Positions 1-64,000 of a DNA stretch of 64,000 nucleotides are shown here, one piece after another (the first letter of the stretch is position 1; each line of letters opens with the position of its first letter). The translations under genes and the position numbers were made by a program. The stretch is from Ophelia neglecta (Eukaryota): the NCBI GenBank assembly GCA_965285935.1, contig OZ260666.1, forward strand, positions 67,828,001 to 67,892,000, in the 5' to 3' direction. The notes under the pieces are model-generated. The model worked only from the letters and a program-made list of their open reading frames with translations. It was not told where the DNA came from and made no database searches.

Positions 1-1359
1 TAATGGGTCCTTGTGGTTCTCTGGTAAATGATCTTAAACTATATTGACCTTGACCTTTTGTTTTGTCATGGGCACATTTAAAAAAAACAGTTTTTCATTA
101 AACAGACAGTTAGTGAGATAATTGGCAAATATTTAAAGACGCAACGATCATGACTATGACACTGTTTGAAGGTTAAATCTGCTTATTGGTTTTCGACAAC
201 ATAACTGGGGATTTATTTGGTGAGGATTTATCACATTCTTACATGATCATGTGTCCAAATTCTAATGAAATAGGCCTACATCACAACAATATATCCATTG
301 ATATCACATGTTCATGATCAACGTGAACCACTACTGTATTTCAGTAAATTCAACTGCTAGGATGGTAAATTAAGTCTTATTTATTAGGCGTTCATGGGTG
401 GGTAGGCCAAAATACATCATGGTCAATGCAGCTAATCACCCCTGGCGATAAACCAGATTTTTTGTCTTTTTGAATCACTTAATGTATGTTTCACTCCATT
501 TAATCTGGGATCATTTGATTTTTTCATTTCTACCTGTTAACAAATTTGCAAAGGACTCATATAAAGCCAAATCAAGGGATTTACTAGACAAATGTGACGC
601 TTCCTTTCCCTGGGACCCCCACCCCAAAAAAAAAAGAAATCAGTATAATTGTTATCATTTCAATTTCCTTATCCGTCACTTTTATTTGTGAACTTGTGAT
701 GATTAAATTAATGCGAAAGCCTATGTTTTTTTCATGTCACTTGTTTAAAGCCATGTGCTAATGAAAAGAAAGAAAATATATCACAATCAGTTTTAGCATG
801 AAAGCAAACAACAATTGCAAAAAAGCTTTACGATTTTCTTTGCAAGTCAAACAAACTTAAAACTTAGCCACATTATACAATTCTTCCAAAAAACGACACA
901 GAATCTTTAAAGGCGTAGCCCGGAAAAATATATTTATAAAGTGATATAGCATTTTGATCAGAACATATCACTTATCAAATAAGCCACATTTCAAAAGGCT
1001 GTCATGGGAAGTGAGCATAGTAAAACTTGGCCTTTAGTTAAGCGTTACGTATTAGTTAACTATAAACAGACTTTCCAATCCATGCTGCATTCGAACATTT
1101 TTTTCTGAAAAAATACTCCATGATACACAAAAGGACGACCCGCTTTAATACTGGTGTTAAGCTGGTACAATTAGCAAAATTCGTGTTTATTACGTAATTC
1201 GCGACAGAAATGCAGCTTGCGAAAAGTTCCTGCTTGACGCTTTTTGATCTGATTAAAGTACACATGGAACTTTTATCAGAAAGTACGGGACGCTTACGTC
1301 TATGTCTCGTGTGGGAGATCGATCCCTGCATGTGTCTATAACTGTAAAAATAACCTCAC

Positions 1360-1836
1360 CCTTCTGTTAAGAATCCCCGTGTGAATAGATACTCCTCCAC
1401 ATCCTTGCTGTCTACTTTCGCTAATTTCCCCGAGTAGTAGGTATCACAACCACTAACCGAACTGCCTTGATGATACGTTCCAGTGCTCTGTCGATAACAC
1501 ACACCCGTGCTAGGCCTACAACACCATTGAGTCTTCACTACAAAACGTAAATTGATATAGTGAAACATCTTTAAAGCAAGTCCCGCTCAGTATATTTGAA
1601 CAGATTTTCCACGTTTTTTGCTAAATAACTGACCATGATTTTTCTTTTGACTAATGTTTTCACAACTGAAAACTAAGCATTGACATGGTGCTTGCATTAC
1701 AAAAAGGAATTATTTTAAAAAGTACGGGACATTTTATTGCACGATTTTTGTACTTGTCTGGAAGTCTTCTTCCTTCAGATAAAATACACTTACCGAAAGG
1801 CAGAAAGCTGATGAGCAAAACAAAATGGGATCCCAT
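1360..1836 (-). CDS. Paralog 0 (5' part): signal peptide plus first half of a C-type lectin domain; rest of gene not found, probably left of the window
   Basis: Exon 1836-1794 MGSHFVLLISFLPF ends at G|gtaagt. Exon 1537-1360 reads (V)KTQWCCRPSTGVCYRQ...CDTYYSGKLAKVDSKDVEEYLFTRGFLTEG|gtgag. Same phase-1/phase-2 boundaries and CY..C...G.La.v.s.e...l pattern as the first lectin exon of paralogs B and D. Confidence 0.75.
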
Positions 1837-2614
1837 AGTGCGTATAATCCTGTCAGTCAATGGTAAAAGGACTAACCTACTCAAATTCTACCTAGTCCCA
1901 AGTGTAAGTGAGATAAATAACGGAACACATATACTGGGTAATCAATTGACACTGGAATTCATAAATTTACGGAAAGTATGTCGGAAGGCATTTTAAAGGT
2001 AATCAATACGTGTAGGGAAAAATGTTAGAAAATACAACGACGTGACTATAAGCGTTATTCATAAACGTATGAAAAGGCGGATTCCATATCCACAGGAAAT
2101 ACATGCTACGAATCAATAGCCGGACATGTTTGCTTTCTGAAACTGGAAATATAAATCGACAGTTCTATGTGAGACAAATCCCAGAGTAAATAGCAACAAA
2201 CAGAGGATCTTACTATATTTATACTGCGTCTACATGAAATCGACAAATAGTTCGACAGCCACCGACTGTCTTTGCGTTTTCTATACATAACTAATGATCT
2301 TACTTTTTGTTCAGCTAGTCTAAATCTTATAAGATTCCAAAAAGAAGTTATAATTAAGTGAGGGCTTGTTTTATGAAAAAATTACCCCATTGAATATAAA
2401 AGTCTGCGCGAACAAACTTTTATATGTATTGCCGTTCGCGCAGCTATTCACCAGCCGACACATATTCAACCTCTCTGTTAACCACTCACAACACTACGCC
2501 AGGCCCAGGCCCTCCATTTACCCTGGGTCATCTCATGGTGTACCTATCCGATGCTGGTTTAAAAAGTCTAAACCTTCAGTGTTTTGTTCCGAAGTGGAGA
2601 TCTGTGTAGATTAA

Positions 2615-3238
2615 ACCTAATTTTATTGAATATATTAACTGCCAGCTTGCGGTTATTACATCGGTTCAAGTTTTCGTACTGCCTTGAAGAGAACTTGCTA
2701 AACTCAAACTGAGTCTCTGGAAATGTAGGTTCCTGCCTGATCGTGTTATTTCCTCTGGTATTCTTGATATCCAAGCCGACACTGATATATATTCCTCGAT
2801 TGCTGCTTGTTCAAAATAAGTGATTGAGTATATGAATCTTTTGTACTTGTAATCTCATCTGAAGTCCTTTTTTTTTTATAACGGAACAACCGTTTTGTCA
2901 AATGTGTCAGATGAAATTGCCTCTGTCGTCAGAGATGTGGTTCCCGCCTTCGCAGATTTCATTGTAATTTCTGAAGCGGAAGCACTTTGGGAAATGGTAG
3001 CTGTTTCAAGAGTAATGGTTGAGAGGATTTTATTCGTATGAGTAGTTTCTAAATGCGACACTATTTTGCTTGTGGTAATATAAAGCAGTAACTAAGATGG
3101 TCGTTAAATCTTTAAAGGGCGTGGACGCATCATTCGCTATCAGTATCCCTGAGAACGAAAACGATGATTCGGAGGTAGACGGAAGTGGCTCTGTGGACGC
3201 AGGTGCCAATGTATACAAGGGAGGACACAATGGAAAGA
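2615..3238 (-). pseudogene. Decayed mucin-stalk exon of an additional paralog
   Basis: Phase-1 acceptor ttttaag|TC opens VFPLCPPLYTLAPASTEPLPSTS. The S/T-rich text continues only by changing frame (ORFs 3030-3230, 2876-3061, 2568-2774). Contains TEAISSD (cf. TEAISND in gene A) and PTFPE...C (cf. TTFPEGNC in gene D). Confidence 0.55.
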
Positions 3239-3741
3239 CTTAAAATTAACGTTGTGCGATGCAAAACACTTCTGATTTTAAATTCTTGAATTTCAGATAA
3301 GAACGCAATAATTCGTATAACTATATCCTTTTACTTGGTAAAACAGAAAAATGAACAATGATCCTTTCTTAAGCAAAAACACGAGTAAAATATGAGCACA
3401 CCTCTTTCTTTTTAATAGAACATCTGCAGCATGCATTTTACAAAATGAAAGAAACACTATACAATATTGAAATATCTAATAATTTGATATTTATTACCTC
3501 AGAAGATAACTTCCGAAAAATAAAACCCAGTACGAATGAAGACAGCAGAGCATCGTTAATCATGTAAACAGGTTTCATTGCCGAAGGATATACATTCAAG
3601 TTATTTCCTTCATTCATTGTTACAACGTCTCATTTGCAAACTTAATTTAAATTAAAATAAATGAAGGATGAATACAGAGCCCAAATTATTCGATTTTTAT
3701 AATAACGATTGTCAATTGCATGCAATCAATACGCTAGTTGA

Positions 3742-6700
3742 CTAAACTATAAATACATGCCTTCTCCTCCCATTCCGATACAATGCTTTTGTACTTTTTC
3801 TTTTCATTTTACAAGACACGATGTCTAGGCCTAAAACAATAACACAACATGCAATCATGAATATGATACCAACTGTGCCAGTAAACACAGCAGTAGGTCT
3901 ACAGTCCGCTTTGGTCAAGGAAGCCGTTAAAACATTTTTCACAGTTTTCCCTTTCGATGGCATATCTGAAATAATAATAGTTATTCTTAGTCATTGTATT
4001 TGCTTTTATGCCGTATGGATTGACAGCTTATGTTATAATTAATCAATTTTTACTTTTACATAATGTGGTCAAAATAAAAGTGCAATAATCGATTACAATT
4101 ATTACGGCATAACTTTTCCCAATAAGGTCTATTTTGTATCAGCAATATATTGTACAGGGCCGTGCGTTCCTGTACGCAGTGGCACATTTCCTTTCTTTAC
4201 CTTCCTTGCTTGTGATGTTGACATTACATGTCTCTTCACAAAAGCGATGTTTGCTTTCGGAGAGACAGGAGTTGTCTTTCGTGATACATTTGCGACTTCT
4301 GGCCTGGGACTGAAATCCTCTTCCACATGTTGTTGAGCACGGTCCCCAAGAGAACCACTCCGACCATGGCTCATCACATGGACTTGTGTTACATGTCCTG
4401 CCATCTACTAACAGGGCTGAAAAAGGTGTGTTAGAAAGCAAAATATATCCCATATTGAAGCCCCGATATTTTACCAATATATAATTCTCATTACCTTATA
4501 AGTGAGTGGGCCATTTTCCACTTTTAGTGATTTGTTATTCTTTCCGAAACCTATTTTATATTTATAATTAATTTTCGTCTATGGGTCATATAGCAAAATA
4601 TTAACACCTATGTGGGCTTTCTTTGAGATCCAGGTCACCTCCAAATCATTAACGCACTCTGTTGAGATTTGACAGAATCTTACTCTGCGCTGGTACCCGG
4701 CATTGCATGTCTTACTGCATACATTCCACGCGGTCCATTGACACCAAGTAATGGCTGTTAACGTAAGATTAACACATTAAACTATAGGTCCATTGTGATA
4801 ATGAACGACTTAGAAACAATTATACTTTTAAATACAATACAAAAATAACAATGACATATTTTCAATTCAATTAACGCTGTTCTATCGCAATTTTTTGTCG
4901 CAAATAAAGATATGCAAAAGAAGTGAACATAAGAGTTGCCTATTGAAAAGGTTAAATGTACACGTACTAATAAATTTTTTATATATATTTCAAGCAAAGT
5001 TCAAATTGGATAATTTGACTATCTATAGCTTGGGCAAGTTCTTGTCAAAAAATGCAATTTTAGATAAGAAAGTTATGATTGGTAACCGAACGCTCGCATA
5101 CTTTCAAGTTTTACCCACCTTTTAATGTCCAAATCGACGGTAGAGGTTCTGTATATTTGTCAGTATAACAATCCATTGAGGCGGAGCTGCTTTCAGCCCT
5201 CTGTGTATTTTTCGGAATGGTCAATGTATGTGTATTCATCAACGTGAATAGTCTTTTAGTAGTGTTTAAAACTCCAGAGACACTTGTTGATGGTATTGCG
5301 GATGCTACTAGACTTGTTGACATCCTGTCGTTCGAATTCCATGCACTCGTAGTTTCCAACTTAGAATAAGCCACTTTGCTTGCGGAAGTAGGTGTGTCCC
5401 CTGATGCAGATATAGTGCTAGTAATCGATGGAAACGAATCTGTATTTGTAGGTATAACTGAAAGAGCAATTGCATTTCCAGTTGTCCTTGTCTCAAATAC
5501 TTCAATGGAGGGAGTGGCACTAGGAACATCTTGAGATTCTGTGATTGTCGAGACTTGGTCGTCAGATGTCACCGACACCTGTTGTTGTGCCGTAAGCCCA
5601 ATATCCGAGTTCGTATCAATTTGTGTTACAGTATTTAAAACCGTGGTGTAATTTTGGGGTATAGTATATATATCAGTAGACCATGCAGTACTGGTTGTAT
5701 TTTTAACCAATACATCGAAATCACTCGTTGTGTTCTGATTCATCACATTCACTGTGTCGGGTGTGCTCGTTACATCTGCAGTGCTTACATCAATCTGGCC
5801 AGATACATTTTCTGCAATTGTTTGGCTCTGGTAAGAGACAGTTGACGGAATTATTTCAACGTGGCTCGATGTATTTTGTATATTTATATTGAAATGATCC
5901 GTTGTGTTCTGATTCATTGTATCAATCGCAAGTGATGTGTTTTGAATGCTATTCAATGTAACCATCTGATTGGATGAATTGTGATTAATTGTATCATTCT
6001 GGCCCAATATATCTTGAGTAATTGATTCGATCTGGCTCGTTGTATTTTGCATAAGTGTAATGAGATCGTTCGTTGTGTTTGGAGTGATGGTATCAATCGC
6101 GCTCGGTGAGTTTCCGGTCGGGCTATTGGTAGTGTCTAATTGGCTCAATGAGTTGGGAGTAAATGTATCATTTTGACCCGTGGTAGTTTGAGTACTTGCT
6201 CCAAACTGACTCAATATATTTTGAGTTATGGTATCTAACTGGTCCGATGTATCTTGACCAATGGTTCCAATGTGCTCTGTCGTAGTTTGAGCAGTTGTAT
6301 CATCATGGACCGTAATATCTGTATTCATTTTAATTGGATTTTGTGATTCTGATAGTGGGGAGTCTGGGTCATCTGATGACATTGGTTTAGTATATACATC
6401 GGTAGACCATGCAATACTGTTTGTACTTTTAACCAATACAACGTAATCACTCGTTGTGTTCTGACTCATAACATTCATTGTTTCCGGTTTGCTCGTTGCA
6501 TCTGCAGTGCTTACATCAATCTGGCCCGATACATTTTCGGCGTTTGTTTGGCCTTCGAACGATACAGTAGGTGGAAGTATTTCAACGTGGCTCGATGTAT
6601 TTTGTAAATTGCGATGATCTGTTGTGTTCTGATTCATTGTAACAATCGCAAGTGATGTGTTTTGAATGCTATTTAATGTAACCAACTGATTGGATGAATT

Positions 6701-9700
6701 GTGATAAATTTTCTCAGTCATTGATTCGATCTGGCTCGTTGTATTTTGCATAAGTGTATTGAGTTTGTTCGTTGTGTTTTGAGTGATGGTATCAATCGCA
6801 CTCGGTGAGTTTCCGGTCGGGCTATTGGTAGTGTCAAATTGGCTCAATGTGTTGGGAGAAAATGTATCATTTTGACCCGTGGTAGTTTGAGTAATTGCTT
6901 CAAACTGACTCGATATATTTTGAGTTATTGTATCTAACTGATCCGATGGATCTTGACCAGTGGTTCCAATGTGCCCCGTCGTAGTTTGAGCAGTTGTATC
7001 ATCCTGGACCGTAATATCTGTATTCAGTCTAGTTGGATTCTGTGATTGTGATACTGGGGGGACTGGGTCATCTGATGACATTGGTATAAGTTCAGCGGTC
7101 GTAAGCGCAAAGTCCGAGTTTGTATTAATTTTCGATGTAGTATTTAAAACCGTGGTGTCGTTTCGGGGTTTAGTATATACATCGGTAGACCATGCTGTAC
7201 GGGTTGTATTTTTAACCAATGCATCGAAATCACTCATTGTGTTCTGATTCATCACATTCATTGTTTCCGGTTTGCTCGTTGCATCTGCAGTGCTTACCTC
7301 AATATGGCCCGATACATTTTCGGAATTTGATTGGCTCTGGAACGATACAGTTGACGGAGTTATTTCAACTTGGCTCGATGTATTTTGTATAGTGAGATGA
7401 TCCGTTGTGTTCAGATTTATTGTAACCATCGCAAGTGATGTGTTTTGAAGCTTGCTATTTAATGTAACCATCCGATTGGACGCATTGTGATTAATTGTAT
7501 CATTCTGGCCCAATATATCTTGAGTAATTGATTCGATCTGGCTCGTCGTATTTTGCGTAAGTGTATTGAGATGGTTCGTTGTGTTTTGAGTAATGGTGTC
7601 AATCGCACTTGGTGAGTTTCCGGTCGGGCTATTGGTAGTGTCAAATTGGCTCAATGTGTTGGGAGTAAATGTATCATTTTGACCCGTGGTAGTTTGAGTA
7701 ATTGCTCCAAACTGACTCGATATATTTTGAGTTATAGTTTGTAACTGGTCCGTTGTATCTTGACCAATGGTTTCATTGTGCCCCGTCGTAATTTGAGCAG
7801 TTGTATCAACATGGACCGTAATATCCGTATTCATTTCAGTTGGATTCTGTGATTGTGATACTGGGGAGACTGGGTCATCTGATGACATTGGTATAAGTTC
7901 AGCGGTCGTAAGTGCAAAGTCAGAGTTTGTATTAATTTGCGATGTAGTATTTAAAACCGTGGTGTCGTTTTGGGGTTTAGTATATACATCAGTAGACCAT
8001 GGAATACTGGTTGTATTTGTAACCAATACATCGAAATCACTGGTTGTGTTCTGATTCATCACATTCATTGTTTCCGGTTTGCTCGTTGCATCTGCAGTGC
8101 TCACATCCACCAAGCCCGATACATTTTCTGCAATTGTTTGGCTCTGGTAAGAGACAGTTGACGGAATTATTTCAACGTGGCTCGATGTATTTTGTATTGT
8201 TATATTGAGATGATCCGTTGTGTTCTGATTCATTGTAACAATCGCAAGTGATGTGTTTTGAATGCTATTCAATGTAACCATATGATTGGATGAATTGTGA
8301 TTATTTGTATCATTCTGGCCCAATATATCTTGAGTAATTGATTCGATCTGGCTCGTTGTATTTTGCATAAGTGTAATGAGATCGTTCGTTGTGTTTGGAG
8401 TAATGGTATCAATCTCACTTGGTGATTTTCCGGTCGGGCTATTGGTAGTGTTAAATTGGCTAAAAGTTTTGGGAGTAAATGTATCATTTTGACTCGTGCT
8501 AGTTTGAGTACTTGCTCCAAACTGACTCAATATATTTTGAGTTATTGTATCTAACTGATCCGATGGATCTTGACCAGTGGTTCCAATGTGCCCCGTCGTA
8601 GTTTGAGCAGTAGTATCATCCTGGACCGTAATATCTGTATTCAGTCTAGTTGGATTCTGTGATTGTGATACTGGGGGGACTGGGTCATCTGATGACATTG
8701 GTATAAGTTCAGCGGTCGTAAGCGCAAAGTCCGAGTTTGTATTAATTTGCGATGTAGTATTTAAAACCGTGGTGTCGTTTTGGGGTTTAGTATATACATC
8801 AGTAGACCATTCAGTATTGGTTGTATTTTTAACCAATACAACGAAATCACTGGTTGTGTTCTGATTCATCACATTCATTGTTTCCGGTTTGCTCGTTGCA
8901 TCTGCAGTGCTTACATCAATCTGGCCAGGTACATTTTCTGCAATTGTTTGGCTCTGGTAAGAGACAGTTGACGGAATTATTTCAACGGGGCTCGATGTAT
9001 TTTGTATTGTTATATTGAGATGATCCGTTGTGTTCTGGTTCATTGTAACCATCGCAAGTGATGTGTTTTGAATGCTATTCAATGTAACCATGTGATTGGA
9101 TGAATTGTGATTAATTGTATCATTCTGGCCCAATATATCTTGAGTAATTGATTCGATCTGGCTCGTTGTATTTTTCATAAGTGTAATGAGATCGTTCGTT
9201 GTGTTTGGAGTAATGGTATCAATCGCGCTCGGCGAGTTTCCGGTCGGGCTATTGGTAGTGTCAAATTGGCTCAATGTGTTGGGAGTAAATGTATCATTTT
9301 GACCCGTGGTAGTTTGAGTAATTGCTCCAAACTGACTCGATATATTTTGAGTTATAGTTTGTAATTGGTCCGTTGTATCTTGACCAATGGTTTTATTGTG
9401 CCCCGTCGTAATTTGAGCAGTTGTGCCAACATGGACCGTAATATCCGTATTCATTTCAGTTGGATTCTGTGATTGTGTAGTTGGCGGGACTGGGTCGTCT
9501 GATGGCTCAGGTATAAGTTCAGCGGTCGACAGCGCAAAATCCGATTTTGTATTTATTTGCGATATATTTAAAACCGTGGTGTTGTTTTTGGGTTTAGTAT
9601 ATACATCGGTAGACCATGCAATACTGTTTGTACTTTTAACCAATACAACGAAATCACTCGTTGTGTTCTGATTCATCACATTCATTGTTTCCGGTTTGCT

Positions 9701-12700
9701 CGTTGCATCTGCAGTGCTTACATCCAACTGGCCCGATACATTTTCGGCGTTTGTTTGGCCTTCGAACGATACAGTAGGTGGAAGTATTTCAATGTGGCTC
9801 GATGTATTTTGTAAATTGCGATGATCCGTTGTGTTCTGATTCATTGTAACAATCGCAAGTGATGTGTTTTGAATGCTATTTAATGTAACCATCTGATTGG
9901 ATGAATTGTGATAAATTTTCTCAGTCATTGATTCGATCTGGCTCGTTGTATTTTGCATAAGTGTATTGAGTTTGTTCGTTGTGTTTTGAGTGATGGTATC
10001 AATCGCACTCGGTGAGTTTCCGGTCGGGCTATTGGTAGTGTCAAATTGGCTCAATGTGTTGGGAGTAAATGTATCATTTTGACCCGTGGTAGTTTGAGTA
10101 ATTGCTCCAAACTGACTCGATATATTTTGAGTTATTGTATTAAACTGGTCCGTTGTATCTTGACCAATGGTTCCAATGTGGCCCGTCGTTGTTTGAGCAG
10201 TGGTTTCAACCTGGACCGTAATCTTGGTATTCACTCTAGTTGAATTCTGTGATTGTGTAGTTGGCGGGACTGGGTCATCTGATGGCATAAGTTCAGCCGT
10301 CGTTAAGGCAAATCCCGAGTTCGTACCAATTTGCAATATAGTATTCGAAAACATACTGTCATTTTGGATAGGAGTATATCGGGAACTTGAATCGGTGGAC
10401 CATGCCGTATCGGTTGTATTTTCAACCAATGTATCGAACTCACTCGTTGTGTTTTGAGTCATCGTTTTGAGTGTATTAGTTTTGCTTGTAGTATCTCGAG
10501 TGATTCCATCAACGTGGTCCGAAGTATTTCGTGCAATTGTATCGCTGTGGAACGATACATTTTGAGGAATTATTTCAATATGACTCGATGTATTTTGATG
10601 TATTGTATTAATCGCACTTGGTGAGTTTGAGGCCGTACTATTGATAGTATCAAATTGGGTCGATGTGCTGGGAGTAATCGTATCTTTTTGGCCCGTCGTA
10701 TTTTGAGGAATTGTTCCAATCTGACCCAATATATCTAACTGGTCCGATGTATTTAGAGCAATGGTTTCAATCCACCCCGTCGTAATTTGAGTAGTTCTAT
10801 CAAGCTGGTCCGTTATATTTGGATTCAGTGTAGTTGGACTCGTCTGTAGTAATGTGCCACTCTCTGCCGTGGTTTGATTGAATACCTTTGTACTATAAAC
10901 TTCAGACTGATTGTTATAGAAGCCTCTGGAAGTGGATTGCTCTTCTGTCGTCTCCGTTTGTATTTTAGTTGATTGCTGTGAGAATATGGTGCGGGATATG
11001 CGGGAAGACAATTTACCATTTGAACTATTATCTGACTCATTTTGAGTAGTATGCTCCCTTAAATCAGTGAAGGCGCTGTCATTTGAGATTGCCTCAGTCA
11101 TTGAAGGTGATATGACTGAAGATGTTTCATAAATGTGTGGCATTGGGGTATAAGTACTTTGGCCATAAGGGATGTTTAGAGTAGAGGTTGGATTATTTTG
11201 AGTCCCCGTAGTGGCCGACGAAATACGTTCTGTAACAGTGGAAGCCGAATTAGAAATAGCTGGAAATATCTCTGGCAGAGGAGTAAATGCTCCAGGAGCG
11301 TTGTTAGGATTAGGGTGTAATCCCAATTTCAGTGTGGATCTGAACGTGGATGATGCTATAGTTGATTTAGGCATTTCGAATGCCGGGCGTGTTGAATTTA
11401 TATATTTCGTTGTTATCGGGCTATCAGTCGCTTTCGTTTCTAATAAGGTTTTATTTGATGCTGTTACTGGCAATGTTGTTAGATTCGAATTTCTAGATTG
11501 AGTCCAATGAGTACTGTTAGCATGTGTTGTCACCAATGTGCTAGTATTGCTTTCATCTGACAAAGGTAGGAAAGTATTTAGATTTGAGGTTGAACCAGTT
11601 TTTGAAACCGAGGCTGTGTCAATGGATACTGATGTTTGATCGTAAGTTGTTGATATATTCAAAGTGTGTCCTGCTTGGTGTGACAGCCGGTTGGTCGGAG
11701 GAGTTATCGTCAAATAACCCCCTGTAGGGCTTGAATCCTGGTCAGATGTGTCTGTAGAGACAACAATAGCCTCTATACTAGCTGAGTGCTGATTGGCTGT
11801 AGCTAGTTGAGTTATATGGTTATTGGTGCTAGGTCTATCCTGATTAGTTGCCAACATAGATATTACTGGTTCTGAGAGAGTAGACACGCCTTTATTGGTT
11901 GTAACTATTGACGTTGTAGAATCCCCGATAATAGGAGAATGCTGATTGGTTGTTACTTCCGAAATCATATAGTGTCCACTACTGGGAAACTCTTGATTTG
12001 TTGTTTGAACTGGTGCTATTACATTCCCGATACTAGAAGTGTGGTGATCAGTTGTAAATACTGAAGTTATAGTATCCCGGATATTAGGTTCAACCTGATT
12101 GGTTGTATATTTTCGCGTCAGAAGGTCCCCGATTTCAGTGGAATGTGGGTTGGTTGTCACTATTTCTGTTATAAGGTTATTGGCGCTAGAATTCATCATT
12201 GGTTCTGTGTTAGCAGGAGCGTACGTGTTGGTTGTTGTTATCGTTCTTAGATACTGCCCAATACTAGATAAGTCCTGATTGTATGTGACTGTTGGAGACA
12301 TAGTGTCCCTGATACTAGGCGAATCTTGATTGGCTGTCACTCCTCTTGTCATAGAGTTTTCGGTACTATGCGAGTCCTGATCACTTGTATCTATTAATGT
12401 CATTACACTCGGTGTCACCATTGGGATTGTTCCTGATGATAATGTAGAATCCGCCTCTGTAAGGGATATGTCCTCCCCGTTATTAGTTGAGTTTTGACTG
12501 GTTGATTCGTTTGGTGTGAACTCCTCCCAAAAAAACGAGTAATTATAAGGCGTTGCTGATGTTGTTCTTCCAACCACAATGTGAGGTGAATTACGGCTAC
12601 TTGTTGATGTCGGGGTATCTAAGCTACTAGGTGAGGTCTGAATAGGTGTGCTCATTGCTTTAGTTTGGTCAATGGTGCTAGGCGACATGTTATTCTTTGT

Positions 12701-13941
12701 GTTTGTGGATGTAAATGGCTCATCAATGCTAGTTGCATCGTGATTGCGGGAGCCAATAGGCATTATTGGGTTCATGATGCCAACTGCATCTTGATTGGTT
12801 GTGGCTATTTGTGCTATTGGGTCAATGATTTCAGTTGTTGGTTTATCCTGATTGGTGGTAAGTGTTGGTGTTATAAGGTCCTTGATACTAGGTGATTGCT
12901 TGTGACTTGTTTCTGTTAATGCTATATCGACCCCGAATTCCGGTGATTGGCCAGTCGTTGCGTCGCTGGATGTAAAATCATCCCCGATGCGAGATGAGTG
13001 CAGATTGGTTGTTGTTGTTAACAGTGCATTAGTGCCGGAGCTGAGTGACTGATTACTAGTAACTATATTTGACGTCATAATGTGTTCGATACTAATTGAA
13101 CTTCGATCAGTGGTCATATAGTTTCCTATACTAGAAGACTGCTGATTGGTCCTTGTGCTGGTCCAGGTGATATCCCCGATATTAGGTGCATCCTGATTGG
13201 TTGTAACCTTTTGTGTTGGCATTGACGTGGCCATGTTATAATAAGAAACGGTTGTTGTGTTTTTAAATATTGATGTCAAAACCGTTTCTGCTGCCTCCAA
13301 CTCTGTCGATACATTTTTATCTGGTGATAATGTAATGTCGGCAGACATAGTTGAAGTGTCCACTGCAGTCAGCGTGGTCAGGTTAGGACTAACGGCCAGA
13401 GCAGTACCCGCTGTCGTAGACACCTGCTCTTCAGAGGAGGGAATTGATTGTGTTGGGTGCTTGGTAGACGCGCTGGATATATCGTCCAAGTCTCGCTCAA
13501 TGGATGGACTAGTTGGGTCTCCAAGGAACAGCAAAATTGGGGGTGGCGAAACGACTGCAAATTTAAACATAATCGGACAACTCTCAAAAACACTCTTGTT
13601 CCAGATACTAATTTATATGTTCAATATAAAGAAACAATTATATAGTTTAGAATGTTTTTTTAATATCAAATGTTTTTTGAGCTATTGCTTTTATGTACCC
13701 CGTAATTTTGAATTCAATATCAAAGATATTATTACCTACATGTAAGCATAATTAAGGCTATTATTGAATACGCACGTGTTACCAAACATAAATGATTTAT
13801 TAGTTTTCCCAAACCAAATTCTTACGGTATGAAAGAATGAAACAATATCATAAATGTAACAAATCAATGACTTATCCTACCTATTTGAACTGTGAAAGCA
13901 CACAATATATTAATAATCATACAGCATCCCCGAAGAGCCAT
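3742..13941 (-). CDS. Paralog A: lectin-less giant mucin-stalk / 2xTSR / transmembrane protein (about 3030 aa)
   Basis: Exons 13941-13881 (MALRGCCMIINILCAFTVQI, G|gtagg), 13554-5119 (8.4-kb open S/T/N/Q-rich exon), 4754-4608 (TWCQWTAWNVCSKTCNAGYQRRVRFC), 4416-4201 (CNTSPCDEPWSEWFSWGPCSTTCGRGFQSQARSRKC) and 3965-3742 (ADCRPTAVFTGTVGIIFMIACCVIVLGLD plus basic tail). All junctions are GT-AG, phase 1 and in frame. Confidence 0.85.
5560..10700 (-). repeat. Coding tandem repeat, about 6 units of ~700-810 bp (~233-270 aa), in the gene A stalk
   Basis: The SDDP/SDDQ-encoding marker recurs at about 5556, 6366, 7065, 7872, 8682, 9492 and 10272. Long blocks are near-identical between units. Confidence 0.9.
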
Positions 13942-16149
13942 GGTTCCAGCTCGCACACAACGCTCAATAGCTATAGTAGACAATAGTCTATTGCTAAAGC
14001 ATAGGATGCTTAAAACCTAAATAACCGAAGTTCACTCTCTAGAGTACAAAATGAATAAAAGTTTCTTCTTTGTCGGTTAATTGTTTGTGTCAATATGGAA
14101 TGTCTTGTTTAACTATTCACATCGAAGCAGAACACAACCGTGTCATCGAACAAGTAGCATGAACTATGTATACGCAGTCGGAATTAAGATTTTTAGACGC
14201 AAATACTTCAATTAGATACATCCTCCCAAATAATAGGCCCAGAACTCCACTATACGTAACAATTAGCAATGAAAAGTTCACCAAAGCCTGTAAATACCAA
14301 CTGTTGTCGGATTTTCTGGTACCAGTCTTTGTAAGAGAATCGGCAGAATAAACATCTAGCAAGGAATTATGTAATGTGATATAAAATCGTTTCAGGCGTG
14401 AAGGAGGACATTTGAAAGTAAAAGCGGATATGAAAACTTTTTGTATACTGGCAAGTATAGATTAAGGAACAAGTTCAATACAACACTTCCTCCACTGTGT
14501 TGTCTCTTGGTGGAATTGGTAACACGACTCTCTATATCCATCAGCTATTGTTAAATAAGACAATGTTTCCTGATTAGTTTGTGTATAAGTACCCATCTGT
14601 AGATGCAAAATGCCTCAGTATGGATATAGTCAATCTTCCAAGCAAAACACAGCAAGTTCAACGTTTTGATGTATATGCCCTATATTATTGTATCATCAAG
14701 ATTATCTGATAATCTGATAGTATTGGAGCAAACATAAAAATGAACATAGTTGTTCTGTTCTGGAAGCCATTACCATTCGAAACGCGTATTTAGTAAAGAT
14801 ATGTTGAGAATTTGAGCTGCACGATAATTGACAAGATGTTCATTACAATATTCGAGTCTGGCTACCTTCGGGTTGGCCTTTAAATGACAAAAGACAATTA
14901 TCTGATAGTATTCTTACATTGTATAAAAAAGCCCGTTTGGTTTCTCTTCTGTGCTAAAACTAACCGCTAAAGTAGTGCACTGAAGAGTTCCAAAGGCGTT
15001 TTTTTTAATCACGTGCGAACTCTGACATAGTCTGACAGGGTTGGCCGCTAGCCCATGTCTGGAAGCAAACGCCTGGTTGCCCATATAATGGAAGTAAAGC
15101 AAAAACATTTAATCCAAAAACATCTTCTTGGCGCTCTGTGGCGCACGTCATTCTAGATAAGCACATAATATCACACAGCGTTTTTATATCTGCTTCGGAT
15201 TGCCATATCTTTCCCAGGGAAGGTAAAGCCCACCGAGGGCAGATCGAGGGCGCATATGAAAAACGCAATGTGATTTGATATTTATCACACGCCCGTGAAG
15301 ATTATTAGGAAGCAATATACATGTATTTACTATAAGATGAGGGCGCATGTTATGGCTATTACAGGGATCATAGGAGGAATAAATTAAATAACAGCGAATC
15401 TGGCTCATATTCCTTCCCATCATCCTTAGTCTCAGACAACATGTGTCCGGCAAGTAAAGTATCCACTTCTGCCGGATTAATGGTCTCTGGCGCTCTCTCG
15501 TCACCAACTGATTCTCTATGTGGGCCGCAAATTATGCAGTCATACTTAGTGTTACATTTGTGTTCGCATTCTTCATTTCGTCAACACCTTCTGGTTCTGC
15601 TTATCTGGGGATAGCTACCGCGAACATTACTGCTGAACATGATAGTTTACCTGCACGGTTACCTTCAAAGCTAACCGCCGAACACGAACTAACCACGATG
15701 CGGTTATGGAGTTCATTTTGCCATTACCATCTAAAATACTTATAGAAAATGAATTGGGAAGACACCGCATGATATTTTAATAGTGCAGTATTTAGTTTTA
15801 GTCCCAAGAGACGATTGATGCATGGTTAATATCAAAACTAAAAGCATTAATATGAGATTATGTCATTGTTGAATACAATAGAGCAATTGCACTTGAGTAG
15901 TTAGTCATGTATGGCCGTTATGGATGTGGTTCTTACCCATGAAGAAATCTTACACCACTATATTTACTACTTCCGACGGCCACACATATTACTAATATGA
16001 AACTACTCGCATACATGATAAGGGTTTTACTTGTCATTAGTTAGCAACTATGGCACCATTTAAGATAAATAGGGCCTCTTTAGATTTAGAATCGATTCTT
16101 TACCAACGCAATGTTCATAAAACATGTCCGGGTTTGATAATTTACAGCT

Positions 16150-19100
16150 TTACTTTATAACTTTGAGTCTCATTCGTGTAATGTTTGTCGCTGTGGTGCA
16201 ACTCGGTCTCAATGTTTTTTTTGCAAAGCACGTGGCAACGTCGCAGGTTATCACGAGACCGATCTCTAGGGTAATTATAACTATAGCGACTGTCCCAATA
16301 CCGATCGATAAAGTTGTCTTGTCCGATTCAGTGTACTTCAATATCCTACCAGAACCTGCATCTAGAGCAATAAAAAAAACTGTTTAGTGACGGAAAGGTT
16401 AGTGAATTAAAGGCGAAAAATAAAGTGCCCAGAAAGAAATATGTAATTTTTTTTCCTATTTTCGAAATATTCGATTCATTTATTGAATAATAACATAAAC
16501 AACATGACACAAATAATAGGGCAATTGATTTATTAATATATTTCAGGTAATGGGATATGAAATTTAGTTTCATCACTTTCTTCATATATTTTGCCAATTG
16601 AATTTGACTAAAAACCTTTTTTCCGGGCAGATTCGTCGTTTTCACCGCACACCGTCTCGCAAGTAGACAGCTGCCGCTCAGTTATAATGCCCATGTTTGG
16701 TCCATGCGCATTAATTCCTCTATATCTTGTCCTATACCCTTTCCCACAGGATGATATACAGTCTCCCCATGGCTGCCAGTTTTGCCAATAATTTGAACAA
16801 GGTTTGTCTGTACATGACTTTGATCGAGATGTGGTTGCTAAAACATTAACATGGTAATGGCATGATCTTTAACGCTTTTACACGAAATAAACAGTCCAAA
16901 TATTCATCTAGTCATGTATCAAGACGATTGTTTGGTGAAGCAGAGTAGTAATAGTTATATTATATCGGTAGGAATATAAAGAAATTATAAATATTGTATA
17001 TGACTAGAGTGAGGCTTTATTTGAGTTCATTATCATATCTGGAGCATCCTATTCATCGAACAATTTGGCGCAAATACTATACGCCTTGTAATGGCCTCTA
17101 GCTGAACCCGTAATGCAAATTCTAATTTGCTTTTTCTGTCCTCGCAGTGACGTCAGAAATGAGCAGTATGTCAAATGTAGTCAACTTTTTCATGGGCGGT
17201 ATATTCGACCTTTTGATTCTACCACTTTAATCCAATCATTATAATATATTTCAACTGATCTGTACTGTGCAGCAGCGAACTTAGATATTTACACATTTCA
17301 AACTATAGCACTCTCGGAAAAATCGAGAGATCCGTACCAAACCCCCACATTTATGGCTAAGGGTAAGGTACTACAAAAACTATAAGGAAAACATATAACA
17401 AGAATAACGGAAACCTACTAAATAAGACACCGGCCTTAATAGATTGTACATCGAAATATGGATGGATGCATCCTATCGGTTGATTACACAGGGTGAATCT
17501 GATTTGTGTACTGTTCCCGCATTGGGCACCACACTTGATCCACGGGCTCCAGACACACAGCTCCAGCCGCCTCGCTTAGTATGAAACGATTTTAAAAGTA
17601 AAAAGCACATTCATTTTAAAGGCAAAAAATGAAGCATTCTGTTGGACCTTATAAAAAAGAATTTATCAATGTAACACACCAATCCAACAATATTCATGCA
17701 GTATTCACTTGGTAATATCTTAACTTATGAAATTTATAATAATGGTATAATTGTTCATGCTCACATCAACATTTAAATTTGACTCCTACAGGCCCCAAAT
17801 CGATAGACACCATGTTCTAGGCTGCCCGATATTTTTACCGGATTCATTTGTCAACCAGTAAACTAAACATTTTTATGTTATTAAATATAACTTATAATGA
17901 CCGAAGAGTTAAAACCAATCACCAGCTTTCTTTCCGAAGTTGACTAGAAACCCAAATGAAAAGTTCGCGCCAACTGAAATTTTAGTTAATGAGAATGATA
18001 AAACAGCTATATGATCAAAACATGTACATTCTAGTAGATGATTTTTGTGTATTCCAAACAATAGGAACGAGCTCTTCGTGTAAACATATTTGGAAGCGAC
18101 TTCTGAAGAAATCCACATTAGATTTGTGCACCATGTGTGACAAACACGTTCATAATTAAGGATTTTCCTGAAGTATGTAATTGTATTAATACTCCAAACA
18201 CTGATTTTGTTTGCTTACTATATTTGGCTTGTAGAAGTGGATTGCACGCAACGTAAAACAACCAAAATATAACATTGATAAAGATTATCAGGTAGCATTA
18301 AATTGGCACAGGTTGGCTATAACCTAAATTCTAAATCAAACCTGCGCGACCTATCAACAGAAACAAGATATCGATTTGTCATTTAAAATAGCGCATCTTT
18401 ATCTACCTGCTGTTTTATCATGAAGCATTACCAATGTGCAATTTGGAACGGTGTCCACTCTCGGTGGAGGCTTGCTCACGTCCGCCATGTCAAAGCCTGT
18501 TGATACGTTTTTGGATGGTTTTGTCAACTGGTTAAGTGCTATCGTCTCCGAATAAACATTAGTGATTGATTTGAACATTCTAGATTCAATGGGCATCATC
18601 AGGGTGGTGTTGATGACGGTATCAGGTTTAAGTGTGGAGGCTCTCATTGTATCGATTTCTGATCTTTGATTTGAAGTTGGTATGTGTTCAGTAGGTATGG
18701 AGCTATCTGCAGCTGTTGGGAGTGTTGGCGAGGAGGCATTTTCTTGCTTATTTGTATTATTAGGCAGACTCGTAGTTAATGAACTCAATGGCGTTTGTGG
18801 ACCACCTAAACGGAATAAAAGAAGAATTCCGACACATCAACTTTTAATAAGTCTGCAAACGTCCCCAGAATATCACTAGCAATGGGTATCAAAGTATGGA
18901 ATAGTTTTCCACGATGCGGGTCCGAGCACAAACATACAAGTCATTGGTAAATGCTGGATTTGGATTTGATTTTAAGGTTTAAATTAACATTTAAATTTTG
19001 CAATTAACGCTTCGGTCAACGCACGCAGGACAGTGAAGGAATAATGCCTAGGATAATTTATGGTGGACTGCTAAAGAGGAAAATGGTTCTGCCTCCTCGA

Positions 19101-20113
19101 CAGTGAATCGATTTGTTAACTGAATAAAGTGGCCCGGTCACCCTTTGAACTTCTTCCTCTCTTCTCTTAATGTAAATAGTAATAAGCTATGCACTGACCT
19201 TGTGATGTCTCACATATGAAATAGTGATTTCCGCTCCAGGTTGTTTTCCAATATGTGTCGTTGTAGAGTACTAGGGTTTCGGGTCCCGGCTGGTCCGTGT
19301 CCCATCTCGTCCACTGCCCTAAGATGGAGCCATCCGACCACACGAATGTTCCGAACAACTTGCCAAGCCCAATCCAGCTAACCAAACTGTAATGTACAAT
19401 TCAAACCCGTTTTCAACGAAACAAATTGGGAGAATAGCATTTGCCGAAAATGTCTCATTAGGTAAATGTTGACAAAAATGGCTAGCTGGGTTAACTTTCT
19501 AAATGACATTTCTCGGAAAATGTGATATTCGAATTAAGATTCTGGTTGCAGGCAACAGTTTACCATGATGCGAGTCAGAACAAAAAAACAAACGAGTAAG
19601 TGGTCTTGGTACACTAATCAATTCATGTCTTTGCTGCCTTACTTACACTGTGGTTTGAAGCCATTAAATACTATACATACCCATTCTCGATCAGGCCATT
19701 TGAAACAAGAAAATCATGTTCCTCTTGTGTATCTATCACCCCAAGGCGTCCGCCGTAATTGTACGAGCAGTACACTGCGCTCCACGCCCATGAACGAGTG
19801 ACGGCAGGTCTTCGGTAACACCCATGGCCAGTGAGACACTTCCAAACCGCGCCTGTAAATGTGTGCCTTATCATAGATATACGTGTTTTTTTTTTCTCCA
19901 AAAAAGTATGTTACTAACTTTAATTACTGCTCATACGTAAATTCCTACATTCACATTAGCAATTTAAACAGCGTTTTATCTTTTAAAAATGATTTTTGTG
20001 TTTTGGTTACACCTTTTCATCACCTAAAGCCAATTTTTCGTTGTAAACCACCTACCATTGGCAGACAGGAAGTATATAACCAAGGAGATGATCTGGGTTT
20101 TGCGGAATAACAT
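16150..20113 (-). CDS. Paralog B: signal - C-type lectin domain - short mucin stalk - 2xTSR - TM
   Basis: Exons 20113-20056 (MLFRKTQIISLVIYFLSAN), 19852-19681 (CLTGHGCYRR...WAWSAVYCSYNYGGRLGVIDTQEEHDFL), 19386-19199 (WIGL...FVWSDGS...WDTDQPG...YFICE), 18805-18407 (stalk), ~17574-17430 (CVWSPWIKCGAQCGNSTQIR), ~16837-16616 (CTDKPC..WQNWQPWGDCISSCGKGYRTRYR) and ~16361-16150 (ESDKTTLSIGIGTVAIVIITLEIGLVITCD). Confidence 0.8.
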
Positions 20114-22399
20114 CTGACTGACTTGTTGACAATCCAAGAAGTTCAACTAAAAGCAGGCATACATTCACTGCCAACAGGACACACGTGTGACATTATCCTA
20201 ATCATCAATCGTTTGACGTTTAGCGAACGAGACGAAAGTTGTCTTTTTAAAGCCTGTCGTGTCGATTGATTGTTGTAGAAAATAACGATTTAAAGAAATC
20301 TCTGTCTGTTTCTTGATGCTTTCTTACCTCCCACCTCGGATAAAAGTCGGATTCATTTGTGTAATCGGTCTTAATTTGCTGAGCGGAGTATGAAAACCTA
20401 GTTCCTTTAGTCTTAAGTTTAATCCTTGTCAAGGAGTAGCTTCCAGAAACACCGATTAAAACGGGTCTCAGCCAATCGCAGTAGGCTAATCAAATCCCGA
20501 AACGTTACACCGCTCTAGTAAACCGGGCCTTGGGTGTGTGTCGGATGCGGACATATGTACATTCGTGCTTAATGTCCTGTCTATTAACACTTAAACGCCA
20601 TTAGTTTTTCACCGTTGGGTCGATTTTTGCTGATAGTGTCTTGCTACAAGTGATTATGTTTGCACTGAAATTATGATCACTCTATGCTCTAAGAAGAAGA
20701 TGTTAAAGTAGGTTAATATAAACCATCATGTGTGCTGGACCTTGCCTTGTTTTTAAAAACTCACCTTTTCTTGAATCATACATGTGATAATGGCCATATT
20801 TGATCCTGTGATATTAGATTATAATTCGAATATACTCAAGGAATAATAACCTGGTGAATATGGGGCGACTGTGGTGCCAATATGAATTAAAATTCATAAA
20901 AATAACGCGAGCTTAGTTTCTTTTTTTCAAATTTACGTAGTCACTGAAATCGCGATTGGTGGTTTCTCAGTATTTGCTTATTGTCCTTTGGTTTCAGTAA
21001 CGTAAGGCTTCCTCTACAGACATTCGGTAGTAGTATAATATCTCTCCTAGGACAGGGAAGGATGTTACTAAAGCCACTACCTATTTCCGTTTGTCTGCTA
21101 CGGTGTATTTTCTTTTGTCAAAAAAGTTCTTTCAAACTGCCCTTCTTACTAAACAAATCCGGAATCAAAAGCCTTATAACCGTCCTGGCTTATACATCGC
21201 TTTGTGATTGACACTAAGGTAATGCTGAATTGACTTTAGTACAAACATGAATTTGTTTATGATCTCGCACCGCCTTTATTTTGTGTACAATATGATATCT
21301 CTAAAATCACACTAATACAAACACCCTCACACTCATGTACACACACACTCACACAAACACAGCCACACATTCTCACAGCCACACAAAATAAGATATATAT
21401 CGATAAACATAATATTTCCACAAGTGGTAGAGACTATTATATAGTGGAATTCTGAATATATCGAAACTCTCTGTTTAAAGTTAGTTTTGCGGACACAACT
21501 TACATGGAAAAATCATATCATATTTGTCGCTAAGGGCTAAGTTTGGGGATGAAATATTCTGTTCTATTTGTTGATGAACTAACAAAATAAATATGAAATT
21601 TCAACAAGATCTAACTTGTTACGGAACTACTCGTCACGGTAGGCATGAGATAAAACCACCAAACCCCAACACGTTATTAGATCACCGAGAACATTTGAAC
21701 CTTAACTTTCAATAATCGTAAAAAGTATATTTGCGCCCCTAGAATGTTCTGAAACGGTTTCTTAGCAATGCTGTGCAAACTGAGCGACGATATTTTCTTA
21801 TAGTTAAAATAATAATTACATCCGGGTGATAGCATTAGATTTTTTCATTTTTGTCTGACACCCACCTTCACATTCCTAACAGCAGTTACTCAACGCTCCA
21901 TTTTGGCACCAATTTAAATTCTATTAAATGACAAGCTGTATGGTCAATCAGACGCTTTTTATATCTACACCAACATTCTGTCCTAGGTTTCTGGCTACTT
22001 AAGAAGACGTGTTTACTGATCATCTTATTGATCCTTGTATAAGCTGTTTTGTTCATGTCTTGTCGTGAGTTCGCTGAAATCCAATGGCTCCAGTTTACTC
22101 ACTTAAGGTGTTTGCTGTAAGTGAGGCAACAATTATGTTTCAAAACCATAGCGTGGTTGCTATGACGGCTCTGCAATGAAAGCTTACACTGCCCCAGTTA
22201 ACACCGAACAAAAACGATCCTTGCGTATTCTAAAGATAAGGGATATGAGCACTTGATATGAAACGTGCATTGAAACGCTATATATATATATATATATATA
22301 TATAAGATGCAAAACGCTTTTTAATGTGTGACCGATTTGTGAACGACTGTGCTCTGCAGGAACTGTTAGCTTCGTGTGTTTAACCCGTTCAAACACGGT

Positions 22400-22760
22400 A
22401 AACAAGAGCAAACAACACTCACATCTTGACATTACATACGGTGAGGAGCGTTTTCAGGTCACGCCTCCACAGCTGTGGAATGCATTGCCGTTCAGCACTT
22501 GACAACCGAGTTTACTTGCATCTCTAAGTCTTTTAAAACGTATTTATTTACGCAGTTATACGCAAAATTGTCAATTTATTTGTACCTCTTGTATTAAGAT
22601 TTTAATGTGTCCCATGTCATCTAATCATTTTGCATACATACACTTAACTTTATAACGTTTTGCTGTCTGTCGATAATATACGTTGAGCGCTTTAAAGCAT
22701 TTTATGGATTATGCGCTATGTTCAATACTTGTAATACTAATATGAAGAAGAAAAAAAAAC
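22400..22760 (+). mobile_element. Degraded 3' fragment of an L2-type LINE
   Basis: Remnant YG..RF...PQLWNALP coding signature, then a gcgct...gcgct 3' tail motif and an A-rich end. Confidence 0.55.
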
Positions 22761-23524
22761 TTGAAAGGCCGCAACTTAATCTGTACATTCATTAATACAA
22801 CTACTTTCACTAAAATACATAACACCAATTCTAGAACCAAGGGCTATCAAATTAATATACGAAGCAGACTCATTGCTTTTATTTTACACAACATTGTTTA
22901 ATACGAAACCTTTTGTCAGACAAAGTCAAGTTAATGTTAGTTATTAATATTTTTATAATATTTTTATAATATAGTTCCCACCAGTAGCAATATATTGATT
23001 GCATAAGATGGTCGCTTTCAGTGAAACCATTTTGAAACTAAACATTGACGTATCCATTAAATGACTGGTAGGAGTGGTAGAAATTGAATTTAATATGAAG
23101 TGTATGGGACAAACAATGTCATTGGTCAATTTATGACATGAACAAGGTTTTCTGAATAATAGATATGCCAGATCATCTAGTAAAAGACACTATTCCCAAA
23201 TCAATAACCCTTAACTCCAGTTCTCAATAAAGGCTGTGCTGATCAACCACTGCCGAACGACTAGTCGTGTTTTCAGTATGCATTGGCCCAAGTATGCATA
23301 GGGACAGGCAATATCACATCCCTTCTGCTAAAGTTTAAATTGGTGTACTTGCTTTTCGTAGTTTCTGGTCAGTACATGATTTAAAAACTTAAACAGGTTT
23401 TGCTAGAACAGTAGGTTTACTTTTTACTGCCTTTTTAAATGAATATATCAACAAACTAAACCCACGATTAAACAAAACATTAGTGTTAGGTACAGTCAAA
23501 TATCACGGGATAATTTCCTCAATT

Positions 23525-25800
23525 TCATACTCGCAGTGGTTGTTTCCCATTTTGTAGACATCTTATACAGACATTTTTCTATTTTTTACCTCTATCAAGG
23601 TACAGATGTCCAGCAGAACTACAGTCGCTGATATGACGACGATAATCACAACACTGACAGTCCCTGTTGCCACAGCTGACATTCTCTTGTCCGCTTCGGT
23701 GTAGTCTATTGCAAACAGGCCCTTCTTCTCTTTGCTTGCATCTGATAGATAATTAATATATTTCGCCCTATTATATATTCACATGTGCAATTTTTGATAA
23801 TATGCAGCGAATTCACGGAGTAATAGGTAACCGCATGATTAATGCTAGGAAAGCCGAGACTTAGCTTAATCTTGCAACTTTGAGCCTATTATCTAAAACT
23901 GGCTTGATATGACAACAACAAAAGCCCACTAACCTTCCGTTTTTAAATTCGAGGTAATACAACTTTCTTCGCAGAGTTTGAACCCGTTGTTGGTGGCACA
24001 TGTAAGGTTTGACGGCAGACAACGTCGGTCCCTTGACCTTGACTGGACTCCGACCCCACATGTAGAAGAACACTTCGCCCAGGGAGTCCACTCTTCCCAG
24101 GTTGACAGACATGGCATCTGGTTACATTCTCCGTTCTCAGTTGAGTAAGCTAGATACCAATACAGTATATGTTTAACAAAGTAGTTATTGATAGCAGGAT
24201 TTCAAGTTATTTGTGATGCCACGCAATCGTCTCTGATTACTTAGCAAGTAGAGGCCATGGCGTGCCTTTCATCATCTGTGTTTGCTCATATAGTTTCGTA
24301 AATATGAAACTGGCAGATTTGTGTGATTTATGCCCATAGACAAAAAACCATGTTGTGGTTGTTCCACGTATCGCCCGCATAGAGACATGGTCGTGAGCCA
24401 TTTAAAAAGGCAACGTATATTATTCCAAACACCATACGGCAGAGGAAGTGGAGACGCTGAACTAGGATTTTTTTCGTGGAGTAACTCGGCTTATTTATTT
24501 CATCCTAAATCACAAAGTTGGTCTGCTAAATACCCAATGATTAATCAACAGTAGATTATCTCTTACATACGGTATTTTCGTCAAATGTAATTTTGTCAGA
24601 AATTCAAGAAACAAATAATGTCCGAAAACATCAGATATAGAATTACCAGAGCGTGACCCATCTATGTTACTTATAATTTTAGTTATCTTCTTATATGTGG
24701 GCACCGGAAGTATTTAGTGTGTATCTTTTTAGATACAATGCCTATTAAATCACCCAATAAACTTACATATGATATTTCACTTCTTGTTTATTCCACTCTT
24801 ACCTATATTGCTTTTGCCGAGCTGTACTATTTGAGTGAAGTTTAAATGATCATTACATCCTGGTACTATATTGCAAACTTTAATTCGTCTGCGCCACCCT
24901 CCGTCACATTTTTCACTACAATTGTTCCATGCTCCCCATTGACACCAGGACAAAACTGGGGAAAACATTAAATAAACCTATTAATGTTCAATTATACTAA
25001 TCAATAGATTACAGTTCCTAGTCTGTTGTTTGTGCAATCAGTTTATTCTTTATTTATTCTCCTATGGTCCCAACTTTCTGTTCAGAAGTTCTCATGCAAT
25101 TGAATATGTACCAAATACCCACCTGTTTCGTCGGTCTTGCCACTGCCTAGTACAGCCGTATTCGAGTTCATCCCACTACAATCCTGACCATAAGCTGGTG
25201 TGTCCGATATCATTGATTGTGACACTGAAGAGAATCGTTCGGAAGTGTTTGGCTCCCTAGTGTCTTGCACAGTTATATTTAATACAGCAGCTATGGGAGT
25301 TATTGTATCTGTTATTGCAGTGTATGCTACTGCAGTGTCGATAGTAGTGTCTGTTTCAGTACCATGAAACCAATTGCCTCGTTTCGAAGGTTCTTCATTC
25401 TCGCTCTCTTGCTCTGAGGACTCACCATTTGACTTTTTTGGAACCAATCCTGCAATATGAACTCTAATTCAATGTCAAAACCTTCCTCATAAATCGTTAT
25501 CAAGTTTAAGTGTAACACACAGAATGCGTGCATGTTATTGCAATGCAGTTCTGTTGATCCCCATCTTCTACTTTTTGCATTGCGCTGCGGCTGTTGGTTC
25601 TGATGATTTATGGACTATTCAAGATAAAAGATTGGCTTTGTCGGCCGGGTATCTGCTCCCCTTCTTATACTTACATAAATGAATGGTAGGTCAAAGTGCA
25701 CTGCAGAAAACCGAGTAGTTTTGAAGAAACTATACTTACCAATAATACACAAAAAGATAGTCATCATGCAAATGATGAAGTGCGTGTAAACTGACATCAT
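23525..25800 (-). CDS. Paralog C: lectin-less signal - short stalk - 2xTSR - TM protein
   Basis: Exons 25800-25740 ([21 protein letters not shown]|gtaagt), ~25449-25123 (stalk, ends DET G|gtgggt), ~24955-24803 ([25 protein letters not shown]), ~24149-23934 ([32 protein letters not shown]) and ~23741-23525 ([31 protein letters not shown]...RV*). Reading frame intact throughout. Confidence 0.8.
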
Positions 25801-26824
25801 TGTGACTCTCAGGAACCTTCTTCAACGAATCTCCATTAACAACACATCATATACAGTGTATGTGATGGCCAATTGCAGTCCACTAGCCTGCAATTTTTTG
25901 TACTTTAACCAGGCATCAAAATATCTATAGGTATCGTGCTCCAGAACATGTTTTATTGTTATCCTAGGAAATTGGGCATAGAATCTGAGCGGATGTGTGA
26001 CATATGATATTACTCTTCCACAGAGGATTGATGTCTCCATCCATTAACGCCTCATTCTAGTCCAGATGAATTACTACGGTTGTAAACACAATATCAATCT
26101 ATAAATTCAGTACTGTGGGACTCAATCATGAATTACCATTATCTGAGCAAAGTATTAATAAATCACCTTTGACAATTTTAGGGAAAAGAAATGCCATGTT
26201 GAAGCAAAGGCCCATTTTTAATGGGTAATGTTCCTCAGCAATTGGTCATATACTTAGTCTGTGTATTGATTGTGTAGCACTCTGCCTTGCTAGATAGGTA
26301 TATATCAGTTGCAATGAAGTAAAGACTGACTATGTATAAAAAGGCGATTTTTCATATCGAGATAGTTACTACTCCTGAATGAGCTTGTGGCACAAAGATT
26401 CTATGATGACTACTTTATACAATAGGTGCCTGCAATACTGAAGAATCATTACAAGGTAGCACGAAACAATTTTCTATGCACAAACTTTTTGGTAATTGGG
26501 AATAGTAGGTTTCATAGTATAAGCCGCATTATGCGGAAAAACGCCGGTGGGTCACAATATTTGCATTCTTGATGTCATTTACGTCCACACCAGATATTGA
26601 CAGTTATTGTCATTTAAGATCACACGGGTTCTAGTGAGGATTACACTTGATCTTGTAATAGTTATTTTCATAACCCACCACATTTAATCTGCAATTTGGT
26701 TACCCACAAATGTTGGCCTTATAAGATTTAATGTATTGGTTTATAACAGATATTTTTTCGGATTGCACATCCTGGTTTGGTAAAAAGTCCGATTTCATTT
26801 GTGATTTCATTGATAACAAGGACT

Positions 26825-26978
26825 TATGCTGTTTAGGAAGTCATGTTCTTCCTGACTTCCAGAACAGCTCCGGCTTGCTTAAAACACCTGCTGCCTGAGC
26901 CTACGTACCAGGAAAATGAAAGGCCGCTCACTCGGAAACACTGTCCATTAAGCAACATGCTCTCAGTGACGCCAAGCC
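26825..26978 (-). pseudogene. Frameshifted orphan C-type lectin exon homologous to gene D exon 2
   Basis: NGQCFRVSGLSFSWYVGSGSRCFKQAGAVL, then a frame change to SQEEHDFL. Gene D reads NGQCFRVSTGSFFWAAVSGSRCSIYAGAGALLASVLSQEEHDFL, implying an ~10-nt deletion. Confidence 0.8.
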
Positions 26979-27775
26979 CTGGACCAAAGTAAAACATAAG
27001 AATAGAATCATCATATTAAGCATTAACCTGTGATTTCATATTTACCTGCCATAGATAGTTCACCGCTTATAAACAATTCCAGTCGATGTAACGTTTATAG
27101 ATATAAATCAAACACACCTGGCTGGAATCTTGAGTAAACTATGGTAATGGTGAATTGCCAACTGGTCTTAAGTGGAGAATGTTCCTTCTTTATCATTAGG
27201 TCCAAAATCGTTTGAACCCAATATTTATTTAAAGAAAGAAAACATTAAGAAATTCGCGGGTTCAACGCCTTTTTTGGGAGGACATTAGCTTTAGTATTAG
27301 CGTTCACAAGCTTTTCGTATTGTTCATTTAACGAGCAAGATTGTATTATTATCGGATGTGTAACAAAATCAGATCTAGGCTATTGGGCTGTTTGACTCTG
27401 TTTATTAGTTTGTGGCCAATTGTCAGGCATTTTGTTCTTAGCGATTAGTCGATGGATACTGACTGGAGAATATTTAGGTTAGCAAAACATTTTCCGACTC
27501 ATCTTTTCTATAGAGCCAAAACGATCAATAACTTGCTGCAGCTAAAAACATTTTCATAATTATTACTTCGATTGTTTTTGTTTTTCATGCCACCAATTCG
27601 CCAGTGGTCGATATTCACCTTACAGTGTTTACATGCCAAGCAAAGAGCACTTCAGTTCTTATGATGCTTTGCTGGTCACAAAATGGTCAGTTTCGTTTCC
27701 CCTGGAAACTTCCTTGATTGACCAACAACAATTTTGACTATAGAAGTTGTTTTATTTATAAGGCATATACATATA

Positions 27776-27936
27776 CAGTGAAACCTGCCTTAAAGACCAC
27801 CTGTAAATTCAGACCACTTATATGACGACCATTCTGTATACTTTCAATGTTAAAAAACCTTTCTAAGCAGACCACCTCCGAAATCAGACCAGCATTTTCC
27901 AGTCCCTTGGGTGGTCTTTACTCACAGATTTTACTG
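27776..27936. mobile_element. Tc1/mariner (pogo/Tigger-like) MITE
   Basis: TA|CAGTGAAACCTG...AAAGACCACC at the left end and GGTGGTCTTT...CAGATTTTACTG at the right end form imperfect TIRs. Internal agaccac subrepeats. Confidence 0.65.
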
Positions 27937-28142
27937 TCCTCTTTCGGAAGAATAGAGTAAGCACCCTCCGATATGTGTTGGTGCAAAAGATATTCCCTGG
28001 TCAAGTTGTTGTGATAGAAAGGCAATTCTGATTTTTTCTCATTGCTCTCCCAATAAAACAAATGTTCCTTCACAAAGACATGGTGGATATAATTCTTAAA
28101 TAATTTATCCACCAGTAATATATATTGTCTGGAATTTTCAAG

Positions 28143-29616
28143 ATGGCGACAGCACAGTCAGACGCTCCTGCGGCAGTTGACAAAAACTTACGTGAAATAC
28201 CAGGACTAAACCCTTCACTGAACAATATTCTGTGTGGCCTCGATAGTAAAGGGTTTTCGGAGGTGGTGGAGGATATTTCGCAAGACGTGGAATTAGGAAT
28301 TTTAGCAGATAATAGGTTGATTCTGTCTGAGGTGGCTTTGAACCAATACAGCACGCTATGTGAGGCCGAAAACATCGTCTTTGACGGTAAGCTATATAAA
28401 CTGAAAGACAGAAGGACTGATAGAGCTTTGGCCGAAGATTTGGTAAATTTATATCTTTATATCATGGGATTTAAAGAATTTTTCCCAAAGGATTTGCTTA
28501 AGGATACCAAAAAAATTCCCTAATGTTTTACCAAAGAAACAGGGAAATGGGGCCAAAACCAAGACAGGCATTAAAGATTACACAATTAGCATGGCTGACG
28601 TTTTCCAATACATAACAGATAGTAAGAAGAGAGAACAACAACAAATGGATTTGGTAACATCGGTTAGGATAGAATTAAAGCAGGACATTGAGGCATTGAC
28701 GAATAAAGTCAAAAAGTTAGAGGAAGAAAATGCTTCCCTAAGAAATATTATCGCCGATTTGACCACAGCCCAGCCAGTTGGTAGTACAACAGTAAAAACA
28801 GATGAGAGCAACGCCAACCACTTATGTACAGCTCCCAGCAGGCGCGTTAACGAGGCGGAAAATGACACCAGTGAGAACAGCTCCCTGAAAGCAATACCCG
28901 GGCCAGGTGACAACAGTGGCCGCTGCCAGCTGATTGAGGGCACGAACCCAGAGAAAACCAATCAGCTGATTCAGGGCATGACCCCGGAGAAAACAAATGA
29001 ATACGCACGCGAGGACTTCCCGCCCCTAAGTCTAACACCAGGGCAAAGATCGCCACTGGAACGAGAGGACGACGGCTCTTGGGAGACGCAAATGAGTCGT
29101 CGAACAATAAGGAACCAAAGGGCCCAGGTAAACCATCGAAGTCAAACTGTTCAGCGATCACCCGGCCATCAAAGTGGCACAAACCAGAAAGCCCTGCAGG
29201 GCCGCAAGTGGATGGCCGGTGAAACCCTCTACTTGAGAAATATAGCCGTTGATTACGATGAGCCGGACACCTCAGTAGTGCGGGAGATACGCGGTTATGC
29301 TCGGGACAAAGGCCTCCCCATAATGTCATGTAGAATTATCCACAATAGATATAACGACACTGTCGTTGGGTGCAAGATTTTCATCCCAAAAAACGAAGCG
29401 AACAAGGCAATGGAGCCAGCCTTTTGGCCAAGCGACATTACTTGCCGTAGATGGGAGTCCCGCAACAACAACAGCACTTGATCACGAGGTACGGAAAACG
29501 TCTACTCCGAGAGCGCAAGAGGTGAATACAACGACACAGGGTACCGACAGAACCAATGGAGGTACGAAGAGGATTATAAACAATATACTGACCATCAATA
29601 TGACAATTTTTGGTAA
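28143..29616 (+). pseudogene. Tx1-like ORF1 (coiled-coil nucleic-acid chaperone), interrupted by a frameshift and an in-frame stop
   Basis: ATG at 28143. Frame change at the A7 run near 28509-28515 joins 28143-28523 to the 28591 frame. Heptad coiled coil IELKQDIEALTNKVKKLEEENASLRNII and C-terminal FWPSDITCRRW motif. TGA at 29479-81 is followed by 44 more open codons to TAA at 29616. Confidence 0.75.
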
Positions 29617-29703
29617 AACTGAAAACAATCGGTTAGTAGGTATTCGGACCATCAATATGACAATTTTTGGTAAAACTGAAAACAATCGGTTAGTAGGTAT
29701 TCG
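29590..29703 (+). repeat. 57-bp perfect tandem duplication at the ORF1 end / inter-ORF spacer
   Basis: gaccatcaatatgacaatttttggtaaaactgaaaacaatcggttagtaggtattcg occurs twice in tandem. Confidence 0.9.
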
Positions 29704-29795
29704 GAGTAAGTGCCCCAAGAAGAGCCAGGTGTGTCCTATACTGTGGTATAATAGGTTTTGCTGTAAATCGGGATCTGTCCAACAAGCTGTAAAAA

Positions 29796-32700
29796 ATGGG
29801 GAAACTTAAAATAGCTAGCATGAATGTCAGAGGGTTAGGGGATAAACTAAAGAGACGAGATATGTTTGAATACTTGAGGTCGAAAAGCTGCTCGATATAT
29901 TGCTTACAGGATGTTCATTGTTCGGCAAAAAATGAAAATGTGTTTGAATGTGAATGGGGTTATAAAGTTTTATTTAGTTCGAACAGATCGAATAGCAGAG
30001 GTGTGTGTATTATATTCAATACAGACTTTGAGCATAAAATATATGGGATCAAAAAAGACAATTTGGGAAACATGATTGCTATTGACATCCAGATTGAAGA
30101 TACAAGGTTAACACTTGTAAATATTTACGGCCCAAACAACGACGATCCAAATTTCTATAGGCGATTGGGAGAAACTATAGAACACTTTGAAAATTCTAGC
30201 GTATTAATATGCGGCGACTGGAATTTAGTATTAAACCAATCGCTAGATACAATGAATTATAAGCATGAAAACAACATTAATGCCAAAAGGGTTGTATTAG
30301 ACATGTGTGATACCTATGAGCTAGCCGACCCATGGCGGGTTCGAAACCCAAATAAGCGTGCTTTTACCTGGAGACAGAAAACTCCGTACAAAGCCGCCAG
30401 ATTAGACTTTTTCTTGGTGACAGAGGACATTCTAAATATATCAGATAGTGTAGAGTTTCTCCCTGCTCACCGCACAGACCATTCTCTTATAGTCTTGAAG
30501 ATTAAAACAAGTGAGCAGGAACGCGGTAAGGGGCTCTGGAAACTTAATACATCCCTGCTTGGCGACCCATTGTACGTCACAGGGGTCAAAAACCTTATAA
30601 ATCGCACTATTAGACAATATGTAAGGGATGAAAAAGTTCCCACGCTGCAAGACGCGAAACTTAGCATATCGGAACAGCTTTTTTGGGATACCTTAAAATC
30701 AGAAATAAGAGGTTTTACAATACCTTACGCGGCGGCCAAGAAGAGGGCCATTAATTCAGAAGAAACCAACTTACTGAAAGAAGTGTCGATTTTAGAAAAT
30801 GTTATAAGTAAATACCATGATTGTACCAATTTGGATAACAGTATATACTCGACCGAAAATTTAATACTCTCATTAGAAGAAAAGAAGGCCAGCCTTGAAA
30901 TTATACGAACGGCAAGGGTAAAGGGGATTATGCTAAGGGCAAAAGCTAGGTGGATTGAAGATGGGGAAAAATCGTCAAAATACTTCTGTAGCCTTGAAAA
31001 GAGGAATTATGTGTCAAAGCTTATAAATAAGCTAGATGATAACGGAAAAATAATTACAAACCAAAACGACATTTTGGAAATACAAAAGAAATTCTACGAG
31101 AACCTTTATACTAGCAAGCAGAAGACTCCCAAATATATCGATTTCTTCCTAAATGATACTAATGTTACAAAAATAGAAAGAGAACAATCAAACAGCTGCG
31201 AGGGGCCAATAACGGAAATCGAAGTTAAAATGGCCTTAAATAATATGTCTAACGGGAAGAGTCCGGGGTCGGATGGTTTTCCGGCTGAATTTTATAAATT
31301 TTTCTGGCCAGATCTTGGGAAATTCGTGGTGAGAGTTTTAAACGAAGGTTACGAGAAGGGAGAGCTGTCAATAAACCAGAGGCAAGGTATCATAACTTGT
31401 CTGCCCAAAGGGCAAAAACCAAGGGAGTTTCTCAAAAACTGGAGGCCAATTTCGCTCCTAAACACAGACTATAAACTCTTGGCTGCAGTATTGGCTAACA
31501 GGTTGAAACCAGTCTTGAGTGATATCATTGGTAACAATCAAAAAGGGTTTTTGAAGAAGAGATTTATTGCTGAGAACACTCGACTTGTTTATGACCTTAT
31601 AGAACACTTCAAAGATACGAAGCGCTCGGGATTAATAATGTTGGCGGATTTCGAAAAAGCCTTCGATTCTATCGAATGGGATTACATCAAGATGGTACTA
31701 TCTAGCTATGGGTTTGGACCTAGTTTTATAAAGTGGTTCAGGGTTCTGTATAAAAACTCATGCAGTTGTGTGATAAACAACGGTCATTTTTCTCAGTTTT
31801 TTAATTTAGAAAGGGGTTGTAGGCAAGGTGATCCCCTGTCCCCCTACATTTTCATACTAGCAATAGAACCATTGGCAAAGGCAATTTTGAATGACTCGAA
31901 AGTTAAGGGTATTAAAATTGGGGATTACGAATTCAAACTTGGCCAATACGCTGATGATACCTTTACCCTACTAGACGGGTCCCCCGCTTCCCTGAGGGCA
32001 CTTATGTCTATCTTTTTTAAATTCGAAAAGGTGTCCGGGTTAAAGGCAAACACAGACAAAACTGAGGCAGCATGGTTCGGGCACAACTCGCATTTAAGAA
32101 AACCAATATGTTGTGAAATCAAACTTAGGTGGGTGACTCAGTTTAAATTGCTTGGAATAATTTTTACTGCTAGCCTAGAAAACATGGAGGAGTTAAACTT
32201 TAGGGAAAAAATCAGTGAAATTATAAAAATAATCAAACTGTACGAAAAACGCAGTCTTAGCTTGATGGGAAGAGTATGTGTACTGAAAACTCTGGTTATT
32301 CCAAAGCTCATAAATGTACTGTCTGTACTACCGACACCGTCAAAAAGTATTGTAGATGAATTGAATAATATTTTGAACTTGTTCGTATGGAGTAATGGCA
32401 GGCCAAAAATTAATAAGTCGGTGATGGCTAAGTCATACGAACACGGTGGTATAAAACTGACCAAACTAGATGTGCTAATGCAGGCTCTCAAGCTTGCTTG
32501 GGTTAAAAGGTATCTGGAGTCGGATGGAGATTGGCAGGTTCTGTTAAAACACGTGGTCCAGTTTATGAACCTCGGTAATATCTGGTATCTTGATGTGAAA
32601 AGCCTGAGCAAAATTGAAGGTCAGGTTAGTAGTCGGTTCTGGCGAGAGACAATAACGGCGTGGATAGCTTTTTTGAAAACTCAGAATGTTACTTATGCTG

Positions 32701-33608
32701 ACATATGTAAGAGGCCAATATGGCTACTGAATCTGAAACATAATAACCTTCAGAAGATTGCTCCTAGGCTAATAAAATTAGGATGTTTGTCACTAGAAGA
32801 TTTGTTTGATAAAGACACTAAGCGGTTGTTAAACTATCCTCAGTTTTGTCTTACGTATAGCAAGGTAAACTACCTAGACTACGCAAGCCTCTTAGCGTCG
32901 GTGCCGCCTGATTGGATCCGCCGGGTAGAACTCGGACCATTCGATACAGAATTGTCAGGCATAAATACTTTATTATCTTGCAAAAAGGCTTGTAGCACAG
33001 TATATAATATTTTGGTACATGCTACAGAAAGTGTTGTTAGAAGCAAAACTAAGTGGTGCTCCGTTCTCCAAGATTGTATTCCGGAGTCGGACTGGAAAAA
33101 ATATTTTAAAATACATATGCAGTGTACTATGGATGCGAAATTGAGGAGTTTCCAATACAAAGTGTTACATAGGATACTGCCAACAAATAGGTGGCTAGTA
33201 AAGTGTAAACTAAAGATATCAGCTTTGTGTGATTTATGTGGTATCAGTGAAGAAACGATAGAGCATATTTTCTGTGAATGCCCGGTTGCAAAGAAAATTT
33301 GGTCACAGGTTATTGAATGGTTGAACTTTGACTCAAATTGTGAGGGAAAAGAAGTTAAGAAAAATATATGTCTGGGATCTCTGGACACCACAATAAGCGC
33401 CGATTGTATTAATCTGATTACCCTGTTAGTCAAAAGATTTATTTACATTAGGAAATGTATGGAGAAAAAGCCAACTTTCAAAGAGTTGCAACTATATATA
33501 AAAAGTACGTACGAAGCTGAAATGCTTATTGGCAACGGTAATGGCAGCACCAAGGAGAGAATAGAGAAAAAGTGGGAACCTGTCAAAACTAAAATAGAGA
33601 GAGTATAA
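29796..33608 (+). CDS. LINE ORF2p: APE endonuclease + reverse transcriptase + CCHC zinc finger (Tx1/L1 clade)
   Basis: SMNVRGL, GDWN, RLDFF and TDH (APE); KSPGSDG, NWRPISLLN, DFEKAFDS, GCRQGDPLSP and YADD (RT); CDLC-x8-H-x4-C finger. 1270 aa uninterrupted. Confidence 0.95.
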   Translation: MGKLKIASMNVRGLGDKLKRRDMFEYLRSKSCSIYCLQDVHCSAKNENVFECEWGYKVLFSSNRSNSRGVCIIFNTDFEHKIYGIKKDNLGNMIAIDIQIEDTRLTLVNIYGPNNDDPNFYRRLGETIEHFENSSVLICGDWNLVLNQSLDTMNYKHENNINAKRVVLDMCDTYELADPWRVRNPNKRAFTWRQKTPYKAARLDFFLVTEDILNISDSVEFLPAHRTDHSLIVLKIKTSEQERGKGLWKLNTSLLGDPLYVTGVKNLINRTIRQYVRDEKVPTLQDAKLSISEQLFWDTLKSEIRGFTIPYAAAKKRAINSEETNLLKEVSILENVISKYHDCTNLDNSIYSTENLILSLEEKKASLEIIRTARVKGIMLRAKARWIEDGEKSSKYFCSLEKRNYVSKLINKLDDNGKIITNQNDILEIQKKFYENLYTSKQKTPKYIDFFLNDTNVTKIEREQSNSCEGPITEIEVKMALNNMSNGKSPGSDGFPAEFYKFFWPDLGKFVVRVLNEGYEKGELSINQRQGIITCLPKGQKPREFLKNWRPISLLNTDYKLLAAVLANRLKPVLSDIIGNNQKGFLKKRFIAENTRLVYDLIEHFKDTKRSGLIMLADFEKAFDSIEWDYIKMVLSSYGFGPSFIKWFRVLYKNSCSCVINNGHFSQFFNLERGCRQGDPLSPYIFILAIEPLAKAILNDSKVKGIKIGDYEFKLGQYADDTFTLLDGSPASLRALMSIFFKFEKVSGLKANTDKTEAAWFGHNSHLRKPICCEIKLRWVTQFKLLGIIFTASLENMEELNFREKISEIIKIIKLYEKRSLSLMGRVCVLKTLVIPKLINVLSVLPTPSKSIVDELNNILNLFVWSNGRPKINKSVMAKSYEHGGIKLTKLDVLMQALKLAWVKRYLESDGDWQVLLKHVVQFMNLGNIWYLDVKSLSKIEGQVSSRFWRETITAWIAFLKTQNVTYADICKRPIWLLNLKHNNLQKIAPRLIKLGCLSLEDLFDKDTKRLLNYPQFCLTYSKVNYLDYASLLASVPPDWIRRVELGPFDTELSGINTLLSCKKACSTVYNILVHATESVVRSKTKWCSVLQDCIPESDWKKYFKIHMQCTMDAKLRSFQYKVLHRILPTNRWLVKCKLKISALCDLCGISEETIEHIFCECPVAKKIWSQVIEWLNFDSNCEGKEVKKNICLGSLDTTISADCINLITLLVKRFIYIRKCMEKKPTFKELQLYIKSTYEAEMLIGNGNGSTKERIEKKWEPVKTKIERV

Positions 33609-33816
33609 TATATGTATAAAAAAGGGATCTAGGCCCACACAAGTACTAGTAGTCAGTCAACTCTGAAGAAAATATTCGCTTTGTATTTATTTATTCTCTA
33701 TATACACACATGTCACATGTCATTTTTGAAAGCAATAAGGCCAATATAGTGACTGTATAGGGTCGCATTGGCTGCAATAGAGCGTTGTATTCATGTATTT
33801 ACTTGAATAAATATTA

Positions 33817-33871
<55 letters not shown>

Positions 33872-34440
33872 TATTGTCTGCAATGAATGACAATCTAAAA
33901 TGCTAGTTAATTATTGAATTCAGCACATGCTCCTGGTCACACCTCTTCGATCTCCGGCTTCCCGGGTAAGCTTGCGGTAGGTTCTGTTCGATATGGGTAT
34001 TCGTTGCTAACACACTTATGGCTCTACAAGTATGTTGCTAGGAGTTGTTATATATGTGAATCGAATGATTACACCTACTAAGAAGACGAATATTTCATTA
34101 AAAGAAAGTTTCTTTGGCATACAAATGTAATAAATGTATAAATTGATTTTTGGGGACGTCTGTTATTATCCATTTATACCAAGCCCTTAGCAATTGAAAG
34201 TTCTATGTCATCAACACAAGCATGGGATAAGCAGCAAATGGATTGTATGTGTTCAACACTATCCTAACTTGTGTTCATATTGTGAACCTAAAACAACACA
34301 TTTCTTAAAAGCGAAAACAATGTGTTCAAACTGTTCTTGATATATTAAAACTGTGTCTTTCATTGACGAAAAACAGGACATTTTTTTTATAGTACAATTC
34401 CCATGGTTTCTACTCAGCCTGTGGAGTACGCGCTCCTAAC

Positions 34441-34472
<32 letters not shown>

Positions 34473-34870
34473 TTTATTTCTTATAAAGCGCACATATCCA
34501 GTAAAAACAACTGCTCAAGGCGCTGTACAATATAAAGAAATGGCACAATAGGTTAAGGTGTACATTTATCACAATGCAAAGATCAATTGGCACAATAAGG
34601 TAATTTTTTAAGTATTTAATACACCATTAAAATCAAAGTTGCCAATATATTAAGACTTTGATAAAAAATTAAAAAGAAACAAAAAATCAATCAAAAGCTA
34701 ATCTAAAATAATGGGTTTTAAGTTTGATTTTAAAAGAGTTTACTGTGGAAGCTGCTTTTGTTTCCTCTGGAAGGGCATTCCACAGAACCGGTGCGACATG
34801 TGAGAACCGTCTCTCACCATATAAGCATGTACGCACCTTTGGTACAACCAACAAGTTTTTATTTTTCGAG
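34441..34870 (-). mobile_element. 5'-truncated L2-clade LINE 3' end with (TTA)n tail
   Basis: Minus strand encodes LLVVPKVRTCLYGERRFSHVAPVLWNALPEETKAASTVNSFKIKLKTHYFRLAFD, a typical L2 ORF2 C-terminus. It is followed by an agcgccttgag...gcgct tail motif and (aat)n at 34441-34472. Confidence 0.85.
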
Positions 34871-35462
34871 TCTAATAGATAGTATTGATTGATTGATTGA
34901 TTTTTATTTAGTCCAGGTACAGAACATTAAACAAAGCAGCTGTCTTCTTAAATAATACACAATAGCGGTCACCGACACTGTACAGAGACAAGGGTAACAA
35001 CAAAAGCCTCCATCACAGTGATGGAAACTTATTTCCATGTTGGCCCTTTAGACTCATGAAAAGACCACCGTCCGTTCAAAGACATTGATTGCAGTGTCAT
35101 CATAAAGCATCGATACCTAGCGTATCATTCTGGGCATTAAATGGCCTTTGTTCTATCCTGTGTGAGGGCTAGAGCTGGATACAAAACCCTATAATGATTA
35201 TATTAAGTTGCCGTGACAAAAGCAGTCATGTTTTATAAATATTGCTATTTTTCTATTGATTTCTAACTGCTGGATTCTACCAGTACATCTGTTAAAGTGA
35301 TGTCAACGCTATATATGCTAAAAATCAACCGAATTCGATTCTTTCTGCTACATCGATAAAACACAAAAAACTAAATAGGTGACAAGTGCGTACAGTTGTG
35401 CGTTTTATCATGTAGCCTTTACGAGCGGATACAAAGATTAACCTATTTTAGTAAACCACCAG

Positions 35463-35699
35463 GGCCCGGTTTCTGGAAGCGGTCTTAACTCTAAACTCGG
35501 ATTAAAGTCAGGATTAAAGTGCTTAATCGGTCCTAACTCACTAATCAAGGTTTCTGGAAGCTGTATTAGGTCTTAAACCTAGACGTTTTGGTCCTAAACT
35601 TAATCCTGGTCAGTGGAAACACTGCTTAACATGGCCTCAGCTAATCGGTCTTAGGCTAATCTAATCCCAAAACGTAAGACCCCTTCCAGAAACAGGCCC
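35463..35699. mobile_element. PIF/Harbinger-like MITE
   Basis: TIRs GGCCCGGTTTCTGGAAG..GTCTTA and TAAGAC..CTTCCAGAAACAGGCCC, flanked by a CAG direct repeat. Related fragments at about 20400-20530, 55175-55260 and possibly 61320-61400. Confidence 0.7.
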
Positions 35700-35947
35700 C
35701 AGTGTGTTAATTATTACTATTACGTGGCGATGAATCCTTCCAGTCGATTCAGATACCAGATCGGTAAACAAATGTTTAAAGTATCCTGGTACTTTTGATC
35801 AGCAGACATGTCTGAGTACAAACGATCATGTTGGCTGCAGCCGGTGCACGATGCAGTAATCATGGTAGTTTCGGATGACACAATACATCCTTTCTGTTCT
35901 AAATCAGCGACAGCCACAACACATAGGCACTTTATTACAATGCATCA

Positions 35948-38900
35948 TCATCGACGTGCATGTTTCGCAGAAATGCGTCTAATCGTTGTTGAATGCCCTC
36001 GCCTTACTGTATTTCCTACGTGCCTAGTTATGTCCAGTATCAATATAAGTGTTATCACCAAAGTCAGGAATACGATCCCGATCGTCCCTACCGCTACCGC
36101 AGTCGGTCGTCTGTCAGCCGCCGTTAAGTGGAACTTAAACCAGGTGCTCTTCTCGTCAGATGTGTCTTCTACAAAGCAAATATTTCTTGAATAATAGTAA
36201 GGAACCATATAAAGCTAAACATATTTTAATCAAAATACAACTGGATAGATAAAACTGAGGTTCGGTTTTTGCGTTTCTGCCTCTGGCGGTCGACTTTTCA
36301 TTGTACAAAATATTCTTGATTAACGAATTGGACTTCTGGTTATGGAAGTCCATGGCTACCATCAACTTTTTGTCGATTAAACCCCCCCCCCCCCCCCAAA
36401 AAAAAAAAAAAAAAAATCTCGCGAGAGTAAGCAGGTGCTAAACAATAACTAAGCATCAATGAATTCTTGTCGTTTTACAGTGTGGATGCATACCCTTTTT
36501 TGAGTTTTCCGCTTTACACACCACTTCGCAGAACTGATAGCCGTTCTTTCGATCGCAATGTTGGTTTATTTGTAGACAATATCGGACTTTAGACCTGGAC
36601 TGAACCCCAACGCCACACGAGGAAGAGCACTCGCCCCAGGAAGTCCACTCGTCCCACTCCGACTGACAGGGCATCTGGTTACATGGCTGGTCCTCTCGCA
36701 TATATCCTTACAAAATGGTTTGTGGAGTAGTTATTAATTAGGTATCAGGGGTATTGATACTAAAAACACAAGCGTACACATAAAGAAACAAGTATTAAGC
36801 CAGATAATATTAATCCTGTAAAACATTTTAAAAGTAAATAAATCCCACCTATGCGGTTCAGCCCAAGCTGGCTTAAGTGAGTGTAGTTAAACTGGTCATT
36901 ACATCCGTTTATTATCTCGCAAACTTTAACCCTTCGCCGCCAACCGCCGTTACATTTCTCACTACAATTACTCCAAGCACCCCACCGACACCAGGACAAA
37001 TCTGAAAAAGTTTGAAGCAGAAATTCAGCAATGTTCCTAACAAAACCTAAAAAACCTGATCAGTTGCTGCTGCTTGATTTTATTCTATTTGTATCGTATA
37101 TGAATAAAATGTGTACAGTATATATTGTAAATACCAACCTTCATTATAAGCCGCGCCACTTCCCTGAACTATCGTATAGACTGAACTACAGTTTCCCTCA
37201 GGAAATGTTGTTTGATGTGTTGGTGTATCTCTTAATGTAGATCCAGATATTGATGTATTACCTAAAGTTGTTTCATATAAATGTGGTTCCCATGTTGTAG
37301 TTTCCTCTTGAGTGCTTTCTTGTAAAGATGTATTAGGTAGCGTGGTATCTGGTATCGTTGTTCCGGCTAATGAAGTTTGCGGTAACGGAACTGTCGTTTT
37401 CGGTACAGTAGTTTCTGGTAATGTAGTTTCTGGTAAAGTTGTTTCCGGTAATGTAGTTTCCGGTAATGTAGTTTCCGGTAATGTAGTTTCCGGTAATGTT
37501 GTTTCGGGTAATGTAGTTTCCGGTAATGTTGTTTCGGGTAGCGTTGTTTCCAGTAATGTAGTGTCTGATAAAGTTGTTTCCGGCAATGTAGTTACTGGTA
37601 AAGTGGTTTGGGGTAAGGTGGTGTCAGGAATAGTAGTATCTGCTTCAGTTGTTGCCCCAGCGGTCGTTGCACATGTTGGAACAAACCCTGTAATATTCAT
37701 ATTTATTTTTTTTATTTTTTTGAAGCATCATACTAATTAAACACATTCAACAAAAGCAATGGTTCTCCTAAACATTTCTCTATAATAATTCCCGCACGAA
37801 TCTATTGCTCGTTTAGTCTATTCATTCTTTCACAAGATAATTGTCTTTACCTTAAAGTCTTAAAGATGTTATATAGCGATTTTTAACAATTTGATTTATA
37901 ATTAATTGTGATTAAATAGGTCAATCTAGGGGGCCGTCTTACCCGACAAACTATATAATATTAAAGCGTGTGCTATTGTGTGAATCGTCTGTGTTAATCT
38001 ACCTGATTGGGCAAAAATAACTGCTATACAGAGAGCTCAAGGTTTTCTGATATTAGTGGGTCACTACCTGCTCCAGTCGGCTTCTGTAATTGGATGTATA
38101 GACCTAGGTTTTTATTATTTATTAATGGGTTATTGTAGTTTACTTGCTTGTGCCATATTTGCAGAGGTAGGGGTATGCTGCAGAGGCACAGTTTCCTCGT
38201 TTCCATTTCTTAGTAGAGCCAGAATAATATGCACAATTCCCTGTACCAGGGTTGGAATCCCAGTTGGTCCAGCATCCATAATCTTCCCCGTCCTTCCATT
38301 TCCATTCACCTGATATGAACTCGAGACCTATCCATGCACTTAAAAAAACACCATAAACATCCATCGCACCCTGCATTGAACCATTTGCATAACTCGCTAC
38401 TGTAAGACATGCATATGCTATTCTACCGTATATTCATAACTTATAACACATGAATTGGTGTACTCAATTGGTGTATCTCTCAACTATGATAACTTTAAAC
38501 GAATATTCATATTGGATCCATTACAGCATTAGTAATGGTTATAATTATTGTATAGTTAACGTATGCCAGCGACAATACATATTTATAAATCTAAAACTAG
38601 ATACTTTGTGTTAAGGAATGAATTGCTGACTAAGAAGTCATGTTCTTCTTGGCTCAGGACGCTGGCCAGAAGGGCACCAGCTCCTGCATAAATAGAACAT
38701 CGGCTTCCTGACACAGCGGCCCAGAAAAAAGACCCAGTGCTCACTCGGAAACACTGTCCGTTTGCTTGACATTCTGACGACCCAGCCAACCCTCGAAAGA
38801 TACAAACATAATAATTACCTAATCATTTAGATGAAATGATGATTCGCTTCATTCCATACACAACTCTTTCGAATCGAGTAAGTACTTGTCTTACAAATAA

Positions 38901-39055
38901 AGTTTGAATATTCTAGGTATTCGCTGGAAATGTAACATTTAAACTATTTCGAGAGCTGATACAATTACGTGTGAACGAAACTTACCTTGCTTGACATGAC
39001 AGACAAGAGTTGTAATAATAAAAAACAAATTGGTTTTAAGCGACATATTCGTCAT
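35948..39055 (-). CDS. Paralog D: signal - C-type lectin domain - (ETTLP)n stalk - 2xTSR - TM
   Basis: Exons 39055-38986 (MTNMSLKTNLFFIITTLVCHVKQ G|gtaag), 38791-38604, 38338-~38148 (AWIGLEF..EWKWKDG...WTNWDSNPGTGNC...WKRGNC....YPYLC), 37687-37139 (stalk), 37001-36849, 36706-36494 (two TSRs) and 36168-35948 (TAADRRPTAVAVGTIGIVFLTLVITLILILD). Confidence 0.85.
37400..37640 (-). repeat. 15-bp coding tandem repeat encoding (E/D)TTLP
   Basis: ccggaaactacatta-type units, about 15 copies. Confidence 0.9.
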
Positions 39056-39984
39056 TCTGCTGAACACAGCGAACAGGCTCTTAATACTACACAGCTACCC
39101 TGCTTGTTTTGTGGGAGGGGGGCTCCGAAAAGGGTCGAATATATTGAATAAAGTTCCAGGATCGTTAACACTGTGAATATGTCCACTTGTTTGGTGTATT
39201 CCACGGTCAATGGAAGTTTTATTGAACCTTATTCGCATATTAATGAATGTTCCAACTCCAGTGGTATCATTGTCAGCAGGAGGGTTAAGAGATGTGGGTC
39301 GTTAAACATGCAGTTCCATGCTGATGGCTATTTTTGGCATAACTGCTAGAGTAATTTCGCGCTTTTAGCTCATCAAAATTACTTGATAAATAAACATGTA
39401 ACATGTACAGTTTAAACGCCCCAACGTGAGGAAATTGGCTTTCTTATTATATACATGACAAGCAGTTTTAGTGTCATCAAGGGGCTGAATAGCAACATTG
39501 CTTATAGTTTATTTGTTGTAAAATGTGTGGGCAATTTTTAAATCCCTGTGCTTGGGTCGTTCTTTAAATTAAAGGCTTGGTTTAAGATACTTTCATTTAC
39601 CAAAAGATCCTTAAACCCAAGTGATCGATGAATGAATAAGTGTCGTGGGCGTGCTGGACGACGTGGTTCGTCTGTCCTTGTGGTTTCTTGTCGTTTTACG
39701 TGAGCCCTGGCGGTCGCTGAAGGAACAGTGATAATTGTAAAGAAGCAAACGTTTTCCATCATGGCTTATTGTCCGAAGGGTAATGGTGGTGACACTTTTT
39801 GTGCTAGCGCATTTTCTCAGTGATGTAGCGAAGAAGTATAGAAACAGTGTCGGATAGCCACTCAGAGAGTTGTATCAGCACTGAGGTAATATGTGTTCTA
39901 CCACTGAGGTCCCGAATACACTATGCGTATGATGATTGGCGTATTGTATCCTACCAAACAACAAGAAAGGAAACCACAGATACC

Positions 39985-40155
39985 ATGAACCAAACTCCTA
40001 CCAAAGCCAAGAAGACGAAGTCCAAAAAGAAACAAAAAAACCAAGATCCCGGTCAGCCAAACATAACAGATTTTGTGACGCCAACTGGAGTGAGAAAACC
40101 TAAAAGAAAGGATATTACACCTATTGATCACACTGCGAAACTACATAAGAAATGA
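39985..40155 (+). CDS. Putative 56-aa basic micro-ORF1 of the Crack-like element
   Basis: accATGa start; MNQTPTKAKKTKSKKKQKNQDPGQPNITDFVTPTGVRKPKRKDITPIDHTAKLHKK*, about 100 bp upstream of ORF2. Confidence 0.45.
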   Translation: MNQTPTKAKKTKSKKKQKNQDPGQPNITDFVTPTGVRKPKRKDITPIDHTAKLHKK

Positions 40156-40257
40156 TAATAAAAATGGAGAATATATTTTTGAAAAATGGAGAATATGTTT
40201 TAGTTATCGAAACATTGACAATATTGTAGTATAGGTCATGTCTCTATCAATATACTA

Positions 40258-43200
40258 ATGGCTAGCACTATCACTGACTTGGAGGACTTTTCTGTGACCA
40301 TGACCACAACTTCACGTTATTATTCAAGGTCAGAATTTTGTAATCTCCAAAATGAAAATGATTCATTGTTGATTTTAAACCTTAATATAAGATCTTTACT
40401 AAATAAGAAGCACGAAATTGAATCTCTGCTACAGGAGATGGCTATGAACAATAAGGTACTAGATGTTCTGACACTAGAGGAGACTTGGCTTACAAATGAA
40501 AATGAACAGTTGGCTGCATTGGAAGGATACACATCTATTTTTAAACATAGGCCTGCAAAAATTGGTGGCGGTCTTGCTATATATGTACGAAATGGCCTAA
40601 ACTATACTGTACGCGATGATGTATCAATTGATCATGAATATTATGAAAGTTTATTTATAGAAATTAACTGTACAAGTTTGCGTCCCAAACTTCTAATTGG
40701 AACATTTTACCGGCCCCCAAATCATAGTAATATAACTCAATTTACTAACTATATTGAAACTACTCTTAACAAAATAGAATATGGAAATATTGATTGCATA
40801 CTTACCGGTGACATGAACATAGACCTTCTAAACACTACAACCCACAGATCATCCTCCGAGTTCATTGATGCCCTTACTTCTCTTAGCTACATTCCCTTAA
40901 TATCTCTTCCAACACGTGTCACCCCGTCATCAGCTACTCTCATTGATCATTTATTTCTCAAATTCAATCCAAACCTGCAGTACACTGCCGGTACCATACT
41001 CTCATCCATATCAGATCATTATCCTAACTTCGTGTATCTGCACAAAACCTGTACTTCTAAACAACCCACACCTAAACTATACACGTATAGAAAATACAAT
41101 CCAAGAAATATTAATAATTTCACTCAAAGTATGTATCTACAAAATTGGGAAAAGGTAATCCAAGATTGTAAAGACAACAATACCAATAAAGCATATGCAA
41201 ATTTTCAACAAATATTAAAACAGACCATGGATAAACATATTCCAGAAGTAACAAGGAAATTTAACAAATACAAGCATAAGGACAAACCATGGGTAACACA
41301 TGCAATAATTCGTTCAATTCAAACAAGAGACATATTATCTAAACGGAGAAATAAAAGCAAACAAAAACCAAACTATGATGAAATCAACGCACATTTTCTG
41401 GAGTATAGGGCAATCCTCGATAAAGTAATCAAGCAAGCAAAAGCAATACATTGGGATATACGATTTAAGCAATCCTATAACAACATAAAACAAACATGGA
41501 TGAACATAAAGGAAATATTAGGTTCCCAACGCAGTAACAACATACAAACCCTCTTCTATGATCGGGATAACCACAAAATAACAGACCCATCTCTTATAGC
41601 TAATCATTTCAATACATTCTTCACCAATATTGGCGAAGAAATAACAAACAATTTATCACAAAATACCAACATAAACTATAAAAGTTTCATGAATGACCCC
41701 ATAGTAAACTCTATCTTTTTAAACGAGGCAACTGCAGCCGAAATAAAGAAAATAGCTATTCACATGAAACCAATATCATCTTGTGGCTTTGACAATCAGT
41801 CCCCAAAATTTATTAAACAAATCCTTCCTTCTGTTATTTTTCCTTTATTACAGATTTTTAACAGTATGATCAAAACGGGTGAATTTCCAGAGGACATGAA
41901 AATATCAAAGGTACTTCCTTTCTATAAATCAGGTGACCTAACAAATGTTACAAATTACAGACCTATTTCAATCCTACCTACATTTTCCAAAATATTCGAA
42001 AGGCTGATATACAACAGATTATATAATTTTTTCACCAAGCAAAATATATTTTTCCCTTCTCAATATGGCTTTAGAAAACATCATTCGACGGAACATGCAA
42101 CCCTAGAACTAATAGAACACATTACCCAGAAACTAGACCAAAAGGAACATGTTGCTGCAATATTCATAGACCTTACCAAAGCTTTCGACACTATCAAACA
42201 CACTATTCTACTTCAGAAACTATTTCATTATGGCATAAGGGGTACACCCCATAATCTATTGAAAAGCTATCTCTCTAATAGGTCTCAATATATTGTCTTC
42301 AAACAAAAATCATCAGAATTACTAAAACAGAAAGTTGGTGTACCTCAAGGGTCAATCCTTGGGCCCTTATTCTTCTTAATTTACATAAACGACATATATA
42401 AATCACTGAATACAACATCATTACCTATCCTGTTTGCTGACGACACCAGTGTAATTATTCATAATAAACATTTAGAGAGGTTATACAATAACATCAATCA
42501 CGAACTCTTAAATATACTAATCTGGATTAAATCAAATTTCCTATCCCTCAACATTAAGAAAACTAAATTTATGATCTTCAAAAACTCTTACAACCCACCA
42601 GACCGGATTCCCGATTTATTTAGAGTAAAAATAGACAATACAATAATAGAACAAGTTTCTACATTCAAATTTCTTGGCATACATATTGATGAACATCTCA
42701 ATTGGAAAACGCACATAAATGAAAAATGTAAGAAAGTGTCCCAAATCATAGGGCTGATGAATCGCCTAAAACAATATCTTCCAACATACATTCTAAAAAT
42801 TATCTACAATTCTTTAATACAACCTCATCTCTTTTATGGTATCACAGCCTACTATAACTGCACAAACTTGTCAACATGCAATAGACTTTTTCTCCTTCAG
42901 AAACGGGCCATGTCAACCATCTCAAAATCATGGGACCTGGCCCATACGGAACCACTTTTCAAATCGCTCAAAATTCTAAGATTAAATGATCTATATTTTG
43001 TCAAAGCATTAAAAATCTATTTCAACATCATACAATCCAAATGCCCAAACTTTACAAAACAATCAGTTGAACTTGTTGACCAAGGCAAAAAACAATACTA
43101 CACCAGAAACAATGACGTTATTGTAAGAAAACCCTTTAGAACAAACATTATTAAACAATGTCTTTGGTTTAAACTGCTCAGTGTCACCAACCAAATCCTT

Positions 43201-43320
43201 CACCACTACAAAATACCACTAAGTCAATCATACAACTACAAAGCATATTTCATAAATGCATATATTAACACCTGTAATATAAATAGCTGTTACATATGTA
43301 ACAAAACTCTTCTTGTCTGA
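40258..43320 (+). CDS. LINE ORF2p: APE endonuclease + reverse transcriptase (L2/CR1 group)
   Basis: NLNIRSL, EETWL, GGGLAIYV, YRPP, GDMN and SDH (APE); NYRPISIL, QYGFR, DLTKAFDT, GVPQGSILGP and FADD (RT); C-terminal CxxxxCYxC. 1020 aa intact. Confidence 0.95.
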   Translation: MASTITDLEDFSVTMTTTSRYYSRSEFCNLQNENDSLLILNLNIRSLLNKKHEIESLLQEMAMNNKVLDVLTLEETWLTNENEQLAALEGYTSIFKHRPAKIGGGLAIYVRNGLNYTVRDDVSIDHEYYESLFIEINCTSLRPKLLIGTFYRPPNHSNITQFTNYIETTLNKIEYGNIDCILTGDMNIDLLNTTTHRSSSEFIDALTSLSYIPLISLPTRVTPSSATLIDHLFLKFNPNLQYTAGTILSSISDHYPNFVYLHKTCTSKQPTPKLYTYRKYNPRNINNFTQSMYLQNWEKVIQDCKDNNTNKAYANFQQILKQTMDKHIPEVTRKFNKYKHKDKPWVTHAIIRSIQTRDILSKRRNKSKQKPNYDEINAHFLEYRAILDKVIKQAKAIHWDIRFKQSYNNIKQTWMNIKEILGSQRSNNIQTLFYDRDNHKITDPSLIANHFNTFFTNIGEEITNNLSQNTNINYKSFMNDPIVNSIFLNEATAAEIKKIAIHMKPISSCGFDNQSPKFIKQILPSVIFPLLQIFNSMIKTGEFPEDMKISKVLPFYKSGDLTNVTNYRPISILPTFSKIFERLIYNRLYNFFTKQNIFFPSQYGFRKHHSTEHATLELIEHITQKLDQKEHVAAIFIDLTKAFDTIKHTILLQKLFHYGIRGTPHNLLKSYLSNRSQYIVFKQKSSELLKQKVGVPQGSILGPLFFLIYINDIYKSLNTTSLPILFADDTSVIIHNKHLERLYNNINHELLNILIWIKSNFLSLNIKKTKFMIFKNSYNPPDRIPDLFRVKIDNTIIEQVSTFKFLGIHIDEHLNWKTHINEKCKKVSQIIGLMNRLKQYLPTYILKIIYNSLIQPHLFYGITAYYNCTNLSTCNRLFLLQKRAMSTISKSWDLAHTEPLFKSLKILRLNDLYFVKALKIYFNIIQSKCPNFTKQSVELVDQGKKQYYTRNNDVIVRKPFRTNIIKQCLWFKLLSVTNQILHHYKIPLSQSYNYKAYFINAYINTCNINSCYICNKTLLV

Positions 43321-45677
43321 TATTGTACGTCGTATATATTTGTCTGCACACAGCAGTTTATTAGTTTTCTGAAATGTTTAGTGATTTCGTCACGCTTAAT
43401 ATTGTACATCATATATACTATGTCTCAAAGGGGCGGCCAGCAAAAACGGCAGATGCTATAGCTGGCGTCCAGAATAAATGTATTTCAATCAATTCAATCA
43501 AAAACACCTTGGTTATTTGGAAACTAAATTCAACCAGTTAACCACAGGCTGGTGCACTGTTATATATCAAGGATTCTAATTATTACTATAACTAACCTTT
43601 GCATTAGTAGTAAAAGTTCTCACAAATAAGTTTAGCGGTCTTCAACTATACCACACTGGGCAGGGTATCAAGCGGTTACGCATTGTCAATTGAGGTATTG
43701 TTGTAAGTAGGATATGCGGAGCATAGATTCAATGATATGTCTTTCCATTCATTTATTGTTTAAGACGGTAAAAGTGCTTTAGCTGAAATGACCTAGCCGA
43801 GGTTAATTTCCATGGCTTTCAATAAAGTACTGAACATGTTTAGTTTCATTTGAAAATGTGATTGCGTTCCATACAGCATAATTCAAAGAGATTTGTAGCA
43901 TATTTTTGTTTGCTGAAAAATAACCTTGGTTTTTACATTACATACCTATTATTTATTACTTGATTTCATTAGTTTATAAGGCAGCTTGTCTAACTTGCAA
44001 TGTGCTTTGATATACTTGCAAAAGATCGATAGCTGGGTGTCTCTTAAAATATATTGTGAATTTATCACGTTGTTGTATAACTTTGATAAGAATGTTTATC
44101 ATATTGGTGAATGAATAATTTGTTTTAGATTGTCAGCCTCGTGCTTACAGAAACGAGGACCACAAACCGAATTCAGAAGTGAGTAAAAGTCAGCTGCAAA
44201 CCTAAGTTCATTGATTCCCAGGTCCATAATTTGAGATAAGATTGTAACGAAATATAAATAAATGTAAAATGTTGTATCGCTTGCAATTAGAAGTAATTTA
44301 TTGTGCAGTCGAATAAATAACACCACAAAACACTTTGATCTAAATTGACAAACAATTTGAATAGAAAGCCATACCAAACGCATCGATGGGCTGCCTTTAT
44401 TCAACAAAGTATGATTTTATCGTTTGAGATTATCAACCAACCATTGTATCGGCAGCTTGAATCATACCTTTAAACTACCAGAATACACGTTAATGGGCTG
44501 GAGTCGGGAGCTAGATTGTTTACGATTAATACAAGTCAAGTCGGATACACGGATGTAATATAACTACTAGTGTGAGAGAAATGAATGCTGACTATTAATA
44601 GATGTCGCTGAATTTTAACAGTGCACTCGAGTGAACTTGACATTATGTGCCCTTTCCAATGAATGAACATGGTCAATTTGCGGTATTTGGTTGGAGACGC
44701 GCCAAAACAAATATATGCATTGCAGGTAGGAGATAGCATATAAACCCAGATTGTAATATGCAGTTAGTGCGATAGGCGATGTGAGGTTTTGACCAGTTCG
44801 TATCAAGTAGGCCAGACACACTAATTCCCAGTGCTTATTGTCGATGATTCGCCATTTTGTTTTCGGGCTGTTCACTGTAATTTAGGTATAAAACAGGTAT
44901 GTAGGTTGTGTACCCTCTGCTGTCTGCAACCATATTGTTGTTAAGGTAGGCTTTTGTTCTCAGCCTATATAATATAGTCGATTTTGCTGGTGTTTCGTGA
45001 CACTATGTGTGTTTAATCAGTAGATTCCCAGACTATCCTAAATAGCTGGCCAAAACATGTACGTCTGATGAAAAATTCGCATTAGGGAACACCCGATTTA
45101 AATGCTATGTATGCTTCAGACCTCATTGTACAGAATTATGTGCTTGTGTGGACAGATATTGCATTAAAAGTGTCTGTTGGTGATGGACTTATCTCGAATT
45201 TAATGCACAGTGTGGGCACTTTTTTATAGTTCAGAATTCATTTATACTTATAATTAATGAATTGCTCTCCCATGATCAATGGTGATATAATTCACTAATG
45301 AGGCCACTTTGGTCTTTTCCTTTACAATCGCTGCAGAGTGTTATGGGTAATTATCTGGTGCTGACACCTGTTGGGCAGAAGATTATTCCAGAACTGTTGT
45401 TCCCTCTGTTACATGTTGGTACTGCAGGAGGACATTAGCTTGCTTGGCTCCATCATCTCAAATCATCATCTAATAACTCACAGTATGCTATTCTCCTTTT
45501 CATTTTCATTAAGATTTATGAATCCAACCGATACAAACAATTGTTCCCTTTCGTTGGTAACTCTTGTGAACGTGTAAAGACAATCCAGACGCGTGAATAT
45601 ACCCTTATTTGTTTTTTCTACAATAACGTTTGGTAAGCCTGTTGCAGTATTTTGTTGATGTATTTTAGGTGTCAAAT

Positions 45678-47453
45678 ATGGAATACTTTAGATCCCTAAA
45701 GGCAAGGATAGTTCAGGCAATATCACGTAGATCCCAACGATTAGGCATGGGTAGGGGAGGACTTATCAACGAACGGGCGCTTTCTCGTATCTGCCCTGAG
45801 GACATGTTGGACGCCATTAGAAGGGAGAGATACGGTGATTACGAGAACTTCCGCTGTGCGGATCCTGAGGAAGCATTATTGAGGTTGGATAGAGCCTCTC
45901 ATGTTCCGAATGACTCCGAGCAAACTGTCCTCTTCCGACAAACCATAGAATCATATGTTAACACATTGGCGAAGGAGCTCTCCGCTGTGGACTTTCCCCA
46001 ACTGGGCAAGGTCACATTCACTCCAAAACCCATGGGAAGCTTCCCATGCAACACCAAAGTCGGTGATATCGACGAATTCGATTACATACTGCTTCTTGAA
46101 AATAGCAAATTGGAGGAAGATTTTCTTAAAAACGCCGAGGAGGCAAAAAAGAATGGACGATTCGAAACAAAATATGAAAATCCTGCCACCTTCGATAAAG
46201 AAGGAGCTAAATTCGGTTTAGACATTTTATTAGAACGTATAACAACATTGATACACACTAAATGTGATTTGGATGTAAGTTCAGGCATACTGACTAGAAA
46301 TTGGGTAGGTTTAACGGACTTTTACTCACATGGTCCCGCCATCTGTGTGGAGTTAGGCTGGAGATGTCCCCGAGGTCACAGGCATCACGTGGGTATAGAC
46401 CTGGCCTTTGGATTTCTACTAAACAACTGGCCTCTTAGTGAATATCTCCAAGAGAGACAACTCAAACGCGGTGACCAGGCATTACCGGCGGAGGTATATG
46501 ATCGCATGTGTGAAAAGGTCGGCATGAAAAACACAATGTTTGTTTACAACGGAATGGAATGGGTCATGTCAGCAAGTGTCCTGGATCAACCAATGTTTGA
46601 AACACTGCAGGAAATGTTTCCAGCTATCATTACTGCATTTAGAATTTTAAAGCTGATTTCATCGAACATTCTGCCATCTAAAATATTATGTAGCATTAAG
46701 GGGTACCGGCGATGTAAAGTGACCAATCTGATTAGCTCCTATTATTTGAAAACACATGTTTTTACCTTAATCTGCAATACCTCGAGTGTTGAAGAATGGT
46801 CACGACACACCGTGTATGATATTGTACATACGGTTCTCGGTGTACTCTGTGAGGCTATAGAACAAAAAGAATTCTTTCTCGATTTCTTCCATCAGGGGAT
46901 TTACTGTACCAAGGTTTTCCCACCGAGCGACCTGTATAATGAACAGGCGTGGTATACTGCTGAGGAAGCAGCGAGTGACCTGAGGGCTTTGATCCGCTTT
47001 CTCGAATCGTTAGACGATATGAAAAGTATTCAACTGAAGGAGCACTCTTCAATCATATATATAAGGGAAAAACGGCGGACTCATCGAGCAAATAAGTCAT
47101 TCCTAGATACATATTATCCTGCAGAGATCTCTAAAATGTTCGTCCACAAATACAACGAGGCGATCTACAGAAAGCACCACCTGATACGAATGTGTGACGA
47201 ATACACGATAGCATTTTATCAAAAAGACAAGGGAATAGATCTTGAAACAATACACAACTCATATATTGTCAGGCTGTGGAATAAATACGCGAGAGGATAT
47301 CTGTCTCTGGAGCTGATGCTTTCATTTAACAAAAAAGTATCTCTGTTTAAGAATTATCTACGTAGACATGATAGAAGCGAGGATGATGTCGTCTCTGTTG
47401 CCCAGGCTTATGACAGCGGCAGAATTACTGAGGATACTCTATTAGGTTCGTGA
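45678..47453 (+). CDS. cGAS-like receptor (Mab21-family nucleotidyltransferase, cGLR), single coding exon
   Basis: GSFPCNTKVGDIDEFD has the same spacing as cGAS GSYYEHVKISAPNEFD. HGPA strand, third acidic residue in GIDL, and Mab21 C-lobe motifs FRILK and ISSYYLKT. Splice acceptor ttttag at 45663-45668 lies just before the ATG. Confidence 0.85.
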   Translation: MEYFRSLKARIVQAISRRSQRLGMGRGGLINERALSRICPEDMLDAIRRERYGDYENFRCADPEEALLRLDRASHVPNDSEQTVLFRQTIESYVNTLAKELSAVDFPQLGKVTFTPKPMGSFPCNTKVGDIDEFDYILLLENSKLEEDFLKNAEEAKKNGRFETKYENPATFDKEGAKFGLDILLERITTLIHTKCDLDVSSGILTRNWVGLTDFYSHGPAICVELGWRCPRGHRHHVGIDLAFGFLLNNWPLSEYLQERQLKRGDQALPAEVYDRMCEKVGMKNTMFVYNGMEWVMSASVLDQPMFETLQEMFPAIITAFRILKLISSNILPSKILCSIKGYRRCKVTNLISSYYLKTHVFTLICNTSSVEEWSRHTVYDIVHTVLGVLCEAIEQKEFFLDFFHQGIYCTKVFPPSDLYNEQAWYTAEEAASDLRALIRFLESLDDMKSIQLKEHSSIIYIREKRRTHRANKSFLDTYYPAEISKMFVHKYNEAIYRKHHLIRMCDEYTIAFYQKDKGIDLETIHNSYIVRLWNKYARGYLSLELMLSFNKKVSLFKNYLRRHDRSEDDVVSVAQAYDSGRITEDTLLGS

Positions 47454-49894
47454 ACCAAATAACAGCTGAACAGCAATTATACCTATCCGTTTCGTGCATA
47501 ATCATTCACCGGTTGTTTCTAACGAACATTTTACAGTTAAGGTAGAAGACTACTAATAAGCTCAACACCTTGTGTTAAGCATTATCTGGAAACAACTTGA
47601 ATTTTAAAGGAATCTTCTCATATCCTGATTATAAAACTGCAATATATACGCAAAGGTGTTGATTTGATTGTATCCCTATTTTTTTACACATATACTTCAT
47701 GTGGCAAAGTGTGTTTTTCATACAGCTCTCTAGAAAAATTCTAGTGACACCCAAAATTTATATTCTCCTAATTTATCCTTTCATAAAAGTCGCCTAACAT
47801 AGCTAAGTATAAGAAGAACCTAGCTGATTTAACCTATATTTAGTCTTCTCCCTTAAACTAATTGGGGTGGCCGCCTAGACCACATCGACTGAAAAAAATG
47901 AGAAGGGGCATAGAAAATATATGTAAACATCAGTATTTTACTGATGTACTGAAAATGATCAATATCCTAATAATCATTACATTATTTTCTTAAGGAGTGT
48001 GATTCTTGAACTGTTAACCTACATTTTTTCAGGGAAAATTAATGGTCCATGTTTGGTATATAAGGGATGAAATGATGAACTGGCATCATCGGATCCACTT
48101 TAGCAGGATTCGTCGAAATCACAGTACATTTTCATGTGCCAAAGGAGATGTATTTTCACCTCGATATCGCCATAACATGTTTTTAAAAATGATTCTTAGG
48201 AAAGGACGCATCTCCAGAAAGCATGTCTACCAATCGAAATAAATTAACCATATATTTTAACAACTGATGCGGGATATTCTATATTTCGCATTGTTTCTCT
48301 TAAGGGTATAGATACCCGTTATCTAGTAGGTAGTGTGGTCTAGCATGATGCATTCTGCCGCGACGGACTGACGTGATTTTTGTTGGATTCTTTAAATGAT
48401 TTGTTCCCAGACAGATACAAAATGAATGATTGGTGCATGTAACAGAATTGTCTGTACCCAATGTTTTATAGAATATAGCTGTATCCACTCCGTTTTTAAT
48501 ATGAAACCAAATTTCATACCACAAATTTAGAAACTCGAACATATTTACTTTTTACTTGTGCGTATTTGTATTGACATTAGATGGACATAAAGAAGAGAAG
48601 ATTTTTCATTTGGTGTTTTATTACCTTTAAAGGCATACTTCTTATTCATTAATTTTGAAGTTATACACATTGGCATTAAAGCAACGAGACGCTTGTGGCA
48701 ATAGCATATTCCATACTTTTACACCTTAGTATTTAGCGCATATTAGGTTTCTACGATCTGTGGAAATTCATCGTTTTCTGTGTTTCATTTGACGTGAGAA
48801 GCTATGTCTTACTCAATCAATGATCCCTCTAGCCCGCGGATGTTCTGATAATCGCATTTATGCATACCTTTAAATGCCCGTGTATAACTTCAAATGAATG
48901 AGTAGTATGCCCTCAAAGGTATAATAGTTTATGTAACAGGTCATATGAATAAGCAGTACCAATTAATTATGATCCTACTGACTCTACTTAGTCGATGGTA
49001 GGCTTAATCTACAATTGCTAAAATATGCTTATTTTTAGTCGTGTTTACCAAAAATCAACAAAAGCTTTGAGTTATATTTTAAAGTTAGAAAGCATCCTGC
49101 TTGTTTAGCGCAAACATGTCCAAATTACATACATATATTGAGCCTAAAAACCTCAGATTTGAAACCTATGAACACAAACAGCTAAAAATTAAAACAGCTC
49201 AATATTGAAATAAACTATGTTATACCTATTACTGGTGAACCATCAAATGTAATGAACAAGTAGATAGATGGACATTGATTCAAGATCCCTCTAAGCTAAA
49301 ACATGCAACGATGAATGATGCCTTTTTACCCTGTCTATAGACAGTCGATACCCTGGGGTGTTGAGCTGTTTAGAGCTCCAGGCAATAGGCTAAACATCTC
49401 AACATAGATGTGGCCTTGGCGTTAAAATGACAAGTTAACAATGGCTATTTTATAAAGGCTTTAATACATAAGAAGTACGGTCTTGGAATGCACTTCCTTT
49501 ATTTCCGCGCGCAGAAAAAAATAGTTAAATCCGGGCAGAAAATGTCCGTTTTTCCGCGCTTAGCCGTCATCAATTATTTTAAGCAGGTTCCTTATTTAGC
49601 CACAAATTTAACTGATACATTTTCAGTTTGTGATTACAGTGCCTTTGTATAATGAAAAGTTCCTGCTGGATTCATGTGAATCTGGTACTACTTTTCCGCA
49701 AACAGGTAGTCCTTTGTTGTTTTATAAAAGTAGTAATTTCCTTGAATGCCAAATTCAGCAACAACAAAAAACAGACTCTTTAACAGACAATATAATTAAG
49801 TAGTTCCCCGTAAGTTAGAGGCACGAGAGGAAAGTCAAATACCACTTTGAAAGTTCAGTGACTCGGATTTAAACTTCTAATACCCGGAATACCT

Positions 49895-49975
49895 CTGAGA
49901 GCCGTGATACTACTGAGAGCCGGGATACTACTGAGAGCCGGGATACTACTGAAAGCCGGGATACTACTGAGAGCC
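49895..49975. repeat. 18-bp minisatellite, about 4.5 copies
   Basis: ctgagagccgggatacta repeated. Confidence 0.85.
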
Positions 49976-50104
49976 CCATCTGTTTTCCTGACTATTTTAT
50001 TATTCCTGCGGTGTACTCGAAAAGAGATACAAAACTAAATGCCTACTCTTGTTTGTTGAGCATTGATAAGATACCAATAAAAATATTTAAGTATATAGTT
50101 TCTG

Positions 50105-53100
50105 CTATCCAATCATGTTGCTCACTATTACTTTTTTCCGACTCTTAGATCTGAAGCTGATACGGTCTACTATGCCACGCGCACCACACAGTCCAATTCC
50201 GCTGCCATTTCCGGTTTTTTGTTTCTGTTCACGTTCTAACTCTCGTCGAACTCTCACACATCGGACCTGTCTGACACAGTCATGAAAAAGTTTGATCACG
50301 TGTGCGTTCGAGAGTTTGGCGGATGATTCGTAAAAGGACACTCCGAGGTCAAACGCCGCGCTTCGCCCCTCCTCCTCAGATAAACACCGCTCTCGGAGAG
50401 CGTCTATTTTATTTCCTTAAAAAGATAACTCAGACTTAATAAGCATAATATAATTAAAATACATATTGAATACGTTTCAATTCTATTTCAGCGATGAAGA
50501 AAATAATGCCGTGAAAAGGTGATGATCTATATTACCGACTAGAACCACAGGGAGATCACGTTCTCGTCTCACGTGAAGAATGTACGAGAATAGCTGCTGG
50601 ACGATCTGGAGACTCCTCCTATCGGTGACGGAATATACTAAGATGAAGCCATCTGTTGTTATGATAGTCTGCCGCATGGTGATGTCTCGGTGCTTAAACT
50701 ATGTGGTTTAGAAAGTGGTAAACATTCATTAGAAATTAATAGAAAATGTTATTGATATGATGCATGATCATCGAATTCTTTAATATTACAATGTTTTAAT
50801 ATTAATTCGGAACAAATTAAGCATAAAACATTGAAATCAATATAGTCAGAGTACAATTTCAATAAAGCCAAATGTGATTGAAATTGTCCAACAAACTGAT
50901 ATTAAGAAGGGTTAGTTGTGAGATATTGTTCGTAGAAACTTGTTAGGATGTTAACCTCCCGGGTCCATCTTATAGTGTGAAAGAAAAGACAGGAAAAAGA
51001 TTGTTTGATACGTGTGTTTTCTCTTTGTTTGCAATCGTGGTGAATCATTCTGTTTTGTATCGATAAGCGCCACCTACCGGGAATTCTGTGCTTATTTCCA
51101 CTACTTTCAGCGGCGATACGTCACCATCAACCTCCTCTATTTTTACGGCGCCACCTAACGGAGAAAACAAAAAAAATCAGCTTCTTCAGGTCACTCTAAG
51201 AAACGTGCCGATGGGATTTTTTTTTGTAGTTGGGGAAGATCTGCGTGAAGCCAGCCAGCTAGACAAAATTATCACCTACTATAAGGAACAATGGGTAAAT
51301 CAAACTATGATAAATATGAAAACATATGACGTATCTATGAAATTGATTGTGAAAAAAATGATGATTGCAATTTGGCAGTCATTTAGTCAGGCCTTTTATT
51401 CCAACTGCTTTTAGATTTTCTTTCATCCTTTTTGGAAACCAGAGTTTCGACAGAAACCACGCTACAGCTATTAAAGGGCGGTCTTGAGATCTTTTAATCA
51501 CCAGTCATGTTCATGCTCTTTAAACATAGCATAAGCATCATTAGAAATTAATTTAATTTGAAATAGTTAGATAAGCAAGCATCAAATCGGCGCCATACAT
51601 ATTCCAAAACAGTTAAATTGTATTCGTTCTGGTGCCATGTAAAAATCAAATTTGCGGTGCCAAATTTCCCTACGCTCAATAATAAGAAAGACGGATTGTC
51701 CAATTATGAGCCTTTCGTCGAACTCGATATAACATCATTTCCAAACCTGACGTGGGAGAAGGAATGCAGGTATTTATTGGCTATTACCAATATACATGTA
51801 GCATTTCACCTTTTCCCTGATTCTATAGACGAATTAATTTAAATACCAATCATGCATATTTTCCCTGGGTTCTCCGTATGAGAGCAGAACTAACATTGAA
51901 TTCCATAAACGCTTGTAATATTTCTACTACTGCTTGTAAGTATCACAGGGACTGGCCAAGCCGTTACTATGAGTTTACTTATCGAATGATTTGAAACACT
52001 AGCAACAAGTAATTGGGCTAAAATGCCCCCGCATTTTTTTTTCTTCTGAGGTCGCTTCAGGCAATATAAGAATTGGAATGAGAAAATTCCCGCCAGATCT
52101 GTCGCAGATGGCAAAATGATGTAGCTTACATAGCCAGATGGAAGGTACAGCCATCTAAGCAGCATTGAAGGCTCATCTCGTATCGCTCTAAGCTCAAGCT
52201 GTACGGTAGATGGAATCAAAGCAACTTGCCAGGGTATCCTTCTATATCTTGCTGGCAGATCTTGAGAGGGGCCACGGGGTCAGACCCCCCCCCCCCCCCC
52301 ACCACCACCTCCAGATGCTTCAGAGAGTCTCGAGTGAGTTGGATGGTTAAGATAGGGGGCTAAGGATCCATGCCCCTCTGGGAAGACACATTAAAACCTC
52401 ACCCACACGATGAGACTGATAGGAATGCTAATTGAGGGGAGGTTAGGGGGCCCCCGTTACCAGTTCCCAGTTTGAAAAATGGGCAAATCCCGATTAACGG
52501 ATGTTTGAAGTCTACATTTTTTATGCCATTAGAGATAAAGTATTTCCCGCATCCGGATAAATTGAATTTGTGATTGCCCAGTCCCCTAATTATGTGCCTA
52601 CAAACATTCAAATATCTCGTTGTGTATATAGGAGGCAGATATGTGTCTCTCCCAGGGCACTACATGCTCAGTTTGATACAATGAACGGCCGTGCGGCAGA
52701 TAATATATTGTTAAAGACAATCCAAACAGAAGATGAAAACTTGTTCTTGTTTAAAACATGAAATAAATATTTAGGTTAGACAGTAAACAGACTTAATTGC
52801 ATTGCAAGTATATCAGTTGTACATGCGAGGTAATAACCTTTAAATAACTTTCTCATGGCGACCAAATCTATGGTAATTTTAATCATACCGACTAATCAGG
52901 CCATATAATCATTATGACTAAGGGCATAATCATACCGACTTAGTCCGTAATCATACGGATTAAGTCCCTAATCATCCCGACTAAGGCTTATTGTCATACC
53001 GACTAAGGACAAGTAAACGGTATATTTTCGCGGTGGACTTTTATCATCATAAAAGAAACGGCCGTTTTGTTTGGAGATTATCGATTTGTGCTGAAATATA

Positions 53101-54549
53101 TCATATTACACTACAGTTTATAACACATAATCCCCCCGGTCTCATTTACCCCTTTCTCCACTTTTTCAATCTATACTGCATTCGAGGCTGACGTCTGACA
53201 TATAAACATGATCTCCTGTTATTGGTACCCCGCTCTGATTGTTGCTGCATTTCAAACACAACTTAGTTCAGAAAACATACACGTGCTGTCCCCTGGTGGG
53301 CAACCTCAACCCTTGAGTTATCAGATAGTTCAGCATGGTAGCATTTAAAAAAAAAATAGCTTAGCACGAAGGCCAAGAAGGTGGCGGGGGTGCTGACTAG
53401 GTAAAAGACCCGTAAGGATTGCCTGGGGATGGGTGTAAAAGGCCAGGGAGGAGCAGGGTGGGGTAAAAGGAACTGAAGGAGCAGGGTGGGGGTAATAGCA
53501 CAGGTACGCGAGGCGTCTATCCCCTACTACCTATAGATAACTAGTTATCTATAGGTAGTAGGGGATAGACGCCTCGCGTACCTGTGGGTAATAGGACAGG
53601 TAGGCGTACGAAGGGGTAACATTATCGGGAGCAGCAGGTCGGGGCAGATGGCCAGGGAGGAGTAGGGTGGGGTAAAACGACAGGGAGGAGCAGAGTGGGG
53701 TAGAGTGGGGGCAGGATGGTGCAAAAGGACGGGCGGGCTGAAAGAACAGGGAACAGCAGGGTGGGGTAAAAGGACAGGGAACAGCCGGGCGGGTCGAAAA
53801 GACAGGGAACAGTAGGGTGGGGTAAAAAGACAAGGAGAAATCTGGGTTTATTTAGAGATAGATAAACTGCGTGGTATAAGCCTACTGACAAAAATAACCG
53901 CTGTGCTATATTACCAACTTTGTCTCATATAACTGAAATATAAATACAAGGGTCATCTATTGAAGTTAAAATTATCCAATGATGACTGTTGCTTATTTTA
54001 CCCCGTTTACAAGCAGCCGATACCCTGGCGTGTTGAGCTGTCTAGAGCTCCAGGCTATAGGCCTGGTGTCTGACCTCTGCTCAGTCCGAGCTAGGCCATG
54101 GGGCAGGGAAGATTACAAAACATGATGTCTTCTGTCCAAAATATCTAAGGTGCTTTAGCAAAGATAATAAACTGACGTTATGTTTACATGCGCGATCCAG
54201 TATGGTGGATAGCTATGGTCGTGAATATCGTGACAACGCCAGCTGGGCCGGGGAAAGGTTCTCAAGAAGAAATAGTGGTATCAACTGCGTTGAAAATACA
54301 AGTAAAATACGCATCGGTAATCATTCGATTATTTTAGAAGGATCTTGAATCATCGCGTATGAAATCTACCTAAGTAGGCAAAGGAAATGCTCAACCAAAC
54401 TCTAGGTTGAATTACCGCATATTCAGAGTTATGAACGGGCTACAAAGAGGGAGTATGGTGTTATAATTTGTGGGTTTAATAAAATAAACATTGATCTATT
54501 CAACACTCACCAATGTCTCCTTGGGTCCTGAGAAACCGCTGGCATATTG
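50105..54549 (-). CDS. Atypical Ras-family small GTPase, last four exons; P-loop exon not found in the window
   Basis: Exons 54549-54511, 51154-51078, 50698-50536 and 50415-50105 splice in frame (GT-AG) to xICQRFLRTQGDIGGAVKIEEVDGDVSPLKVVEISTEFPFKHRDITMRQTIITTDGFILVYSVTDRRSL...PVVLVGNKID...FYESSAK. G4 (NKxD) and G5 (SAK) are clear. Confidence 0.8.
53380..53830. repeat. Degenerate G-rich ~30-bp minisatellite
   Basis: agcagggtggggtaaaaggacaggga-like units. Confidence 0.75.
53499..53586. mobile_element. 88-bp perfectly palindromic miniature DNA transposon with 8-bp TSD
   Basis: 44-bp arms with no spacer, centred on ataact|agttat. GGTAATAG occurs at 53491-53498 and 53587-53594. Confidence 0.8.
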
Positions 54550-55148
54550 CTGAAAAAGCAACGAAACCATTTTAAATTGTTTGCACTCCAACGACTTGGT
54601 GTTTTTTTTCTTCTTAAAAAGCACATTTATCCTTCAAGCTTATAGAACTGATTAATATCTAGTGTACAACTACCAGCATGCATTTCATTTCAACACATAT
54701 CCTAACTAAAAACAGTTTAAAGTGTGAAAATCACGTTTATGAAACAGTAACTATTCATCTGAGAAGGAGACTTATCTTTGAACGTCTAAATACAGCAGAC
54801 GACATGGCCAAAGAAGCGCCCCTGTGAACCACATATCATCATAGGTAAACATCATTCAGAGCTCTTTGAAAGAGGCAAGCATTCCCTGTATAATTATACC
54901 GTTGACTTTGACTAGGTCACGAGGTATCGTATGGCAGTAGTGAGCAGACATCTGGACATGATTCAAATCGACTTTTCAAATAGGCCTACTTCAAAGATTG
55001 GATATTTCATAAGAGACAACAAAACTTAATATATTATGATTTATTGGTTAGTAGAAAGAACAAAACCCAAGTGGCCTGGTTAGTTGATTATTTTGAATTA
55101 TTTTGAATAGATGAGTGTCTCTAATTTGCATCTTCCGGTTGAAAAATA

Positions 55149-55407
55149 TGAAAGAGTTTAGTCCACCATAGACTCTTAAGTACGGATTAAATTGCTTAAT
55201 CTTTAATCCTGATTTAAATCCGAGTTAAGAGTTAAGACCGCTTCGAAAAACCGGGTCCAGCTCATCAATAATAAAAAAAGAGTGAAATTGATATCACTTG
55301 AAATGAGTAAAAGTGATCAGTCAGATCTCAAAACAAACGAATCAGTTATCAACTTGAAAAAAGAGACATATGCTCTTGGAGAGTCTATGGTGGACTAAAC
55401 TCTTTCA
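55149..55407. repeat. 28-bp perfect inverted repeat pair enclosing a Harbinger-MITE fragment
   Basis: tgaaagagtttagtccaccatagactct (55149-55176) and its reverse complement (55380-55407). Confidence 0.75.
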
Positions 55408-57992
55408 AAGGTGTCTTCTTTCGCGAAGGGAGTGTCCGATCGCCCTTGGAGGGTGCAGCTAGGGTATATTCTCCCGAGTCCACGATTTCATCTCCCGAGA
55501 ATGGAGTGCCCTATCTCCCTTCTGAGTGCCTTCCACCCCCTCGATATACTCCCTACGATAACCAATAGAATGTAAGGGGGTCCTGATCGCTTCTAGCTCC
55601 CAGAAAACTGCCAAGCAACATCATCACCATTCTCCATCAAGGGTCTGTTCAGTTAAACAGTCTCCCAGAAGAGGAAATAGCTACATGTTTTATGTTGGCA
55701 CGTGATAGCCAGACTTTTCTTACATAATTAGTAAAACAGTTTACCTTGGAATTTTTATGGCGCAAAACATACTTTGAAATCGCCAACTGAGAGCAAAGAA
55801 AGGTCTTTGTTGTTGATGTTAAAAGCAGGAAGTCTGGAGTTTATCGGGAATATCAGCGAACTTTGTCTCTAACCCTGGCGGCTGTAGGGTGAACGGCAAG
55901 GGGTGGGCCACCAGTGACCTCTCTAGGAGGAGACAGGCATCACACATGTGCACCATCCAGGCGTGCAGGTGGGGGAAGGGGGTCCGCTACCATGGCCCGG
56001 CCCCATCCCCCACCGCAGCCTCCACCCCCATCCCCCCACACACACAACCTATGAGTCCATATCTGCACCCCTTATATAATAAGACCCTCGATCTATGATA
56101 CATTACGTCTGTATCCCTTCAAAGGAAATAAAACTACCACAATTATAGTGTAGGTGTCAACTCTTTGTAGCCCTTTTAGCACGGAAAATGTGATAAAAGT
56201 AATAAAAGTTTAAGAGAATAGGTAATAAGTTAACAGACTGCTGCAGGAATGAGTGAAAGGTCGGAGGAATGTTAAGGGCAAACTCTCACAACATGTCAGG
56301 GCGGTGCTCCAAGTCTATTGTGTGTTGGCAAAAAGTAGAAAAAAATAGAAGAAAAACGTGAATGATCAAACAGTGGCTGGTAATAAACGTATCACGTTTG
56401 CTATAAGCTAGCGATATTGTGCACGTGGTTTTTATTTTCACCTGATTATCCACAGTACGTTTTAACTTGTGCCTCTCTTTCAAGTTACTCCATGACCCTT
56501 AGGCGTCCATGTAGATTGAGAAGGGCACGGGGATCAGAATCACCCACTTTCTACTACGTGCCCTAGGGAGTATCTCGAGGGAGTGGACAGGGTTAAGAGC
56601 CCCCCATCAGAGAGTCCCAGGGGGGGGGAGTAATGGGCCACAACCCCGTGGGCACGGGTTCCGGGAGCTGTCTTAGGTTTCGGGATTATGGTCGCCTATT
56701 ACGACGAGATAATACCGGTCTTAATCGGTATTACCAGATACTACCAATTGACAAAGGATTTAGTTCTGTGGTCAAATGGTTAGGTTAAACCACACCCCAC
56801 TTGTAGTAACCCCGCTTAACAAGTGAAGGCCGATGGAGCACATAAAATCTGATTATAATCGGAATGTACAGATGAGAAATGTGTCCAAAGCAACACCGAA
56901 TTGATGAGCAATACCTGCCAATCAGGAAAACAAACCTATTTAATACAGAGCAGTCTCTAAACACTTGCCAAATAGAACATTCTATAGTTCAGATACTATC
57001 TATTATAGAAAAGAAATGGGTTTAGAAACTTTAACAGTGTGACAATGAATATTCCCAAATTCGCTGTTAATAGACTATCTTAGACTTAATTTAATGTTCT
57101 TCAGAAACAATGCACATACATCAATGAATCTTAAAACAAAGAAACTTTGCCAACAAAACAAAAAATGCCCAGACACTTTGCGAATAGTACAGTGCTCAGT
57201 GTGCAGAAACTTGGCTAATGGATTGAGGAGCCTCGGAAACTATGCTCTCAAACAGGCATATGATTCAAACAGGCATATGAATCTACAAACCATATGCATC
57301 TATATATTCTGCCGTATACAAACCCCAAGAAGCAATGAATTGCACTATAGTTAAAGTTATGTTAGGAGATTGCAAAGGTCGAACTGATTTTCATATGCGG
57401 GTTTGTTATTATATACCGAGGGCGAGGACGGGATAGTGATCAGTCTTTGTACTGATATATCTCCCGAGCAGCCAGCATTCCCTACAGATTTTCCTGCTGG
57501 GATCTGTCTGCGCGGCTCTCTGCCCCCGTTTCTCCTGGGTTCTCCACTGGTAAACCCCGTGTCTGCCAGTGCTTATGAGCCTCCACATTATTTACATAGA
57601 ACAAGCTTCACAAGCTTAGGTATCTCTTAGGGTGATAAAAAGGATTCCGTGTTGATATAATTGAATTATTTGACATTTTAAACTAATTATTCGATGATAC
57701 AATTGAACAGAAAATGCCTCACTTAGAAAGCATAAAAACGATAGTTTTCTCCTATCTTCTTTGAACGTTGAGCACACTTTTAACATCTTCATTTTTTACA
57801 TACTCAGTTCCCTTACCAGTAAGGCCACACAGATTAGGGTAATGGGTACTGGGGAGCCATTTGCCCATTTCGTATTATAAACAGACATGCGAATAGCTTC
57901 AATTATCTATTTATTTTATTTTCTTAATGTTTTCTTCCGCTCTTCTAAGCTCGGTGGTTCCTAGTCCTCGACCCTGGCCCCGTCGGCCACCT

Positions 57993-58680
57993 TGAGCCGC
58001 CTCGGGATGATGCCAGGCGATCTGTGAACAGGGTGTCGCAGAGATAAGTTATCTTCACACCTATAAAACCCGGAGATACCACCGCCCCCGAGGTTTGCTA
58101 CCGACATCCACACCACGCCGTATCTCCGCCCCTCGTGATGCTTGGTCCCTCTTTGTCTGCTATGTTTCTCGCCGGCGGATATAGAGAGAAACAGGAAGTT
58201 GGGCTGCCGAGGTGGTATCTGGGAGAAGACACATTACCAGCCTCCGAATGATAGCTAAACATACAATCAGAATACAATTTTCGTATGTGGCAATATGTAT
58301 CCTATCCATTTGATTAACACTGTAACCTACCTAAAGTCCACCTCTATATTCAGACCACCTGCCAATTCAGGTCAATATATGCATACTATCATGTACACTT
58401 TTATGTAAAATAATAACCCACTTTGAATATAATTGATACTTAAGAGCCAAAATGGTTACTGTCTGGCATAAAGTGATGTGCATTTAGCCCCTGAGGTAGT
58501 TATTAAGCTTTGGAAGCCCAGGGGTCTTGGCTCCTTGACCCCCGCTTCTGAAGTGCCTCGAGCCGCCTCGTGGGGGATGCCAAGCGAACTGTTGTAGAGG
58601 GTATCGACAAGATAACGTTATCTTTACACCTATAAAATCTGGAGATACAACCGACCCCGAGGTCTGCTACCGACTCCACT
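57993..58680. repeat. Two diverged ~120-bp direct copies of an interspersed repeat
   Basis: gagccgcctcg...gatgcc...gataa..ttatctt.acacctataaaa....ggagatac...ccccgaggt.tgctaccgac at ~57995-58110 and ~58560-58680. Confidence 0.7.
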
Positions 58681-61600
58681 GACAACTACCTCAACTTAGC
58701 TGTGTCCGTTGTGAGACTTGCTCCTCTTTCATTTACAATTCCCCGCTATGGAAATCATGGCTGGACCGAGTAGAGAAACTCGAGATTATGAAGTAACTTA
58801 ACTAATAAGTCAGTGGTCTCTGTAAATAAGGAAGGCAAGGGCGTTACTAGGAGGGATGCGGGGGGTTCGTCCGAACCCCCCTTTGTCAGCTGACTTAACT
58901 TAAGTTGTCAAAAAATATTGTTCTATGGTTCGAACCGCAAAATCTACGAAACACCACCAGAAAAACCTATGTTGGTAATTTCATGTCGCGCTGAAGTGAA
59001 CCCCCCACCCCCTTCCCCCCCTTGTGGAAAGCTGGGAACGCCCCTGGAAGGGTATGACTGAATTGAAACAAACATAGAAAGACTGGAGGTAGCGACCAGC
59101 ATGTATAGATAGTAATTATTATTATGATTTTATGAGGCATTTCTCTACATGCCCGAGCTGTAGTCACACCTCGGTGGCGTTTTATTGACAGTATATTGCT
59201 AAGGTACGATGGCAAACTCGTAAGATTTTCAAACGGCGCTTCAGAAAAATTGTTACTATAGTTTTCTTTTGGCGTTGACATCCCCCAGCTGGTACTTTCT
59301 CCCATATGTACGTTATTCCGATCATATTTAGGCCTACAGGTTTAGATTCTGTGTTAACAAGCTGGCTCAGGCAGCGACTGACAGATCGTGTCTTATGCCC
59401 TGTCAGTACTCAGGAGTTACGGATTTAGAATGTGTGAGGGCTGTGAGCCACTCAACTCACACACTATATTTTATATCCCCCAGTAACCCCTCTAGAAGGA
59501 GCCACTCATCCCACTCGTTGGATATAAGGCCCCCAGACCCCCTGTCCCATCCCCCTCTTTTTGCTGTATGGCTGGCCCCTTTTGCGCACTTCCCATGTCC
59601 GCCAGATGAGTGTCATTTTTCATCACGGTTTATATGAACCTGTCGTAATCGTAGCCCAATTCCTCGGTATTAACGTGTTGATGCGTCTAGACAGACACAC
59701 GGCCTGTCTATAAATCCCCGAAGGTTTATGTGTTTTATCGGTTAACACACAGCTGCTGTTTATTTGTCAGGGATGCTGCAAGGTGTTCTGAATGGCGACT
59801 GTAGCGGAAGGGGATTTGGAATGGGCTTGATGCGGGGGGGGGGGGGGGGCTTTTTAATGCATTTCACATTCAAGGGCCCAACACCATCCACCCACCCCCT
59901 CCGAATTACCTGGACCCGCCGATAGTTCCTATCTTTTTTACCGACATTTATAGTAAGAAGCAGACATTGATTACAAACTCCCATCAGATCAAACCGGAAA
60001 TATACCAAGACAACCTTGATGCATGATAACAACTATAAATAACTAGACACGACTGCCGCAAACTAATAAAATGAGATTAAAGGTCATGTTGACTGTTAAT
60101 ACTACTGTGTCTGAACTGTTCTATGTTTATATGACATGCCAGGAAGCCGTTAAAATCTCTGTTTACATGTAATGACGTAGACGCGCGTGCGCTCCGGCAG
60201 GCGTGACATCCTGGAGCAGACGTCTCCCTGATGATTGAATCTTAATACCCGCACGTGCGGCGTCTAATAATAAATGTTTGGGGTTTACTTAGCTTATCTT
60301 GACCCCCGATATCACCTTGAAGGAGATAATAAGCTCTGCCAGTAGGCCTTGGGGAGCGAGATAAGATAAAGAAAGCAGGCGACGACTTTCATGAGTAGCT
60401 ACAGTAAGTAAAACAAACACCGGAAGTGCGAAAACCACATTATAAATGCTTCTAGAGTAATCTGCACAGCTATTAATCAATACTCCACAGAAAGACATGA
60501 CTCTAAAGTACCAGTGAAAGTTTGTTATTTTAGGTGGAAAGCCACAGGTTTGTTGATATTACTTCCAGCGTCTTAGAGGTGTGCATTTGTCGTCCTATGA
60601 TGACGGTTGTTTGACATAAATCAGTGGGCATCTTCCATTTAGAAATGGCCGGGGTGCTGAAGGAGTGTTTTCTAATTTCGATACACAACCGCACTTTAAG
60701 TTTTAGATTTTCCACTTTTCTTTATTCCAGTAAGGGGTACTAATATCCGAATCAAAAGCCTCTGGGGTCATTCAAGCGGAGGGCACACGTAGTCACGAAC
60801 CCTTCTTAATCCTTTCTAAGAGTTAAATAAGACAGCGTCCTGAGGGTGTGTATTGGCAAATTCCCCCAGAGCTAGGCTGAGATTCAGACCGTCGAGTTCA
60901 GTTGTCATTCTGGGAGAAGAAACACACTCCAATTTGTTAAGAACCATAGGTCGACTTATAAATAAGTAAACCTTACACCGAAATCTCTTTTGGACACTCG
61001 CTATATCTCATATTCCACCGAGGACCGCACCCTCCCCTATATACCCTCTCCCCCACCACTCCTCTCCTTTTTTAATCGGAAGAGTCCTCGTGGACCATGC
61101 AGTAAATTGCCCTCCCTGAGTAAACATGTGAGAAATGTCTTAGGAGATATTTGGACATGATAAATAGTTCGGCTGTGGAGGCCAGACATCAGCAGAGCGA
61201 AGACAGGGGTCGTTAAGTCAGCGCTGGTAGCTAACAGGCCGGACCACAGGTGGAATCAATGGTAGACACTTTTTCAAAACATTCCCTAAATCGTTATAAA
61301 TAATGTTCGAGGAGTTAGCAAGAGGGTCGGTCTGTTAACATGGCGTTTTGGCAGCCCATGCTCAATCATTTCTAAGACTTATAGTCTTGGAAAAACGCCC
61401 CGGTGTCGTTTATTTCTTAGCATTTAGTGGAAAGCGAATTTTGGTAAGGCCATGACCACCAAAAGGTCAAGTTCAACAGTTAGCAGCATGTGCTGTATTT
61501 GCGAGAAGGCATACTCTCGAGTGGAGAAAATAAATATGATTCAAAGCCGAAAAATTGTAAGTTTGGCAGATGGCTTCAACTTTTACCGAAAAAGCAATAT

Positions 61601-61926
61601 ATAATGGATGTCGGTAAGCCCAACTCCATCGCCAGAGAAGAGTTTTTTCTATTTGGAATTACAAACCGATTTCTAATAGAGGTTATGTTCAAGTGCCATT
61701 TACACAGACACCAATAGGCGATGGAGATGCCCATTGGGCCAAGGGGGAAGACAGTTTATTGGTATGAAACGCGCACCCTTGGGAGCAAACCGCGTACTAA
61801 ATAACACTAACTTAACACCTGCATGTCTTCCGTTGAGGCTTACAGATATGGCTGCAATAAGATTTATATAAACAGTTTGATTTTATACGCGTGGATATAT
61901 CTTCCCTATGACTTAGGATCCATGCG

Positions 61927-61938
61927 ACTCTGTCTCTG

Positions 61939-61991
<53 letters not shown>
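61927..61991. repeat. Compound microsatellite (CTCTGT)n(CT)n(TA)n
   Basis: Directly visible. Confidence 0.85.
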
Positions 61992-62451
61992 GTCTGTCTA
62001 TCTCAGTCTATGCGTCCTTTTATCCTTAAACGAAGGAGTAGATGTCTGTAATATGATTGTCACGCCTCTCTATCCTATAACTGTAGCCAGTTATGGCCGC
62101 AGATCCATCAATGGAGTAGGCGGGTCTCTCCAAAGTGAAACCGTACAAAGAGAACTGACGCCTCCCACCCCTCGATCGCCATGAGCACCTTGCACCCCCG
62201 GACCAATAATCCATCAAATTATGTGCCAAATGTTTGCTAATCACATCAGTTCTCCCATGCTAAGATATTCTATTTTTACACTAACAGAAGACTCCGGCTT
62301 GTTTTTATTTTCCTTTTTCATGTGTAGCTCGAGTTTACCACATCGCTTCCAGACTTAGTAGAGATCCTAAGTAGACTACATTATACTTGTCCATCAATAA
62401 GAGGCAATAATGACAAAACCATACCCTATCAAAACAGATAATGCTGTCATT

Positions 62452-62975
62452 TGCCACGTTTGTTACAGTCTATGTTTTATCATAATACACTACCCAGCTA
62501 CATGTCACGTTTGTTAGAGTCATGGACTCATGGTTGTATTATAACAAACCACACTGCCCCTGTCACGTTTTTTTAGAGTCTAGGTGGTATTATAACAAAC
62601 CACACTGCCCCTGTCACGTTTGTTAGAGTCATGGTTGTATTATAACAAACCACACTGCCCCTGTCCCGTTTTTTAGAGTCTAGGTGGTATTATAACAAAC
62701 CACACTGACCCTGTCACGTTTGTTAGAGTCATGGTTGTATTTTAACAAACCACACTGCCCCTGTCCCGTTTTTTAGAGTCTAGGTGGTATTATAACAAAC
62801 CACACTGACCCTGTCACGTTTGTTAGAGTCATGGTTGTATTATAACAAACCACACTGCCACCAGTCACGTTTGTTAGAGTCATGGTTGTATTATAACAAA
62901 CCACACTGCCACCAGTCACGTTTGTTAGAGTCATGGTTTTATTTTAACAAACCACACTGTGTTGTTTGCTAGAGT
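62452..62975. repeat. ~50-bp minisatellite, about 10 copies
   Basis: tgtcacgtttgttagagtcatggttgtattataacaaaccacactgcccc units, spaced 50-51 bp. Confidence 0.9.
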
Positions 62976-64000
62976 TTAGGTTTTATTTTACGGACAGTTA
63001 AAGCATGTATTTTCGCCTATTTTGTAACTACCAGAAAAGTCCTACTTCGCAAAGAAACTTTCTGCTCAGCTCCGAAATTTCATGTCTCACGTAAGAGGTG
63101 AAATATTATGCGCTGAGGTGTTTTCATTCGAAATAGTTTTGTTTTCGGTTTATTTTCAGTAACGAATGGTAACTGGGCGTCTGCCTCTTACAGGAGAGAC
63201 AGCTATGGCACTCTCTCAAAGGAAAGGCCGATCTCCTTTCTCAAACCCTACACCAATCTGTGCAGCTAACCGGAGTTTTATGAAGTGATTACTTCCAAGC
63301 CCGGAGTAATCATTAACACAAGTACACTGCTTACCTTTTACTTTCGCAACAAAAACTTAAATGAATTTTGTCAGTTTGCCAACTTTCGACAGCTGAGTTC
63401 AACATATACCGATCATTATACAGTACTATCTAAAAGAATCGTGGCAAAATGTCAGAAGTGTTTTCTTTCACTTGGTATACGTTGCATAATGCTTAATAAC
63501 AAGAGTCCTTCATTATTTACCTGATGTGGATGCATACTGCGAATTACCGGTAACATAAAGTCGGGGTCCTCTTTCCTTGGAGAATGTGGGTTTCTTGGTT
63601 GGCGGGGGGGGGGGGGGGCGAGACCACCCATCTGACGCTCATCCCGTACCCCAAAGACATGTTTTGGAGCCAGAAAGGGAATATCCCTCCGCCTGCCAAG
63701 AAAGTCCCCGCCCCCAGTAGATCCGCCTGCTTCTTTTGTAAGTTGAAGTCCGTTTTACACGAGGCCCCGGCGGCCTGATTAGATAATACAGGCGCTGGTC
63801 GCTCCGATGAAAACACTTCTATCAATACACATGAATGTTCGTGCGTAAATGAAAAAAAGATACGAACTTGATACCGTTTGCAGCACGTCAACACTAATAA
63901 GTAGAGCGATAACCGTATACTTTTCCAGGCTTCAATTACATGCACTTGAATAGGGTAAAGACGGGCCATAACACGTATATGACAAGGGTAAAGTCAGGTA

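Follow-up and report, generated by a model that had tools for sequence, protein, structure and literature searches.

A Divergent cGAS-like Nucleotidyltransferase Gene of Ophelia neglecta with a Predicted Zinc Site and a Large Family of Paralogs

Introduction

The established activators of animal cGAS-like receptors (cGLRs) are dsDNA and dsRNA (PMC9980059). According to the parts of that paper covered here, one or the other activates 9 of its 15 enzymes characterised in detail, and the cGLRs that sense dsDNA or dsRNA have a pI >8.5. Non-nucleic-acid ligands were proposed for acidic cGLRs, and none is named in its passages on acidic cGLRs. The same parts recognise a cGLR by a [DE]h[DE]...[DE] triad, a G[SG] loop 8–20 residues upstream, two-lobe homology and the predicted fold; the written motif has Q or T before GS and X50–90 before the third acid. 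Large cGLR expansions, many cGLRs alongside few STINGs, and fusions with ankyrin have already been described there as well. Besides cGAMP, invertebrate cGLRs make cUA isomers. In the covered parts of PMC8410604, the cGAS zinc ribbon is absent from other cGLRs, and human MB21D2 has a neutral groove, a C-terminal addition and a putative triad, yet no activity was observed.

Here, we describe a gene found in a 64,000-nucleotide stretch of the Ophelia neglecta genome (hereafter, the window). An earlier note, made from the letters of this stretch, took it for a single divergent receptor. The intact cGAS-like gene is borne out by our analysis; its membership in a large modular family had been missed. 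We suggest that the gene likely encodes an active cGAS-like enzyme, for which we infer a cGLR-like function, and that it likely represents a new variant branch of the cGLR family.

Results

Gene Structure and Selection

The ORF at 45678–47453 (+) encodes 591 aa, and its translation contains all the motifs quoted in the earlier note. The following features were recognised (window coordinates).

45650–45668 (+): pyrimidine-rich tract and AG, a likely splice acceptor, in frame; seen in the sequence, with the same layout at 5/5 paralog loci inspected.
45678–47453 (+): single large coding exon of a cGAS-like nucleotidyltransferase, 591 aa; ORF translation and 24 allelic differences without indel or stop.
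45678–45767 (+): residues 1–30, basic tail of pI 12, low confidence (pLDDT 47–50) and unconstrained (0 synonymous and 5 non-synonymous differences).
45768–45857 (+): residues 31–60, conserved N-terminal element with Cys39 (45792–45794), a candidate fourth zinc ligand; C39 in 63/70 rows, pLDDT 87–97.
45858–47012 (+): residues 61–445, cGAS-fold core (NTase lobe and helical lobe), pI 5.33; structure matches 8gjw and 7v0c.
46035–46082 (+): G120-S121 loop, K127 and catalytic E133-F-D135; conservation in alignment rows.
46359–46400 (+): elongated beta-hairpin W228-x-C230-x3-H234-x-H236 with catalytic D241 at its end, a predicted metal site; conservation, model and insertion relative to cGAS and Sp-cGLR1.
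46689–46715 (+): CSIKGYRRC (338–346), variable beta-hairpin located where cGAS has its zinc-thumb region; strands 334–338 and 346–350, C338 in 2/79 and C346 in 5/76 rows.
46734–46754 (+): SSYYLKT helix (353–359; S354, Y355, K358), aligned with the cGAS SYHVK motif; S354 in 77/79 and K358 in 62/78 rows.
47013–47450 (+): residues 446–591 (146 aa), family-specific C-terminal domain of three short strands followed by helices, pI 9.2; common to paralogs and outside relatives.

The AG of the acceptor (45667–45668) lies 9 nt upstream of the ATG, so an upstream 5′ exon is probable, and the gene probably consists of this exon and one large coding exon. Three sequencing runs from one sample cover the intergenic DNA evenly and without joints. 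In the same sample, the 24 allelic differences leave the frame free of indels and stops; codons 31–591 contain 13 synonymous and 6 non-synonymous differences (pN/pS 0.125, binomial p 1e-5), and all five differences in codons 1–30 are non-synonymous. As seen in this sample, the gene is maintained under purifying selection and its first 30 residues are unconstrained. The tail is also not conserved among relatives.

In each of the three runs, 45614–45733 is also matched by a second contig, which has 7 differences and continues into unlike sequence upstream of 45614; it represents either another haplotype or a partly copied 5′ end. Elsewhere in the window, a mucin-like gene occupies 4139–37727 (−), with a 2833-aa Thr/Ser/Asn-rich frame with long internal repeats at 5111–13612, a TSP1-like exon at 4139–4495 and further Thr-rich exons. 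Two LINE retrotransposons, at 28447–33608 (+) and 40219–43320 (+), encode endonuclease and RT in frames of 1271 aa and 1033 aa, respectively; the former element also has a coiled-coil ORF1. The last exon of a Ras-family GTPase gene (50105–50416, −) converges on the cGLR gene.

Predicted Fold and Catalytic Residues

A single-sequence PDB search with the query returned only a chance-level match, Pfam gave Mab-21_C alone and below the cut-off, and no Pfam Mab-21 match was found in the 21 family members searched. The single-sequence fold reached pLDDT 34; the AlphaFold2 model built from a 94-row alignment reached pLDDT 84 and pTM 0.88. This model has the cGAS/Mab21 fold anticipated in the earlier note. 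Its top structural matches were cGAS and cGLRs, including mouse cGAS (7v0c; Z 20.9, rmsd 3.8, 314 aligned) and Cv-cGLR1 (8gjw; Z 19.0, rmsd 3.9, 314 aligned, model residues 61–443), and scores on DNA-bound cGAS (Z 20–20.9) were slightly higher than on apo cGAS (18.5–19). CD-NTases, MiD49 (Z 16.4), MAB21L1 (16.3) and MB21D2 (15.5) came next, and TUTases scored 11–14. Since these next matches also reach Z 15–18, the product is not fixed by the fold. Profile comparison aligned positions 73–356 of family profile A2 with residues 39–351 of Sp-cGLR1 (8gjy; E 3.4e-19), and the same profile matched cGAS at E 6e-11; the homology takes in the NTase core as well as the helical lobe. The search of viral structures gave no sign of a viral origin: one Hyperionvirus protein had E 8e-5 and rmsd 13.

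The catalytic signature reads G120-S121, 11 residues, E133-F-D135-Y and then I-D241-L. The GS, EFD and D residues singled out in the earlier note are indeed present and invariant in 21/21 aligned relatives at 20–31% identity. In the wider alignment, the conserved residue was found in 82/84 (G), 81/84 (S), 81/84 (K127), 80/86 (E133), 81/86 (D135) and 81/84 rows (D241); overall, catalytic and nucleotide-binding residues are kept in 77–82 of 78–86 rows, with the exception of K358. The cGAS spacing ascribed to the triad did not hold along with its residues: D135 to D241 spans 105 residues, and the spacing as counted in the written motif is 103, above the published X50–90; the family median is 83 (n = 77). 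From what is known of the cGLR family, the enzyme is likely active.

Of what PMC9980059 uses to recognise cGLRs, in its parts covered here, the query has the triad with the GS loop, the two-lobe homology and the predicted structural homology. It departs from the written motif at two details, namely M119 in place of Q/T and the third-acid spacing, and is therefore filed as a cGLR-like variant, not as a written-motif match. Within the branch, the residue before GS is most commonly Ile (32/84; Thr in 9), and the spacing is in range in 63/77 rows. The query also stands apart from developmental MAB21L proteins, as the earlier note had supposed: identity is 12%, and the genome's own MAB21L1-like gene, located on another contig (C7:54.96 Mb, E 4.7e-104 to 5eog), falls outside the query's branch in a tree that included one of its exons, 44% filled.

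The Elongated Hairpin and Cys39

The insert WRCPRGHRHH corresponds to residues 228–237, immediately preceding D241. Its description in the earlier note as a candidate metal-binding insert is strengthened by the conservation of C230, H234 and H236, which are invariant in 21/21 aligned relatives at 20–31% identity. The note had seen these hairpin Cys and His residues and missed C39. In the wider alignment, the four positions are conserved in 87–90% of rows (C230 74/85, H234 72/83, H236 75/83 and C39 63/70). The next-best conserved Cys and His, C223 (56/85) and H218 (57/87), lie at the opposite end of the strand. The hairpin strands (221–229 and 235–252) were modelled by AlphaFold2 at pLDDT 92–94, and the profile alignment places before D241 an insertion of 8 residues relative to human cGAS, 6 relative to mouse cGAS and 5 relative to Sp-cGLR1.

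The two Cys and two His are conserved like catalytic residues and therefore suggest one zinc site. From this conservation, the hairpin probably binds a metal; C39, assuming that it lies close by in space, may well complete the site as the fourth ligand. Such a Cys2His2 site (C39, C230, H234, H236) would differ from the cGAS zinc ribbon.

Among rows spanning both sites, Cys39 was present in 50/55 with the full hairpin versus 2/5 without it (Fisher p 0.014). By eye, the Cys persists in 2–3 of 6 relatives lacking the hairpin, and the relative P0020 has the hairpin with Tyr in place of Cys39; the coupling thus appears to be partial. Since the hairpin-less rows included in the tree form one small branch, they are not independent losses. 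Four ankyrin-fused paralogs retain a Cys motif ahead of the core, three of them with the full hairpin. The hairpin and Cys39 are family traits and not unique to the window's gene.

Regions Flanking the Core and the Zinc-Thumb Position

The N-terminal region, estimated in the earlier note at ~90 aa, is really ~60 aa long, since residues 61–102 match the first helix and the spine helix of cGAS. The C-terminal extension of ~150 aa was closely estimated: 146 aa lie past the cGAS fold, which ends near 443–445. The flanking domains therefore exist, but they are not novel to this gene, since they are common to the whole family. Searches with the C-terminal domain yielded only chance-level matches in PDB sequences (E 0.37) and Pfam.

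CSIKGYRRC does precede SSYYLKT. However, it was rejected as a metal motif, and the second Cys pair proposed earlier falls with it, as its cysteines are rarely conserved (see the feature list). The absence of an H-x5-CC-x6-C zinc thumb was confirmed by a profile gap opposite TCCENKEEKCC of human cGAS.

Paralogs and Outside Relatives

At least 74 paralogous places were found with the query in its own genome, a lower bound, as 74 of 182 candidates were scored. Beyond these, at least 79 Pfam Mab-21 matches lie in clusters on many contigs; among the Mab-21 matches listed, none coincides with any of the 74 places. Long single frames are typical of the query's family. In the tree, the query groups most closely (SH-aLRT 91) with five paralogs at C8:6.84–7.83 Mb (L003, L004, L006, L019, L031). 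A coiled-coil insert stands ahead of their C-terminal domain, and the longer of them also bear a ricin-B-like tail (E 2e-4, below the cut-off). A second query revealed ankyrin-fused members (L117–L121) at C2:112.56–112.99, C7:51.18, C8:75.56 and C1:119.60 Mb with frames of 859–1832 aa; one ankyrin-fused member lacks the hairpin Cys and retains both His.

Word-based searches for homologues each found a single protein; a full HMMER profile scan gave 256 outside proteins at E 0.001 and 51 at 1e-30. Among 30 relatives looked up, one is a named entry, an uncharacterised protein of Mytilus californianus, so that the branch reaches Mytilus. Two outside relatives of ~1450–1500 aa (P0007 and P0015) have a repeated OTU-like region beyond the C-terminal domain. 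For a quick ML tree, rows were picked by the family profile, and 111 of 171 gathered rows were used after dropping those without the GS motif or shorter than 290 aa; hairpin columns were kept. The query lies within a 33-row group (SH-aLRT 99). All 47 hairpin-labelled rows fall inside one 55-row branch, which is weakly supported (SH-aLRT 81) and in which a few labels are misses of the search pattern.

GSFPC, GSFPLN, HSVSLDL and the Mytilus accession gave 0 matches in six supplement files of PMC9980059. Likewise, GDIDEFD, HGPAVC and HGPGVC gave 0 matches in its table of 3,000 cGLR sequences, where Mytilus is well represented, and SLDLA occurred there in two unrelated proteins only. By this motif test, the branch is likely absent from the published table, the cells of which were possibly cut at 400 characters. 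A literature search, with subscription journals mostly outside its coverage, returned no description of the hairpin or of the repeat array.

Tandem Array with Variable Repeats

A tandem array of at least 55 paralogs extends over ~1.5 Mb (G000:C5:107.39–108.92 Mb; L043–L050, L067–L112). Its frames reach 3091 aa and contain 0–45 alternating repeat units of 51–76 aa (~55 aa), belonging to no named family, after the C-terminal domain. The catalytic acids, the hairpin, the C-terminal motif and at least one repeat are united in a single frame at 41/55 places; 17/55 finish with either of two common C-termini and have 6–45 repeats, and 13/55 are without repeats. Array members have a proline/serine-rich insert inside the C-terminal domain, and many copies are truncated.

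In the repeats, the Trp, Phe, Asp and Leu structural positions are fixed and the others are variable. Pairwise dN/dS, measured for the core in 38 major-subtype genes, was 0.45; for the two unit types it was 0.74 and 0.83, based on 150 units sampled from 216 and 221, respectively, with repeat numbers taken from the assembly. The repeat units are under relaxed constraint; positive selection on them was not found, the pairwise dN/dS being below 1. Affiliation of the repeat to Soc or other Pfam families was rejected: no single stretch was significant, the A/B unit was under the cut-off, and the apparent match was treated as summed noise. Outside the array, a single true repeat copy was found in each of two dispersed paralogs (L034, 43.5 bits; L002, 20.6 bits), and none in the query, whose last helix (YDSG...) scored −4.1 bits and was rejected as a copy.

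Charge, Putative Product and STING-like Genes

The core of the query has a net charge of −13 at pI 5.33, and its spine helix is net acidic, with 4 basic versus 7 acidic residues. A by-eye count gave a core pI <7 in 54 of the 65 rows listed. Nucleic-acid sensors are characterised by pI >8.5 and a basic groove; the pI of the query is below this value both for the core and for the whole protein (6.65). Because the core is acidic, a ligand other than dsDNA or dsRNA is moderately probable. The earlier proposal of a sensor for some other ligand is thus favoured by the core, and the basic tail and C-terminal domain leave room for nucleic acid.

For the unusual product also proposed earlier, there is one weak hint: V296 occupies the place of the Arg in cGAS WRLS, a position with Arg in 18/81 family rows. 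A STING_LBD profile search of the same genome gave 4 exon matches above the cut-off at 3 places. These are STING-like genes (L051–L054; G000 C1:101.73 Mb, C9:39.9 and 50.1 Mb), and the copies at C1 and C9:39.9 Mb have an extra short exon just upstream, TIR-like by eye. A cyclic dinucleotide product acting on STING is moderately probable.

Discussion

We propose the following scheme for the gene and its branch. A ligand, probably not double-stranded nucleic acid, would switch the enzyme on, and the activated enzyme would make a cyclic dinucleotide for STING. The Cys2His2 zinc site would clamp the N-terminal element onto the elongated catalytic hairpin, and these two parts, together with the C-terminal domain, would form the constant scaffold of the branch. 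The window's gene would be the plain form, and its paralogs would add ankyrin, ricin-B-like or variable repeat modules setting recognition. Taken as a whole (an intact cGAS-fold enzyme, a cyclic dinucleotide to STING, a non-double-stranded-nucleic-acid ligand and a zinc clamp), this is our best explanation, and we regard its chances as about even.

The ligand could instead be the usual one. In an ordinary dsRNA/dsDNA-activated cGLR, the nucleic-acid contact would have moved from the spine groove to the basic tail (pI 12) and the C-terminal domain (pI 9.2), and both the 9/15 enzymes that answer dsDNA or dsRNA in the covered parts of PMC9980059 and the slightly better fit of the model to DNA-bound cGAS are in keeping with this. 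We consider it unlikely, in view of the acidic cores throughout most of the family, the net acidic spine and a tail that is neither constrained nor conserved. Rather improbable, too, is a Mab21-fold enzyme or adaptor without cyclic-dinucleotide signalling, which would nucleotidylate protein or RNA, or serve in protein contact like MiD49/51. The scores of MiD49, MAB21L1, MB21D2 and TUTases, the Val for the WRLS Arg, the ankyrin and OTU-like fusions pointing to protein targets, and family genes far outnumbering the STING places would all fit such a protein. Nevertheless, cGAS and cGLRs are the top structural and profile matches, the triad is complete, and many cGLRs per few STINGs, as well as ankyrin fusions, were already described for cGLRs.

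Two further alternatives concern Cys39 and the state of the gene. The N-terminal element, L-x3-C-x3-hydrophobic, fits the BC-box pattern. If it were a BC-box-like binding helix, C39 would lie outside the metal site of a cGLR, and the hairpin would be a three-ligand site with a position open for a partner or a redox switch. An HMM of the element matched four relatives (E 0.003–0.05), a partly circular result, as these rows are in the alignment, and some hairpin-less relatives retain the Cys. However, Thr or Pro follows the Cys in 56/67 rows and the model breaks the helix at this point; none of 21 members had a SOCS_box match at E 0.1, a weak test for a short motif; and in ankyrin-fused paralogs, inspection by eye picked out another BC-box-like stretch, distinct from the element and located farther upstream. 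A BC-box-like role for C39 is therefore quite improbable. Hardly credible is a silent or decaying retro-copy between LINE elements. The single coding exon, the RT-bearing LINE ORFs at 29793–33608 and 40219–43320 and the many truncated array paralogs might bring it to mind, but long single frames are usual in this family, a splice acceptor stands ahead of the ATG, the motifs are intact, the other alleles are without indel or stop, and pN/pS is 0.125.

A bolder extension of the zinc-clamped, STING-directed reading, which we hold to be doubtful, is that the branch is a diversified receptor repertoire. A constant zinc-clamped core would be joined to ankyrin arrays or, within the 55-gene cluster, to 6–45 copies of a new two-unit solenoid repeat that has variable positions, each gene having a different non-nucleic-acid target reported by a cyclic dinucleotide. 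NLR and lamprey VLR repeats recognise targets in a manner comparable to that proposed for the repeat modules. Within such a repertoire, the sensor-less gene of the window may be a shared partner or a direct responder to a protein ligand.

With its predicted zinc site and swappable modules, the acidic branch offers concrete enzymes and mutants for the question of non-nucleic-acid ligands. Pfam hardly detects this branch. The branch also suggests that the cGLR numbers published for some invertebrates are underestimates. Taken singly, the gene is one divergent representative of a known large family; the greater part of the interest lies with the branch and the repeat array.

Comparison with Known Systems

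Bacterial CD-NTases (CdnB 7ljo, CdnD 6p82 and CdnE) share the superfamily fold with the query (Z 14–18), but identity is 10–14%, and the gene, which is outside any CBASS operon, belongs to an animal genome of 762 Mb where several chromosomes bear paralogs. MAB21L1 and MB21D2 have the Mab21 fold in common with it (Z 16.3 and 15.5), and MB21D2 further resembles it in its neutral groove and C-terminal addition (PMC8410604), whereas identity is 10–12%. Vertebrate cGAS gives the highest structural score, and its GS..EFD..D, LK and SYHxK motifs align with those of the query. Unlike in vertebrate cGAS, the zinc thumb H-x5-CC-x6-C is absent and the predicted metal site occupies a different element, the spine is not basic, and the WRLS Arg is replaced.

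Like the animal cGLRs Cv-cGLR1 (8gjw), Sp-cGLR1 (8gjy) and Tc-cGLR (7lt2), the query has a two-lobed caged fold, a GS loop and an acidic triad; the lack of the cGAS zinc ribbon, the large expansion in one genome and the occurrence of some ankyrin fusions are also shared. In contrast to these proteins, with which its identity is 12–16%, the query gives only a Mab-21_C match below the Pfam cut-off and has an acidic core, a conserved N-terminal Cys element, a 146-aa family-specific C-terminal domain and a hairpin that is 5 residues longer than that of Sp-cGLR1 and bears C-x3-H-x-H.
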